Source: Methanothermobacter thermautotrophicus str. Delta H
GTDB taxonomy: Archaea; Methanobacteriota; Methanobacteria; Methanobacteriales; Methanothermobacteraceae
Assembly: GCF_000008645.1 (NCBI RefSeq)
Contig: NC_000916.1
Coordinates: 1,200,001-1,232,000 of the forward strand
Direction: 5' to 3'
DNA: 32,000 bases
A model generated the notes under the pieces. That model did not search any database, was not told the DNA's origin, and was given only the letters and a program-made list of their open reading frames with translations. The translations under genes were made by a program, and so were the position numbers. Below, one piece after another: positions 1 through 32,000 of the stretch. Each line of letters starts with the position of its first letter. Positions within the stretch are counted from its first letter, which is position 1.

Positions 1-894
1 TGAAAGTGTTGAAGTTGCAGATCCAAGGAAAAAGATAGACAATTAACACCCCCACAATTTCCAAGAGATTTACAGGCTACACTACTGTAATCAACCAAGA
101 AACAGATGACATTCCGGCCGTGGACAGCGCAGCTCAAACCAGCACTTAAAACAACCCTAACCAAAGAGAAAATGCAGAACATCAAGGGTAAAGGTGAAGG
201 TTATTCCTTCAAGATCGAAGTTTTTTCACTCTTTGTCTTGGGTGTTTCCTTGGTCTTACATTCATCTTATACGTGACATTAAGAAGAGAGTTCCGAAAGC
301 AGGAGACATCGGTTTGTTCATAGCAAACATCTCATGCTCTTTTAAGTATTCCGCAAACACATCTAATTGTCTGCTCTGCATGCTAGATTGGATATAGATA
401 TGCAGCATAAACTTTTATGGGGTTCATTTTATTCCACATATATTAAAACTAGGCGTGGGTGAAGGAAGATGCGGGTTTGTGTGTCATCCTGAACAGTCTT
501 ACTTTCCTTAGGGGAGATATTTAATGTATTCCTTAGAGCTGTTTGATGCTCTTTCCCTTTGTGGCTTGTCATAGCCGGCTATTTTATTGCACGTTTCAGC
601 GAAAAAATAGAAAAGACATGGTAATAGTGGCTATGGTATGTCTTTCACTGCATGAGTAGATTACTCATAGCACTAATAATAAATATCCCCTCTTAAAAAG
701 CTTTTCGAGACAAAAACCGCTGAAAAATTGAAGTGTTATTAAGATGCACAATATTATAACCCAACTTTAGGAAAGGAACCAGACATCACGGATGCTCTCA
801 CATGGAACAGTGAGAGACGCATGTTACCCCGACCCAGAAATCAAACAATATTGGAGATCCCCAAGTGGATCCCCTGATAAAACCAGGCCCCTAC

Positions 895-918
895 CATTTT
901 TCAAGGATTTGAAAAATG
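895..918. terminator. Perfect 10-bp inverted repeat hairpin (CATTTTTCAA-ggat-TTGAAAAATG) 24 nt downstream of the dapF stop
   Basis: Read directly from the sequence. It is AT-rich with T-runs on both strands and sits at the 3' end of the lysA-dapF unit. Confidence 0.4.
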
Positions 919-941
919 AATTATAGGACCTTTTAAACCGT

Positions 942-1811
942 TTATGGATCACGGAGCAGTATACCATCAAATACCATGACGGCATCGCCCTCCATGTAGG
1001 CCCCTAGTTCTGTGCCGTCCTGGTAGACGTCTATTTTAAGTTCCCCTCCTGGAAGGTGCACCAGGACACTGTCATCCAGTTTTTCAAGTTTAACACCCGC
1101 AATTACACTGGCTGTGGCCCCGGTGCCGCAGGCCATTGTGGGTCCAGCACCCCTCTCCCAGGTCACCATGATTATCTCAGAGGGGCTCACGACCTCAACA
1201 AAGTGGACATTTATCCTCTCAGGAAAGAGGGGATGGTTCTCTATTGCCGGTCCAAGCCTGTCAAGGTCCACGCCCTCCGCATCATCAACGAATATTATGG
1301 CGTGTGGATTCCCGACGCTTAGTGCTGTGAGCTTAATGTCCTCACCCTCCACAGGCAGGAACCTGTCTATGAACTCGTATTCCTCAACATCCATGGGTAT
1401 CTGGTCTGTTTTGAATGTTGCGGTGCCCATATCAACCCTTGATGAGACCACTGCACCATCCTCGACCTCCAGTTCCACGGTCTTGATACCTGCGAGGGTT
1501 TCCACCTCCAGTCTCCTCTTCCTCACTATGGCATTGTCATATACAAACTTTGAGAAGCACCTTATACCGTTTCCGCACATCTCTGCCTCGCTTCCATCAG
1601 CATTGAATATCCTGAAGCGGATATCCCCTTCGCCGGATGCAGGCTGGACAAATATAACACCATCCGCACCCACAGAGAATCCCCTGGTGCATACCTCCCT
1701 TACAAACTCTGGCTTCTTATCCTCAGGTATGCACTCCTGGGCGCTCTCATCTATAACCACATAGTCGTTTCCAAGCCCATGCATCTTGGAAAAGAGTATC
1801 ATCCTCGTCAT
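942..1811 (-). CDS. dapF: Diaminopimelate epimerase
   Basis: 289-aa ORF. Both catalytic-Cys motifs are present ([10 protein letters not shown] and [10 protein letters not shown]). The start lies 5 nt after the lysA stop. Confidence 0.93.
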
Positions 1812-1816
1812 CAGAT

Positions 1817-3103
1817 CTACCTCTTCAGAAGTCTTGCAGGTACATTCTGTCCCCTCAGGAGGTCAGAGAAGGTCTCCCTCTCCCTGACAACATCAACCTT
1901 GCCTTCCCTCACAAGGACCTCAGCGGGTCTTGGCCTGGAGTTGTACTGGGAGGACATTGAGAAGGAGTAGGCCCCTGCGTTCATGATGGCAAGGACATCG
2001 CCCTCATTAATTTCAGGGAGCTGCCTGTCCCTTGCAAAGAGATCCCCTGATTCACACACGTTTCCAGCCACATCCATCTTCTCAGATGGTTCATCCAGGG
2101 GTCTTTCAGCCACGAGTATGTGGTGGTAGGATCCATACATGGCAGGTCTCAGGAGGGTGTTGAAGCCTGCGTCAACACCTGCAAATTTTCTGTAGCTCTC
2201 CTTTATGGTGTTGACCCTTGTGAGGAGGTAGGATGCATCCCCAACTATGTACCTTCCAGGCTCCAGGCACATCATGGGTCTTCCAAGACCGTACTCTGAG
2301 AGTTTATCCTTGAAGAGTCCTGTTATCTTTGATGCGAATTCATCAATGTCCAGTGGTTCCTCTTCAGGCGTGTATGGTATTCCAAGTCCGCCTCCAAAGT
2401 CTATGAACTCAAATTCAACCCCTGTGGCCTCATGAACCCTGCCGGCTATGTCCATCAGGGTTTCAACGGCCAGCATGAATGGCTCAGGGTCCAGTATACC
2501 TGAGCCTATGTGGGCGTGTATCCCCACTGGCTCAAATCCAAGGTCCATGGCCATCCTGTAGACCTCAGGTGCCTCTCTCTCCATTACACCGAACTTGCTC
2601 ATCTCTCCGCCGGTGATGCAGTGCTCATGGTGCCCTGCCCCCACCAGGGGGTTCACCCTGAAGGATATCCTGAGACCCTCAGGGGCGATCTCTGAAAGCC
2701 GCAGGAGCTGTGACCTTGAATCCACATTGATCCTGACACCTGAATCTAGGGCAAACTGCAGTTCATCGTCCCTGACGTTGTTACCGGTGTAAAGTATCCT
2801 GTCAGGGTCAAAGCCTGCCATGAGAGCTGTGTAGATCTCTCCAGGAGATACAGCGTCAATTCCGCTCCCCTCCTCCTCCAGTATCCTCATGACCGCAAGG
2901 TTGGTGTTGGCCTTGCATGCATAGAATACCTGGAACCGCGAGTATTCACCTGAGAATGCCCTGTAGAGCCTCCGGTAGTTCTCCCTTATCCTCATCTCAT
3001 CGATGACATAGAGTGGGGTGCCGTATTCATCTGCCAGTTCCACTGCATCTGCACCGCCAATCAGAAGATGTCCTTTATCGTTAACCTCAATATCAGGAAA
3101 CAT
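1817..3103 (-). CDS. lysA: Diaminopimelate decarboxylase (PLP-dependent, Orn/DAP/Arg decarboxylase family)
   Basis: 428-aa ORF with the motifs [22 protein letters not shown] and CESGD. It is operonic with dapF. Confidence 0.93.
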
Positions 3104-3176
3104 TAGTGTTGATCCTCCCTAAAGTTTAATCAAATCTTTATCCAAATGACAATATAAGTCCTTAGGGTGTGAAGAT

Positions 3177-3569
3177 ATGAAGCCGTTTATTCCAGTTGTA
3201 AGGGCCCTTATAAGGGGCGAGGATGGTGTTCTAATGCTCAGGAGGTCCCGGGAATCGTCCACAAATCCATCACTCTGGGAGCTCCCGGGTGGTAAGGTGA
3301 GGGCAGGGGAAACACTTGATGAGGCCCTTTCAAGGGAGGTCCGTGAGGAGACGGGCCTCAGGATAACACCTCTGCACCTGCTGGGTGCATATGAGCAGGT
3401 GTTCCCCCATAAGGTCTCGGTGAACATAATATTCTCTGTGGAGGTCCGTGGGGGCGCCCTTGAGCTGAGCATGGAGCATGAGGACTTCTGCTGGTTCAGG
3501 TCAGGGGTCCTTGAATTTTCTCCCTGGCTGAGTGAATTCAAAGGTGATAGGCCAGACCTCTTCAGGTGA
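3177..3569 (+). CDS. Nudix hydrolase
   Basis: 130-aa ORF with a complete Nudix box, GGKVRAGETLDEALSREVREETGL. Confidence 0.85.
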   Translation: MKPFIPVVRALIRGEDGVLMLRRSRESSTNPSLWELPGGKVRAGETLDEALSREVREETGLRITPLHLLGAYEQVFPHKVSVNIIFSVEVRGGALELSMEHEDFCWFRSGVLEFSPWLSEFKGDRPDLFR

Positions 3570-3584
3570 GAGAAGCTGGAGCTA

Positions 3585-4757
3585 TCAGAGGTCTGAGATC
3601 ACATGACCCAGTACATCCACAGCCGCATCAATCTCCTCCTTCTTTATTACCAGGGGCGGGACAATCCTTATGACCTTGCCGGCTGTGCAGTTTATCAGCA
3701 CCCCCATCTCCCTTGCAGCGTCAACCACCCCTGCACATTCACCATCGATCTCAATTCCGATCATGAGGCCGACACCGCGTATGTCCCTGACGGCATCACA
3801 TCCATGGAGGACCTGCCTCAGCCTTCCAAGGAAGTAGGAACCCATCTTAGCTGCCCTCTCAGGTAGCTTCTCGTCCATCAGAACTTCGATGGTGGCTATG
3901 GCTGCAGCACATCCCCAGGGGTTTCCCCCGAAGGTGGATCCATGGTCACCCGGTTCAAATGCCATTGCAACCCTCTCATTTGCAAGCACAGCTCCTATTG
4001 GATACCCGCCGCCCATGGCCTTTGCCACGGTAGTTATATCTGGCTCTACACCGAATAGCTGGGATGCGAACATTGCTCCGGTTCTTCCAAATCCTGTCTG
4101 GACCTCATCGAGGATCAGTAGCACGTCATTCTGCCTTGCAAGTTCCTGGACATCCTTCAAGTATCCCTCTGGTGGAATTATGACTCCACCCTCCCCCTGT
4201 ACCGGTTCCAGAATTATGGCTGCAGTTTCATCACCTACTGCATCCGCCATTGCCCCGATGTCGCCGTAGGGGACATGTTTAAAACCCTCTGGTAGTGGCC
4301 TGAAGGGTTCACTGTACTTCTTCTGGCCAGTCGCAGTTACCGTTGCAAGTGTCCTCCCGTGGAAGGAGTTCTCAGCAGCTATTATCTCAGATTTGCCCGT
4401 GAATTTCCTTGCAAGTTTTATGGCTCCCTCATTGGCCTCTGCACCGCTGTTTGCAAAGAAAACCCTGTCGTGTGGGGATATGGCCGTTAGAAGCTTTGCG
4501 AGTTCAACCTGCTCCCGGGTATAGTAGATGTTGGATGAATGTATGAGCCTCTGTGCCTGGTGACAGATTGCCAGGGCGACCTTTGGGTGGGCGTGGCCGA
4601 TGCTGTTAACAGCGACCCCTGCAAAGCAGTCTATGTAGGAGTTGCCCTCAATGTCCCATACAGTTGCCCCCTTCCCATGGGACAGTACAATGGGCTGCCG
4701 GGTATAGGTCTGCATGATGAATTTCCTTTCAAGTTCAATTATTTCCTCTGAATCCAT
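3585..4757 (-). CDS. argD: Acetylornithine aminotransferase (class III PLP aminotransferase)
   Basis: 390-aa ORF with [11 protein letters not shown] and the PLP-lysine context [10 protein letters not shown], typical of ArgD/ornithine aminotransferases. Confidence 0.88.
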
Positions 4758-4838
4758 GATATCACCAAAAATTTATATGGGGACCTGTATTAATGTTGAA
4801 CCTAAACTGATAATAAATATTTATGTTGAGGTGGTTAA

Positions 4839-5264
4839 ATGAAAAGTGCTGTCATTGAAACCGTTAAGGGAGATATAGAGCTGATCCTCTTTGAGGAGGA
4901 CGCCCCAAACACGGTTGCGAATTTTGAAAAACTTTCAAACAGTGGATTCTATGATGGACTCACCTTCCACAGGGTCATACCTGACTTCGTGATCCAGGGA
5001 GGGTGTCCGGTGGGTGATGGGACAGGCGGCCCCGGTTACACAATAAAGTGCGAGATAAACCCGAACAGGCACGTTAAGGGGGCCCTGTCCATGGCACATG
5101 CAGGGAGAGATACCGGGGGCAGCCAGTTCTTCATAACACTATCTCCCCAGCCCCACCTCGATGGCGTCCACACCGTCTTCGGAAAGGTTGTGAGGGGTAT
5201 GGATGTTGTTGAATCCATAGAGAGGGGAGACCGGATGCTCAGGGTCAGGGTCTACGACGAATGA
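4839..5264 (+). CDS. Cyclophilin-type peptidyl-prolyl cis-trans isomerase
   Basis: 141-aa ORF with [13 protein letters not shown] and [24 protein letters not shown] Shine-Dalgarno site lies upstream. Confidence 0.9.
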
Positions 5265-5278
5265 ACCGTTCCCTGATA

Positions 5279-5785
5279 TCACTCCAGGGGTATCTCACCC
5301 CTCCAGAACCTTCTGAGGACCCCGGCATAGTGCCCCGCAATTTCCTCAGCTATTCTCAGGTGTGTCTCATCGTAGTTCTCTGGTGGATCACCTGCGACTA
5401 TCTGGCCGAGTATCCCCTCCGAATCCTTAACAGCGACTGAGAGGAACTTTGAAACCTTCCTGTGGCCATCGGGTATTCCATGGGCTGCAGGATGCCCGGC
5501 AGGGTTGTTGGTGAAGAATGACTCCCCGGTGTCCAGGGAGTAGCCGAGGAGCCCCCCGTATTTACCGCTGGATGGCAGCTTAAAGCGTGCCTCACCCATC
5601 TCCTCGTAGTGTCTGCAGTACTCTGTGAGATGGGAGAATTTTATGCCGACACTATCCCCGTTTTCGGGGTCAACATAGGCAACGTAGCAGTACCTGCTCC
5701 CGGTCATCCTCTTTATTTCATCAAAAACAATATCTGATGCTTCCCTTACTGATGCTGCAGACTCAATCCTTTCCTTAAGATCCAT
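5279..5785 (-). CDS. GAF-domain-like small-molecule-binding protein
   Basis: 168-aa ORF. The layout resembles GAF (LSVAVKDSEGILGQIVAGD...ETHLRIAEEIAGHYAGVL). A GGAGGA site lies 7 nt upstream of the ATG. The start overlaps the upstream ORF by 11 nt. Confidence 0.6.
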   Translation of the reverse strand: MDLKERIESAASVREASDIVFDEIKRMTGSRYCYVAYVDPENGDSVGIKFSHLTEYCRHYEEMGEARFKLPSSGKYGGLLGYSLDTGESFFTNNPAGHPAAHGIPDGHRKVSKFLSVAVKDSEGILGQIVAGDPPENYDETHLRIAEEIAGHYAGVLRRFWRGEIPLE

Positions 5786-6116
5786 TCCTATTCCTCCAGT
5801 TCATCAGCTCCCTGTAGAGTTGGTGCCGGGGCCCTATCCTCCCAAGGACCCTCCCCTCAATTTCATGGAGGGGGTGTTCTCCATGGTCTGTTATTAGCCT
5901 TAGTCCCTCAAGTTTTTTAACCCTGAGGACACGGGACCCCACCAGGACCTCATGGCCTATTTTAATCCCGGATACACTGTCCAGAACAACCAGGTACTCC
6001 CCGCGCCTCCTGATTATCCTCAGATCCCCGGTGCACTCCCTTTCCCTTCCATCCTTAGAAGTACACGGTCGAACTGATCCCTCCCCAGGGTCTCCATCAG
6101 GTGCGCCTGAGTTCAT
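5775..6116 (-). CDS. Hypothetical protein with an S24/LexA-like beta-barrel resemblance
   Basis: The ORF track gives 5775..6122, starting at TTG; the first ATG is at 6116. The segment TSKDG-x6-GDLRII...VLRVKKLEG...IEGRVLGRI can be aligned by eye to the LexA/S24 SMKD..GDLL..VKRL..G.V core. This was not verified by search. Confidence 0.35.
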   Translation of the reverse strand: MNSGAPDGDPGEGSVRPCTSKDGRERECTGDLRIIRRRGEYLVVLDSVSGIKIGHEVLVGSRVLRVKKLEGLRLITDHGEHPLHEIEGRVLGRIGPRHQLYRELMNWRNRNGS

Positions 6117-6285
6117 CCTCAAGGGCTGAGCGGAGCCTCATCCAGGCATCTGCCTCACGGCACCCTATATTCTCCCTTGTGGACCTCTGGGGGCACTTCC
6201 AGCAGTACTTTTCATCAAGGACCCTGCGAAGATCCTCAAAGGATTTCCTTGTGTATACCTTGAATCTGGCAATTATATTCTTCAT
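6097..6285 (-). CDS. Small hypothetical protein (62 aa) with a CWKC...C cysteine pattern
   Basis: A GGTGAG site lies 5-6 nt upstream of the ATG. The ORF starts 43 nt downstream of the ogg stop, with no TATA-like element between them. Its 3' end overlaps the next ORF by 20-26 nt. Confidence 0.3.
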   Translation of the reverse strand: MKNIIARFKVYTRKSFEDLRRVLDEKYCWKCPQRSTRENIGCREADAWMRLRSALEDELRRT

Positions 6286-6328
6286 CTGGACTCACCGGTA
6301 TGTAATGACCCACCAGATCAGGATTGTG

Positions 6329-7267
6329 TTATCCAGTGCCCTGCCTGAGCCTATCAAGTAGCCCCGATCTTCTGGCATGGTTGAAGAGGTAAAGCTGCAC
6401 ATAGTCGGCCATCTCCCCGTACTCCCTCCGTGCGAATTCCACCATCGACCTGTCATTGAAATTCCTGCCAGGGTGGATGTGGTTCATGATCCTCCTGATC
6501 CATACATCAACAGGAAAGGCCTCTGTCTTCCTGAAACCATAGAGGAGTATGCAGTCAGCAACCTTGGGACCCACACCCGAGAGTTCAAGGAGGAGCTCCC
6601 TTGCATCGTCATAGTCCATCCCATCGATCCTCCTGATATCCATCTCCTCTGCGAGTATCCTCGATGTCTCCCGGATGTAGGGCGCCCTGTAGCCGACGCC
6701 ACAGGATCTGAGGTCATTGAAACTGAAGTCCGAGGGGAGGTTATCCTCGGCCCTCTGCAGGTCCTCAAGGGAGCCCTCAGCCACGCCTGTCAGGACGTGT
6801 GGAGAGGGGAACGTGTGGAAGGTCTCGCCATTGAAGGTGTTGGCCTGGCCCCAGAGCCTCCTTATGTCCTCTATGGACCTTGTCCATCTCACAACCGAAC
6901 AGTTGGCTGATGCTATTGAGGATATCACACACTCAAATGGGTCCTTTGCAAGGAACAGCCGCAGCCCCCTCGATGAATCCAGGGTGTATGATAAGTTTTT
7001 ATCCTCCAGGAATGTGTAGAAATCTTCAATATCAAATTTCAGGTCGAATATGTATTCAATCTTCTCCCTGAGAGTTTTCTGAGGTACATCCACGTAGGGT
7101 CTGACCCTGAGCACCCCTGCCTCATTCCTGACCTCAACCGGACAGGGTACCCCCTCGATGATGAGAAGTTCCCTGAAGGCCCCCTCAACCTCCCTCCAGG
7201 GTGGCTGGGAGGTCTGTCCACTCCTCTGGGTCATCTCAAGGTCAAAGTCCCCCACGGGTATCCTCAT
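6329..7267 (-). CDS. ogg: 8-oxoguanine DNA glycosylase / AP lyase (HhH-GPD superfamily)
   Basis: 312-aa ORF. It has a helix-hairpin-helix with catalytic Lys (LSGVGPKVADCILLYGF), followed by the Asp motif AFPVDVWIRRI. Confidence 0.8.
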   Translation of the reverse strand: MRIPVGDFDLEMTQRSGQTSQPPWREVEGAFRELLIIEGVPCPVEVRNEAGVLRVRPYVDVPQKTLREKIEYIFDLKFDIEDFYTFLEDKNLSYTLDSSRGLRLFLAKDPFECVISSIASANCSVVRWTRSIEDIRRLWGQANTFNGETFHTFPSPHVLTGVAEGSLEDLQRAEDNLPSDFSFNDLRSCGVGYRAPYIRETSRILAEEMDIRRIDGMDYDDARELLLELSGVGPKVADCILLYGFRKTEAFPVDVWIRRIMNHIHPGRNFNDRSMVEFARREYGEMADYVQLYLFNHARRSGLLDRLRQGTG

Positions 7268-7286
7268 TTCCCTCCCCCTCTGCTGA

Positions 7287-8111
7287 CTACAATCTTATGG
7301 GAACTCCCCTTGATCTGAGGTACTCCTTCACTGCAGGGACAGGGTATTCATTGAAGTGGAATATGCTTGCAGCAAGTGCAGCGTCTGCCTTACCATCTGT
7401 GAATGCCTCATAGATGTGTTCAGGTTCCCCTACACCCCCTGATGCGATCACAGGTATGTCAAGGTTCTCGCTCATGGTCCTTGTGAGGGGAATGTCGTAG
7501 CCCATCTTTGTACCGTCACGGTCCATTGATGTGAGGAGAATTTCACCTGCACCTCTATCCTGGCATTCCATTGCCCATTTCACCGCGTCAATACCTGTGA
7601 ATTCTCTTCCACCATAGATGCTGCACTCGTACCAGCAGTATCCATCATCAACCTCTATTATGAACCTTTCATCTGATTCACGGGGGTTTTCGATGTATCT
7701 CCTCTTGGCATCTATTGCCACTACGCATGCCTGGGACCCGACGAGGTCTGATGCCTCATTGATGAGTTCAGGGTTCTTTATTGCGGCCGTATTGGTGGAG
7801 CACTTGTCTGCCCCCGCCTTAAGCATCTTAAAATAGTCCTCTGGCTTCCTTATACCCCCACCGACACATATGGGTACGAAGACGTTCTCTGTGGTGGCCT
7901 CTATCACATGGGTCATGGTCTCCCGTCTCTCATGTGATGCTGTTATGTCGAGGAAGACTATCTCATCGGCACCATCCTCATAGTACCTTGTTGCAAGTTC
8001 TACAGGGTCCCCTGCGTATCTTATCTGTTTGAATTCAACTCCCTTCACGACCCGGCCATTTGGAACCTGGAGGTCACAGTCAAGACATGGTATTATCCTC
8101 TTTGCAAGCAT
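7287..8111 (-). CDS. hisF: Imidazole glycerol phosphate synthase, cyclase subunit
   Basis: Motifs present: [33 protein letters not shown]. The ORF track extends to 8192, but the canonical HisF N-terminus MLAKRII begins at 8111. Confidence 0.9.
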
Positions 8112-8312
8112 TTCAATCGCCATCAACAACTCTGAGGTGTCTGAATCTACATAAAACATATTCCTTCTCATTTGAAATAACCCGGAAGACATATTTATTA
8201 ATTAAGGGGCATTTAGTATAAAGCTGTCTGCTGTCCCCTGAGTCTGGTCTTCGGCTGACACGTTGATGAGAAAATATTTAAATGGTTAACTTTAAATAGA
8301 GATGTGTGTAGG

Positions 8313-8388
<76 letters not shown>

Positions 8389-8410
8389 CTTTTTTATTAA
8401 CTGCTTTTTA

Positions 8411-8926
8411 TTAACCTTCAAAGCACGGAATACAAACCATCCTACCATTCTTTACTCGTGCACGGTGCTCTGAGACGGGTTCACCACACTCTGCGCATAT
8501 GATGGACCCATATATCCTTGCCTCCTCTGGAGGTTTCTCTGAAACATCCCTGACCTCAAAGAGGTCATGTGGATCCATTTCAAGTATCTTCTCTGTCAGT
8601 TCAGCCCTGTCCGTAACCCCGAGTTCCTTCATGAGCTGATCCATTGGTTTTTTAAGTGATATCCTGATTCCATCGCCTGTTTTCCTGTTGAAGAATGTGT
8701 AAACATGTTTTCCGTAATCCCTGAATATCAGGTTGCCCTTTCCAAAGGTGCACCCAGTCATGAACTGGATGGCGTCTATGCTGCAGCTGTCATTCTCAAC
8801 AACCGCCACTATCTCCTCATCCTCTGACCTTCCAAATCTTTCAGCTACGATCTCACCGACCTTGTATCCGAGGGCAGTGCCGGCACAGGAGTGACCGTGA
8901 AATCCAACTATATCCTCATAATCCAT
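8411..8926 (-). CDS. FmdE-family protein with C-terminal zinc ribbon (cytoplasmic)
   Basis: It has the FmdE signature [17 protein letters not shown] and a C-terminal CAECGEP...CIPC. The ORF track starts at 9007. The ATG at 8926 is preceded by a strong GGGAGGGTGAT site at 4 nt, whereas 9007 has none. Confidence 0.8.
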
Positions 8927-9095
8927 AACTATCACCCTCCCTATCTCTGGATCACGATTCAGATATAGGTGATGGTGGTAAACCATGTTTTCATTATTAC
9001 CTTTCATTTAAATCAACAAAAAAATGTAATAATATATCTTTATATTGTAAGAAGAGATTAGTTAACACGAAACAAATTAGAGGGAGGTGAAATGG

Positions 9096-11888
9096 ATGAG
9101 GAGATTATTCATGGTTTCAGTTCTTTTCCTTCTGGCCATGCTTACTGGTTCAGTGGCAGCTGCAGACAACGCAACCTGCGAGGTTGGTGTCCTTGTCAGC
9201 TACCAGTACAGCGATGATAACGGTAGGATCAATCCGACCCTCGAAATCACGGATTCAGGTACAGGCATAGAATACAACCGGACCTACGACCCATCCAGTG
9301 GTTATACAAAGCTGATCTTCCAGCATTCAAACATAAGCGCGGCAAACCTTACACTGACTGTGAGGGCACCGGGCTACGTTACCGTCGAGAGAAGGTTAAA
9401 CCTCACACCGAACCCCATGGACCCCCGGCACACCGGGTACTATGCAAGCATAAACCTTGTTCTAAATGCAACCGAACCATACCGGATCGGTAGAGAGTTG
9501 ACAGAAAAAGCAGATAAGCTCCTGAACTTCACAGGGAAGGGAGAAGTTCTTGTTATAACAACAGCCGGCCTTGTGAAGTACCATAATATGACTACAGAGG
9601 ATGTCCTGGAGGGAATACTTAACAGGGGAGGTGGCCTGATAAGCTACGGCAGAGCTAACCTCCTTACAGTCCGAAAAACAGCCACAGATCCTCTGTGTAC
9701 GGCTTTCATAGTGAGGAAGGGTAACGATCTTCTCATGGCATTCTACAGGAACACCACACTGGTGTACCTTGGAACGGTGTCCCAGAACATGAGCTCTGCC
9801 CAGTGGAACAACCTTACATCAAAGCTGGGGGATGATGCCTTCCCCTTCGCAAGCCTTGCAAATGCATGGGCAGCTGGAGCACCAGCAGATCTGCTCAAAC
9901 AGGCCGCATTCCATGGACACATGTGCCTGGGTACCATAAGCGGATATGCCATGAGTAAAACCATCTACATGTACTATCCACCTATCCAGGACTGGTCCAC
10001 CGGTTCACCCATAGAGATAACCAGCTACGTCACCATAGGTGTTCCCGGCGGCTCAGACGATGATGCCCTCATACTTGCACTCGATAACACCCCCGGGAAG
10101 AGGTCATACCTCGGCTTCGATACAACCGGTGCCGGTGCAGAGGACAGTATGGTGGGCTTCATAAGGTGGAACTCAAGGACAAACACCGGTACCCTTGTGG
10201 TCATGAAGTTCGACCAGCAGGCACTCATAGATACCTACAAAAGGGAGACCGGAGTATCAATGGTTCAGGAACTCAAATTCAATGCCTGGCTCGTTAAAAA
10301 GGTCACAGAGAACCCTGCCTCCATTGTAACTATCGTTAAGGAACTCGACAACCTGACAGCCGACCAGTACTACTACCTGGCAGGAAGGGAGGTCAACTAC
10401 AACCAGGTAAATGAGACCCATGGACTGGACATGAACTACATAAACAGCCTCAATCTGCCAAACGCCACCAGGGCAAATGTGAATGCAACATGGAATCCTG
10501 TGAGCTATGCTGAGCTCCGTGAAATCGGTAGAAGGGCCGCTGAAATGGCTAAGGAGATATTCCTGGCTGAGAGAGGAATAAACCTTGAAAGGGACGATCT
10601 CAATGTAGCTGTCCTCACATCAGCCGGTTACGTCTACCTGAACGGCACCCCGACCGATGGCTGCTACGACGGAATATTCAGCGTTCTTGGTTCAAGGCTA
10701 AGCAGGAAAAACCTTCTGCCAGTCCACAGCCCATTCTACAAACCACTATGGTTCACCTTCGTCTTGAAGGGTGCTGATGGGAAAACACTGGACTCAGTGC
10801 ATATAACCTACAATCCACTGACAGGTGAACTGAGTGCCGGAGCAGGGCCGGATGGTTCACGGGTTAACGATATAGGTCCCGCAGCCCTCAATAACGCGAC
10901 AAGGGATAACGCCAATTCCGCGATATTCGGTAGCTCCTACTTCAGCATTGAGAGCATAGCCAATGCCTGGAAGTACAGCATCCCCTATGACCAGCTGGTA
11001 ACCTTCCTGTTCCACAACCATGTCTGTCCGGGTGTCCAGCCAGGATTCTTCATCACCGAGTACGCCCTTGAGAACTATCCACTTGCAGCCGGCCAGCAGT
11101 ATCAGTGGTTCGGGACAAGCATATACTGCAAGGATGACGCCCTCCTCTACCTCATGGGTGTTAGTCCCGGTACCGGGACCTACTTCGCCAAGAGGGTCCT
11201 CCAGGAGGAACTCGAATCCCCGATGGTACCCGGTGGAAGTGAAGAGGGAATACTCATAGTCTGGGATCCAGTTAAGAAGGTTGGTAAGGCTGTGATGATA
11301 AGCTTCAGGTGGCCAGAGTTCGACCTCAGCGACTGCACCACAAGGAACGCCATGTTCGAGAAGTGGGCTGCCGCCTTTATAATGCTCTACAGTGGCCAAA
11401 CACCATCCTACATGACGTCCCCAATGGTCCTCACAAAGGAGGTTGAGAAGTGGATAACCGAGGACGAACTCAGGGTGATACAGAGCGGTGCAAACGGTAA
11501 CCCCCTGGCATACCTGCGTTCAATACCTGCACGAAACCTTGAGGACCTTATACCTGTGAACAACGGTGGAACACCAGTTAACACAGGAGGAAACCAGGGA
11601 GGTTCCCATGGTGGTTCAACTGGAGGTGTTCCTTCAGGTTCAGCTTTCACAGGACATGCAGGTTATTCACCGGGTGTGGATACTGCGGCTTCACCTGCAG
11701 AGGTGGGCGCTGCATCCTCAGTGTCAGAGGAGCCTGCATCAGCCCCTGCAAAGGCCTATGAGGTTAAGAATGTGACCTCAGGTGCCAGGGGCGGTGACTC
11801 CTCATGGTACGTCTACGGTATCGTGGGTGTCCTTGTTGCCGCTGGTCTTGTGGCCTTCGGATTCCTCAGGGGCGGAGCAGGAAAATAA
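9096..11888 (+). CDS. Secreted, C-terminally membrane-anchored protein with two FmdE-like domains
   Basis: GGGAGGTGA lies 5 nt upstream of the ATG at 9096. There is a signal peptide (MRRLFMVSVLFLLAMLTGSVAAADN) and a PEGA/Ig-like N-terminal module (LTVRAPGYVTVERRLNL). Two FmdE-type HxH-x-C-x-G motifs are present: FHGHMCLG at nt 9909-9932 and FHNHVCPG at nt 11010-11033. Many N-x-S/T sequons occur. The C-terminus has a G/S-rich linker, KAYEV, and a TM helix. Confidence 0.8.
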   Translation: MRRLFMVSVLFLLAMLTGSVAAADNATCEVGVLVSYQYSDDNGRINPTLEITDSGTGIEYNRTYDPSSGYTKLIFQHSNISAANLTLTVRAPGYVTVERRLNLTPNPMDPRHTGYYASINLVLNATEPYRIGRELTEKADKLLNFTGKGEVLVITTAGLVKYHNMTTEDVLEGILNRGGGLISYGRANLLTVRKTATDPLCTAFIVRKGNDLLMAFYRNTTLVYLGTVSQNMSSAQWNNLTSKLGDDAFPFASLANAWAAGAPADLLKQAAFHGHMCLGTISGYAMSKTIYMYYPPIQDWSTGSPIEITSYVTIGVPGGSDDDALILALDNTPGKRSYLGFDTTGAGAEDSMVGFIRWNSRTNTGTLVVMKFDQQALIDTYKRETGVSMVQELKFNAWLVKKVTENPASIVTIVKELDNLTADQYYYLAGREVNYNQVNETHGLDMNYINSLNLPNATRANVNATWNPVSYAELREIGRRAAEMAKEIFLAERGINLERDDLNVAVLTSAGYVYLNGTPTDGCYDGIFSVLGSRLSRKNLLPVHSPFYKPLWFTFVLKGADGKTLDSVHITYNPLTGELSAGAGPDGSRVNDIGPAALNNATRDNANSAIFGSSYFSIESIANAWKYSIPYDQLVTFLFHNHVCPGVQPGFFITEYALENYPLAAGQQYQWFGTSIYCKDDALLYLMGVSPGTGTYFAKRVLQEELESPMVPGGSEEGILIVWDPVKKVGKAVMISFRWPEFDLSDCTTRNAMFEKWAAAFIMLYSGQTPSYMTSPMVLTKEVEKWITEDELRVIQSGANGNPLAYLRSIPARNLEDLIPVNNGGTPVNTGGNQGGSHGGSTGGVPSGSAFTGHAGYSPGVDTAASPAEVGAASSVSEEPASAPAKAYEVKNVTSGARGGDSSWYVYGIVGVLVAAGLVAFGFLRGGAGK

Positions 11889-11897
11889 ACCCCAAAA

Positions 11898-11909
11898 TTT
11901 TTTCTTTTT
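11898..11909 (+). terminator. Oligo-T tract (TTTTTTTCTTTTT) 10 nt after the stop of the secreted FmdE-like gene
   Basis: This is an archaeal-type oligo-T termination signal, read directly from the sequence. Confidence 0.5.
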
Positions 11910-12083
11910 GATGCTGTACAGGAGCAGAGAATGTGAAATAACTGAGGGTAGAAATTAAGAGTCTTCGAAGCTTATCTGGAGTATCTCAATAAGTTCTATG
12001 GATATACAGAAAAAATTCTGGATCTCTCCTCAGTGTGTCGCCGATACAAAGGAGATCTGCCAGATTGTTAGCATTCAGGACTC

Positions 12084-13838
12084 TCACTCATTTACTATGG
12101 CCTCCTTGAAGAACTCTGGCAGAAGTGACCTGTAGAGGGGGCTTCTGAATATCATCTCTATGTTACCGTCAAGGATGTAGGTGTAGCAGGAGTCATCATG
12201 GGCCCTCATTCCACGCCCATAGGCCTGCATGAGGGTCATTATGGTTTTGTAGGCGTACCACCTCTGATCCATCCTCTGCCTCCGGTTAACCTGCTTATCA
12301 CCCAGGTAGGGGAATGGTATCTTGTAGATCACCTGGAAGCGGCACTTGTCATAGGGTAGATCAACACCCTCACTCATGGATGGGCTTACAAGCACCAGGG
12401 GCTCGTCGGACTCCTCAAAGTACCTCAGCACCGCCTCCCTGTTGGATGCCTTATGGTCGATGAGCCTCCTGCTGGGTATATTATCCATTATGAAGCGCTG
12501 GCAGCGATAGTTGTGGGTGTGTATGAGTCCCTTATCGTTTTTATGCCTCTCAAGGATCCTGTTAAGGATGGGTATGGTCTCGGGGGCCGTGTGCCTTATC
12601 CTGTTGCGGGACATCTTCCCTGCGATCTTCAGTTCTATGGGCCTTCTGGATGCAGGGAACGGACTGTCAACCCTTACAAAGTATGCATCCCCTGGATTTA
12701 TGCCGAGCCACTGGCAGAAGAGCCTCTCACTGAGTATGGTGGCGCTCATGAATAGGCAGACCTCAGAGTAGGAGAAGAGCCTGTCATGTGCATAGTGATG
12801 TACCCTCAGGGGCTTGAAGGAGACAGAGTCATCATCGGCGTCGATGACCCAGTTCTTTGGTTCATCCTCCAGACTCATCCTGAGCTCCGAGAGCCTCTTT
12901 ATGGTCCTCTTTATCCTGTCCCTTCTCCTTCTTGACATTGAATCCAGTTCAAGGTCACTGTAGTGGTCTGCTATTGCCTCAATCTGGAGCACCCATTCAG
13001 CCGGGTCATCCTCCCGGAGCATCGATGGGGGTATTGTTCTTCTGATATCCTTGCTGAGGCGTTTGTTTGATATGGTTACTTCGAGCCTCCTCATGAGCTT
13101 GTCCTCGATGTTGTGAGCCTCATCCAGTATCATGAGGTTTCTCCGGTCGAAGTGACCGACGTAGTTGAGTTCAAGGAATGCATAGTCATAGTTCATGAGG
13201 GTTATAGGGCTGTTTATGGCCTCTGCCTTCTGTTCCCAGTACTGGCAGTGCTCAGCTGTCTTGAAGAATACCCTGTTACCATAGGAGTCCTGGAAGGCCT
13301 CCTCTCCAAGGAGCGTCTCCCCCCTCACAACACCGTAGGGGCACTGGAACTTCTCTGATGAGGGCAGTGTCTGGCATGTCCCCATGTCACAGGTTGACTC
13401 CAGGTTGTCGTTGAGGCAGAAGAAGTTACTCCTCCCCTTGACGACGGGAAACCCGAATTCCCTGGCATACTGGTCCTGGAGCTGTTTGGTCATGGTGAGG
13501 ATGTAGGCTGGCTGGTAGATACCTGCGAGGGTACAGGCTATTGCTGATTTGCCTGTGCCTGTGCCGGCCTCAAGTATAACGTACCTGTAACCTTCCTCGA
13601 TTGCCTGGTAGATGTCGTTTATTATGTCAAGCTGTCCCGGTCTTGGCTGTGGAAAGGGGAAGTTCTCTATGATCTCCGGGGGTATGTGGGGATACCTCCT
13701 CTGGAGGTCTTCGTTGAGGGTGTCTGATTTCTCAGGAGGCCTTATAATGTTTCTGAAGAACGAAAGACGCCCCTTGCCCTTGCATGTGCAGTTATCCCTC
13801 ATCATTCCACAGTCTGGACAGAAGAGTGGGTTTTCCAT
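12084..13838 (-). CDS. XPD/Rad3/DinG-family Fe-S DNA helicase with N-terminal zinc ribbon
   Basis: 584-aa ORF with Walker A (EAGTGTGKS) and a DEAH box (ILDEAHNIED). A Cys cluster lies between them (FFCLND..STCDMGTCQ..FQCP). The N-terminus carries CPDCGMMRDNCTC. Confidence 0.8.
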   Translation of the reverse strand: MENPLFCPDCGMMRDNCTCKGKGRLSFFRNIIRPPEKSDTLNEDLQRRYPHIPPEIIENFPFPQPRPGQLDIINDIYQAIEEGYRYVILEAGTGTGKSAIACTLAGIYQPAYILTMTKQLQDQYAREFGFPVVKGRSNFFCLNDNLESTCDMGTCQTLPSSEKFQCPYGVVRGETLLGEEAFQDSYGNRVFFKTAEHCQYWEQKAEAINSPITLMNYDYAFLELNYVGHFDRRNLMILDEAHNIEDKLMRRLEVTISNKRLSKDIRRTIPPSMLREDDPAEWVLQIEAIADHYSDLELDSMSRRRRDRIKRTIKRLSELRMSLEDEPKNWVIDADDDSVSFKPLRVHHYAHDRLFSYSEVCLFMSATILSERLFCQWLGINPGDAYFVRVDSPFPASRRPIELKIAGKMSRNRIRHTAPETIPILNRILERHKNDKGLIHTHNYRCQRFIMDNIPSRRLIDHKASNREAVLRYFEESDEPLVLVSPSMSEGVDLPYDKCRFQVIYKIPFPYLGDKQVNRRQRMDQRWYAYKTIMTLMQAYGRGMRAHDDSCYTYILDGNIEMIFRSPLYRSLLPEFFKEAIVNE

Positions 13839-13977
13839 GGACCTATTTAAGGGGGTGGAACTATATAAGTTTAGAGAGTGCCACAGAAAAATAATGATAA
13901 TAAAGGCGGGTCTGGATATTTCCAGAGAAGGATGACCAGACCATCATCATGTCTACAGAGTTATTAAAGGTGTTCTA

Positions 13978-14676
13978 ATGCATGGAAAACTCATCGGTGT
14001 GGGTGTGGGTCCCGGGGACAGTGAACTTCTGACCCTCAGGGCTGTGAATGTACTCAGATCTGTTCCAGTTATATGCGCACCCCGTTCATCATCTGAGAGG
14101 GAGAGCATAGCCCTCTCAATCGTTGAAGATATCCTCACTGAACGCAGGGACGGCTGCAGAATACTTGACCCTGTGTTTCCAATGACTGATGACCGGGATG
14201 AACTTGAAAGTCACTGGGATTCTGCGGCCAGAATGGTTGCAGCTGAACTTGAGGATGGACGGGATGTTGCCTTCATAACACTGGGTGATCCATCCATCTA
14301 CAGTACCTTCAGTTACCTCCAGCAGCGCATTGAGGATATGGGCTTTAAGACAGAGATGGTGCCAGGAGTCACCTCCTTCACGGCATGTGCAGCCACCGCT
14401 GGCAGAACCCTCGTTGAGGGTGATGAGATCCTCCTTGTGGTGCCCCGGGTTGATGATCGGTTTGAGAGGGTGCTCAGGGATGTGGATGCCTGTGTGATCA
14501 TGAAGACGTCACGCCATGGCAGGAGGGCCATGGAGGTTGTGGAGTCTGATCCCCGCGGAAAGGATGTTGTATCTGTGGCAAACTGCAGCATGGATGACGA
14601 GGTCGTTGAAAGGGGATTTGCCTCCGGTGGAGGGTATCTTGCAACAACCCTTGTGAGGTTCAGGGAGCAATCCTGA
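13978..14676 (+). CDS. cbiL: Cobalt-factor II / precorrin-2 C20-methyltransferase
   Basis: 232-aa ORF with tetrapyrrole methylase motifs GVGVGPGDSELLTLRA and ITLGDPSIYSTF. Confidence 0.85.
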   Translation: MHGKLIGVGVGPGDSELLTLRAVNVLRSVPVICAPRSSSERESIALSIVEDILTERRDGCRILDPVFPMTDDRDELESHWDSAARMVAAELEDGRDVAFITLGDPSIYSTFSYLQQRIEDMGFKTEMVPGVTSFTACAATAGRTLVEGDEILLVVPRVDDRFERVLRDVDACVIMKTSRHGRRAMEVVESDPRGKDVVSVANCSMDDEVVERGFASGGGYLATTLVRFREQS

Positions 14677-14699
14677 AGCAACACCTCTATATATAAACC

Positions 14700-14707
14700 A
14701 AAAAAAA
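14700..14707 (-). terminator. T8 tract immediately after the msvR stop (A8 on the + strand)
   Basis: Read directly from the sequence. Confidence 0.4.
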
Positions 14708-15463
14708 TCAGCTTTCAGGAACAATCCTGAAGGAGCACCTTCCATCACCACGGGCATAACATTCCGTCTCCTCCACAATGACATCACCCTTGAAATGACG
14801 GCTGAATACCGCCTCAAGTATCCCTGAGTCCAGTGCACAGGCAGATTCACCTATCTGGTGGAGTAGTCCGCATTCAAAGCATTCATAGGCCCTGATCACC
14901 AGGGGATCTGTGCTCTCCACCTCAAGGACTCCCAGGCGGTTTATCATCCAGAACCTCCTGAGATTTTCAAGGAGATCCCCAAGTTCCTCCGATGCTATCC
15001 TCGGGTATATTACCTCCCCTATTCTTTTTCCTGCCTCATGGCGGACAGGGTCTATGTTTATGCCCTCCTTTATGAGTTCAACCCTCAGGACATGGAACAT
15101 CAGTCTGAAGAATTCAAGGGGGTCACCCCTCTCTGTGAGGTGCTCTGCAAGGAATTCTGTTTTTTCCTCATCCAGTTCATCGATCCTCTTCCTTGTGAGT
15201 TTACCAAGGTACCTTGAGTTTATCTCGAAGAGTTTTCTTCTCCTGTCTTCAGGATCCGGCATTTCAACTATGAGGCCCGCTTTCCTGAGGTCTGAGAGGT
15301 GTTTTGATACTGTGGACTTGGATTTATCTGTGATTCTGACTATTTCCTGGAAGCTGAGTGCTCCCTTTTTAAGTTCGGAGAGTATGAGCGACTTGACAGT
15401 GCTTTCTATTACCTCGATTCCAGTTTCGGTTGAGAATATCGTGAAATTATGTCTCCTCTTCAT
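14708..15463 (-). CDS. msvR: MsvR-type redox-sensing transcription regulator (ArsR-like wHTH + V4R domain)
   Basis: The N-terminal wHTH is LSFQEIVRITDKSKSTVSKHLSDLRKAGLI. The C-terminal module is Cys-rich and V4R-like (ECFECGLL...ACALDSG...ECYARGDGRCSF). It is divergent from fpaA-rlp-rub, as in the described Methanothermobacter msvR locus. Confidence 0.85.
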   Translation of the reverse strand: MKRRHNFTIFSTETGIEVIESTVKSLILSELKKGALSFQEIVRITDKSKSTVSKHLSDLRKAGLIVEMPDPEDRRRKLFEINSRYLGKLTRKRIDELDEEKTEFLAEHLTERGDPLEFFRLMFHVLRVELIKEGINIDPVRHEAGKRIGEVIYPRIASEELGDLLENLRRFWMINRLGVLEVESTDPLVIRAYECFECGLLHQIGESACALDSGILEAVFSRHFKGDVIVEETECYARGDGRCSFRIVPES

Positions 15464-15531
15464 TGGCCCATGTTATGTCTGAAGGACTATATTACTGTTT
15501 CAATACCATGGAACAGAAAAAATTATATAGA

Positions 15532-15569
15532 AGTTCGTATAGTATAGTACATTCGATGATATACGAACT
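15532..15569. promoter_or_regulatory. Operator-like inverted repeat in the msvR/fpaA intergenic region, abutting a TTATATA box (15523-15529)
   Basis: 10-bp perfect arms AGTTCGTATA (15532-15541) and TATACGAACT (15560-15569), separated by 18 nt. An inner TTCG-N8-CGAA unit lies at 15552-15567, which is the half-site type reported for MsvR. Confidence 0.7.
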
Positions 15570-15586
15570 AAATGTGTGGTGATATA

Positions 15587-16801
15587 ATGAAGGCCAGAGC
15601 AGAGAAGATAGCAGATGGATTATACTGGACTGGTGTCCTTGACTGGGACATCAGAAACTACCACGGATACACACTTCAGGGGACAACCTACAACGCCTAC
15701 CTTGTATTCGGAGATGAAGGTGTGGCGCTGATTGACAACTCATATCCAGGGACCTTCCAGGAGCTCATGGCAAGGATGGAGGATGCATTCAACCGTGAGG
15801 GAAGAGAGATGAGAGTGGACTTCATAGTCCAGAACCATGTTGAAAGGGACCACAGCGGAGTGCTGGTGGAACTTCACAGGAGGTTCCCTGAGGCAGAGAT
15901 CCACTGCACAGAAGTTGCCGTGGAGGGACTGCTCAAGCATTACCCGGCCCTTGAGGGCACAGAGTTCCGCACAGTGAAGACCGGGGATTCCATCGACCTC
16001 GGAGGAAGGACCCTCACCTTCCTTGAGGCACCCCTGCTCCACTGGCCAGACAGCATGTTCACCTTCCTTGATACCGGCATACTGTTCTCAAACGACGCCT
16101 TTGGACAGCACCTCTGCTATCCACAGCGCCTCGACACCGAAATACCCGAATACATACTCATGGATGCTGCCAAAAAATTCTATGCGAACCTCATAACACC
16201 CCTATCAAAGCTTGTGCTCAGGAAGTTCGATGAGGTGAAGGAACTCGGCCTCCTTGATAAGATAGGGATGATAGCGCCCTCCCATGGCCAGATATGGACC
16301 GAACCCATGAAGATAATAGAAGCATACACCGCCTGGGCCACAGGTAAGGTGAAGAAGAAGGTCACCGTAATCTATGATACGATGCACCACTCCACAGCCA
16401 TGATGGCCCATGCAATAGCAGAGGGGGCCATGAGCGAGGGGGCTGATGTGAGGGTCTACTACCTCCATGAGGACGACCGCAGCGAGATCGTGAAGGACAT
16501 ACTTGACAGTCACGCCATTGCCCTCGGAGCACCCGCAATCTACGATGAACCCTACCCGAGCGTTGGAGACCTCCTGATGTACCTCCGTGGTCTGAAGTTC
16601 AACAGGACCGGGCAGAGGAGGGCCATGGTATTCGGGTCAATGGGTGGCAGGGGAGGTGCCACCGGGACCATGCAGAAACTCCTTGCGGATGCTGGATTCG
16701 ATGTCATGGAGGCGGATGAAATCTACTACGTCCCGAACAATGAGGAACTCGATGCATGCTTCGAGGCTGGAAGAAGGCTTGCAGGTGATCTCAATGAATG
16801 A
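15587..16801 (+). CDS. fpaA: F420H2 oxidase, flavodiiron protein A
   Basis: It has the metallo-beta-lactamase-like diiron motif HVERDHSG and a C-terminal flavodoxin-like domain ([23 protein letters not shown]). A GGTGAT site precedes the ATG at 15587. The ORF-track start at 15572 is probably too long. Confidence 0.92.
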
Positions 16802-17207
16802 AAACATCACCGGTGTCTGCAGGGGCACCGAACTTGAGAATGTTGTGGATGCAAACTTCAGGGGAGAGTGCAGTGAGGTCGGTATCTACCTTGCAATGGC
16901 AAGACAGGCCCAGCGTGAGGGCCTCCCCGAGGTTGCAGAGGCCTTAAGAAGAATAGCCCTTGAGGAAGCTGCCCATGCAGCCCGCTTTGCAGAGCTAAAC
17001 GGTGTGATCAGGGAAAACCTCAGGGAAAACCTTGAGATGATGCTTGAGGGGGAGGAGGCGGCTAACAGGGAGAAACGTGAGGCAGCCCTCAGGGCAAGGG
17101 AATGCGGTGTTGATGAGGCCCATGACTTCTTTGATGAGAGCTCAAGGGACGAGGGAAGGCATGCTGCCATGCTGAGGGGACTCCTCCAGAGGTACTTCCA
17201 GGGATAA
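16794..17207 (+). CDS. rlp: Rubrerythrin-like diiron four-helix-bundle protein lacking the rubredoxin domain
   Basis: Two E-x-x-H motifs are present (EEAAH, DEGRH) plus upstream Glu-containing helices. The ATG at 16794 follows a GGTGATC site and overlaps the fpaA stop by 8 nt. The longer ORF-track start at 16644 lies inside fpaA. Confidence 0.8.
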
Positions 17208-17209
17208 CC

Positions 17210-17743
17210 ATGAAGATCTGCAGAATATGCGGCTATCAGATCCCAGAAGGTGAATTCAACCTGCTGGAGGATGGCTGGGTGTGTCCCCGGTGTGGTGTTG
17301 GGAAGGAGGAACTCCAGGATTCCGCCGAGCCCCTGGGGGGTCGGGACCCCCTCATGCTTATTTTCAGGGCCATGACTGTGGGGCTCTGGAGGGTTCTGGG
17401 TAATGGATCCCAGGGAGTTACAAGGGAGATGGGGTCTGTGATTGCAGACAACATCAGGCACGGGGATGATCCCCTGAAATCAGCCGCAGACTACTTCATC
17501 GAACATGGATTTGCAGCGTCCATCAGCACAGACACTGAAAACTTTGCCCTCAATGTTAAAAACTGCAGTTTCTATGGATTCTGTTGTTCACTGGAGGAGG
17601 ATGGGGTGCTTTTATCAACCTGCCCCTATGCAAACACGGCCGCTGCAGTCCTTGAAAGGACCACGGGATACAGGTACCGTATAAAACGAAATAAGGGGGA
17701 CCATGGACACATCATTGAATTTTCACGGATATCAAAAAAATAG
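17210..17743 (+). CDS. rub: Rubredoxin-like zinc/iron knuckle fused to a V4R-like domain
   Basis: The N-terminus is CRICGY-x19-CPRCG. The C-terminal ~120 aa has a V4R-like layout (VKNCSFYGFCCSL...STCPYANTAAAVLERTTGY...GDHGHIIEF). The start lies 2 nt after the rlp stop. Confidence 0.75.
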   Translation: MKICRICGYQIPEGEFNLLEDGWVCPRCGVGKEELQDSAEPLGGRDPLMLIFRAMTVGLWRVLGNGSQGVTREMGSVIADNIRHGDDPLKSAADYFIEHGFAASISTDTENFALNVKNCSFYGFCCSLEEDGVLLSTCPYANTAAAVLERTTGYRYRIKRNKGDHGHIIEFSRISKK

Positions 17744-17793
17744 GTAGGGTTCCGAGATTAACTTCACAACGGTGCCACCGAAGCCCCTCTGAT

Positions 17794-18546
17794 TCAGAAA
17801 TCAGCATAGGGTCTCTCCATACCCGCACGCTTCAGTATATCCTCCGCATGTTTGAGGGACCCGTCGCTGCCATCAACCAGGAGGTGGACGGCTCCCTCAG
17901 CCCCCTGGACGCCTCCAGCTGCAACAGGCTCTGCATCCACACCCGCCAGAAGCCTGAGGGCGTCCACCTCTGTGAAGACCTCGCCGGGTACAGGTAACAT
18001 TCCGGGACCCTCAGTGCCGGCTGAATTCATTCGGAGCGCTGTACTGTAAAGGTCGCCTGGTATCATCTTTTCAAGTCCAACCGGGACTATGAGCTCTGTT
18101 TTCCTGCCAGCAGCTGCCTGAAGTGCTGGAAACACTGTGCCGCCCATGGGGTGACCTATGTAGACCGCTGCCCTCCCTGAGCTGTATTCAAGGGCATTGG
18201 CTCCCTTGAGTATCAGGTCCCCCCTTCCAAGTTCATCTGCCACATCAAAGATTGTAATTCCACGATCCCATCTGCCCCTGCGGATTACCACATCACCCAG
18301 GAATTCATGGCCGGTACCATCCGCCCTGAAATAGGGGGGCCTTATGATTCCCCTGTGAAATCCGCGACGGTCAAAACCGTCCTCTCCCAGCTGTCCAAGG
18401 ATCTCCTCTGCTATGTAACCATTGGTTGTCCCGGCGATTATGACCAGGGTGCCCCCCTCAAGCACCCTCCTGATGGATGGATGTTCAAGCATTCCCCATG
18501 CAATTAGACGTTTACCCGCCGCTGGGGTCACCAGGAACTGTTTCAT
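17794..18546 (-). CDS. Conserved hypothetical protein (weak LUD/LutC-like resemblance)
   Basis: The ATG at 18546 lies 5 nt after the nox stop; the ORF track gives a TTG at 18555. The segment ELIVPVGLEKMIPGDL recalls LUD-domain proteins. This is a by-eye match only. Confidence 0.55.
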   Translation of the reverse strand: MKQFLVTPAAGKRLIAWGMLEHPSIRRVLEGGTLVIIAGTTNGYIAEEILGQLGEDGFDRRGFHRGIIRPPYFRADGTGHEFLGDVVIRRGRWDRGITIFDVADELGRGDLILKGANALEYSSGRAAVYIGHPMGGTVFPALQAAAGRKTELIVPVGLEKMIPGDLYSTALRMNSAGTEGPGMLPVPGEVFTEVDALRLLAGVDAEPVAAGGVQGAEGAVHLLVDGSDGSLKHAEDILKRAGMERPYADF

Positions 18547-18551
18547 CTCAA

Positions 18552-19904
18552 TCAATCCTGTGGTCTGCCATTCACCCTTTTCAGTTTTTCACAGGCATCC
18601 TCTGCTGCAAGGATTATGGGGTCTATGACCATTGAGACCGGGGGCGCGTAGGAGAACTCAGTCTCTGAGAGCTCAGAACACGTGAGTCCCTGGGATATGG
18701 CCAGGGACATGGTATCAACCCTCTCAGCGACCCTCTCCTTTGCAACCATCTGGCATCCTATTATCCTTCCCCTGAGGTCACATATCATCTTAACATCTAT
18801 CCTCTCGGCACCCGGGTAATACCTGGCCTTTGTGAGGGCCCTCTTCTTACCTGATACCACCTTTATACCGTTCTGGAGGGCCATGACCTCTGTGAGGCCC
18901 ACTGCACCAAATTCAAGTTCCCCTATCTTTGATACCATTGCATTGAGGACCGGTCTGAACCTTGCATCCATCCCCACTATGTTCTTTGCAGCCACCCTGG
19001 CCTGTCTGACGGCAGTTGAACCCAGGGGTGACTGGGTCCTGAAGCCCGTGACTGCATCGTATACCTCAACACAGTCACCTACCGCGTATATGTCAGGCAC
19101 GCTTGTCTGCATCCTGTCATTTACCTTGACTGCCCACTGTCCAATTTCACATCCTGCCATCCTGGCAAGCTTTGTCTCAGGCCTCACGCCCGTCGCCAGG
19201 ACCACGAGATCCGCCTCAAGGCACTCATCTCCGACCACAACGCCCTCAACCCTCTCATCACCCACTATCCTGTCAAGGGCCTTGCCGAGGATGACCCTGA
19301 TGCCCTTCTCCTCAAGGTAGCCCTGGACTATGGCTGCCATGTCCGGGTCCAGGGATCTCGGGACTATCTGGGGGAGCATCTCGGTGACGGTGACCTCAAG
19401 GCCCATCCTCAGGAGGCCATAGGCTATCTCAAGGCCTATGAGTCCAGCGCCCACCACCACTGCCCTCTTACTTTTTGATGCCCATTCGGTTATCCTTTCA
19501 CCGTCTGTGAGGGTCCTTATGGTGAAGACTCCTTCAAGGTCTGTGCCCTCCACCGGTGGTATGAAGGGTGAGCCGCCGGTTGCAAGGACAAGGACGTCGT
19601 AGGGTATCTCCCTGAGCCCGTCCTTTCCCCTGTAGGTTACAGTCTTTTTTTGAGGATCTATGGCCTCGACCTCTGTTTCCGTGAGGATATCTATGTTCCT
19701 CTCCCTGTAGTCCTCTGGCCTGTGCATAACTATATCATCAAAGCATTCAACCTCACCGCACATAACGTAGGGTATTGCGCAGGGGGAATATGCCACATGT
19801 TTATCACGGGTTATGACCTTTATATCTGCGTCCTTATCATGTTTCCTTATATTGGAGGCCGTTGAAAGTCCTCCGGCCCCGCCGCCAACTATAACAACTC
19901 TCAT
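18552..19904 (-). CDS. FAD-dependent pyridine nucleotide-disulfide oxidoreductase, NADH oxidase / CoA-disulfide reductase type
   Basis: 450-aa ORF with VVIVGGGAGG (FAD), a single redox Cys in YSPCAIPY, AVVVGAGLIGLE (NAD(P)H) and YAVGDC. Confidence 0.88.
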   Translation of the reverse strand: MRVVIVGGGAGGLSTASNIRKHDKDADIKVITRDKHVAYSPCAIPYVMCGEVECFDDIVMHRPEDYRERNIDILTETEVEAIDPQKKTVTYRGKDGLREIPYDVLVLATGGSPFIPPVEGTDLEGVFTIRTLTDGERITEWASKSKRAVVVGAGLIGLEIAYGLLRMGLEVTVTEMLPQIVPRSLDPDMAAIVQGYLEEKGIRVILGKALDRIVGDERVEGVVVGDECLEADLVVLATGVRPETKLARMAGCEIGQWAVKVNDRMQTSVPDIYAVGDCVEVYDAVTGFRTQSPLGSTAVRQARVAAKNIVGMDARFRPVLNAMVSKIGELEFGAVGLTEVMALQNGIKVVSGKKRALTKARYYPGAERIDVKMICDLRGRIIGCQMVAKERVAERVDTMSLAISQGLTCSELSETEFSYAPPVSMVIDPIILAAEDACEKLKRVNGRPQD

Positions 19905-19949
19905 CTATCCCCTTCTCCTAGGAGTTATCGGTTATAGGTCTCTTCTTCA

Positions 19950-19978
19950 TTTTATAAATAATTCAGATATATTTATAA
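19950..19978. promoter_or_regulatory. Back-to-back TATA boxes for the divergent nox and arsC-like units
   Basis: TTTATAAAT (19950-19958) and ATTTATAAA (19970-19978) form a 9-bp inverted repeat with an 11-nt spacer. Each lies ~50 nt from its start codon. Confidence 0.55.
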
Positions 19979-20028
19979 ATTTGGATACATCAATAGATCT
20001 GTGTGGTAGTTATAAGGGAGCATCAAAC

Positions 20029-20421
20029 ATGAAGAGTAAGGTTCTATTCATATGCAGGAACAACTCCGGGAGGTCCCAGATGGCTGAGGGGATACTCAGG
20101 GCCATGTACGGTGCCCACTATGAGGTCCACAGTGCCGGCAGTGACCCGAAGGATATCAGCCCCCTCACCATACAGGTCATGGAGGAGATTGGTGTGGACA
20201 TGACTGGCCACAGACCAAAGAGTCTCAGGGAATTTGAGGGCGAAAAATTTGACATCGTTGCAAGCCTCTGCGATGAGGCATGCCCTGTATTCCTGGGTGG
20301 TGAGAGGTACCTTCATGCTGAATTCCCTGACCCGAGGGGTGCAGATATTGACACCCTCAGAAGGATCCGTGATGAAATCTCTGACTGGATAAAGAAGGAG
20401 TTCAACCCTGAAAAACTGTGA
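20029..20421 (+). CDS. Low-molecular-weight phosphotyrosine phosphatase / ArsC-type thiol reductase family protein
   Basis: It has the CX5R(S) P-loop [11 protein letters not shown] and a second Cys pair in SLCDEACP. An AAGGGAG site precedes the ATG at 20029. The ORF-track start at 19813 runs through the promoter. Confidence 0.8.
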
Positions 20422-20443
20422 TTTACTAAAGGAGAGTGATTTA

Positions 20444-21091
20444 ATGATTAAGGTTGCCATCGTAACAGACGGGCCCTACGGTGAAAGGGCCTATGAGAAC
20501 ATAGCCCGTGAATTCGAGACCATGTTCATTGAACTTGAGGCTCCCTCTGGAATATTTGCAGATGAGGTTGATATACCCGCCGATAAACTCAAGGCCATAA
20601 GGTCAGCGGACATTGTGATAACCTACATACTCCACCCGGACCTCACCCTCGAACTCGTTGATGAGATTCATGGGGATGTTGACTGGATCATCATAGGGGC
20701 CTGGAGGGGTGATGGCTTCAGGAACCAGCTCCTGAGTTACGGCAATCTGACAGCCCCTGAGAACATGTGCGACCTGGAGGAGAACGGTAACCCCTCATTT
20801 GATGAATTCGTGTCAAGGTTTGGAAGGCCCCTGGTGGAGGTGGACCTTGAAGGTGACACGGTTAAGGAGATAAGGGTTCTGAGGTCCTCACCCTGTGGAG
20901 CCACGCTCTTCGTCGCAGAGGAGCTTACCGGTGAGGATGCTCAGGATCTCCCATTAAAGGCCGGGCTTAAGATACAGCACTACCCCTGCCGTGCCCCGAA
21001 AATGAGACTATTTTCAGATGACGAGTGCAAGAAGGAGATGGCTGCCAGGATGCACAGTGAGGCCTTCGAGAGGGCCATTGGAGTGAAATAG
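20444..21091 (+). CDS. DUF166-like conserved hypothetical protein with conserved cysteines
   Basis: 215-aa ORF. The N-terminus [16 protein letters not shown] and the Cys contexts ENMCD, SSPCG and HYPCRAP recall the archaeal DUF166 family. This comes from memory and is not a search result. Confidence 0.5.
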
Positions 21092-21199
21092 ACCTCCATT
21101 GATCAGCTGAACAGTCTAAGGGGAAATAAAGTCAACACCAATAAACTATCATTATTATTCATAATAAATTATTTATTTAAGGGACATCAAGATAGAACC

Positions 21200-21565
21200 A
21201 TGGAAAAAAAGATCCTCACAATAGTCGTCACAGAGGGACCATACCGTTACCAGTATGCAGATATAGCATTTGAAATGGCTGAAAGTGCCATCAAAAATGG
21301 TTACGACGTCAGAATATTCCTCTACATGGACGGGACGCATATACCGAAAAGGAACCAGGCCCCCCAGTCATTCCCCAACAGTGCAGAAAGGCTCAGGTCG
21401 CTGGTGAAGAAGGGTGTGAAGGTAACATCCTGCATAAGATGTTCCACGGCGAGGGGATACACCTGCTCAGAAAGGCCCTACATAAGGGGTGTTGAAATAA
21501 AGAGCGTTTACGATCTTGGAGAATGGGTAAAGGATAGTCACAGAGTGATAACCCTGGGATGTTAA
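21200..21565 (+). CDS. DsrE/TusD-like sulfur-relay protein
   Basis: 121-aa ORF with a DsrE-type layout (ILTIVVTEGPY...) and Cys-bearing SCIRCSTARG at the position of the TusD/DsrE active-site Cys. Confidence 0.78.
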   Translation: MEKKILTIVVTEGPYRYQYADIAFEMAESAIKNGYDVRIFLYMDGTHIPKRNQAPQSFPNSAERLRSLVKKGVKVTSCIRCSTARGYTCSERPYIRGVEIKSVYDLGEWVKDSHRVITLGC

Positions 21566-21566
21566 C

Positions 21567-21923
21567 ATGAAATCCGCGCTCATAATAATAGACAGGGCCC
21601 CCTACGGATATGAAAACGCCTTCAGTGGCCTCTATGTTGTCATAGCATGTCTGAACAGTTCACTGGATACTGATGTCCTTCTAATCGAGGATGGTGTCTA
21701 TGCCGCAGTGGCTGATCAGGTCTCAGAGGCCATCGACTACCCCAATGTTGAGGAACTCACCTACCTCATCTTCCCGGAGGGCAGTGTCTTTGTGCATGAA
21801 AGATCCCTGAAGGAGAGGGGTCTTGAGGAGGATGACCTTGTGGAGGCAGCCGAAGTCATAGACGATACCGAACTGTATGAAATATTCAGGCTGAAGAGGG
21901 ATACTGCGATTATGAAGATATGA
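21567..21923 (+). CDS. DsrF/TusC-like sulfur-relay protein
   Basis: 118-aa ORF with ALIIIDRAPYGYEN... and VHERSLKERGL. The start lies 1 nt after the dsrE-like stop. Confidence 0.72.
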   Translation: MKSALIIIDRAPYGYENAFSGLYVVIACLNSSLDTDVLLIEDGVYAAVADQVSEAIDYPNVEELTYLIFPEGSVFVHERSLKERGLEEDDLVEAAEVIDDTELYEIFRLKRDTAIMKI

Positions 21924-21929
21924 GGTGTC

Positions 21930-22532
21930 ATGATGGAGAGGGATGAAGTTAAAAGGGAGGTCCGGCCCCAGGGATCCCTTGTAAAGGAGGTCACCCTCAA
22001 GCAGGTGAAACCCTGCATTGCGGCTGAAGGTAAAATAAGGGTTCTCATGGAGCTTGACTCAGAAATAGGGGATATCATACCTTTGATTGCAAACATGTAC
22101 CCCCCAGGTGTTGTAAACTATGTCAGGAAGAAGAACATACTCACACTAACAATTTATGACCGTATAATAAGTCTATACCCCTCGGGCAAAATCAGCATGA
22201 ACAAGACCCATGATGTTGAGGAAGCATTTGAAATCGCCGGGGAACTGATGGACAGGATTAACAGGGCCCATGATTCAGGGGGAGATGGGTCTGATTCGCG
22301 GGATATGAGCCGAATCGGCCCCATGGATGTGCACAGATGCCTGCCAGGTAGCAACTGCGGTGACTGCGGTGAATCCACGTGCATGGCATTTGCAATGAAG
22401 CTGCTCAACGGTGAACAGAAGCTTGACAGCTGCCTGCCACTGAAGGAGCCATGGATGCAGGAAAAGGTCCAGTGCCTTGAGAAACTGCTCGGTGAAGAAA
22501 TGATGGAGACCCTTGGCTGGAGCGGTTACTGA
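21930..22532 (+). CDS. Fe-S protein: unknown N-terminal domain + corrinoid-Fe-S-protein/RnfB-type [4Fe-4S] domain
   Basis: 200-aa ORF. The C-terminal block CLPGSNCGDCGESTCMAFAMKLLNGEQKLDSC has the spacing C-x5-C-x2-C-x4-C-x16-C. Confidence 0.7.
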   Translation: MMERDEVKREVRPQGSLVKEVTLKQVKPCIAAEGKIRVLMELDSEIGDIIPLIANMYPPGVVNYVRKKNILTLTIYDRIISLYPSGKISMNKTHDVEEAFEIAGELMDRINRAHDSGGDGSDSRDMSRIGPMDVHRCLPGSNCGDCGESTCMAFAMKLLNGEQKLDSCLPLKEPWMQEKVQCLEKLLGEEMMETLGWSGY

Positions 22533-22855
22533 TGGGATCTGTGGGTTTTCTCGTGACAAAGAGCCCTTCAGAGCTCAGCTTCAAAACATTTCTGGACCTC
22601 GTGGATATCTGGTGCGAAGAGTACCTGAAGGTGTATCTGATATCAAATGGAATATATGCTGCAATGGAAGGAAACAGGTACTCCCACACCATCCGGGAGA
22701 TTTCAAGGACCGGGAATGTTTTTGCAAGGAAGGAAGATCTAATGGCAAGGGGTATAACCCGAGAAATGCTCATAGATGGTGTGGAAGTACTTGAAGGCCT
22801 TGACAGGGTGGTTGTTGATATAATGGAAAACCTGGATATGGTCTTCACATTTTAA
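22532..22855 (+). CDS. DsrH/TusB-like small sulfur-relay protein
   Basis: 107-aa ORF. The call rests on size, the FLVTKSP...VYLISNGIYAA layout and its position after the dsrE/F-like genes. The start overlaps the preceding stop (TGATG). A T6 run follows at 22871-22876. Confidence 0.6.
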   Translation: MGSVGFLVTKSPSELSFKTFLDLVDIWCEEYLKVYLISNGIYAAMEGNRYSHTIREISRTGNVFARKEDLMARGITREMLIDGVEVLEGLDRVVVDIMENLDMVFTF

Positions 22856-22918
22856 TCAATCTACTTCTAATTTTTTGGCTTCCTTCCACCCCTTATACCT
22901 CCACGGGATACCATACGC

Positions 22919-24904
22919 TCACCTCCATATCGTTAATTGATGAATGCCTGGACTCAATAGCCGAGTAGGGTGCCGGCAGTGTATATGATGAAGGAGGCTA
23001 TCCAGGCCACGAACACTGAGTATAACGGTGAGAAGAGGGCCCACCTCTTGCCTTACTCCTTCTTTATATAATATCAGTGTCGCCAGGCAGGGTGTATAGA
23101 GCAGCACGAATACCATGAACGACAGAGCCTCCAGTGGTGTGAAGGCGCCCTGTATGCTTGCTGCGATATTAGCTGCCCCGTGGACCGTTCCGAAGGTGCT
23201 TATGACAAGCTCCTTTGCCGCGAAACCAGATAGAATTGCGACCGCGGACTGCCAGTCACCGAATCCCAGGGGATGGAATATGGGTGCCATGATGGAGCCC
23301 AGGGTCCCGAGTATGGACGAGGAAACATTTCCACCCGGGAACCCTGAAAGGAACCATATGATCACCGAACCTGCAAATATTATGGTCCCGGCCTTCTTTA
23401 TGAACTGGATGCCTCTGTGGTACGTGTGAATCAGGAGAGTCCTGGGCCTCGGAAGCCTGTATGGTGGAAGCTCCATCAGGAAGAGGAAACCTTCACCCAT
23501 GACCACTTCACCCAGCAGACGGGCGGTTATGATCGCCACTGCAATTCCCAGGATGTAGAGGAAAAATATGACCCATCCCTGATAGATGAGGGGGAAGAGG
23601 GCTGACGTGAAGAGCACGTAGACAGGGAGCCTGGCACTGCATGACATGAAGGGTATCATGAGGCTTGTGAGAATCCTCTCCCTCTCAGATCCTATGGTCC
23701 TTGTTGCCATTACCCCCGGGACACAGCACCCGAAGCCAAGCATCATGGGGATGAATGACCTGCCGCTTAGACCCGCCACTGAATTCATTACACGATCCAT
23801 GACAAAGGCTGCCCTTGCCAGGTACCCTGAATCCTCAAGGAAGGTGAGGAGGAGGAAGAGTATGAAGATGTTCGGTGTGAAGACGAGGACCGATCCAACA
23901 CCTCCTATCACACCATCTGCCAGGAGGGACCCTGCAGCTGAGTCTCCAAGGGCGCCCTGAACTGCTCCTGCAAGGTGGGAAACACCAGCATCAATCAGCT
24001 CTGTAAGTGGAGCCCCTGCAGTGAAGGTGAGCTGGAAGATCAGCCACATCACCCCCAGGAGAATCGGGAGCCCCAAGTACCTGTTAAGTACAGCGCGATC
24101 TATAAGTTCAGAGACCGTTACCCTGTCAAGGGAGGGTCTCGTGAGGGACCTCTCCAGGAGTCCCTCTATGAGGCCGTACCTTGCATCTGACACCAGGATG
24201 TCCGCATCAGCAGAGTGCTCCTCCTCAAGGATCCTTCTGATCCTCTCAAATTCCTTGATGAGGTCCTCACCAACCATTGAGGCAACCCTTTTATCCCCTT
24301 CAAGAAGTTTTATTATGATCCATTCAGCTGGAAAATCTGCCTCAACGTCTTCAAGAAGTTCCCTGAATTCCTTAATAGCATCTGACCTCAAAAATTCATA
24401 TCTGATCTGTGGAGGGTTACTATTCACCTGTCTTATGGCTGCTTCAAGCAATTCATCCTGATTTCCTTCAATGGCCTCCACCTTTATGACCGGCACCCCC
24501 AGCAGTTCCTCAAGTCTCTTCTCATCAAGCCTGTATCCCTTCCTCTCTGATTCACGGTTGAGGTTCACTGCGATGATGGTGTTGAGGCCGAACTCGAGGA
24601 TCTGAAGTGTGAGGTAGAGGTTCCTCTCAAGATTGGATGCATCAACAACACTGATTATGAGGTCCGGTCTCTCATCAAGGAGATAATCAACGACCACCTC
24701 CTCCTCGGGAGATCCCGCTGTTAGACTGTAGGTTCCTGGGAGATCTGTAATTTCAATATCATTTTCCCTGAAGTTCAGGTATCCTGTTTTCTTTTCAACA
24801 GTCTTCCCTGGCCAGTTTCCAACGTGCTGATTGAGTCCCGTAAGGTTATTGAAGAGGGTGCTCTTTCCAACATTCGGGTTTCCTGCAAGTGCTATTCTGA
24901 GCAT
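22919..24904 (-). CDS. feoB: Ferrous iron transporter FeoB (C-terminus apparently frameshifted near 23053)
   Basis: The G-domain motifs are GNPNVGKST and DLPGTYSL, followed by a long polytopic membrane domain. The canonical last helix is encoded in the +1 frame and ends at 22954 (see findings). Confidence 0.9.
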   Translation of the reverse strand: MLRIALAGNPNVGKSTLFNNLTGLNQHVGNWPGKTVEKKTGYLNFRENDIEITDLPGTYSLTAGSPEEEVVVDYLLDERPDLIISVVDASNLERNLYLTLQILEFGLNTIIAVNLNRESERKGYRLDEKRLEELLGVPVIKVEAIEGNQDELLEAAIRQVNSNPPQIRYEFLRSDAIKEFRELLEDVEADFPAEWIIIKLLEGDKRVASMVGEDLIKEFERIRRILEEEHSADADILVSDARYGLIEGLLERSLTRPSLDRVTVSELIDRAVLNRYLGLPILLGVMWLIFQLTFTAGAPLTELIDAGVSHLAGAVQGALGDSAAGSLLADGVIGGVGSVLVFTPNIFILFLLLTFLEDSGYLARAAFVMDRVMNSVAGLSGRSFIPMMLGFGCCVPGVMATRTIGSERERILTSLMIPFMSCSARLPVYVLFTSALFPLIYQGWVIFFLYILGIAVAIITARLLGEVVMGEGFLFLMELPPYRLPRPRTLLIHTYHRGIQFIKKAGTIIFAGSVIIWFLSGFPGGNVSSSILGTLGSIMAPIFHPLGFGDWQSAVAILSGFAAKELVISTFGTVHGAANIAASIQGAFTPLEALSFMVFVLLYTPCLATLILYKEGVRQEVGPLLTVILSVRGLDSLLHHIHCRHPTRLLSPGIHQLTIWR

Positions 24905-24906
24905 TT

Positions 24907-25134
24907 TTAATCCCTTACCCCTATCCTCGATGCTTCTCCCTTACGGATGGAAAAGGGATGGCCCTTCACCCTAACCTTCAGGGGGTCTCCCAGGGGTGCA
25001 GAGTTCTCAACAGTGACCCTGGATCCCCTTAATAGCCCCATAACAGTTAATCTTTGCCTTATATCCCCTGGAAGGTTAACGGATGTCACAGTCACAGTCG
25101 TGCCTTCCTTTATTCTGTCGAGTGTTGTTTCCAT
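24907..25134 (-). CDS. feoA: FeoA
   Basis: 75-aa SH3-like FeoA pattern (RQRLTVMGLLRGSRVTV). Its stop lies 2 nt before the feoB start. Confidence 0.85.
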   Translation of the reverse strand: METTLDRIKEGTTVTVTSVNLPGDIRQRLTVMGLLRGSRVTVENSAPLGDPLKVRVKGHPFSIRKGEASRIGVRD

Positions 25135-25143
25135 GATACCACC

Positions 25144-25205
25144 TTTAGGAAATCCTAAAATTTAGTTACACCTAAATCATATATAAAGTTTTAGGTTTAC
25201 CTAAA
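25144..25205. promoter_or_regulatory. feoAB promoter with three 16-bp palindromes flanking the TATA box
   Basis: The palindromes are TTTAGGAaaTCCTAAA (25144-25159), TTTAGTTacACCTAAA (25161-25176) and TTTAGGTttACCTAAA (25190-25205). The TATA element CTTTATATA on the minus strand lies at about 25180-25188. Confidence 0.7.
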
Positions 25206-25218
25206 CCATGTTGCAGTT

Positions 25219-25229
25219 AAAAAATAAAA
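25219..25229 (-). terminator. Oligo-T tract (TTTTATTTTTT on the minus strand) after the cobN-like stop
   Basis: Read directly from the sequence. It lies 9 nt downstream of the TGA at 25238-25240. Confidence 0.5.
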
Positions 25230-25237
25230 GAATAGCC

Positions 25238-28200
25238 TCAGTATCTTCCCTGGAAGAAGTAACCCACTCCAAGGAGACACACAAGGCTTATAACACCAAT
25301 TATAGCATATATGGGAGTCTGAGTGCTTGAAGAGGTGCTGTTGGTTGATGCTGCAACCTCATAGGCCTTTCCAGAACCTTCAGAAGCTCCAGAGTTTTCT
25401 GAAACCTCTGATGACTCTAAAGCCTCATCTGACGATGAACCTGATGCTCCGCCTGCATTCCCTGCGGAACCTGAAGAAGGTTCACCTGTCTCACCGATTC
25501 CATCCCCATTCACTGAGCCCGGCTGTGAATCCCCAGAGCCAGGAACATCAATGGACTTCCCTGTGGCTGCAGCCATTGCAGCCGCAAATTTTCTGAGGGC
25601 CGCCTGGTTGAGGGATGATAGCTTCACCACCCAGCTGTTGAAGACCATGTTGGCACATGTGTGGTGACAGCAGACAACACCATACTCATTAACCGCCGCG
25701 ATGTACTCATCGGCAAGCCTCTGCAGTGTAGCTGAATCTGTGCTCCAGAGGCCCCTGCGGCTGGCCTCAAGGAGCCAGGCTACCGTTGAGGCATAGGAGT
25801 AGGGCTGAAGACTCTTAAATCTGCTGCTTACCTGAGGATCAAAGACATAGGTCTCTGCAACCTTCTGCCACATCCAGTCCTGGACCAGATCAGGGGTGAC
25901 TGCACTCCAGCCGAATAGATGTCCTATCTCCTTGGATATCTGATGAGCACCTGAGAATCCCTGATTCAGCATTCCCTCAATCCATTTCGGGTTGTAGGTC
26001 CTTGTTCTGAGTTCTGCTGCAATGAAATCTGCCAGTGTCTCCATTCGTGGTGTGAACCTTGTATTGGCGATGTATGAGGCAACATTCCTTCCTGAAATGG
26101 TCCTTGCAGCCATCGTGAGACCCCCAAGGTACTGGTAAACGTCGTCGTTGTCAAGAACACCGTAAACACTGTCCCTGACCTGTACTGTTGCATCCACATT
26201 TGATAGCTGCTTCATGAAGACCTCCTTTGCATCAATGGCGTATATGTCCTTTCCATAGATGAATCCCATATGATTCAGGTAGGTTTCAAGGAGCTGTGAC
26301 TGATTATCCCACTTTGCAGTTGATTCAACCACTTCAGGTAGCCCGGTACCGTAACTTCCAGGGGCACTGCCAAATATCCTTGCACCGGCAAGTGTCTCCG
26401 CTGCCTGTAAACCCCTGGCAGTATAATTCGCCAGGTCTGCAAGGTAATGTTTCCTGAGGTAGTTGCCTTCCACCGGTTCATCCAGTTTCATGACAAGCCT
26501 TATCGCCTCATCCATCCTGTCGATACTGTAGGCAAATGTGTCTCTGAACAGTCCACTGATAGTGACCAGAACATCGATTCTGGGCCTTCCAAGCACTTCC
26601 AGGGGTGTTACACTTATTCCTGTGAATCTTCCTGATTTATCCCATACCGGTTCAGCTCCGATGAGTCTCAGAACCATTGCTATTGTCTGACCACTGGTCC
26701 TCATGGTCTCAATTGCCCAGAGAACCACCCCAACAGATTCGGGATATCTGCCATTCCTTGAAAGGTAATCTGCAATGAGGTCATCTGCCATCTTCTTACC
26801 GATCTCCCATGCAGCCCTATCAGGTGCAAGTCTGGGGTCAAAGGAATAGGAATTCCTTCCCGTCGGCAGGAGGTCGGGTATCCTTATGGGATCAGCCCCC
26901 CGACCCGGTTCAACAAAACGTCCCTCAAGGGCCCTCAGAAGGTTTGTGATCTCCTGGTCAGTGGCAAGTTTCTCTCTTACGGCATTCCGGAACTCTGTGT
27001 TATTCCTCGATGCTGGGTCAAAGCTCACAATTGCCTCCACCATTGCATCAAGGAGCTCCCCGCTAAGGGGTTCCCCGAAGACATGTAACCCGTAGGGTAT
27101 CAGTGTTGCTGATAGCTCATCAAGCCTGTGCTCAATTCGATCAAGGGCCTCTTCAAAGGAAGCATTGAGGTCAATGTTAAGTTCCCTGTGAAGGTCCAGT
27201 TTAACCGTGAGATTTCTGATTTCCTCAGCGATTATCAGCTTTCTCTGGGGATCCTCAGACGTATGGTAAAGGTTAATTTTGTGTTCAAGTTCAGATAGAT
27301 CCCCGTAAAGTTCACTTACCACCATAGGGGGGATGTTATGGTTTATGAGGACCGCGTACCCACGCCTCTTTGCCTGAGTCCCCTCACCCGGGTTGTTTAC
27401 GATGTAGGGGTAGATATGTGGCAGGTCACCTATCATCACGTCGGGCCAGTCAAGGGATGATAGACCAACTGATTTCCCTGGTAACCATTCGAGGGTTCCG
27501 TGTGTACCAAGATGTATAACTGCGTTGAAGTTTTTCTGAAGCCAGAGATAGAATGCAAGGTACTGGTGGTGCGGTGGGAGTGTTGTTGAATGTATGAGGT
27601 CAGCTGCATCCTCGCCGAATCCGCGCATTGGCTGGGGGCCGAGGAATACGTTGCCAAGCATAACACCCGGGATCACTATGCTGCCATTGTAGACCATGAC
27701 GTTTCCAGGGGCAGGTCCCCATGTCGCTGTTATGTTATTTCTCAGGGTTTCTGGCAGTAGACTGAACCAGTTAAGGTATTCAGATACTGGAACTGTTACT
27801 GCGCCGGCCCTGACAACCTTCTCAAGTTCACCCGGAGCCCATGAACCCACATTCAGGCCCGGCCCGAGGAGTATGTTTATCACCTCTGCAGTGGATTTTT
27901 CCTCAACATTGTAGCCAGCACTCCTTAGCGCCCTCAGTATGTTGCTGATGCTCTCTGGTACGTTGAGGTAACTCGCACTGATACCATCCTTACCCCCACC
28001 AATGTTGTAGTATATAAGGGCTATCTTCTTCTCCGCATTTGGAAGTTCCCTTAACTTTATCCAGTTGATCAATCTCTCTGTGAGCCTCTCTATCCTTTCA
28101 GGAATCGGAACATAGTATGTATAACGCAGCCCTGTCTGAGGGTCTGTCTCCTCAACTCCGCCGCCGATCATGACTGGCTCTATCCTTCCGTCGATCTCTG

Positions 28201-29227
28201 GAAGTGCTATCTGCCAGTACACCTCAGATGAAAGTCCTGATATGCTCTCGTTCCATGCCCTGAGATTTGATGCATAGACCGCAGCAATTGCGGGTAAATC
28301 AAGTTCCGTGAGGATTGCTGTGGAGTTCAGGGGATCACCGCTGTATAAATTGAAGCCCATGCATGTTATGAGACCGCTGATCCTGGGAGTCCTGTTACCA
28401 TCCAGGAAGAAGTTCTCAATAAGGTTCCGCTTTGTAGCTGTGTCAGCTGCAAAGCCAAGGATCACATTGTAACCCTTTCTCTCAAGGCTCTCAAGTATGG
28501 CGGTGTGCATTCTCATGTCGCTTCCACGGTAGTATGTATCGAATGTGATTATGCCCACCCATGGTTTTCCTGCCCTGTAGTGGCCGCTCTGAACATACCA
28601 GGAGTAGTAACGGTCCCATGCTGTGAACTGTTCGCCGGCGTCGGGGTGATATACAAATGATTTCACCGCGGGAATGGCTGTTACATTCTCCTCATTTTTT
28701 AGCTGCATTCCAGCATCCCTCAGAAGGAGGAGCATCATTCTCCGGAAGTTCTCGGGGCCTCCCTGATCCCAGATGTACTTCACTGTTGCGTTGTCCGCAC
28801 CCACACGGGGATCATCCTTGAATGTGTTGCCGGTTCCTATGGCAATTATTTTGCTGGCCCCCGTAACATTAAGGATTGGATTGACCTTCGCCAGGGTGTT
28901 TGGAGAACTTATCATCTGAATGAGAATCACGTCAGCCTTTCTACCCGCCTCCAGTGCCGCCATGTCTATCTGAGGATCGTTCCTTAGAAGTTCATCGTTT
29001 GTGAACATTGAAAGATTGAATCTGTAGCCGTCCCGTCCTGCAAGTTTATAGCCTTCCACTATTGCCTTTGTACTCGAAGTTGACCCTGTGATTATGAGAA
29101 TACTGTAATGGGAAGAATTCTGCTGAATCGCACCCTCTGTGACGTTGCTGCTGTTATCAGCCGCTGAAACACCTCCCGCAAGCATGATTGTCATGAGTAG
29201 AATCACTGGAATAACTGATGTCCTCAA
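25238..29227 (-). CDS. CobN/Mg-chelatase-H-family protein with signal peptide and C-terminal membrane anchor (predicted cell-surface)
   Basis: 1329-aa ORF. The TTG start lies 5 nt after a GGAGGTG site. There is a signal peptide (MRTSVIPVILLMTIMLAGGVSAADN) and the CobN/BchH hallmark HLGTHGTLEWLPGK. Many N-x-S/T sequons occur. The C-terminus has a G/S/E-rich linker, KAYEV, and a TM helix (IYAIIGVISLVCLLGVGYFF). Confidence 0.85.
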   Translation of the reverse strand: MRTSVIPVILLMTIMLAGGVSAADNSSNVTEGAIQQNSSHYSILIITGSTSSTKAIVEGYKLAGRDGYRFNLSMFTNDELLRNDPQIDMAALEAGRKADVILIQMISSPNTLAKVNPILNVTGASKIIAIGTGNTFKDDPRVGADNATVKYIWDQGGPENFRRMMLLLLRDAGMQLKNEENVTAIPAVKSFVYHPDAGEQFTAWDRYYSWYVQSGHYRAGKPWVGIITFDTYYRGSDMRMHTAILESLERKGYNVILGFAADTATKRNLIENFFLDGNRTPRISGLITCMGFNLYSGDPLNSTAILTELDLPAIAAVYASNLRAWNESISGLSSEVYWQIALPEIDGRIEPVMIGGGVEETDPQTGLRYTYYVPIPERIERLTERLINWIKLRELPNAEKKIALIYYNIGGGKDGISASYLNVPESISNILRALRSAGYNVEEKSTAEVINILLGPGLNVGSWAPGELEKVVRAGAVTVPVSEYLNWFSLLPETLRNNITATWGPAPGNVMVYNGSIVIPGVMLGNVFLGPQPMRGFGEDAADLIHSTTLPPHHQYLAFYLWLQKNFNAVIHLGTHGTLEWLPGKSVGLSSLDWPDVMIGDLPHIYPYIVNNPGEGTQAKRRGYAVLINHNIPPMVVSELYGDLSELEHKINLYHTSEDPQRKLIIAEEIRNLTVKLDLHRELNIDLNASFEEALDRIEHRLDELSATLIPYGLHVFGEPLSGELLDAMVEAIVSFDPASRNNTEFRNAVREKLATDQEITNLLRALEGRFVEPGRGADPIRIPDLLPTGRNSYSFDPRLAPDRAAWEIGKKMADDLIADYLSRNGRYPESVGVVLWAIETMRTSGQTIAMVLRLIGAEPVWDKSGRFTGISVTPLEVLGRPRIDVLVTISGLFRDTFAYSIDRMDEAIRLVMKLDEPVEGNYLRKHYLADLANYTARGLQAAETLAGARIFGSAPGSYGTGLPEVVESTAKWDNQSQLLETYLNHMGFIYGKDIYAIDAKEVFMKQLSNVDATVQVRDSVYGVLDNDDVYQYLGGLTMAARTISGRNVASYIANTRFTPRMETLADFIAAELRTRTYNPKWIEGMLNQGFSGAHQISKEIGHLFGWSAVTPDLVQDWMWQKVAETYVFDPQVSSRFKSLQPYSYASTVAWLLEASRRGLWSTDSATLQRLADEYIAAVNEYGVVCCHHTCANMVFNSWVVKLSSLNQAALRKFAAAMAAATGKSIDVPGSGDSQPGSVNGDGIGETGEPSSGSAGNAGGASGSSSDEALESSEVSENSGASEGSGKAYEVAASTNSTSSSTQTPIYAIIGVISLVCLLGVGYFFQGRY

Positions 29228-29360
29228 AATTTCACCTCCATTATACTTTATCTCAAATCATCTTTGCTTTAATAAAATATAAAATTTTCTTTAATGAAAA
29301 TAACATTTACTTTAATATAAATCCATAAACTTAAATATACTGATTTATCAATATATCTCC

Positions 29361-30071
29361 ATGATCAGTGAAGCTACAGCAAAAATGATGTCCATCCTGG
29401 ATCTCAGTTACTCCCCGGTGGGTGTGAAATTCACAGATGAAGTACCTGAGAATGCGGTTATACTCAGGAAACACAGATACTGTCAGGCCCTCATGAAGGC
29501 ACGGCAGGGTGAAGTGGTTGTGCTTCCCGGCCAGGAGATAACATGCCCCGCAGCTGCACGGGCTCTGGGTTTCAGTGAACTCCCTGAAAAACTGAAAACC
29601 GGGAGGGGCCTTGTGGGCTTCGGGATCGTGGAGAAGGAGGAGACGGGGGCAAGAATGTTTCAGGATATGCCCGAAGTTGAATGGGAAGGGCAGAGCATAC
29701 TCCTTTACCCCCTTGACAGGTACGATGAAGAACCAGACGTTGTGGTTGTGGAGGACCGTCCAGAGAAGCTCATGTGGCTAGCCTTGGCATACCTCAATCT
29801 GAGGGGAGGGGAGAGAATACAGAGCTCAACAGCGGTGCTTCAGGCGGTCTGTGTGGATGCCACAATCATACCCTATCTGACATCAGAGCTCAACATCAGT
29901 CTGGGATGCTATGGATGCAGGGATGCAAGCGACATAGAACCAGAGGATGCACTGGTTGGCTTTCCAGGATCTATCCTCCTGGAAATCGTTGAAAAACTTG
30001 AATATCTGAATGAAAGGGCCATACCCCGTTCAAGGGCAAAAAATGCCCTTAAAAATTTGAGAGGTGATTGA
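29361..30071 (+). CDS. DUF169-family protein
   Basis: 236-aa ORF. The N-terminal LSYSPVGVKF...YCQALMKARQG pattern is typical of DUF169. This comes from memory and was not searched. Confidence 0.65.
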   Translation: MISEATAKMMSILDLSYSPVGVKFTDEVPENAVILRKHRYCQALMKARQGEVVVLPGQEITCPAAARALGFSELPEKLKTGRGLVGFGIVEKEETGARMFQDMPEVEWEGQSILLYPLDRYDEEPDVVVVEDRPEKLMWLALAYLNLRGGERIQSSTAVLQAVCVDATIIPYLTSELNISLGCYGCRDASDIEPEDALVGFPGSILLEIVEKLEYLNERAIPRSRAKNALKNLRGD

Positions 30072-30072
30072 A

Positions 30073-30384
30073 ATGGCATGGTTTGCTGGATACCCACGTG
30101 AGAAGATAGAATGGTACCCAACCATTGATCCGGAAAAATGCGTTAAATGCGGTATGTGCATGAACTGTGGACAGAAGGTCTACAAGTGGACAAAGGAGGG
30201 TCCGGTAGTCGCACAGCCCTACAAATGCGTTGTGGGATGCACAACATGCGCAACACTCTGTCAGGGAAACGCCATAACGTTCCCGGACAAGGATAAACTC
30301 AGGGAACTCTACAAGAAAGAAGGTATATGGGCAAAGGTTAAAAGGGAACTCATCAAGGAGGGTAAACTGGAACCCGAGGAATGA
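30073..30384 (+). CDS. Ferredoxin-like protein with two atypically spaced Cys clusters
   Basis: The clusters are CVKCGMCMNC and CVVGCTTCATLC. A GAGGTGAT site precedes the ATG at 30073; the ORF track gives a GTG at 30064. Confidence 0.7.
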   Translation: MAWFAGYPREKIEWYPTIDPEKCVKCGMCMNCGQKVYKWTKEGPVVAQPYKCVVGCTTCATLCQGNAITFPDKDKLRELYKKEGIWAKVKRELIKEGKLEPEE

Positions 30385-30392
30385 GGGATCAA

Positions 30393-30676
30393 ATGAAACT
30401 CACATACATACCCTCAGCATATATCACCACACCGGTAAGATTTATGAGATCACGGTTGAAGTTCCGGGTGTGAAGAAGAGCGATATCCACCTTGAAATGA
30501 CGGAGCAGGGTTTCTGTCTCAATGCTGAAGGTGAAAAGTTTAAGTACAGCGGTTGCTGGTCACTTGCGCACCGTGTGAAGCCAGAAACTGCGTCTGCAGG
30601 TTTCTCAGATGGTCTGCTAAGGATAACTGTTGAACTTGCAGAGGGCGTTAAGGGTCTTGAGGTGCCCGTGGACTGA
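30393..30676 (+). pseudogene. Hsp20/alpha-crystallin-domain remnant (frame-disrupted or N-terminally truncated)
   Basis: The ACD-like sequence SIYHHTGKIYEITVEVPGVKKSDIHLEM...GLLRITVEL is in frame back to 30278. That frame has no ATG, GTG or TTG before 30470. An SD-preceded ATG at 30393 is in a different frame and stops after 26 codons. Confidence 0.4.
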
Positions 30677-30767
30677 CCTCCATACTCTTCTCTTTTTCAG
30701 GAGCATCCATGAAAATTCAGCATCACCATGAACAGAGATATCAGTGGGAACCAGCATATTACTGATT

Positions 30768-30929
30768 ATGACAAAAAAGATGGTCGGGATTCGCTGCCAG
30801 TGCAGTGACCCCGCGGTGAAGAGAAGGGGTTCCGGTATGAGGACCGTGATGTGCCCCATTTGTGGCAGGATATACAGGACAGACAGGGAGGACCAGGTCT
30901 GCTTCAACTGCAGGAAGGGCAGGTCCTGA
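30768..30929 (+). CDS. Small zinc-ribbon protein
   Basis: The Cys pattern is CQC-x19-CPIC-x13-CFNC. The start is uncertain: the ORF track gives a GTG at 30744, and ATGs occur at 30768 and 30780. Confidence 0.35.
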   Translation: MTKKMVGIRCQCSDPAVKRRGSGMRTVMCPICGRIYRTDREDQVCFNCRKGRS

Positions 30930-30993
30930 TGGGGACGGCCAATAGAATCAGAACATCAAAAAAATCAGGTCCTGATAGAAAGGACAGATCAGA

Positions 30994-31974
30994 TCAGAAT
31001 ATCATGAGAAGTCCCCGCCCGGTTCCCCAGATTATACTCACCGCTATGATGAGTATAACAAATATGGATACGTAGCTAACAGCAGGCTTCACAATCCTCT
31101 CAGGTAACCTGTACCTCAGGAGCTCCTCAAACATCAGACCGCCGTCCAGGGGCTTCGCAGGAAGTAGGTTCACCGTACCAACCGCAAAGTTGAGGAAGAA
31201 TATCCAGAAGAAGAGTTCCTCAAGATAGGTCAGGGCGAAGGGTAAGGTATCCCCCAACACTGATGCAACGGAGTCCCTCACCCGTAGGTGGTTGCTGGTC
31301 CGGATGCCCATGTAGGCCCTGCTTGAGTTGTTAGGATTCCTCCCGGTCTTCAGGTGAAAGGTCCCCTGATCCGTGGTTATATTGATAACCTCCCCCACAC
31401 TTATCGTTTTGAGTGCAGCGCTGTAGGTTGTCAGGTTACTTGTTGGCATCCCGTTGATGCTCTCAATTACAAGTCCAGGGGTGAGGACCTTGCTCGCCGG
31501 GCTTCCTGGCACAACACTGTCTATCTGAACACCATCTGGCTGGAATGCCGCGGGCATGGCAAAGCTCGAAATACCGAAGAAGAGGGCGAAGCATATACCT
31601 GCAAGTATAAGGTTTGCCACGGATCCGGCAGCATATATCCTCATCTTTGAGATGGGTCTGATTTTTTTGATGTCCTCCTCGTCAGGTTCAACAAATGCGC
31701 CCGGAAGTATTGCGAGGAGAAGGAGGCCTATTGATTTTATACGGACACCCTCCAGCCTTGCAAGGATACCATGGGCAAACTCATGGACCACGATGACCGT
31801 CGCAAGTCCAATTATACCATACCCCAGGGGCACGTAGACCGGTGACCCGGGTATGTCAACACCCGGCACTATGAGTGACGCCTGGGGAGTTACAAATATG
31901 TTCTGGAGGGACATCACAAGCATGTATAGCATGTAGAACATGAAGAAGAATGCCACGGGTATGCCTGCATTCAT
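30994..31974 (-). CDS. Site-2 protease family (M50) membrane metalloprotease with PDZ domain
   Basis: It has HEFAHG, NLLPAKPLDGG and a PDZ-like insert (VVPGSPASKVLTPGLVIESINGMP). The reading frame stays open upstream to the window edge, so the true start may lie beyond 32000. Confidence 0.85.
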   Translation of the reverse strand: MNAGIPVAFFFMFYMLYMLVMSLQNIFVTPQASLIVPGVDIPGSPVYVPLGYGIIGLATVIVVHEFAHGILARLEGVRIKSIGLLLLAILPGAFVEPDEEDIKKIRPISKMRIYAAGSVANLILAGICFALFFGISSFAMPAAFQPDGVQIDSVVPGSPASKVLTPGLVIESINGMPTSNLTTYSAALKTISVGEVINITTDQGTFHLKTGRNPNNSSRAYMGIRTSNHLRVRDSVASVLGDTLPFALTYLEELFFWIFFLNFAVGTVNLLPAKPLDGGLMFEELLRYRLPERIVKPAVSYVSIFVILIIAVSIIWGTGRGLLMIF

Positions 31975-32000
31975 GATCCATCGCCATAGCTTGGGATGGC

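Follow-up and report, generated by a model that had tools for sequence, protein, structure and literature searches.

What would a domain known from cytoplasmic proteins be doing in a chain that appears to be built for the cell surface? The question is raised by a divergent gene pair in a 32,000-nt stretch of Methanothermobacter thermautotrophicus str. Delta H DNA (the window), in which a small FmdE gene lies back to back with a gene for a 930-aa protein (UniProt O27400) bearing two FmdE-like domains (Table 1). Sequence comparisons suggest, as the most likely answer, that the large protein binds metal or hands it over outside the cytoplasm, as an undescribed helper in trace-metal acquisition.

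A divergent pair of FmdE genes

Table 1. Features of the FmdE gene pair and of the CobN-feo region in the window
Feature	Coordinates	Strand	Description
Small FmdE gene	8411-8926	-	171 aa, predicted cytoplasmic; FmdE family with C-terminal C4 zinc ribbon
Divergent intergenic region	8927-9095		169 nt, with the 171-aa and 930-aa starts
Large FmdE gene	9096-11888	+	930 aa; double X-FmdE family; predicted exported and membrane-anchored
Signal peptide, predicted Sec	9096-9161	+	Residues 1-22 (MRRLFMVSVLFLLAMLTGSVAA/ADN cut); read from sequence
N-terminal beta-sandwich	9168-9464	+	Residues 25-123; 5 sequons; all-beta in AlphaFold2 model, pLDDT 87-95
X1 domain	9474-9875	+	Residues 127-260; alpha/beta; homologous to X2
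FmdE-like domain 1	9885-10415	+	Residues 264-440; Pfam stretch 275-404 in 933-aa numbering
X2 domain	10506-10970	+	Residues 471-625; X2-only model pLDDT 90.8
FmdE-like domain 2	10986-11555	+	Residues 631-820; second Pfam FmdE stretch
Stalk, Gly/Ser/Pro-rich, predicted disordered	11559-11795	+	Residues 822-900; pLDDT <50
C-terminal transmembrane helix, predicted	11799-11879	+	Residues 902-928; tail of few residues
feoB	22919-24904	-	Pfam FeoB_N, Gate, FeoB_C
feoA	24907-25134	-	Directly downstream of CobN-like gene, same strand
CobN-like gene, HmuS/BtuS type	25238-29227	-	1329 aa, predicted exported; Pfam CobN-Mg_chel 1139 bits

The minus-strand ORF spans 8411-9007 (198 aa), and an internal ATG at 8926 gives the 171-aa form; the Shine-Dalgarno-like GGAGGGTGAT (minus-strand reading) lies upstream of this ATG, and orthologues are 170-171 aa long. 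The product matches Pfam FmdE (1.2e-39, 135.8 bits) and zf-dskA_traR (5.9e-10), and aligns to PDB entries 2GVI, 2GLZ and 3D00 with E-values of ~1e-11. Alignment to 2GVI and 2GLZ places all four ligands of the solved FmdE site (His, His, Cys and a distal Cys) in the small protein, along with the C4 ribbon, and a hydropathy scan found no hydrophobic segment. An earlier note on this DNA, made from the sequence alone, was correct in assigning an FmdE signature and a zinc ribbon to the gene. The large gene has two possible starts, GTG at 9087 (933 aa) and ATG at 9096 (930 aa); the latter lies 5 nt downstream of GGAGGTGA, and its product is 100% identical to NCBI WBF05871. If the 171-aa and 930-aa forms are taken, the genes are separated by the 169 nt given in the same note. 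Alignment with the orthologous loci L001 and L002 revealed a conserved TATA-like block at 9025-9049 (TGTAATAATATATCTTTATATTGTA), and no convincing operator palindrome was found in the 169-nt region.

Only two hydrophobic segments occur in the large protein, at residues 2-24 (MRR, a core, then AAA/DN) and 902-928 (hydropathy 2.37; helix 904-924 in the AlphaFold2 model, overall pLDDT 84.3, pTM 0.82), consistent with the signal peptide and C-terminal anchor predicted earlier. N-x-S/T sequons are likewise dense, as had been noted: there are 18, against 8.2 +/- 2.5 in shuffled sequences (2.2 times expectation; none of 2000 shuffles reached 18) and 0-2 in cytoplasmic neighbours. They fall in the beta-sandwich, X1, X2 and the linkers, with none in FmdE-like domain 2 or in domain 1 before residue 419. 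The stalk ends in a conserved K-A-Y-E-V (886-890; Y888 in 82 and E889 in 84 of 85 sequences), and NCBIfam models, including the curated CTERM models (archaeosortase-type, PGF-CTERM and relatives), gave no match to the whole protein. The module formerly called Ig/PEGA-like is modelled as a beta-sandwich with pLDDT near 90, but no Pfam family, PEGA or Ig included, matches residues 25-123; 'Ig-like' is a description of the modelled fold only.

A search with the FmdE family model, proposed in the earlier note as a check, matched both internal domains (Pfam 3.5e-22, 79.4 bits against a gathering cut-off of 22.9, in two stretches). Domains 1 and 2 align to the small FmdE protein with hhalign probabilities of 95% and 93%, and the best Foldseek match is 2GLZ. 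Preceding each FmdE-like domain is an X domain, which Pfam does not cover and whose X-only model had no Foldseek match in the PDB (best E 0.7). X1 and X2 align with each other (98.1%, E 9e-14), as do the complete modules (99.7%, E 1.9e-25, 285 columns); by sequence comparison, a two-part module, X domain plus FmdE, has been duplicated in tandem in the large protein.

Metal ligands and gene neighbourhoods

The two H-x-H-x-C-x-G copies, estimated earlier to be ~365 residues apart, are separated by 367 residues (H273 to H640). The motif of domain 1, FHGHMCLG, supplies H273, H275 and C277, with S320 (followed by DDD) at the position of the fourth Cys, and that of domain 2, FHNHVCPG, belongs to a full ligand set, H640, H642, C644 and C678. 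These positions coincide in alignment with the Zn/Ni site of 2GLZ and 2GVI; in solved FmdE structures, His-x-His-x-Cys and a distal Cys hold Zn/Ni (PMC2954224). The complete pattern, His-x-His-x-Cys with Ser in copy 1 and Cys in copy 2, is retained in 84 of 85 homologues (C678 in all 85; H640, H642 and C644 in 84), at an overall identity of 35-85% and with the remaining four Cys variable. The metal site is not universal in the family, since the solved member 3D00 lacks two ligands (PMC2954224), and the His/Cys motifs are lost in the divergent paralogues P0130, P0141 and P0158, which suggests that part of the wider family acts without one. The extracellular Cys/His sites could also be structural Zn sites.

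Full-length homologues number ~115, nearly all in Methanobacteriaceae. We surveyed the neighbours at 70 loci, and some counts refer to 58 loci with an intact large FmdE gene. A CbiM-like, putative Ni/Co transporter component (Pfam CbiM 8.5e-44; N-terminus MHLPDG) is encoded within 6 kb in 40 of these 58, at 120 versus 219 bits and under every curated CbiM cut-off, with CbiQ/CbiO usually absent from the operon. Genes for two small anchored proteins, c1 (40/58) and c3 (38/58), occur within the same distance; both are predicted to have mature N-termini starting with His, and neither has an NCBIfam match. A DUF2162/ExbB/DUF2149 set is found at 16-18 of the intact loci, nicotianamine synthase at 6 of them, and FeoB near the gene at 5-6 of the 70. 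Such neighbours agree with the report that most PF02663 genes adjoin metal-ion transporters (Axelrod et al. 2010, PMC2954224). In bacteria, genes for exported single-module X-FmdE proteins adjoin TonB-dependent receptors and FecCD/Peripla_BP_2 transporters. The conserved ligands and these metal-uptake neighbours point to the surface metal-related role that had been proposed for the large protein.

No CbiM-like, c1 or c3 gene is present in the 32,000-nt window. A related lineage (L080/L081) has the small FmdE gene divergent from c1-cbiM-c3-large FmdE-helicase, and, given this gene order, the window layout looks like the same locus minus the transporter genes. With no transporter beside it, the window copy is reached by the operon argument only through homology and this one intermediate lineage. 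Direct adjacency of small and large FmdE genes is limited to Methanothermobacter-level relatives (L001, L002), three transporter genes intervene in L080/L081, and the loci of Methanobacterium, Methanobrevibacter and Methanosphaera lack the pairing. In bacteria the pair is found again at only two loci (L070, L077), and one bacterial locus has a cytoplasmic FmdE-zinc-ribbon gene beside the exported genes. The idea that the surface protein is paired with an intracellular FmdE acceptor thus finds some agreement in L001/L002 and L070/L077 but not in those three genera.

Known systems and other explanations

PF02663 proteins of known structure come from Desulfitobacterium (2GLZ), Thermoplasma (2GVI) and Syntrophus (3D00) (Axelrod et al. 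2010, PMC2954224). Both internal domains resemble them in matching the family model and the small FmdE protein, and the site of domain 2 is complete; domain 1 differs in having Ser for the fourth Cys. Known members are cytoplasmic, dimeric proteins of 150-200 aa, often with a C-terminal zinc ribbon, whereas the large protein fuses two copies, each behind an X domain, in one chain predicted to be exported, glycosylated and anchored. It had been stated that FmdE is not known as an exported domain; we found no paper treating FmdE-domain proteins as exported, but databases hold many such proteins, labelled 'FmdE family protein'.

The gene context recalls the NikKMLQO ECF-type nickel transporters, of which NikK and NikL were reportedly described as accessory components by Rodionov et al. 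in 2006. In these systems an M-type (CbiM/NikM) S-component is encoded with extracytoplasmic or bitopic accessory proteins that replace CbiN/NikN, and the large FmdE protein, c1 and c3 similarly accompany a CbiM-like gene in 38-40 of 58 loci, a likeness by gene context. Unlike NikKMLQO, CbiQ/CbiO are usually encoded outside the operon and the window copy has no CbiM neighbour. Archaea have been described as holding only NikMN-type systems (Zhang et al. 2009, PMC2667541).

Nicotianamine-type metallophores, represented by the thermonicotianamine of MtNAS/MTH675 and by the staphylopine and pseudopaline Cnt systems, offer another comparison. At 6-8 loci, Methanothermobacter included, a large-FmdE paralogue (not the window copy) is immediately preceded by a nicotianamine synthase gene (Pfam NAS 2.5e-25), and a GNAT gene in divergent orientation adjoins the synthase gene. 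Unlike the Cnt systems, these loci have no Cnt-type importer. That large FmdE proteins use such a metallophore is speculation.

The surface CobN-like protein reported earlier 13 kb from the FmdE pair is real. Its two hydrophobic segments, 1-24 and 1301-1327, correspond to a signal peptide, which shares the ...AA/ADN ending of the large FmdE protein, and to a C-terminal helix; it also has a G/S stalk, GKAYEV and 18 sequons, and it scores under the NCBIfam CobN cut-offs. A 75-aa ORF lies between its gene and feoB; Kaster 2011 assigned FeoAB to MTH1362/1361 and a CobN to MTH1363. Its predicted export and anchoring, followed by feoAB, resemble the exported HmuS/BtuS proteins that occur with HmuTUV and FeoAB in Bacteroidota (PMC6460266, PMC11681262, PMC13227078). 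The genes for hmuTUV-like proteins (membrane protein, MotA/ExbB, DUF2149) are absent from the window; they occur at the paralogous locus L072 and at 16-18 other loci, and paralogous methanogen loci hold CobN-like, DUF2162, MotA/ExbB and DUF2149 genes in the order of hmuSTUV in Porphyromonas (P. gingivalis). Archaea, in contrast to Bacteroidota, lack an outer membrane, a TonB receptor and HmuY, and the hmu operon has no described counterpart of the large FmdE protein.

The large FmdE protein might work with an exported HmuS-like CobN to free metal from exogenous tetrapyrroles or metallophore complexes at the surface (candidates being Fe from haem, Co from corrinoids and Ni from F430), its FmdE domains either accepting the metal or supplying the missing dechelating activity, with entry of the freed ion through FeoAB or CbiM. 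We regard this as unlikely, although CobN-like genes lie within 10 kb of a large FmdE gene at ~13 of 70 loci, mostly on the same strand, and one Methanothermobacter paralogue locus reads NAS - large FmdE - CobN-like - DUF2162 - ExbB - DUF2149. Moreover, a C-terminal '[AST]YE[VIL] plus helix' tail is common to these two families and to no other ORF family in the examined loci, the pairing with feoA-feoB seen in the window has been shown genetically in B. fragilis, whose authors consider the dechelatase still unidentified (PMC6460266), and the solved FmdE site sits in a ~20 A groove able to take a large ligand (PMC2954224). Against this, the CobN link is far rarer than the CbiM link (at least 8 versus 40 of the 58 intact loci), unrelated genes fill the 13 kb between the two genes in the window, and no tetrapyrrole-binding feature was identified in the large FmdE protein. 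Methanobacteriales are not known as haem users. The window CobN-like protein may possibly be a partner of the large protein, a link resting on other genomes. For the joint system suggested earlier, the linkage and common tail lend support, but its CobN part is not undescribed: it corresponds to the HmuS/BtuS class of exported proteins in Bacteroidota (PMC6460266, PMC13227078).

A structural or adhesive glycoprotein of the pseudomurein envelope, with the FmdE-like domains as scaffolds and any Zn only stabilising the fold, would fit a large, sequon-rich, stalk-anchored protein with an N-terminal beta-sandwich. Genomes carry several paralogues whose contexts are unrelated (L071, for example, lies among other secreted beta-rich proteins), the distant relatives include some without the His/Cys motifs or with beta-helix repeats of the kind typically found in adhesin-like proteins, and a split gene (766 + 137 aa) in some strains hints that the protein can be dispensed with in culture. 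This explanation is nevertheless improbable, given that seven His/Cys ligands and S320 are near-invariant while other Cys vary, that transporter linkage is tight and extends to TonB-dependent receptors in bacteria, and that sequon-free FmdE domains suggest faces left open for function. Far less credible still is a cytoplasmic, stress-induced partner that binds the canonical FmdE subunit of formylmethanofuran dehydrogenase and keeps it stable, as proposed for the M. wolfeii 'FmdE-like paralogs'. Two large-family paralogues detected as proteins in that species, A0A9E7UNA4 and A0A9E7RTD5 (895 aa and 964 aa, both double X-FmdE), rise under thermal stress, and AlphaFold 3 and PEPPI predict FmdE binding (PMC13355700). 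However, the signal peptide, sequon excess, stalk and anchor would put the FmdE domains outside, apart from cytoplasmic FmdE, and FmdE domains are known to tend to dimerise (PMC2954224), which probably explains the predicted interaction. No fmd/fwd catalytic gene occurs in the window or among the recurrent neighbours (0/70 loci), and only 13 of 208 family members lie in an fmd/fwd operon (PMC2954224).

A proposed role at the cell surface

On balance, we lean towards a surface protein to which a transition metal binds on the outer side of the membrane, for transfer to a membrane importer. The large protein would be a type-I, N-glycosylated surface protein composed of signal peptide, beta-sandwich, two X-FmdE modules, stalk, KAYEV and membrane helix, with each FmdE domain presenting His-x-His-x-Cys, to which domain 2 adds a distal Cys; domain 1 has Ser-Asp-Asp-Asp in that place. 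The metal would most likely be Ni or Co, and it might be bound in a chelate. Architecture, duplicated module, ligand conservation and gene linkage are shown by the comparisons, whereas export, metal binding, the choice of metal and its hand-over are inferred. In most Methanobacteriaceae the importer would be the co-encoded CbiM-like ECF S-component with the two small anchored proteins; other paralogous loci have as neighbours either an exported HmuS-like CobN together with DUF2162/ExbB/DUF2149, or FeoAB. The window copy appears to be an orthologue that kept the divergent small FmdE gene and the downstream helicase and lost c1-cbiM-c3, so it would have to feed a transporter encoded elsewhere. 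Inside the cell, the small FmdE protein may be the matching receiver.

It is doubtful, though conceivable, that all these parts form one hitherto unrecognised Methanobacteriaceae envelope machine for scavenging trace metals. Surface-anchored tandem X-FmdE, an exported HmuS-like CobN 'reverse chelatase', an ExbB/DUF2149/DUF2162 membrane module, a nicotianamine-type metallophore and a dedicated CbiM-like channel, served by two relay proteins with N-terminal His, would then cooperate in freeing Ni, Co or Fe from chelates or tetrapyrroles in the environment and bringing it into the cell. In that case, exported X-FmdE would represent, in archaea and bacteria, the extracytoplasmic equivalent of cytoplasmic FmdE, long an enigma, and FmdE would gain a function: metal hand-over to and from chelates.

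A predicted exported protein with two FmdE modules

In the window, which comes from Methanothermobacter thermautotrophicus, the large FmdE protein (930 aa) and its divergent neighbor, the small FmdE protein (171 aa), are encoded on opposite strands, separated by 169 nucleotides. The larger product is not a new sequence: it is 100% identical to NCBI WBF05871, the Delta H form has the accessions AAB85823 and UniProt O27400, and public databases already hold it under a generic name. Its gene starts at an ATG at 9096 with GGAGGTGA 5 nucleotides upstream. The open reading frame of the small FmdE gene extends over 8411-9007 (198 aa), and the ATG at 8926, which has the ribosome-binding sequence GGAGGGTGAT, yields a product in agreement with its 170-171-aa orthologs. 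The sole well-conserved block of the intergenic region across three orthologous loci is probably the BRE/TATA element of the large gene. A search of the same region for a metal-regulator operator found only this TATA-like block and weak A/T palindromes, with no clear regulator palindrome.

Coordinates of the features discussed, in residues of the large FmdE protein or in nucleotides of the window or of fetched genomic loci (L numbers)
Feature	Location	Strand	Basis
Signal peptide	residues 1-22		predicted
Beta-sandwich	residues 25-123		AlphaFold2 model
Alpha/beta domain X1	residues 127-260		AlphaFold2 model
FmdE domain D1	residues 264-440		AlphaFold2 model
X2	residues 471-625		AlphaFold2 model
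D2	residues 631-820		AlphaFold2 model
Disordered Gly/Ser/Pro stalk	residues 822-900		AlphaFold2 model
C-terminal helix	residues 904-924		AlphaFold2 model
Small FmdE gene	window 8411-8926	-	
Conserved block TGTAATAATATATCTTTATATTGTA	window 9025-9049		
Large FmdE gene	window 9096-11888	+	
C-terminal tails	window 11751-11879; 25238-25390		
CobN-like gene, feoA, feoB row	window 22919-29227	-	
feoA	window 24907-25134	-	
CobN-like gene (MTH1363)	window 25238-29227	-	
c1 and c3 flanking the CbiM-like gene (examples)	L003:12943-14552; L080:3998-5546		
Methanobacterium small FmdE-zinc-ribbon orthologs	L082/L083:2655-8500; L080:6683-7402		
Bacterial single-module loci	L073:8001-13526; L070:7699-11017; L077:3582-12324		

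An AlphaFold2 model of the large protein, built with 85 homologs as input, is confident (pLDDT 84.3, pTM 0.82). The Pfam FmdE family matched twice (3.5e-22), so that the model search proposed in the earlier note recovered both internal domains. Hydrophobic segments occur at residues 2-24 and 902-928 only. The protein has 18 N-x-S/T sequons, where 8.2 +/- 2.5 would be expected, and none of them is in D2 or in D1 before residue 419. Given these starts, Pfam matches, hydrophobic segments and sequon counts, all of the earlier sequence statements are confirmed; the proposed Ig/PEGA-like module stands only as a predicted beta-sandwich.

Each FmdE-like domain (D1, D2) is preceded by a domain without a Pfam family, here called X, and profile-profile comparison identifies X1-D1 and X2-D2 as one duplicated module (99.7%, E 1.9e-25, 285 columns). 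In the same type of comparison, D1 and D2 match the small FmdE protein at 95% and 93%, and in the PDB the whole model is matched best by 2GLZ, an FmdE-like protein. Because phmmer, run with each of the two domains on PDB sequences, gave no match, the kinship of D1 and D2 to FmdE is shown via Pfam, hhalign and the small FmdE protein. A common G-[KR]-G-N-L motif, together with a borderline Pfam match in one distant paralog, raised the suspicion that X is a degenerate FmdE copy; hhalign did not support this (probability at most 7%). A model of X2 only (pLDDT 90.8) had no Foldseek match in the PDB (best E 0.7), and X is left without an assignment.

In solved FmdE proteins, a Zn or Ni ion sits on the floor of a wide groove, with His-x-His-x-Cys and a further Cys some 40 residues on as its ligands (PMC2954224). 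The small FmdE protein (Pfam FmdE 1.2e-39, DksA/TraR zinc finger 5.9e-10), aligned to the solved 2GVI, 2GLZ and 3D00, has four of four metal ligands. The set is also complete in D2 (H640, H642, C644 and C678); D1 has H273, H275 and C277, with Ser320 at the fourth position followed by Asp-Asp-Asp. These ligand residues are retained in 84 of 85 sequences (35-85% identical), and C678 in all 85, while the other four cysteines of the large protein are not conserved across that set. For the large protein we infer export, glycosylation, metal binding, transfer and regulation alike.

In some M. thermautotrophicus strains the ortholog (in the cluster of homolog P0001) is annotated in two separate parts, of 766 aa and 137 aa, and a paralog in Delta H is likewise split (377 aa); such annotations reflect either genuine decay of the gene in culture or an error of sequencing or annotation.

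Gene neighborhoods in Methanobacteriaceae

About 115 full-length homologs were found, named 'FmdE family protein' or 'hypothetical' in databases, essentially all from Methanothermobacter, Methanobacterium, Methanobrevibacter and Methanosphaera, with several paralogs per genome. We fetched 70 genomic loci, clustered their open reading frames, and counted neighbors within 6 kb in the 58 loci with an intact large FmdE gene. A 207-aa CbiM-like protein is encoded in 40 of the 58, as is c1, one of two small anchored proteins whose genes flank it; the other, c3, occurs in 38. Less frequent are MotA/ExbB-like genes (18/58), DUF2162 and DUF2149 (16/58 each), CobN-like proteins of at least 1300 aa (8/58) and a nicotianamine synthase (NAS) with a GNAT gene (6/58). 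Across all 70 loci, tblastn places a CobN-like gene within 10 kb in about 13; a few have canonical cbiMNQO genes or FeoB in the vicinity.

The CbiM-like protein matches Pfam CbiM (8.5e-44), with scores under the curated CbiM thresholds, and begins with MHLPDG; in NikM/CbiM this terminus makes up the metal site. Both flanking proteins have a signal peptide and a C-terminal helix: c1 (about 160 aa) continues after the signal peptide with an invariant HPGHG and then a Ser-rich stretch, and c3 (about 162 aa) has HGVDVT after the signal peptide. Their predicted mature N-termini start with His. Neither has a Pfam or NCBIfam family, and we regard them as candidate metal relay proteins. In four Methanobacterium loci (L017, L046, L048 and L058), a canonical cbiM-PDGLE(cbiN-like)-cbiQ(-cbiO) operon stands back-to-back with the c1-cbiM-like-c3-large FmdE set, an arrangement in which the CbiM-like protein, as a second S-component, might share the CbiQO energizing module.

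The window copy of the large FmdE gene has no transporter gene beside it, and HMMs of c1, the CbiM-like protein and c3 have no match in the window or in two Methanothermobacter paralog loci. A related lineage of Methanobacteriaceae, whose small protein is 68% identical, has the small FmdE gene (+) divergent to a row of c1, the cbiM-like gene, c3, a gap and the large FmdE gene (-), after which comes the same helicase as in the window; HMMs confirmed c1, the CbiM-like protein and c3 there (E 7.5e-24, 1.2e-85 and 5.5e-62). Most simply read, the layout in the window is this locus minus c1-cbiM-c3, and the window pair would thus historically have been part of a transporter locus. The small gene stands next to the large one, in divergent orientation, in just the two closest loci, L002 (84% identity) and L001 (61%), and lies within 5 kb of an X-FmdE gene in one Desulfobacterales locus. 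Judged from gene order, the partnership of the two is conserved over a short evolutionary range only.

The small FmdE family is very large in archaea and bacteria (more than 3371 matches). Methanobacterium orthologs of the small FmdE-zinc-ribbon protein lie amid genes for DUF4013 membrane proteins, a flavin reductase, a CbiA/ParA-like ATPase and a CMD-family protein. Near bacterial X-FmdE genes, too, flavin reductase, CbiA-like, CMD and TrmO_N genes recur.

The CobN-like protein, and X-FmdE relatives in other envelopes

The CobN-like gene of the window (1329 aa) forms a same-strand row with feoA and feoB, which follow it. Its product has a signal peptide (...AA|ADN) of the same kind as that of the large FmdE protein, a G/S stalk, GKAYEV and a C-terminal helix; the signal peptide, 18 sequons and helix together predict an extracellular protein. 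It resembles HmuS/BtuS of Bacteroidota rather than cobalamin-synthesis CobN. The Bacteroidota proteins are exported and anchored, and take part in a release of heme iron in the periplasm that is coupled to FeoAB (PMC6460266; PMC13227078). MTH1363 has been listed among candidate cobalamin-synthesis CobN proteins (Kaster et al. 2011), a role that its predicted location argues against. In a Methanothermobacter paralog locus (GNAT, NAS, large FmdE, CobN-like, DUF2162, ExbB, DUF2149), the last four genes are arranged as in hmuSTUV of Porphyromonas gingivalis.

Among 1033 open reading frames of the 70 loci, a tail of [AST]YE[VIL] plus a helix is found only in 64 large FmdE and 8 CobN-like proteins. 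In the window and in L001-L070 it reads [GK][KR]AYE[VI], then about 12-20 polar residues and the helix. Curated CTERM models did not match this tail, and a profile search of the protein collection for other families bearing it returned 11 short fragments only. The tail could act as a signal for sorting or processing, or serve in docking.

An exhaustive HMMER scan over 1.84 billion representatives found only 260 relatives. Many are 340-400 aa, with a signal peptide, a single X-FmdE module (Pfam detects the FmdE part only) and H-x-H-x-C and C-x-D-D motifs; one cluster is from Methanolacinia and most of the others sampled come from metagenome assemblies. On bacterial contigs, the single X-FmdE gene lies immediately 5' of two TonB-dependent receptors near a Peripla_BP_2/FecCD importer, or, in a Desulfobacterales locus, immediately 3' of a TonB-like receptor. 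Another contig has FecCD, ABC, Peripla_BP_2, a methyltransferase and a cytoplasmic FmdE with zinc ribbon, then X-FmdE, with a TonB receptor opposite. Judged from these neighbors, exported X-FmdE became, or stayed, linked to uptake systems for metals or metal chelates in unrelated envelopes. Bacteria, too, show at least one case of a cytoplasmic FmdE paired with an exported one. Exported single-module proteins of about 340-365 aa adjoin TonB-dependent receptors and FecCD/Peripla_BP_2 genes in the three tabulated bacterial loci, and in L077 a cytoplasmic FmdE-zinc-ribbon gene as well.

Four distant double-module relatives (P0130, P0141, P0151 and P0158; about 820-1300 aa, Methanobacteriaceae where named) lack the His-x-His-x-Cys motifs, and one has long C-terminal beta-helix-like Asn-rich repeats. 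They may be a branch that no longer binds metal.

A possible role in trace-metal uptake

We lean towards the view, with slightly better than even confidence, that, in trace-metal uptake, the large protein is an extracytoplasmic component for binding metal and handing it on. Two His2Cys(Cys/Ser) sites would be held over the membrane by the flexible stalk, and in most relatives metal would pass via the N-terminal-His proteins c1 and c3 to the CbiM-like channel. CbiM, and the Zn and Ni bound in the solved FmdE site, make Ni or Co the likeliest metal, with Zn or Fe as less probable alternatives. That the large protein instead acts jointly with the HmuS-like CobN, stripping metals from tetrapyrroles or metallophore complexes, seems rather improbable.

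A purely structural role, which we consider still more doubtful, would agree with the diversity of paralogs and with the motif-less relatives, and is at odds with ligand conservation and gene linkage. For M. wolfeii, 'FmdE-like paralogs' that rise under heat stress were modeled as binding cytoplasmic FmdE and proposed to stabilize it (PMC13355700). These paralogs, A0A9E7UNA4 (895 aa) and A0A9E7RTD5 (964 aa), belong to the exported family (clusters of homologs P0027 and P0008), and the proposal looks unlikely, as it conflicts with a predicted topology that places the paralogs outside the cell. The same study shows that proteins of the large FmdE family are produced (PMC13355700). For both MTH1363 and these paralogs, the predicted location corrects a current reading.

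On the favored reading, the large protein would belong with the accessory proteins of metal importers. In the searchable literature we found no functional study under MTH locus tags or of exported FmdE, and no description of an exported X-FmdE module, of the tandem version that Methanobacteriaceae have, or of its conserved linkage to CbiM-like, HmuS-like, NAS and TonB systems.

Methanogenesis has a high demand for Ni (F430, hydrogenases), Co (corrinoids), Fe and Mo/W, and we know of no function assigned to FmdE since its naming in the 1990s. Ni acquisition by Methanobacteriales has been described as still unresolved (Kaster et al. 2011). A conserved, expressed and predicted surface-exposed FmdE family tied to transporter genes would give the FmdE domain a testable role, and points to new parts of the machinery by which archaea take up metal. 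Its members also occur in rumen and gut Methanobrevibacter and Methanosphaera; if needed for metal supply, such a conserved surface protein would be a candidate antibody or vaccine target for methane mitigation.

What the first reader, a model, noticed from the sequence alone, without database searches (positions are those of the whole stretch)
11751..11885. Shared N- and C-terminal sorting motifs in the two surface proteins: signal peptide ...AADN and a KAYEV-x(15-20)-TM tail
Seen in the sequence:
- The FmdE-like protein ends ...SAPAKAYEVKNVTSGARGGDSSWYVYGIVGVLVAAGLVAFGFLRGGAGK.
- The CobN-like protein (tail encoded at 25241-25369 on the minus strand) ends ...SEGSGKAYEVAASTNSTSSSTQTPIYAIIGVISLVCLLGVGYFFQGRY.
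- In both, a low-complexity G/S-rich linker precedes KAYEV. A Ser/Thr/sequon-rich spacer follows, then an aromatic residue, one TM helix and a short basic end.
- The 15 nt encoding KAYEV (aaggcctatgaggtt) are identical in the two genes.
- Both signal peptides end G-[SG]-V-[AS]-A-A-D-N-[AS]-[TS].

Established knowledge: tripartite C-terminal signals (motif + TM + basic tail) are the recognition elements of archaeosortase/exosortase systems such as PGF-CTERM. I do not recognise KAYEV as a described one.

Inference: this may be a lineage-specific C-terminal sorting, processing or glycosylation signal that marks a family of envelope proteins.
Basis: partly seen in the sequence, partly recalled or inferred. 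Interest (0 to 1): 0.65.

Follow-up and report, generated by a model that had tools for sequence, protein, structure and literature searches.

The report
Shared membrane-anchor tail of methanogen surface proteins
Two surface proteins of this methanogen end in the same undescribed ~46-residue membrane-anchor tail, which recurs on many envelope proteins of its family and sits in operons with a proton-driven motor, so it more likely docks proteins to that motor than acts as a sortase-type cleavage signal.

Summary
The window comes from Methanothermobacter thermautotrophicus (CP064324.1).

**The tail.** Both proteins end in a conserved ~46-aa domain:
- a box G-K-[AS]-Y-E-[VI]-[ST]-K;
- 11-17 polar residues;
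- a glycine-patterned TM helix ending G-x-G-[YF];
- 2-3 basic residues.

**Distribution.**
- It is kept in about 115 FmdE-like orthologues, although their linkers are not conserved.
- A profile search of 1.84 billion proteins found 134 clusters, almost all matching at the extreme C-terminus.
- Carriers are CobN/HmuS-like, FmdE-like, small CLIPPER/DUF11, beta-helix and Big-repeat proteins.
- All named carriers are Methanobacteriaceae.
- No Pfam, NCBIfam or PDB entry models the tail.

**N-terminal similarity.** This is only the lineage's ordinary signal-peptidase I site (G-x-V-S-A|[AE]-[DN]).

**Interpretation.** The sortase/archaeosortase reading is weakly supported. The box lies about 14 residues from the membrane, and the lineage has a separate LPXTG-like signal (VPMQxTG). 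Tail genes are operonic with DUF2162, MotA/ExbB and DUF2149 (HmuT/U/V-like). Of 34 non-redundant DUF2149 loci, 25 have a tail gene just upstream. There were 45 tails upstream and 0 downstream.

**Best reading (inferred, confidence ~0.42).** The tail is a retained anchor. Its box and helix dock the protein to this motor, at the same spacing from the membrane as TonB's D-box.

The parts
9096..11888 (+). Secreted FmdE-like protein (930 aa). It has a signal peptide, two FmdE-type regions, a low-complexity linker and the KxYE tail.
   Evidence: Pfam FmdE PF02663, E 3.5e-22. Identical to P0003 on CP064324.1. About 115 orthologues keep the tail.
9096..9161 (+). Sec signal peptide MRRLFMVSVLFLLAMLTGSVAA, with predicted signal-peptidase I cleavage before ADN.
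   Evidence: c-region consensus G-x-V-S-A|[AE]-[DN] from 97 distinct N-termini. The cleavage position is inferred.
11559..11750 (+). G/S/A-rich low-complexity linker, the presumed wall-spanning stalk. Its sequence is not conserved.
11751..11765 (+). KAYEV box of the FmdE-like protein.
   Evidence: Logo K67 A54/S37 Y93 E98 V70/I26.
11766..11804 (+). 13-residue polar spacer (KNVTSGARGGDSS), containing an N-x-T sequon.
   Evidence: Spacer length is 11-17 residues, mode 14, across 222 tails.
11805..11867 (+). Transmembrane helix WYVYGIVGVLVAAGLVAFGFL, with the conserved G...G-x-G-F pattern.
   Evidence: AlphaFold2 predicts a helix at residues 22-44 of the 49-aa tail, pLDDT 87-97. Column conservation.
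11868..11885 (+). Short basic cytoplasmic end, RGGAGK.
   Evidence: 2-3 K/R residues after the TM in most tails.
25238..29227 (-). Secreted CobN/ChlH/HmuS-like class I chelatase homologue (1329 aa, TTG start) with the KxYE tail.
   Evidence: Pfam CobN-Mg_chel, 1139 bits. PDB relatives are CobN 7c6o, ChlH 4zhj and HmuS heme dechelatase 9d26.
29162..29227 (-). Sec signal peptide (M)RTSVIPVILLMTIMLAGGVSA, with predicted cleavage before ADN.
25370..25549 (-). G/S/E-rich low-complexity linker.
25355..25369 (-). KAYEV box of the CobN-like protein, encoded by the same 15 nt as at 11751-11765.
25313..25354 (-). 14-residue S/T-rich spacer (AASTNSTSSSTQTP), containing an N-S-T sequon.
25253..25312 (-). 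Transmembrane helix IYAIIGVISLVCLLGVGYFF.
   Evidence: Tail profile E 1e-21.
25241..25252 (-). Short cytoplasmic end, QGRY.
22919..25134 (-). FeoA-like (24907-25134) and FeoB (22919-24904) genes directly downstream of the CobN-like gene on the same strand. They are functional context, not part of the tail.
   Evidence: The same linkage is seen in L160. HmuS/FeoB model in PMC12583661.

Best explanation
The tail is a previously unmodelled, modular C-terminal domain, here called KxYE-CTERM. It belongs to Sec-exported, wall-spanning proteins of Methanobacteriaceae.

**Proposed mechanism, step by step.**
1. After export and removal of an ordinary signal peptide, the protein stays tethered as a type I membrane protein by the C-terminal helix. 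The positive-inside basic end holds it there. This step follows from the sequence.
2. A long, unconserved low-complexity linker carries the catalytic or adhesive ectodomain out through the pseudomurein. This step is inferred.
3. The conserved box sits in an extended segment about 14 residues above the membrane. The glycine-patterned helix lies below it. Together they form a docking module for a membrane complex encoded in the same operons.
4. That complex consists of DUF2162, a MotA/ExbB-type proton channel and DUF2149. DUF2149 is a small single-pass protein with an invariant Asp in its TM helix, like ExbD/TolR. The three are the counterparts of HmuT/U/V in the Bacteroidota heme-uptake operon, where HmuS is the CobN-like dechelatase.
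5. On this reading, tail-bearing proteins are the motor's clients, or topologically inverted TonB-like adaptors. The KxYE box would play the part of TonB's D-box, a short strand-prone motif just outside the membrane that ExbD captures.

Steps 3-5 are inference from gene linkage and geometry. On this reading the tail is not removed.
For: **A real, conserved domain.**
- The box logo is G49 K67 A54/S37 Y93 E98 V70/I26 S51/T25 K53, over 222 distinct tails.
- The spacer is 11-17 residues, mode 14.
- The TM helix reads Y-A-[IV]-[VI]-G...L-x-G-x-G-[YF], followed by 2-3 K/R.
- The tail is conserved in about 115 FmdE-like orthologues whose linkers are not conserved.

**Modular.**
- A profile search found 134 clusters at E<=1e-3, nearly all matching at the extreme C-terminus.
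- Passengers are CobN-like (45), FmdE-like (19), CLIPPER/DUF11 (7), plus beta-helix/PMP, Big_3_5 and proteins with no Pfam match.

**Operon linkage, starting from tail genes.**
- L130: CobN-tail, CobN-tail, DUF2162, MotA_ExbB, DUF2149.
- L011: FmdE-tail, CobN-tail, DUF2162, ExbB, DUF2149.
- L127: CLIPPER-tail, ExbB, DUF2149.
- L001, a GC 0.64, bacterial-looking contig: DUF2162-like, ExbB, DUF2149, FmdE-tail. The complete tail is retained there.

**Operon linkage, starting from the motor.**
- 80 metagenome loci were fetched with a DUF2149 alignment.
- Of 34 non-redundant loci with at least 5 kb upstream, 25 (74%) have a same-strand tail ORF ending within 3.5 kb upstream.
- There were 45 tails in 352 kb upstream against 0 in 321 kb downstream.
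- The upstream tail genes include a no-Pfam passenger in a Big-repeat cluster (L181) and a Methanothermobacter-type operon (L142).

**Geometry and partners.**
- DUF2149 has the invariant motif N-[LM]-V-D-x-M-L-V in its TM helix.
- TonB's D-box (residues 46-49, just after the membrane anchor) is captured by an ExbD dimer through strand recruitment (PMC10907165). That the spacing matches the box's 11-17 residues rests on the TonB anchor boundaries (about residues 12-32), taken from general knowledge.
- AlphaFold2 of the tail predicts only the TM helix. The box is extended or unstructured, as expected for a linear docking motif.
- B. thetaiotaomicron HmuS is likewise predicted to be held by N- and C-terminal helices (PMC12583661).
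- Adjacent CobN paralogues carry near-identical tails.
Against: - Neither tail gene in this window is near ExbB or DUF2149; there is no hit in the 32 kb. Several other tail genes are not near them either (L124, L129).
- The linkage could reflect what the passengers do (metal or tetrapyrrole acquisition) rather than what the tail does.
- Other small anchored proteins in the same operons lack a clean KxYE box.
- DUF2149 shows no detectable sequence similarity to ExbD/TolR structures. 'ExbD-like' rests only on architecture and the TM Asp.
- The anchor is C-terminal and the linker is G/S/E-rich, whereas TonB's anchor is N-terminal and its linker is Pro-rich. The chain direction relative to the membrane is therefore reversed.
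- No physical interaction, structure of a complex or proteomic evidence on the mature C-terminus is available. No multimer prediction could be run here.
Confidence: 0.42

Rival explanations
1. Cleaved sorting signal. A dedicated transpeptidase or protease recognises KxYE[VI] and removes the spacer, TM helix and basic end. It then attaches the protein covalently to pseudomurein, to a lipid-bound wall precursor or to a lipid. Candidates are the class-E-like sortase that is core to pseudomurein archaea, or an unknown archaeosortase-like enzyme.
For: - The layout is tripartite (motif, TM, basic end) at the extreme C-terminus. It follows a low-complexity stalk, as in Gram-positive LPXTG proteins.
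- The tail sits on unrelated passengers, including adhesin-like proteins.
- M. thermautotrophicus is reported to have 2 sortases but 0 LPxTG proteins (PMC2812497; PMC3087415).
- A Sortase E orthologous group is present in all five pseudomurein-archaeon genomes analysed (PMC11915815).
Against: - The box is 11-17 residues from the TM helix. From general knowledge, the motifs of LPXTG, PGF-, PEP- and related CTERM signals abut the helix.
- No CTERM sorting model reaches its cut-off on 10 diverse tails. TIGR01167 scores 15.7 or less against a cut-off of 15.9, and only over the TM part.
- Methanobacteriaceae contigs carry a separate LPXTG-like signal, VPMQ[KP]TG-TM-basic, on CLIPPER/PKD proteins. 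One lies in the same gene cluster as a KxYE-tailed CobN. The sortase therefore has more conventional candidate substrates.
- M. stadtmanae is listed with 0 sortases, yet Methanosphaera proteins carry the tail (P0085).
- The full tail is retained in a bacterial-looking genome, where the only co-located conserved partners are DUF2162-like, ExbB and DUF2149.
- No peptidase gene recurs next to tail genes in about 90 loci inspected by gene content.
Confidence: 0.2
2. Plain permanent membrane anchor. The conserved box has some other local role: a glycosylation or other modification site (Tyr/Glu), a contact with the inner face of the pseudomurein, homo-oligomerisation of the stalks, or a protease 'shedding' site. 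There is no specific link to the ExbB/DUF2149 motor.
For: - Many archaeal surface proteins use an S/T-rich stalk plus a C-terminal TM anchor (PMC3387779).
- N-x-S/T sequons directly follow the box in both window proteins and in 38 of 222 tails.
- Both window genes and several others lie away from motor genes.
- The weak PDB resemblances are to dimerising single-pass helices, and all are insignificant.
Against: - It does not explain why 74% of DUF2149 loci have a tail gene immediately upstream, with none downstream.
- It does not explain why the tail is retained intact in the bacterial-looking operon.
- A sequon follows the box in only 17% of tails, so N-glycosylation cannot be what conserves the box.
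Confidence: 0.3
3. Coincidence, or a recent local event. On this reading the two window genes share the tail through intragenomic recombination or duplication, and the motif has no wider meaning.
For: - The KAYEV codons are identical (p of about 0.014 given the peptide).
- Adjacent CobN paralogues in other genomes do show homogenised tails.
Against: - The flanks of the 15-mer are unrelated at DNA level.
- The two window tails are only 30% identical. Each resembles the tails of its own orthologues in other genera more than it resembles the other.
- The tail occurs in 134 clusters at 50% identity.
Confidence: 0.02

Closest known systems
TonB N-terminal anchor plus D-box, coupled to the ExbB-ExbD motor (Gram-negative bacteria)
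   Same: - A single-pass TM anchor carries a short conserved, extended motif next to the membrane. For TonB this is the D-box at residues 46-49, just after the anchor. For the tail it is the KxYE box, 11-17 residues from the TM helix.
- A long flexible or rigid spacer reaches across the envelope.
- The genes sit in operons with a MotA/ExbB-family channel and a small single-pass protein with a TM Asp.
   Different: - The anchor is C-terminal, not N-terminal, so chain polarity is reversed.
- There is no SHLS motif, no Pro-rich spacer and no TonB C-terminal domain.
- The ectodomains are enzymes or adhesins.
- There is no outer membrane or TonB-dependent receptor.
- DUF2149 is not detectably homologous to ExbD.
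- This is a functional analogy, not family membership.
Bacteroidota Hmu heme-uptake operon (hmuYRSTUV). HmuS is a CobN-like heme dechelatase (PDB 9d26).
   Same: - The CobN-like protein is predicted to be held on the outer face of the cytoplasmic membrane by N- and C-terminal helices.
- It is followed by a membrane protein, a MotA/ExbB protein and a DUF2149 protein. Methanobacterium loci show the same order.
- FeoAB lies adjacent in the window, matching the HmuS-to-FeoB iron route proposed for B. thetaiotaomicron.
   Different: - The archaeal loci have no HmuY hemophore or HmuR TonB-dependent receptor.
- FmdE-like, CLIPPER, CbiM and small His-rich partners are added instead.
- Whether Bacteroidota HmuS carries a KxYE-like box could not be checked.
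- The substrate in methanogens is unknown.
Sortase LPXTG cell-wall sorting signal (TIGR01167)
   Same: - It lies at the C-terminus after a low-complexity wall-spanning region.
- The order is motif, then a hydrophobic helix, then basic residues.
- It is modular across passengers.
   Different: - The box sequence is unrelated to LPXTG.
- The box lies about 14 residues from the helix.
- The HMM scores below its cut-off.
- The lineage has its own LPXTG-like VPMQxTG signal on other proteins.
Archaeosortase/exosortase signals (PGF-CTERM, PEF-CTERM, VPXXXP-CTERM, PIP-CTERM, PEP-CTERM)
   Same: - They are short, lineage-specific C-terminal domains with a signature motif, a TM helix and a basic cluster.
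- They are found on many surface proteins, often after S/T-rich regions.
   Different: - No model matches.
- From general knowledge, their signature motifs sit at the membrane interface.
- The passenger range here is narrow and dominated by three operon-linked families.
- No archaeosortase was found or searched for in this genome.

Membership tests
Sortase substrate (LPXTG-type sorting signal) | LPXTG-like pentapeptide directly (0 to about 10 aa) before the hydrophobic segment | tested here: not met
   The box is K-[AS]-Y-E-[VI], 11-17 aa (mode 14) before the TM helix.
Sortase substrate (LPXTG-type sorting signal) | Match to TIGR01167 or related sortase-target HMMs above the curated cut-off | tested here: not met
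   The best score is 15.7 against a cut-off of 15.9, aligned to the TM/basic part only. NPXTG, SrtB-target and GVDTG models are all far below cut-off.
Sortase substrate (LPXTG-type sorting signal) | A sortase encoded in every genome that has the signal | not tested
   Literature only. Two sortases are reported in M. thermautotrophicus. Sortase E is found in five pseudomurein archaea. M. stadtmanae is listed with none. Whole genomes could not be scanned here.
Sortase substrate (LPXTG-type sorting signal) | Cleavage within the motif and covalent attachment to the wall | not testable with these tools
   Needs proteomics or biochemistry.
Archaeosortase/exosortase substrate (PGF-, PEF-, VPXXXP-, PIP-, PEP-CTERM etc.) | Match to a CTERM sorting-domain HMM (NCBIfam or Pfam PF18204/PF26596/PF26597) | tested here: not met
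   No such hit on the full proteins at E<=1 or on 10 tails at E<=10 above cut-off.
Archaeosortase/exosortase substrate (PGF-, PEF-, VPXXXP-, PIP-, PEP-CTERM etc.) | Signature motif at the outer boundary of the TM helix | tested here: not met
   The KxYE box is separated from the helix by about 14 polar residues. Only a weakly conserved [PW]-x-Y-A sits at the helix start.
Archaeosortase/exosortase substrate (PGF-, PEF-, VPXXXP-, PIP-, PEP-CTERM etc.) | Cognate archaeosortase gene in the genome | not tested
   None is in the 32-kb window by gene content. Haft et al. 2012 is not held.
TonB/TolA-type force transducers | Single TM anchor plus a conserved strand-prone box next to the membrane, bound by ExbD/TolR | tested here: inconclusive
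   The geometry is consistent: the box lies 11-17 aa from the TM helix, and the TonB D-box lies just after its anchor. Binding was not tested. AF2 shows the box unstructured.
TonB/TolA-type force transducers | Genomic association with ExbB/TolQ and ExbD/TolR | tested here: met
   MotA_ExbB (PF01618) and DUF2149 lie directly downstream of tail genes in 25 of 34 non-redundant loci. The identity of DUF2149 with ExbD is not shown. The association is not present inside this window.
TonB/TolA-type force transducers | N-terminal anchor with SHLS motif, Pro-rich spacer, TonB C-terminal domain | tested here: not met
   The anchor is C-terminal, the linker is G/S/E-rich, and no TonB_C domain is found. 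The tail is therefore not a member of this family, only a possible analogue.
Hmu-type system (HmuS/T/U/V) | CobN/ChlH-fold protein with N- and C-terminal hydrophobic helices | tested here: met
   CobN-Mg_chel, 1139 bits. HmuS 9d26, E 1e-148. Signal peptide and C-terminal TM helix. HmuS topology.
Hmu-type system (HmuS/T/U/V) | Operon with a membrane protein, MotA/ExbB and DUF2149 | tested here: met
   Met in relatives (L130, L011, L142 and others). Not met in this window, where FeoA and FeoB follow instead.
Hmu-type system (HmuS/T/U/V) | HmuY hemophore and HmuR TonB-dependent receptor; heme dechelatase activity | not tested
   No outer-membrane components were seen in the archaeal loci by gene content. 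Activity needs biochemistry.

The most novel reading that the evidence does not exclude
Methanobacteriaceae, which are monoderm archaea with a pseudomurein wall, run a Ton/Tol-like proton-motive machine made of DUF2162, ExbB and DUF2149. Its force or signal is delivered to wall-spanning surface enzymes and adhesins through a dedicated C-terminal adaptor. The KxYE box would be an inverted functional analogue of TonB's D-box. This would be an envelope energy-transduction system outside diderm bacteria. It would also suggest how HmuS-type dechelatases are coupled to HmuUV in Bacteroidota.
Probability: 0.25. Interest if true: 0.85.

Novelty: new variant of a known kind. Interest (0 to 1): 0.62.

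Why it matters
**Practical.** The tail is a simple, searchable signature. A 46-aa HMM picks out one coherent set of envelope proteins in Methanobacteriaceae, a family that includes the dominant human-gut and rumen methanogens. These proteins are currently annotated misleadingly as cytoplasmic 'cobaltochelatase CobN', 'magnesium chelatase H' or 'FmdE family'. A curated model would correct their predicted location. It would also flag surface-exposed targets for methane-mitigation vaccines; one such protein, the BchH-like protein mru2047, was already used as a vaccine antigen.

**Conceptual.** The tail links these proteins to an ExbB/DUF2149 motor and to Hmu-like iron or tetrapyrrole acquisition. 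The tail-motor link gives testable hypotheses for three open points:
- what MotA/ExbB homologues do in archaea that have no outer membrane;
- what HmuT/U/V do;
- why methanogens carry many exported CobN paralogues (raised as unexplained in PMC12583661).

Tried and rejected
1. **Word-index search with the tail alone.** Only 4 candidates came back, so it was useless for a short motif.
2. **Full-text search for 'KAYEV'.** It returned only surnames.
4. **DNA pattern scan of genome contigs for GK[AS]YEV[ST]K.**
   - 111 of them lie inside unrelated proteins (Verrucomicrobiota L9, Streptomyces Ku-like, a Nocardia enzyme).
   - Only 9 were true tails, all from Methanobacteriaceae.
   - It served as a specificity control, not as a census.
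5. **Looking for a processing enzyme next to tail genes.** No recurrent peptidase or sortase turned up. The M50 protease and C39 peptidase near the window are not recurrent neighbours.
6. **Taxonomy of the bacterial-looking contig L001 through cluster names.** No names were available. 'Bacterial-looking' rests on GC 0.64 and on neighbours (Germane, Polysacc_deac_1, DUF4015, Zincin_2).
7. **Profile of DUF2149 against the PDB to show ExbD/TolR homology.** Only insignificant TM matches came back.
8. **Tail profile against the PDB.** Nothing was significant.
9. **Helical-periodicity analysis of TM conservation.** There was no clear 100-degree signal, so it was not used.
10. **Haft et al. 2012 on archaeosortases.** The paper is not held.
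11. **Recent recombination between the two genes.** Considered and rejected.
12. **N-glycosylation as the reason for box conservation.** Considered and rejected, because a sequon follows the box in only 17% of tails.

Full report
**1. Observation**

The window is from Methanothermobacter thermautotrophicus. The FmdE-like protein is identical to a protein on the 1,751,429-bp record CP064324.1 (GCA_027554905.1).

- The FmdE-like ORF runs 9096-11888 on the + strand. It ends ...PAKAYEVKNVTSGARGGDSSWYVYGIVGVLVAAGLVAFGFLRGGAGK.
- The CobN-like ORF runs 25238-29227 on the - strand. It ends ...GSGKAYEVAASTNSTSSSTQTPIYAIIGVISLVCLLGVGYFFQGRY.
- The degenerate DNA pattern for KAYEV occurs only at these two places in the window, with 0 expected from shuffles.
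- The 15 nt are identical. Given the peptide and the window's codon usage, that has p of about 0.014. The 45 nt on either side are unrelated.
- The two tails are only 30% identical overall.
- With a tail profile, these are the only two window ORFs that match (E 1e-21 and 1e-16).

**2. The tail is a conserved domain, not a local curiosity**

A homology search with the FmdE-like protein returned about 120 relatives. They come from Methanothermobacter, Methanobacterium, Methanobrevibacter and Methanosphaera. All full-length ones keep the same C-terminal layout, while the G/S-rich linker before it is not conserved.

Over 222 distinct tails:

| Feature | Value |
|---|---|
| Box logo | G49 K67 [A54/S37] Y93 E98 [V70/I26] [S51/T25] K53 |
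| Distance from box to TM helix | 11-17 residues, mode 14 |
| Basic residues after the helix | 2-3 K/R |

The helix itself is conserved as Y-A-[IV]-[VI]-G-V-L-x-L-x-x-L-x-G-x-G-[YF]-[FM]-[RK]. AlphaFold2 on the tail alignment predicts only the TM helix, at residues 22-44. The box region is extended or unstructured.

**3. It is modular and lineage-restricted**

A profile of 47 tails was scored against 1.84 billion representative proteins. It found 134 clusters at E<=1e-3 and 27 at E<=1e-10. Almost all match at the very C-terminus.

The passengers are:
- CobN/HmuS-like proteins of 1,215-3,293 aa (45 clusters);
- FmdE-like proteins (19);
- small signal-peptide plus CLIPPER/DUF11 proteins of about 280 aa (7);
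- beta-helix/Chlam_PMP and Big_3_5/Big_1 adhesin-like proteins;
- several proteins with no Pfam match.

Every carrier that has a source name is from Methanobacteriaceae. One FmdE-like MAG protein is labelled 'Methanomicrobiales archaeon', but its tail is of the Methanobacterium type.

Only nine were followed by a TM helix and a stop codon, and all nine were from Methanobacteriaceae. The rest lay inside unrelated proteins such as Verrucomicrobiota ribosomal protein L9. The octapeptide alone is therefore not diagnostic; the whole tail is.

The one exception to the taxonomic limit is a small group of FmdE-like homologues with RAYEVE tails. They sit on a GC-rich contig whose neighbouring genes look bacterial.

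**4. It is not a described family**

- Pfam and NCBIfam (release 20, June 2026) give no C-terminal sorting-domain hit on the full proteins.
- They give none above cut-off on ten diverse tails scanned at E<=10.
- The only model that aligns to the tail is the last 50 positions of the CobN equivalog NF004645. It simply contains the tail.
- The PDB holds nothing similar.
- Literature searches found only the general remark that 14 M. ruminantium adhesin-like proteins, and the BchH-like protein mru2047, have C-terminal TM segments.

**5. The N-terminal 'motif'**

Across 97 distinct N-termini of these proteins the c-region reads G-[GAT]-V-S-A | [AEVT]-[DN]. Neighbouring secreted proteins that lack the KxYE box show the same site, for example ...VVSA|HPGHG and ...GSASA|ATAP. 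This is the lineage's normal signal-peptidase I site with an acidic or amide residue after it. It is not a feature linked to the tail.

**6. What the tail is associated with**

No peptidase or sortase recurs next to tail genes. What recurs is a three-gene module: DUF2162 (a predicted transporter), a MotA/ExbB-family channel, and DUF2149.

| Locus | Gene order |
|---|---|
| L130 (Methanobacterium) | CobN-tail (3,293 aa), CobN-tail (1,404 aa), DUF2162, ExbB, DUF2149 |
| L011 | FmdE-tail, CobN-tail, DUF2162, ExbB, DUF2149 |
| L127 | CLIPPER-tail, ExbB, DUF2149 |
| L001 (bacterial-looking) | DUF2162-like, ExbB, DUF2149, FmdE-tail |

To remove the bias of starting from tail genes, I fetched 80 metagenome loci with a DUF2149 alignment.
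- Of 34 non-redundant loci with at least 5 kb of upstream sequence, 25 (74%) have a same-strand tail ORF ending within 3.5 kb upstream.
- 27 of the 34 have a tail somewhere in the upstream 10 kb.
- There are 45 tails in 352 kb upstream and none in 321 kb downstream.
- The set includes a Methanothermobacter-type operon (L142).
- It includes a no-Pfam passenger in a Big-repeat cluster (L181).
- It includes operons that add CbiM and small His-rich anchored proteins (L183, L202).

The orthologues of the two window proteins are thus partners in one operon in Methanobacterium. In this window they lie 13 kb apart and away from any ExbB or DUF2149 gene. Here the CobN-like gene is followed by FeoA and FeoB.

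**7. Connection to known systems**

CobN-like, membrane protein, MotA/ExbB, DUF2149 is the order of hmuS-T-U-V in the Bacteroidota heme-uptake operon. B. thetaiotaomicron HmuS is a heme dechelatase. It is predicted to be tethered by N- and C-terminal helices and to feed Fe2+ to FeoB (PDB 9d26, E 1e-148 to the window protein). That paper notes many unexplained archaeal HmuS homologues.

DUF2149 is a 111-131-aa single-pass protein with an invariant Asp in its TM helix (N-[LM]-V-D-x-M-L-V). This recalls ExbD/TolR, but sequence similarity to solved ExbD/TolR structures is not detectable.

In the Ton system, TonB's membrane helix contacts ExbB. A short strand-prone D-box (residues 46-49, just after the anchor) is captured by an ExbD dimer through strand recruitment. 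The KxYE box sits 11-17 residues from its helix, in an otherwise unconserved, unstructured stalk. From general knowledge of the TonB anchor boundaries (about residues 12-32), the two spacings are about the same.

**8. Mechanism**

*Shown.*
- Export is by a standard signal peptide.
- There is one C-terminal TM helix with a basic cytoplasmic end.
- There is a conserved juxtamembrane box.
- Tail genes are operon-linked to DUF2162, ExbB and DUF2149.

*Inferred (confidence about 0.42).* The tail is retained. Box plus helix dock the protein to the ExbB/DUF2149 complex, as a client or as an inverted TonB-like adaptor. Supporting points:
- Unrelated passengers in these operons share this element.
- The complete tail survives in a bacterial-looking genome together with just these partner genes.
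- Tandem CobN paralogues keep near-identical tails.

*Weak points.*
- Linkage may reflect passenger function rather than tail function.
- Both window genes are unlinked to the motor.
- Some operon-encoded anchored proteins have only a degenerate box ([SN]VEEV, SYDVEEV).
- No interaction data exist.

**9. Rivals**

*(a) Cleaved sortase- or archaeosortase-type signal, confidence about 0.20.*
- For: the architecture is tripartite, and literature reports 'orphan' sortases in M. thermautotrophicus.
- Against: the box is 11-17 residues from the helix.
- Against: no CTERM sorting model matches.
- Against: the tail occurs in Methanosphaera, although M. stadtmanae is listed without a sortase.
- Against: a separate LPXTG-like signal, VPMQ[KP]TG-TM-basic, sits on CLIPPER/PKD proteins of the same lineage. 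One lies in the same cluster as a KxYE-tailed CobN.

*(b) Plain anchor with a box that serves another local role, confidence about 0.30.* It cannot be excluded, but it does not explain the operon asymmetry.

*(c) Recent recombination or chance, confidence about 0.02.* It is refuted.

**10. Verdict**

- The specific sortase/archaeosortase analogy is not supported.
- The idea of an N-terminal sorting motif is not supported.
- The tail is best filed as a new variant of C-terminal anchor domains.
- A more novel reading is credible but unproven: that the tail couples surface proteins to an archaeal ExbB-type motor.

Noticed in passing
window 22919-25134 (-): A 75-aa FeoA-like ORF (24907-25134) and FeoB (22919-24904) directly follow the CobN/HmuS-like gene on the same strand. 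A FeoA/FeoB pair also sits between an FmdE-tail gene and DUF2162-ExbB-DUF2149 in L160. This fits the HmuS-dechelatase-to-FeoB iron route proposed for Bacteroides (PMC12583661).
   Followed up: partly
L126:6954-11810 (+); L135:640-2565 (+): Two CLIPPER/DUF11-PKD surface proteins on Methanobacteriaceae-type contigs end in VPMQPTG or VPMQKTG, followed by a TM helix and a basic end. This is an LPXTG-like signal and a likely substrate motif for the 'orphan' archaeal class-E-like sortase.
   Followed up: partly
L027:2855-3313 (-); L108:6138-6626 (-); L124:12916-13401 (+); L202:3462-4007 (+): Small (150-180 aa) secreted proteins lie next to FmdE-like genes. Their mature N-terminus would start HPGHG(H/N), which looks like a His-rich metal site. 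A low-complexity stalk and a C-terminal TM anchor follow. Several have [SN]VEEV or SYDVEEV about 15-20 aa before the helix, a degenerate relative of the KxYE box.
   Followed up: partly
L157, L159, L161, L147, L149 (pairs of adjacent CobN-like ORFs upstream of DUF2149): Tandem CobN-like paralogues carry almost identical last ~60 residues, although the proteins differ in length and domain content. This points to concerted evolution or gene conversion of the tail.
   Followed up: no
P0222 (1838 aa), residues 520-720: A KxYE tail at residues 584-626 is followed in frame by a second signal peptide and a second copy of the same protein N-terminus. This is an in-frame fusion of two tandem paralogues, or a lost stop codon.
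   Followed up: no
window 8411-9007 (-) and 9096-11888 (+): A small cytoplasmic FmdE plus zinc-ribbon (zf-dskA_traR) gene is divergently adjacent to the large secreted FmdE-like gene.
   Followed up: no
L001:7955-13189 (also L002, L003): A GC-rich (0.64) contig has bacterial-type neighbours (Germane, Polysacc_deac_1, DUF4015, Zincin_2). It carries DUF2162-like, MotA_ExbB, DUF2149 and an FmdE-like protein with a complete RAYEVE tail. This looks like a horizontally transferred module. The organism was not identified.
   Followed up: partly
window 25238-29227 (-): This exported CobN-like protein scores 832.7 bits on the BchH equivalog TIGR02025, whose cut-off is 829. Automatic annotation would therefore call it 'magnesium chelatase subunit H', although it has a signal peptide and a membrane anchor. 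It scores far below all CobN equivalog cut-offs.
   Followed up: no
window 30994-31974 (-): A polytopic 326-aa ORF carries an HExxH motif (HEFAHG), which I recognised as M50/site-2-protease-like. No family search was run on it. It is not a recurrent neighbour of tail genes in other loci.
   Followed up: no
L005, L008, L009 and about 60 other loci: The octapeptide GKAYEVTK is conserved inside what looks like ribosomal protein L9 of Verrucomicrobiota/Chthoniobacterales. Related matches lie in a Streptomyces Ku-like protein and a Nocardia enzyme. These identities were recognised from the translated sequences, not confirmed by a family search. They are a reminder that the box alone is not specific.
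   Followed up: yes

Follow-up and report, generated by a model that had tools for sequence, protein, structure and literature searches.

In a 32,000-nt stretch of the Methanothermobacter thermautotrophicus str. Delta H genome (NC_000916.1, positions 1,200,001 to 1,232,000; referred to here as the window and numbered from its first nucleotide), four forward-strand genes, designated E, F, X and H, constitute one conserved, tightly spaced operon. E (21200-21565) encodes a 121-aa DsrE/TusD/YchN-type subunit, F (21567-21923) a 118-aa DsrF/TusC-type subunit, X (21930-22532) a 200-aa protein predicted to combine a TBP-like repeat with a CFeSP/RnfB-type [4Fe-4S] domain, and H (22532-22855) a 107-aa DsrH/TusB-type subunit. 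E and F lie 1 nt apart and F and X 6 nt apart, and the stop codon of X overlaps the start codon of H in a TGATG. Upstream of E, on the same strand, is an AT-rich spacer of 108 nt (21092-21199), the putative promoter region of the cassette, which contains a TATA-like sequence, TTATTTATTT, ~20-28 nt 5′ of the E ATG and a perfect palindrome, TTATTAT-TC-ATAATAA. The final ~60 nt of the spacer are ~97% identical to the matching region of another Methanothermobacter species (L001), whereas the X protein of that locus is just 86% identical to that of the window; the spacer may act as a promoter or operator. On the forward strand 3′ of the H stop codon, an oligo-T tract (22856-22880, with T6 at 22871-22876) is a probable archaeal terminator. 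The gene coordinates, gaps, overlap, AT-rich region and T6 run listed in a preliminary description of this DNA are all present in the sequence.

The cassette is separated by 63 nt from a convergent feoB gene (22919-24904, reverse strand). Directly 5′ of E is a DUF166 gene (20444-21091, forward strand; Pfam DUF166, 3e-76), probably carried on a separate transcript, and beyond it lies an ArsC-like gene of the low-molecular-weight phosphatase family (20026-20421, forward strand; Pfam LMWPc, 1.3e-19), which scores 72-91 bits against arsenate-reductase NCBIfam models, under their cutoffs. A flavoprotein resembling CoA-disulfide reductase and NADH oxidase is encoded on the reverse strand at 18552-19904 (Pyr_redox_2, 7e-65; 365 bits against the CoADR model TIGR03385, under its cutoff of 578.8). 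The absence of dsrC, tusE, mnmA and dsrAB had been remarked upon previously, and no DsrC/TusE, MnmA or DsrAB domain was detected among the window ORFs scanned, nor among the conserved neighbours of the cassette. No plasmid sequence matched the DNA of this region in a search at near identity.

By sequence comparison, E, F and H are one-to-one counterparts of DsrE/TusD, DsrF/TusC and DsrH/TusB, respectively, the assignment originally proposed for the first, second and fourth ORFs and one on which profile searches and subunit-specific PDB matches agree. E matches Pfam DsrE (2.9e-27) and, among solved structures, YchN (2.8e-8; the best match, over the full length), DsrE (7e-7) and TusD (2e-3), although its score against the TusD model TIGR03012 (35.3 bits) is under the equivalog cutoff of 89.25. 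F also matches Pfam DsrE (1.8e-12), has DsrF (2hy5_B, 5e-8) as its best PDB match and falls short of the equivalog cutoff of the TusC/DsrF model TIGR03010 (4e-13, 49.2 bits; cutoff 94.15). Only H passes its Tus equivalog cutoff (TIGR03011, 79.6 bits against 49.2); it matches Pfam DsrH (2e-14) and, in the PDB, TusB (1.4e-5) and DsrH (4e-5). A word-indexed protein search with E returned 19 relatives, all from Methanobacteriales.

The cysteines of the three subunits are unequally conserved. E contains Cys78-x2-Cys81 (motif SCIRCSTARG) and Cys89, and in the PDB match alignment Cys78 aligns with Cys78 of both DsrE and TusD, which bears out the placing of this cysteine pair at the DsrE/TusD active-site position. 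Among 42 E sequences, C78 and C81 are present in 100% and C89 in 95%, and the CxxC is retained in a second, Methanothrix-type lineage, such that C78 and C81 are invariant in both. F Cys28 is found in 98% of Methanobacteriales sequences and is not kept in the second lineage. The sole cysteine of H, Cys28, is retained in just 2% of orthologues, leaving H with no conserved cysteine; Cys20 of Allochromatium vinosum DsrH aligns with Val24 of H, and Methanothrix-type H proteins have a cysteine at about the DsrH Cys20 position.

The C-terminal part of X matches the Pfam FeS domain PF04060 (7e-15, 54.8 bits against a gathering cutoff of 23) over residues 138-170 only, and in the PDB it matches the CFeSP large subunit (7.6e-8) and RnfB, in agreement with the CFeSP/RnfB-type Fe-S module recognized earlier in this block. 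The region is ~40% identical to 4djd_C across 39 residues and carries the motif C137-x5-C143-x2-C146-x4-C151-x16-C168. The putative cluster ligands Cys143, Cys146, Cys151 and Cys168 are invariant in all 80 family members listed and align with the CFeSP structures, and a [4Fe-4S] cluster is predicted from the resemblance to CFeSP/RnfB-type domains. Cys29 is likewise invariant in the 80 members listed and is the only universal non-ligand cysteine of X, Cys137 and Cys182 being clade-specific.

Profile searches with Pfam and NCBIfam found no model over X residues 1-130, a region that the preliminary description could not place but for which a fold search with Foldseek detected a TBP-like repeat. 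In the AF2 model (pLDDT 84), residues ~20-115 superpose on TBP (1ais_A) over 83 columns (rmsd 2.6, probability 1.0), and dozens of further TBP chains were matched, with E-values of just ~1e-2. As modelled, the N-terminal domain (residues ~16-115) is a single TBP-like repeat (beta-alpha-beta4-alpha), with Cys29 in its first core strand, and is followed by a linker and the C-terminal [4Fe-4S] domain. The TBP profile (PF00352) matched 12 of 40 family members weakly (best 2.1e-5) and did not match the window X; the only score shown, 19.5 bits for family member P0115, is under the gathering score of 22.9. The TBP-like domain of the window protein has a net charge of -1 and a pI of 6.1 (family median charge 0 to +2), and neither an HTH profile match nor an HTH in the AF2 model was found for this protein. 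X was also considered as a DNA-binding TBP analogue, a reading given less weight in view of the non-basic domain and the missing HTH.

Conservation of the cassette was assessed in 41 Methanobacteriales loci recovered with X, from Methanobacterium/Methanothermobacter-type genomes. E and X occur in the same order in all 41, as expected from the synteny first suggested for the third ORF, F is present in 40-41 and H in 38-40, the shortfalls being due to contig ends; median gaps along E-F-X-H are 0, 31 and 27.5 nt. The arrangement is not a product of chance, although synteny within the order is partly inherited and the 41 loci therefore do not represent 41 independent observations. DUF166 is directly 5′ of E in 32 of these loci, a CoA-disulfide reductase-like flavoprotein gene is located upstream in 32, and an ArsC-like orthologue is found in 15, along with arsR and DGC; five loci lack both the ArsC-like gene and DUF166. 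No orthologue from Methanobrevibacter or Methanosphaera was detected among the best 80 of the genome scan, which suggests an accessory rather than a core function.

The family defined by the TBP-like and [4Fe-4S] domains of X is widespread in anaerobic archaea and bacteria of many phyla. Outside Methanobacteriales, X is encoded in ars-like operons (ArsR, Acr3, ArsP, ArsC, DGC and thioredoxin-like proteins), with ars markers nearby in Chloroflexota, Archaeoglobi and ANME. We abandoned the hypothesis of an obligate association between X and DsrEFH after detecting no DsrE-fold gene in 39 non-Methanobacteriales X loci (phmmer, then E/F/H profile HMMs, E<=10). The view of X as the Fe-S subunit of a relay thus holds for the [4Fe-4S] domain and the synteny, but has to accommodate a widespread family that otherwise resides in ars-type operons.

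X proteins of Methanothrix-type archaea carry a fused ArsR DNA-binding domain, and downstream of their genes lies an orthologous E-F-H trio recognized by the Methanobacteriales profiles for E (6.7e-43), F (3.9e-22) and H (8.4e-7). This second gene order, arsR-[HTH-X]-E-F-H, was seen in five of the eight contexts examined, and the operons contain ars and rhodanese genes around HTH-X/E-F-H. The fused relatives are ~265 aa in length and carry an N-terminal ArsR/SmtB winged helix: the HTH_5 profile matches 5 of 40 X family members (best 3.4e-6), and the AF2 model of a fused relative superposes on the Archaeoglobus fulgidus ars repressor 1y0u (TM 0.63, rmsd 1.8, 35% identity). The family is labelled 'ArsR family metal-binding transcriptional regulator' in databases, and is mislabelled as such; the HTH is confined to the ~265-aa relatives, and the window X does not qualify as an ArsR/SmtB regulator. 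Because Methanobacteriales E-F-X-H and Methanothrix-type HTH-X/E-F-H were both recovered, the partnership between X and DsrEFH is real and recurrent, found in ars surroundings in two archaeal lineages that differ in gene order.

Same-strand adjacency to arsR, arsC, acr3, arsP or arsM recurs in unrelated lineages. In Methanobacterium, as seen at locus L002, a complete ars operon is directly 5′ of the cassette on one strand (arsM-FeS-arsR-DGC-arsC-DUF166-acr3-E-F-X-H), DUF166 being situated between arsC and acr3; in the window this context is reduced to the ArsC-like gene and DUF166. A connection with CODH/ACS, for which a DUF166 protein is required in M. maripaludis, was set aside because that DUF166 gene is found in a different context and nothing else pointed to acetyl-CoA synthesis. 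In Thioalkalivibrio, arsenite elicits a response of DsrE/F-like genes and of a rhodanese gene next to ars genes, whose roles the authors describe as unclear (PMC6620896). In the searchable literature we found no relevant paper on an X-DsrEFH partnership, on methanogen DsrEFH/TusBCD, on DsrE with Acr3 or arsenite, or on thioarsenate with sulfurtransferases, and no arsenic-dependent expression or resistance data for the cassette.

The context of E-F-X-H points to an undescribed link between a sulfur carrier and arsenic or reactive-sulfur detoxification. The ars and rhodanese neighbours favour an accessory metalloid/sulfane-sulfur role, or sensing, over a general sulfide-assimilation relay, and argue against tRNA thiolation and Dsr metabolism. 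The earlier proposal of a sulfur relay in a sulfide-dependent methanogen is accordingly retained as far as the DsrEFH-type subunits are concerned and modified as to its role. We tentatively regard E-F-X-H as an accessory redox-coupled sulfane-sulfur (persulfide) relay belonging to an arsenic/reactive-sulfur resistance neighbourhood, an explanation that is possible rather than probable.

How the proteins assemble, whether X binds a cluster, which way electrons flow and what the substrate is, we infer as follows. E, F and H would assemble into a DsrEFH-like hetero-oligomer, in which E-Cys78 would take up sulfane sulfur from a donor such as a persulfide (on a protein or of low molecular weight), polysulfide or thioarsenate. 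The resulting persulfide could then be resolved by Cys81, with the release of sulfide and the formation of a disulfide on E. X may dock through its TBP-like domain and, in a manner modelled on ferredoxin:thioredoxin reductase, deliver low-potential electrons from the [4Fe-4S] cluster via Cys29 to re-reduce E. The Methanothrix-type X proteins, with their ArsR winged helix, might in addition report the state of the relay to transcription. Several findings weigh against this explanation: the ars context is reduced in the window and lacks even the ArsC-like gene and DUF166 in five Methanobacteriales loci, the synteny within the order is partly inherited, the HTH fusions lend themselves just as well to a view of X as a sensor and not a reductase, and X has one universal non-ligand cysteine where ferredoxin:thioredoxin reductase has a cysteine pair.

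It is also conceivable, though unlikely, that the cassette is a biosynthetic sulfide-activating relay, in which X would take up electrons as sulfide is converted to persulfide on E, and EFH would pass the sulfur to a biosynthetic acceptor in a methanogen lacking cysteine desulfurase. Direct use of sulfide, together with a lack of IscS/SufS-type desulfurases, is found in many class I methanogens and would suit such a relay, as would the subunit types and the Cys78 equivalent shared with DsrEFH/TusBCD and an electron-transfer-type [4Fe-4S] domain encoded inside the operon. However, no acceptor gene (TusE/DsrC, MnmA, NcsA etc.) is present in the window or conserved beside the cassette, and the genes around it consistently have ars, rhodanese or thiol-stress functions, with none pointing to biosynthesis. 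The distribution is moreover patchy (Methanobacterium/Methanothermobacter and Methanothrix-type archaea, with no Methanobrevibacter among the top matches listed), and the X family occurs without EFH in many phyla.

Doubtful to much the same degree is the proposition that X serves chiefly in sensing or regulation, with Cys29 and the Fe-S cluster responding to sulfane sulfur, metalloid or redox state while EFH feeds the sensor; the HTH-less window protein would then modulate EFH or another regulator through protein-protein contact. The winged-helix relatives (HTH_5; 1y0u match), encoded directly 5′ of E-F-H, speak for a sensor, as do the nucleic-acid-binding type of fold adopted by the N-terminal domain and the regulator name that the family already bears in databases. 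Yet the window protein has no HTH and its TBP-like domain is not basic. Its gene, starting 6 nt after F and overlapping H, is placed as is usual for a stoichiometric subunit. The HTH-X fusions already have canonical ArsR genes beside them, and the Fe-S domain is of a type otherwise known only from electron-transfer proteins.

A more specific and quite unlikely possibility is that the cassette, together with rhodanese and Acr3, represents an enzymatic thioarsenate-desulfuration/sulfane-sulfur reductase system. Thioarsenate is formally As(III)+S0, and E-Cys78 would abstract its sulfane sulfur in a reaction chemically analogous to that of rhodanese on thiosulfate, freeing arsenite for export by Acr3 or ArsP. 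The persulfide would be discharged reductively as sulfide by X, which in the HTH-fused relatives might also tie the state of the relay to transcription.

An ArsD-like, arsenite-binding metallochaperone set, in which As(III) bound by C78, C81 and C89 of E would go to Acr3 or ArsM with no sulfur being transferred, is improbable. Methanobacteriales E proteins do possess three closely spaced cysteines that are invariant but for C89 (95%), and acr3 or arsM adjoins the cassette in several genomes, but the third cysteine is missing from four of the five second-lineage E proteins, the fold and active-site arrangement are those of persulfide carriers, the co-occurrence of rhodanese points to sulfur transfer, and such a set offers no reason for an Fe-S protein to be required. 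A canonical TusBCD for tRNA 2-thiouridine synthesis, to which KEGG/IMG-style source names (e.g., 'tRNA 2-thiouridine synthesizing protein D') and the passing of the TusB/DsrH NCBIfam cutoff by H would correspond, was already disfavoured and is highly improbable, given that E and F score far under the TusD and TusC equivalog cutoffs, TusE, TusA and MnmA are not in the window, the ars context does not fit and archaeal s2U is made by NcsA/Ncs6-type enzymes.

To our knowledge, DsrEFH/TusBCD carriers are known from sulfur oxidizers and from bacterial tRNA thiolation, neither version having a redox cofactor, and the family would gain a redox-coupled reaction through a conserved methanogen set of DsrEFH type that has an Fe-S partner of its own. 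X provides a handle on an uncharacterized family that joins a TBP-like domain to a CFeSP-type cluster domain, and in its HTH-fused relatives an Fe-S/TBP-like sensor would be built into a one-component regulator, a new design. The recurrent ars context offers a testable tie between persulfide trafficking and arsenic detoxification under sulfidic, anoxic conditions, for which we know of no enzymology. Arsenic is largely thiolated under such conditions, and thioarsenic species dominate its speciation in the sulfidic habitats of methanogens; thioarsenate desulfuration, if true, would constitute the first defined enzyme system for these species.

Among characterized systems, the cassette most closely parallels DsrEFH of A. 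vinosum (PDB 2HY5) and TusBCD of Escherichia coli (PDB 2D1P), α2β2γ2 heterohexameric relays that carry out persulfide transfer. All consist of three DsrE-fold paralogues whose genes are ordered E-F-H (or D-C-B), the best or near-best solved match of each window protein is the cognate subunit, and the Cys78 persulfide site is kept in E. Only the window cassette has an Fe-S/TBP-like protein between F and H, and it further differs in the additional CxxC cysteine of E, the lack in H of an equivalent of DsrH Cys20 (a DsrEFH-specific feature), the scores of E and F under the equivalog cutoffs, a window without DsrC/TusE, DsrAB or MnmA partners, and an ars-type genomic context. The C-x2-C at the active-site position of E is shared with the functionally uncharacterized DsrE-fold protein YchN (E. 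coli; PDB 1JX7); YchN is a homohexamer encoded alone, whereas E has distinct F- and H-type partners and X.

X shares the C-x2-C-x4-C-x16-C pattern and surrounding sequence with RnfB (PF04060) and with the N-terminal [4Fe-4S] domain of the CFeSP large subunit (CfsA/AcsC/CdhE), but its Fe-S domain is C-terminal, is joined to a TBP-like domain in place of a TIM-barrel/corrinoid or ferredoxin module, and has an extra, clade-specific cysteine six residues upstream. The TBP-like domain superposes on one TBP repeat (PF00352, helix-grip-type fold), from which it is distinguished by being single and not a tandem pair, by its near-neutral charge and by the invariant cysteine in the first core strand.

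Two further parallels are functional analogies. The catalytic subunit of ferredoxin:thioredoxin reductase is a small [4Fe-4S] protein in which cysteines near the cluster reduce a partner disulfide with electrons from ferredoxin; X has no sequence or fold relationship with it and possesses one universal extra cysteine in place of a CPC/CHC pair. SqrR and BigR, persulfide-sensing ArsR-family repressors that control sulfur-detoxification operons, provide an analogy for the HTH-fused relatives of X in that an ArsR/SmtB winged helix is tied to sulfane-sulfur sensing. In these repressors sensing occurs via two cysteines within the ArsR fold, whereas the HTH-X relatives append a separate TBP-like and Fe-S module.

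The four genes of the cassette lie on the forward strand at 21200-21565 (E, DsrE/TusD-type), 21567-21923 (F, DsrF/TusC-type), 21930-22532 (X, a 200-aa protein with TBP-like and [4Fe-4S] domains) and 22532-22855 (H, DsrH/TusB-type), separated by 1 nt (E/F), 6 nt (F/X) and a TGATG stop/start overlap (X/H), as is usual for co-translated subunits. Upstream is an AT-rich spacer of 108 nt, and downstream a T6 run (22871-22876) stands before the convergent feoB. These positions agree exactly with the preliminary description, and the motifs quoted there, SCIRCSTARG in E and C-x5-C-x2-C-x4-C-x16-C in X, were found. E is 98% identical to its counterpart in Methanothermobacter sp. CaT2, and X shares 97-99% identity with M. 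defluvii-type proteins. Over the ~60 nt preceding E (21140-21199), identity to another Methanothermobacter species (L001), whose X protein is 86% identical, is ~97%; this stretch holds a perfect palindrome, TTATTAT-TC-ATAATAA, beside a TATA-like element and is a candidate operator. Adjoining feoAB on the reverse strand (25238-29227, TTG start) is a gene for a 1329-aa CobN/Mg-chelatase-family protein with a signal-peptide-like N-terminus, Ser/Gly-rich tail and C-terminal hydrophobic anchor, which looks cell-surface located, odd for a chelatase.

Profile searches placed E, F and H in the DsrE, DsrF and DsrH families, as had been proposed. The E-value against Pfam DsrE is 2.9e-27 for E and 1.8e-12 for F, which also matches the NCBIfam TusC/DsrF model (4e-13). 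H matches DsrH (2e-14) and exceeds the NCBIfam TusB/DsrH cutoff (79.6 bits; cutoff 49.2); E and F score well under the NCBIfam equivalog cutoffs for TusD and TusC. Among solved structures each protein matched its cognate subunit: E matched YchN (2.8e-8), DsrE (7e-7) and TusD (2e-3), F matched DsrF (5e-8), and H matched TusB (1.4e-5) and DsrH (4e-5). Alignments to these structures make the first cysteine of the E SCIRC motif the equivalent of DsrE/TusD Cys78. In 42 Methanobacteriales sequences E Cys78 and Cys81 are invariant, E Cys89 is 95% and F Cys28 98% conserved.

The only part of X matching a known profile is residues 138-170 (Pfam FeS PF04060, 7e-15), for which the best PDB matches are the CFeSP large subunit and RnfB, bearing out the type of Fe-S module first suggested. 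Residues 1-130, left unplaced in that reading, match no Pfam or NCBIfam profile. In an AlphaFold model of X built from 25 homologues (mean pLDDT 84), the N-terminal domain has a beta-beta-alpha-beta4-alpha layout, which Foldseek superposes on one repeat of archaeal/eukaryotic TBPs (1ais_A, 83 columns, rmsd 2.6, probability 1.0); dozens more TBP chains match, but with E-values of only about 1e-2. Weak Pfam TBP matches in 12/40 family members (best 2.1e-5) lend slight family-level sequence support to this predicted TBP-like fold. The domain in the window is not basic (net charge -1, pI 6.1). Across 80 aligned family members its Cys29 and the cluster ligands C143, C146, C151 and C168 are invariant, and Cys137 and Cys182 are confined to the Methanobacteriales clade.

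One genome for each GTDB species was scanned, in a search resting on two peptide patterns; it gave 507 X relatives, the best 80 of which were analyzed. The position of X between F and H is kept throughout the Methanobacteriales loci recovered, where the order E-F-X-H occurs in 41/41 loci (Methanothermobacter, Methanobacterium and other Methanobacteriaceae) with median gaps of 0, 31 and 27.5 nt. One Methanobacteriaceae genome carries two cassette copies ~6 kb apart (L023:520-2441 and 7199-8967); in the first H comes before E-F-X and X seems to be frameshifted, and in the second E is truncated and F not detectable. Methanobrevibacter and Methanosphaera are absent from the best 80 of the 507 matches to the two patterns, suggesting that E-F-X-H is an accessory gene set.

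The cassette in Methanobacteriales lies 3' of ars genes. In a Methanobacterium locus (L002) arsM, a Cys-rich Fe-S protein gene, arsR, DGC, arsC, DUF166, acr3 and finally E-F-X-H follow one another on one strand, and across the 41 loci the upstream genes include DUF166 (32/41), ArsC (15/41), DGC (15/41), ArsR (13/41), ArsM (12/41) and Acr3 (6/41). The Cys-rich protein (L002:2658-3650; also in six other Methanobacteriales loci) is a 330-aa product rich in Cys, Glu and Gly that carries a 4Fe-4S ferredoxin motif, its only family match being Fer4; its gene stands between arsM and arsR of the ars operon that precedes the cassette. The window keeps an ArsC-like gene and DUF166, with a CoA-disulfide-reductase-like flavoprotein gene farther upstream. 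DUF166 (20444-21091, forward) lies directly upstream of the cassette, as in most Methanobacteriales loci; in L002 it is flanked by arsC and acr3. M. maripaludis requires a DUF166 paralogue for autotrophy that depends on CODH/ACS (bioRxiv 10.1101/2024.03.05.583561); that the X Fe-S domain is of the type found in the CODH/ACS corrinoid protein may be coincidence or a lead.

On the reverse strand at 17794-18555, an ORF of 253 aa, its stop sharing 4 nt with the start of the CoADR-like gene, has no Pfam match; it is recognizable only in L001, where it appears split. Farther upstream lies an oxidative-stress-type cluster (14708-17743) comprising an ArsR-HTH and V4R-domain regulator (14708-15463, reverse), an FprA-like flavodiiron protein (15572-16801, forward) and a 177-aa ORF (17210-17743, forward) with a sub-threshold rubredoxin-type Pfam match (E 7.4e-4, 20 bits; cutoff 23 bits). 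A 933-aa protein with two FmdE-domain stretches, an unusual large FmdE architecture, is encoded from a GTG start at 9087-11888 (forward) and adjoins a conventional FmdE and zinc-finger protein (8411-9007, reverse).

A second arrangement occurs in Methanothrix-type archaea. A full-library phmmer search with the X N-domain returned only 39 cluster representatives, some with N-terminal extensions, and several relatives from Methanothrix and Methanosarcina-type MAGs are ~265 aa with an N-terminal ArsR-type winged helix (HTH-X; HTH_5 in 5/40 family members, best 3.4e-6). The AF2 model of HTH-X (pLDDT 78) orders winged helix, TBP-like and Fe-S domains, its N-terminus matching the A. fulgidus ars repressor 1y0u (TM 0.63, rmsd 1.8, 35% identity); such fusions account for the database label 'ArsR family metal-binding transcriptional regulator', which has spread to HTH-less X proteins. 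In 5/8 contexts examined, HTH-X is directly followed by DsrE, DsrF-like and ~115-aa genes matching the Methanobacteriales E, F and H profiles at 6.7e-43, 3.9e-22 and 8.4e-7 (41%, 39% and 30% identity), among arsR, acr3, arsP, DGC, methyltransferase and rhodanese genes. A 277-283-aa HTH-X subclade (L086, L090) adjoins LMW-phosphatase ArsC and an unassigned ~200-aa protein. Divergently oriented to it are genes for a TAT-signal molybdopterin oxidoreductase, a 4Fe-4S subunit and an NrfH-like cytochrome, and TusA is encoded nearby; together these genes may form a module for arsenate or sulfur respiration.

The other 39 of the best 80 loci (ANME-1/2, Methanosarcinales, Archaeoglobi, Bathyarchaeia, Nitrososphaerota, Chloroflexota, Halanaerobiales and Thermodesulfobacteriota) have no DsrE-fold neighbor of X, even with profile HMMs at E<=10. 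Recurrent neighbors there are Acr3 (SBF family), ArsR-type HTH, LMW-phosphatase-type ArsC, DGC-domain and Thioredoxin_3 proteins, TauE-type exporters, OsmC and radical-SAM/SPASM proteins; in Archaeoglobus fulgidus an ArsP-type permease and a Thioredoxin_3 gene are divergent from X. In Chloroflexota (L058, L066, L068, L075, L078) the radical-SAM/SPASM gene follows X in ars-type operons at ~+3.5 kb, and at L078:7977-9779 the two appear as a single 600-aa ORF, through fusion or through an assembly/frameshift artefact.

The partnership of X with a DsrEFH-type trio is well supported. It holds up when the gene order changes and when a DNA-binding domain is gained or lost. Outside the cluster ligands, no cysteines are universal across both lineages except X Cys29 and the CxxC pair of E. 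We tentatively favor, at somewhat less than even confidence, an accessory redox-coupled sulfane-sulfur relay, in which E Cys78 would take up sulfane sulfur, Cys81 would resolve it, and X would re-reduce E via Cys29 and its low-potential cluster, steps that we infer beyond homology and synteny. A sulfide-activating biosynthetic relay is unlikely, a core biosynthetic role being weakened by the ars, rhodanese and thiol-reductase context and the patchy distribution. That X is primarily sensory, a reading that the HTH fusions of its relatives support, has a similarly low probability. Enzymatic thioarsenate desulfuration feeding Acr3 is somewhat less probable still, and an As(III) chaperone is improbable. 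Canonical TusBCD function is very hard to credit, since the same ars operons, rhodaneses, thiol reductases and patchy distribution argue against tRNA thiolation, as they do against Dsr metabolism.

Databases name only individual parts of the cassette, and no description of it, of the X family or of a DsrE-ars link was found in the literature searched; the only related report found there concerns Thioalkalivibrio, in which DsrE/F-like genes and an ars-adjacent rhodanese respond to arsenite, their roles being explicitly unknown according to the authors (PMC6620896). Among the matched structures, YchN shares the C-x2-C pair of E; H has no conserved cysteine in the 42 Methanobacteriales sequences, and the Cys20 feature of DsrH is therefore missing from the window-type protein. 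The DsrEFH/TusBCD-type carrier is itself known, and what is new is its dedicated Fe-S/TBP-like partner and its ars context.

Follow-up and report, generated by a model that had tools for sequence, protein, structure and literature searches.

The 32,000-nucleotide stretch of Methanothermobacter thermautotrophicus DNA analysed here (the window) encodes on its minus strand a 1329-residue protein that matches PF02514 (CobN-Mg_chel) at 1139 bits in a Pfam search. The gene is orthologous to M. marburgensis cobN3 (MTH1363); its product is 99% identical to CobN of Methanothermobacter sp. EMTCatA1, and its surroundings (moeA2, a protease, DUF169, feoA and feoB2) are syntenic. The features that matter for our argument are these:

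9087..11888, plus strand: secreted double-FmdE-domain protein of 933 aa with the same AKAYEV-TM C-terminal module as the CobN-like protein
22919..25134, minus strand: feoA (24907-25134) and feoB (22919-24904), from Pfam, a separate transcription unit downstream of cobN3
25144..25205, minus strand: feoA promoter with three TTTAGG-N4-CCTAAA palindromes (DtxR/IdeR-like iron boxes), from a motif scan
25219..25230, minus strand: oligo-T run directly after the cobN3 stop codon, a probable archaeal terminator
25238..29227, minus strand: coding sequence of the extracytoplasmic CobN-like protein (cobN3), from the ORF list and PF02514
25253..25369, minus strand: KAYEV motif, Ser-rich spacer and TM helix (IYAIIGVISLVCLLGVGYFF), a conserved C-terminal module, from alignment and local HMM matches
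25370..25561, minus strand: G/S/E-rich low-complexity linker, residues 1223-1286 (64 residues), from the sequence
25649..25672, minus strand: CCHHTCAN, motif of the C-terminal extension (core C-x4-C-x-N), from alignment
26120..26158, minus strand: VLDNDDVYQYLGG, CobN-type acidic loop (D1026, D1028, D1029), from alignment
27362..27397, minus strand: NNPGEGTQAKRR, containing E615, equivalent to HmuS E577 and to E593 of the CobN Co2+ site, from alignment column mapping
27473..27514, minus strand: HLGTHGTLEWLPGK, superfamily catalytic motif (H572; H576, equivalent to HmuS H538; E580), from conservation
29162..29227, minus strand: predicted signal peptide, residues 1-22, MRTSVIPVILLMTIMLAGGVSA / ADN, read from the sequence
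29232..29239, minus strand: Shine-Dalgarno GGAGGTGA, 4 nt ahead of the TTG start codon

A start downstream of the signal peptide, which an earlier note on this sequence had named as a danger to its own reading, can be rejected: an in-frame stop lies eight codons upstream of the TTG with no alternative start codon in that gap, the N-terminal MR[TRK]SVIP... is kept in cobN3 orthologues of 62-99% identity, and one orthologue (CP042937.1; L090) has ATG in place of TTG with an identical Shine-Dalgarno ahead of it. The region upstream of the gene is also conserved with locus L007. In the predicted signal peptide a basic n-region leads into an h-region of 17 residues, with V-S-A at positions -3 to -1; the peptide is kept in orthologues as well as in Methanobacterium and Firmicutes homologues. 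N-x-S/T sequons number 18, where composition alone predicts half as many (9.0 +/- 2.8; z = 3.3), and 0.1% of shuffled sequences reach that count; the enrichment is common to archaeal paralogues, and is seen neither in bacterial homologues nor in the cytoplasmic proteins of the window. At the C-terminus, the linker gives way to KAYEV (1287-1291); a single TM helix follows (1306-1325), and QGRY closes the chain.

The core observation of the earlier note, a CobN/ChlH-family protein with signal peptide, abundant sequons, linker, KAYEV and one TM helix, is thus borne out. This predicted architecture is more than chance: of 120 archaeal and bacterial homologues, about 90 have a signal peptide together with the KxYE motif and the TM tail. 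The tail had been taken for an archaeal glycoprotein anchor; it is instead a module peculiar to this family, which bacterial members such as HmuS carry as well, and we recognised no archaeosortase-type signal at this C-terminus. Similarly, "extracellular" has to be corrected to extracytoplasmic and membrane-tethered. With the chelatase body predicted to lie outside the cytoplasmic membrane, AAA+/ATP partners cannot reach it. The same membrane system probably has a second client in the 933-residue double-FmdE protein.

The CobN/BchH hallmark HLGTHGTLEWLPGK lies at residues 572-585, as had been noticed before, and its residues are invariant or nearly so (H572, at least 90%) among 28 clade members. 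H572, H576, E580, E615, D1026, D1028 and D1029 are conserved in the clade, and include the equivalents of Brucella CobN H554, E593 and D1100, where two Co2+ ions are bound (bioRxiv 10.64898/2026.07.21.739949). The acidic loop is the CobN-type LDNDDVYQYLGG, and its pattern LD[NS]DDxYQ[YF]xGG agrees with CobN 9FPC, whereas HmuS, BchH and ChlH have a His in the loop (LSLDH(1209)VYE(1212)FMGG in HmuS). The catalytic residues that bind metal are therefore in place, and they follow the CobN (cobalt/corrin) pattern and not the His-containing HmuS/BchH (porphyrin) one. The C-x4-C-x-N motif is restricted to the extracytoplasmic clade, HmuS included (CSGFVCDN), with C1186, C1191 and N1193 invariant in 28 sequences. 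In the AF2 model (pLDDT 89.8, pTM 0.88), the predicted ectodomain gives its top global superposition with HmuS 9D26 (TM 0.86/0.82), against 0.77 for CobN 7C6O and 0.74 for ChlH.

Splitting the family by signal peptide, as had been suggested, gave a neighbour-joining tree (without bootstrap support values) in which all homologues with both signal peptide and TM anchor fall in one clade with HmuS, and cytoplasmic CobN, ChlH and BchH fall outside. An extracytoplasmic CobN-like protein is hence not unprecedented: the clade, whose members have in common the Cys motif near the C-terminus, KxYE and a TM anchor, includes HmuS and the BtuS family, the "third type" of CobN-related proteins for which metalloporphyrin salvage, export and membrane attachment were predicted (Rodionov et al. 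2003). Methanosarcina homologues are already labelled BtuS. The closest bacterial homologues sampled (42-53% identical) all lie directly behind cobalamin riboswitches, and in every sampled locus of this sister clade (L005/L006, L012 with two in tandem, L015, L016 and L017) a riboswitch on the same strand immediately precedes the genes DUF2162-MotA/ExbB-DUF2149-CobN-like; L021 also has one. In contrast to BtuS, this archaeon has no TonB-dependent receptor and no visible riboswitch or other B12 regulation. We know of no B12 riboswitch in archaea, so that the regulatory argument for cobN3 is borrowed from those bacterial relatives. Elsewhere in the family, the secreted relative P0085 is a fusion of Peripla_BP_2, CbiZ and CobN-like domains, and CbiM-family genes lie near archaeal homologues.

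Does such a protein have a partner? That the window holds no ChlI/ChlD/CobS/CobT-like gene stands, and we found neither stator genes nor a Co transporter in it. What had been overlooked is the clade's own module, MotA/ExbB with DUF2149 (± DUF2162): as in hmuSTUV, it is a neighbour in 52 of 77 loci, no more than 3 kb away and in the same orientation. In Methanothermobacter this module adjoins a CobN-like paralogue of 1642-1706 aa, 34-36% identical to CobN3; in strain Marburg this paralogue is broken up into three pieces. DUF2149 (consensus "NlfDv") is a small single-TM protein with an Asp in its helix; its sequence could not be matched to structures of ExbD or TolR. Given such a family partner, the label "ATP-independent" fits the position of the body and the HmuS clade, but energy independence is not established. 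The arrangement is reminiscent of TonB-ExbB-ExbD and TolA-TolQ-TolR, in which a MotA/ExbB-family channel works with a small single-TM Asp partner on a client held by one TM helix via a long low-complexity linker; here, by contrast, the client is C-terminally anchored and itself an enzyme, and neither archaea nor Firmicutes have an outer-membrane receptor. By this analogy, CobN3 may be coupled to a MotA/ExbB-DUF2149 module.

The closest characterised relative is HmuS of B. thetaiotaomicron and P. gingivalis (PDB 9D26, 9P4S; Nath et al., EMBO J 2025), whose reverse-chelatase role, once proposed for haem-uptake loci, has now been demonstrated experimentally: the protein is bound to the membrane, faces the periplasm and dechelates haem without ATP (PMC12583661). 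Both proteins belong to the extracytoplasmic clade, have an outward-facing body (predicted in CobN3) and hydrophobic segments at both ends, and lack an AAA+ partner. They also share an extended C-terminus in which C-x4-C-x-N, a KxYE/KxxKEE-like motif and a TM anchor can be recognised; at family level the neighbours also agree (CobN-like, DUF2162 as HmuT, MotA/ExbB as HmuU, DUF2149 as HmuV). However, CobN3 has Asp for His1209 and Gln for Glu1212 and lacks His254 as well as the Met-rich insertion of 116 residues, a cleavable-looking signal peptide stands in place of the N-terminal TM helix, sequons are enriched, and CCHHTC replaces CSGFVC. Moreover, the host has no outer membrane, no hmuY/hmuR and no stator genes next to cobN3, and makes no haem. 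CobN of CobNST (PDB 7C6O, 9UK9, 9FPC) has the same fold, the top sequence score (547 bits), identical metal-site residues and an identical loop; it is cytoplasmic and powered by the AAA+ motor CobS/CobT, which docks on domain VI, whereas in our exported protein domain VI runs on into extension, linker and membrane anchor.

Because a CobN-type active site is combined with closest bacterial relatives that are turned on by B12 shortage, we favour a cobalt or corrinoid function, one of the options (corrinoids or free metal) raised at the outset. We tentatively propose, with a confidence somewhat short of even, that CobN3 is a membrane-tethered extracytoplasmic chelatase of the BtuS/HmuS branch of the class I (CobN/ChlH) superfamily, most likely serving cobalt acquisition. 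The six-domain body, probably N-glycosylated, would sit outside the cytoplasmic membrane and under the pseudomurein wall, where Co2+ could be bound, or a corrinoid from outside processed, in its active-site cleft, the metal or product then being handed to a membrane importer. To our knowledge, enzymatic cobalt removal from corrinoids has no precedent. Energy, if needed, would come from the proton gradient and not from ATP, through the MotA/ExbB, DUF2149 (ExbD-like, Asp-in-TM) and DUF2162 proteins encoded beside the paralogue in the genus, with the linker-KAYEV-TM tail as the contact.

The earlier note is supported in placing the protein outside the membrane, but is incomplete on partners and not supported on iron; the scavenged substrate is most likely cobalt or another metal instead. 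Its iron reading, in which an archaeal HmuS would dechelate haem or another iron tetrapyrrole and release Fe2+ outside for FeoAB, seems to us unlikely, though several observations speak for it. feoAB lies directly 3' of cobN3 in all Methanothermobacter orthologues, next to homologues in L008 and L020 (as feoAB or feoB-dtxR) and near one in L016, a pairing in about 4-5 independent loci against fewer than one expected by chance (a rough estimate), and it is the sole conserved metal-related neighbour of cobN3, one that hints at iron and not cobalt. To this may be added the modelled match to HmuS, the requirement of FeoAB and BtuS/HmuS for haem-iron use in Bacteroides (PMC6460266), and M. barkeri "BtuS" proteins that vary with Fe/S source (PMC10846266). 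Yet the link within the locus is one of position: cobN3 ends in its oligo-T run, and feoA has its own promoter, with a TATA box (25180-25188) surrounded by iron boxes, of which five matches (0.15 expected) are confined to that promoter within the window. The HmuS-defining residues are missing, and the sister clade is under B12 regulation. Lastly, in Fe-limited M. marburgensis whole-cell proteomes FeoA rises about 450x and FeoB2 about 30x, whilst none of the three quantitative tables lists CobN3 (PMC12350162 supplements; standard, Ni-, Fe- and H2/CO2-limited growth). As the similarly built surface proteins c10580 and c17360 are readily detected, the anchor is not the cause of this absence, and the iron reading is weak.

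The same data bear on nickel. Under Ni limitation the MotA/ExbB protein c10530 rises about 40x, its DUF2162 neighbour is induced, and the adjacent KAYEV-tailed FmdE-like c10580 and CobN1 each rise about 300x (PMC12350162), marking the stator module as metal-starvation machinery in Methanothermobacter. CobN3 might thus be a nickel-acquisition component too, the more so as the FmdE-like protein of the window is a paralogue of c10580; but its actual orthologue, c17360, falls under Ni limitation, CobN3 goes undetected, and it is distant from the stator-linked paralogue, all of which makes this the least probable of the extracytoplasmic readings. Hardly more probable is a non-catalytic surface receptor or store that binds tetrapyrrole or metal and passes it to a transporter: the B. 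fragilis BtuS1/BtuS2 double mutant still dechelates haem (Rocha et al. 2019), but the catalytic and metal ligands invariant across the clade argue for retained chemistry. We give very little credence to an ordinary cytoplasmic chelatase with a mis-called start, inserting Co late in B12 synthesis or Ni into F430, despite the annotation "cobaltochelatase subunit CobN", its placement under B12 biosynthesis (Kaster et al.) and a BchH cut-off marginally passed (TIGR02025, 832.7 vs 829). The protein falls below the cut-off in all CobN equivalog models, its start, signal peptide and C-terminal anchor speak against it, and CobS/T and ChlI/D genes were not found nearby. Methanogens, besides, insert cobalt early, by the CbiX pathway, and rely on CfbA for F430. 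Finally, perhaps cobN3 is a largely silent, redundant paralogue heading for decay, which we rate about as improbable as the receptor. The missing proteome signal and the fragmented paralogue of strain Marburg would fit, as would frameshifts in the orthologue of CP042937.1 and in related metagenome contigs, which imply that the function is dispensable in that species. However, the copy in the window reads through all 1329 codons without interruption and keeps every catalytic residue, and it is 86-99% conserved in other strains, together with its Shine-Dalgarno and upstream region.

The open reading frame at window positions 25238-29227, which the earlier note had read as encoding a 1329-aa CobN-family protein, is real and lies on the minus strand; its product scores 1139 bits against PF02514 (Pfam CobN-Mg_chel, gathering cut-off 24.5), contig CP064324.1 encodes an identical protein, and the top named database match is the CobN of 'Methanothermobacter sp. 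EMTCatA1' (99% identical). By its local gene order (moeA, M50 protease, DUF169, cobN3, feoA, feoB), by Kaster et al. 2011 (PMC3087415) and by the UniProt order D9PYM1-D9PYM6, the gene is orthologous to cobN3 of M. marburgensis (MTBMA_c17530, 146 kDa) and to MTH1363.

Window features relevant to the CobN-like protein (position, strand, description)
8411-9007, minus: small cytoplasmic protein with FmdE and zf-dskA_traR domains, divergent from the 933-aa gene
9087-11888, plus: secreted 933-aa protein with two FmdE domains (HGHMC and HNHVC motifs)
13978-14676, plus: cbiL-like tetrapyrrole methylase (B12 pathway), between two KAYEV-tailed genes
25144-25205: feoA TATA box flanked by three tandem DtxR/IdeR-like palindromes, TTTAGG-N4-CCTAAA
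25238-29227, minus: cobN3, 1329-aa CobN-like protein

Translation of cobN3 begins at a TTG 4 nt after the SD sequence GGAGGTGA; the frame is closed by a stop 8 codons upstream, no further start codon intervenes, and the orthologue in CP042937.1 has ATG at the equivalent position, preceded by the same SD. These three features rule out a start downstream of the signal peptide, the alternative raised in the earlier note. The N-terminus, MRTSVIPVILLMTIMLAGGVSA followed by ADN, shows the n-, h- and c-regions of a Sec signal peptide, whilst the C-terminus runs from a 64-residue G/S/E linker through KAYEV and a Ser-rich spacer to a single TM helix and a short basic tail. Both ends had been described correctly from the first reading, as had the richness in N-x-S/T sequons: there are 18, against 9.0 +/- 2.8 expected (z = 3.3), an excess common to archaeal paralogues and found neither in bacterial homologues nor in cytoplasmic proteins of the window. 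Of 120 database homologues, ~90 combine a hydrophobic N-terminus with a KxYE-TM tail, and these belong to Methanobacterium, Methanococcus, Firmicutes and Deltaproteobacteria; the rest are typical cytoplasmic CobN/ChlH proteins with neither. For archaeosortase sorting signals of the PGF- or PEF-CTERM type, NCBIfam models run on the tail matched only the long-CobN model itself. From the signal peptide and C-terminal TM helix, a body on the outer face held by a membrane anchor is predicted. The observation of the earlier note is thus borne out, with 'extracytoplasmic and membrane-tethered' a better fit than 'extracellular'; we regard this topology, and the family placement that follows, as solid.

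The protein belongs to the class I chelatase superfamily on all three counts of PF02514, motif with ligands, and fold. Its H-x-G-x-H-G motif and Glu/Asp cleft ligands align with CobN H554, E593 and D1100. H572 is kept in at least 90% of 28 clade members, H576, E580, E615 and D1028 are invariant in the same set, and these residues align with HmuS H534, H538, E577 and D1208. A confident AF2 model of residues 24-1215 (pLDDT 89.8, pTM 0.88) predicts the six-domain head-neck-body fold, with Foldseek TM 0.74-0.86 to CobN, HmuS and ChlH over ~1150-1330 alignment columns; global superposition gave TM-scores of 0.86 / 0.82 with HmuS 9D26 (rmsd 4.5 Å), 0.77 with CobN 7C6O (5.9 Å) and 0.74 with ChlH (11-12 Å). 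A PDB sequence search scored CobN, ChlH and the 'HmuS heme dechelatase' (9D26) similarly. A neighbour-joining tree (53 sequences, no bootstrap), a phylogeny having been proposed in the earlier note, placed all proteins with signal peptide and anchor in one clade that includes HmuS, with cytoplasmic CobN, ChlH and BchH outside; the window protein falls among Methanobacteriales sequences, with a Firmicutes group as sister. The exported clade also shares a C-terminal extension not found in CobN/ChlH, with a C-x4-C-x-N core (CCHHTCAN in the window protein, CSGFVCDN in HmuS) followed by the KxYE motif and anchor, and so the protein groups with the BtuS family apart from CobN/ChlH. The name 'BtuS' has been traced to Rodionov 2003, where it stands for a third CobN type with a predicted role in metalloporphyrin salvage (PMC6460266), and is already carried by M. 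barkeri proteins (PMC10846266). What we have here is an archaeal variant of an already known protein class, and the class itself is not new.

The NCBIfam CobN equivalogs all remain under their cut-offs (TIGR02257, 706.8 vs 822; NF004645, 989 vs 1619; the remaining CobN models likewise), and the absence of CobS/CobT or ChlI/ChlD AAA+/vWA partners from the window, already remarked upon, is confirmed among its genes. Biosynthetic CobN is cytoplasmic, in contrast to the conserved signal peptide and predicted C-terminal TM helix seen here, and the database label 'cobalamin biosynthesis protein N' is very probably wrong for this gene. A separate risk of automatic mis-annotation comes from the BchH 'equivalog' TIGR02025, which the protein narrowly passes (832.7 vs 829); to our knowledge, methanogens make no bacteriochlorophyll.

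HmuS of B. thetaiotaomicron, a characterised member of the clade, sits in the membrane by a TM helix at either end and converts haem to PPIX and Fe(II) in an NADH/reductant-dependent reaction without ATP, His538 being essential; archaeal homologues are numerous, and how Archaea use them was called unclear (Nath et al., EMBO J 2025, PMC12583661). The two proteins share an outer-face body on a membrane anchor, known or predicted, yet an alignment to the HmuS sequence printed in the appendix of PMC12583661 reveals several differences. HmuS LSLDHxxEFMGG corresponds to VLDNDDVYQYLGG, with Asp1029 for His1209 and Gln1032 for Glu1212; the column of the site-1 haem ligand His254 (HGR) holds Ser296; the Met-rich insertion of ~120 residues is missing (a 116-residue span vs 10 residues); and the other site-1 ligand, Met79, falls on Ile106, next to the column of the invariant Met105, which leaves this Met ambiguous. 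The hmu operon comprises hmuYR and hmuSTUV, whereas genes for MotA/ExbB, DUF2149, DUF2162 or a receptor are missing from the window; an STUV-type module adjoins a paralogue and the closest homologues of the window protein. Judged by sequence, then, the window protein is not HmuS in the strict sense. Its loop VLDNDDVYQYLGG instead matches that of CobN (9FPC: LLDSDDYYQFEGG), where HmuS, BchH and ChlH carry a His. Two Co2+ ions in Brucella CobN are enclosed by the residues that correspond to H576, E615 and D1028/D1029 (bioRxiv 10.64898/2026.07.21.739949). With the superfamily residues kept, the residues that carry the chemistry are therefore all in place, and their type is cobalt/corrin.

Gene neighbourhoods, surveyed with local HMMs built from 77 genome loci, place MotA/ExbB and DUF2149 within 3 kb and on the same strand in 52 of them; DUF2162 joins this stator module in archaea, Firmicutes and Deltaproteobacteria. 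The arrangement is that of hmuS-T-U-V, in which S is followed by a permease, an ExbB-like protein and a protein of unknown kind. Methanobacteriales and Firmicutes, too, possess the core hmuSTUV-type module; as they lack an outer membrane, it cannot be there solely for energising a TonB-dependent receptor. The analogy of DUF2149 with ExbD is drawn from two things, an Asp conserved where its TM helix begins and the gene order; compared with solved structures, DUF2149 matched neither ExbD nor TolR. In Methanobacterium, source of the closest archaeal homologues (50-53% identical), the stator module comes directly downstream; in the window none follows cobN3. In Methanothermobacter the module follows a CobN-like paralogue of 1642-1706 aa, and this cluster was found in four complete genomes other than that of the window. 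Several loci add genes of the CbiM family (Co/Ni ECF transporters) to the CobN-like and stator genes (L008, 3174-9183; L018, 2362-2985; L011 and L013, ~16266-16950), L008 also having feoBA; in Methanobacteriaceae these form small metal-uptake islands.

A link to cobalt is suggested by regulation. In every sampled locus of the sister Firmicutes clade (L005/L006, L012 with two in tandem, L015, L016, L017), a cobalamin riboswitch stands directly upstream of DUF2162-MotA/ExbB-DUF2149-CobN-like, and likewise in L021 (Deferribacteres). Among 13 more distant Gram-negative loci searched with Rfam, riboswitches occur only on neighbouring or divergent operons (L051, L053, L073). Rfam on the window gave only a tRNA and no cobalamin riboswitch, and an nhmmer model built from the Firmicutes matches found little elsewhere; we know of no use of cobalamin riboswitches by archaea. 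CbiM-family genes near archaeal CobN-like homologues provide a further corrinoid or cobalt link. A secreted metagenome homologue of 1948 aa (P0085) fuses a BtuF-like binding protein (PF01497, Peripla_BP_2), the adenosylcobinamide amidohydrolase CbiZ and a CobN-like part, ending in the anchored tail of the clade; this fusion hints at corrinoid remodelling outside the membrane.

The same type of tail is borne by the 933-aa FmdE protein of the window, which combines a signal peptide, 18 sequons (z = 4.3), a G/S linker, AKAYEV, a TM helix and a basic tail, and in Methanobacterium loci FmdE-like ORFs with this tail precede CobN-like genes. Its presence on two unrelated ectodomains suggests that the tail serves for docking and does more than hold the protein in the membrane. 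A profile search with the alignment of the module (A3) against 5.8 billion proteins gave only four short matches and was uninformative, so its client range is known from local loci alone. The 933-aa protein is 53% identical to M. marburgensis MTBMA_c10580, and its orthologue c17360 is down under Fe and Ni limitation.

Proteome changes under metal limitation in the sister species M. marburgensis (from the supplements of PMC12350162; gene identities from the cluster locus L086, CP001710)
FeoA: Fe limitation, about 450x up
FeoB2: Fe limitation, about 30x up
CobN1: Ni limitation, about 300x up
'Transporter' MTBMA_c10530: MotA/ExbB protein; Ni limitation, about 40x up
c10540: DUF2162; Ni limitation, undetectable to detectable
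c10550-c10570 (3142-8070): three fragments (195 + 849 + 604 aa) of the stator-linked exported CobN-like gene
c10580 (63-2957): 964-aa FmdE-domain protein; Ni limitation, about 300x up

From these identities and inductions, the stator cluster is nickel-starvation machinery in the genus, a reading that is ours and not that of PMC12350162; the 'Transporter' of the Nature 2025 Ni-limitation figure is its MotA/ExbB protein. None of the three quantitative tables lists CobN3, which turns up only at decoy level in a spectral-count table. The stator-linked CobN-like gene is intact in CP042937 and CP043480 (1642-1643 aa). The 'cobaltochelatase subunit-like' genes MTBMA_c10550-c10570 had earlier been put forward as candidates for the F430 nickel chelatase.

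As to iron, the claim of a separately promoted, iron-box-controlled feoAB holds: the palindromes around the feoA TATA box (5 matches vs 0.15 expected) occur nowhere else in the window, in agreement with the strong induction of FeoA and FeoB2. No such boxes lie upstream of cobN3, whose 3' end has an oligo-T run, and with feoA having its own promoter this places cobN3 outside iron-box control. Near homologues, feoAB recurs more often than we would expect by chance (divergent in L008; 4 kb off and not in the same operon in L016; as CobN-like, feoB, dtxR in L020), and an iron connection is thus possible. In B. fragilis, haem-iron use requires both FeoAB and the exported CobN-like BtuS1/BtuS2 (Rocha et al., PMC6460266).

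We favour cobalt or corrinoid acquisition over all rival functions, tentatively and at somewhat less than an even chance. A haem-iron dechelatase would account for the recurrence of feoAB in L008, L016 and L020, yet HmuS His1209, Glu1212, His254 and the Met-rich insertion have no counterpart in the window protein and cobN3 escapes the iron boxes of feoA, which makes this clearly unlikely. A slim chance goes to a component of nickel acquisition, for which the induction of CobN1 and the Methanothermobacter stator cluster under Ni limitation speaks. Passive binding is improbable, and improbable too is a decaying paralogue, an idea that draws on the cobN3 orthologue frameshifted in one species, L090 (CP042937.1); some lineages can thus do without the gene. 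That the protein works in cytoplasmic biosynthesis is very unlikely in the face of the signal peptide, the TM anchor, the equivalogs below cut-off and the lack of partners. In L090 itself, the orthologue (3456-7450) is frameshifted after ~179 codons, leaving a head fragment and a 1149-aa remainder without signal peptide, as in several metagenome contigs; the feoAB adjacency is kept and DUF169 is missing.

Beyond the cobalt or corrinoid reading, one could imagine extracytoplasmic CobN-like proteins as the working end of a chelatase machine driven by proton-motive force and coupled through KxYE-TM, with the window protein as one trans-acting client; we hold this to be possible, if on balance unlikely. 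A MotA/ExbB and ExbD-like (DUF2149) stator would replace the AAA+/vWA motor of cytoplasmic chelatases and engage the enzyme at the same end (domain VI) via the conserved linker-KxYE-TM tail, DUF2162 serving as permease. The tail would then couple surface proteins of two or more unrelated kinds, among them CobN-like and double-FmdE-like ones, to a Ton-like system with which archaea and single-membrane bacteria scavenge Ni, Co and Fe. Many 'CobN' genes in methanogens have no place in any biosynthetic pathway, and the window gene now sits in the exported BtuS/HmuS branch, whose stator module is linked with B12 riboswitches where bacteria are concerned and with nickel starvation in Methanothermobacter. 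A vague annotation is thereby turned into testable hypotheses on how methanogens acquire Co, Ni and Fe, metals that limit methanogenesis in digesters and in nature.

Three smaller observations concern the FmdE and B12 genes. The placement of the cbiL-like gene between KAYEV-tailed genes is probably coincidental synteny. Residues 30-100 of c10580 give a borderline match to the Pfam Shr-like haemoglobin-interacting domain (E = 2.6e-4, 21.9 bits vs a cut-off of 22.3). Lastly, Calderihabitans also has the FmdE and zf-dskA_traR architecture of the small protein at 8411-9007, at L005:4903-5511 and just upstream of the B12 riboswitch.
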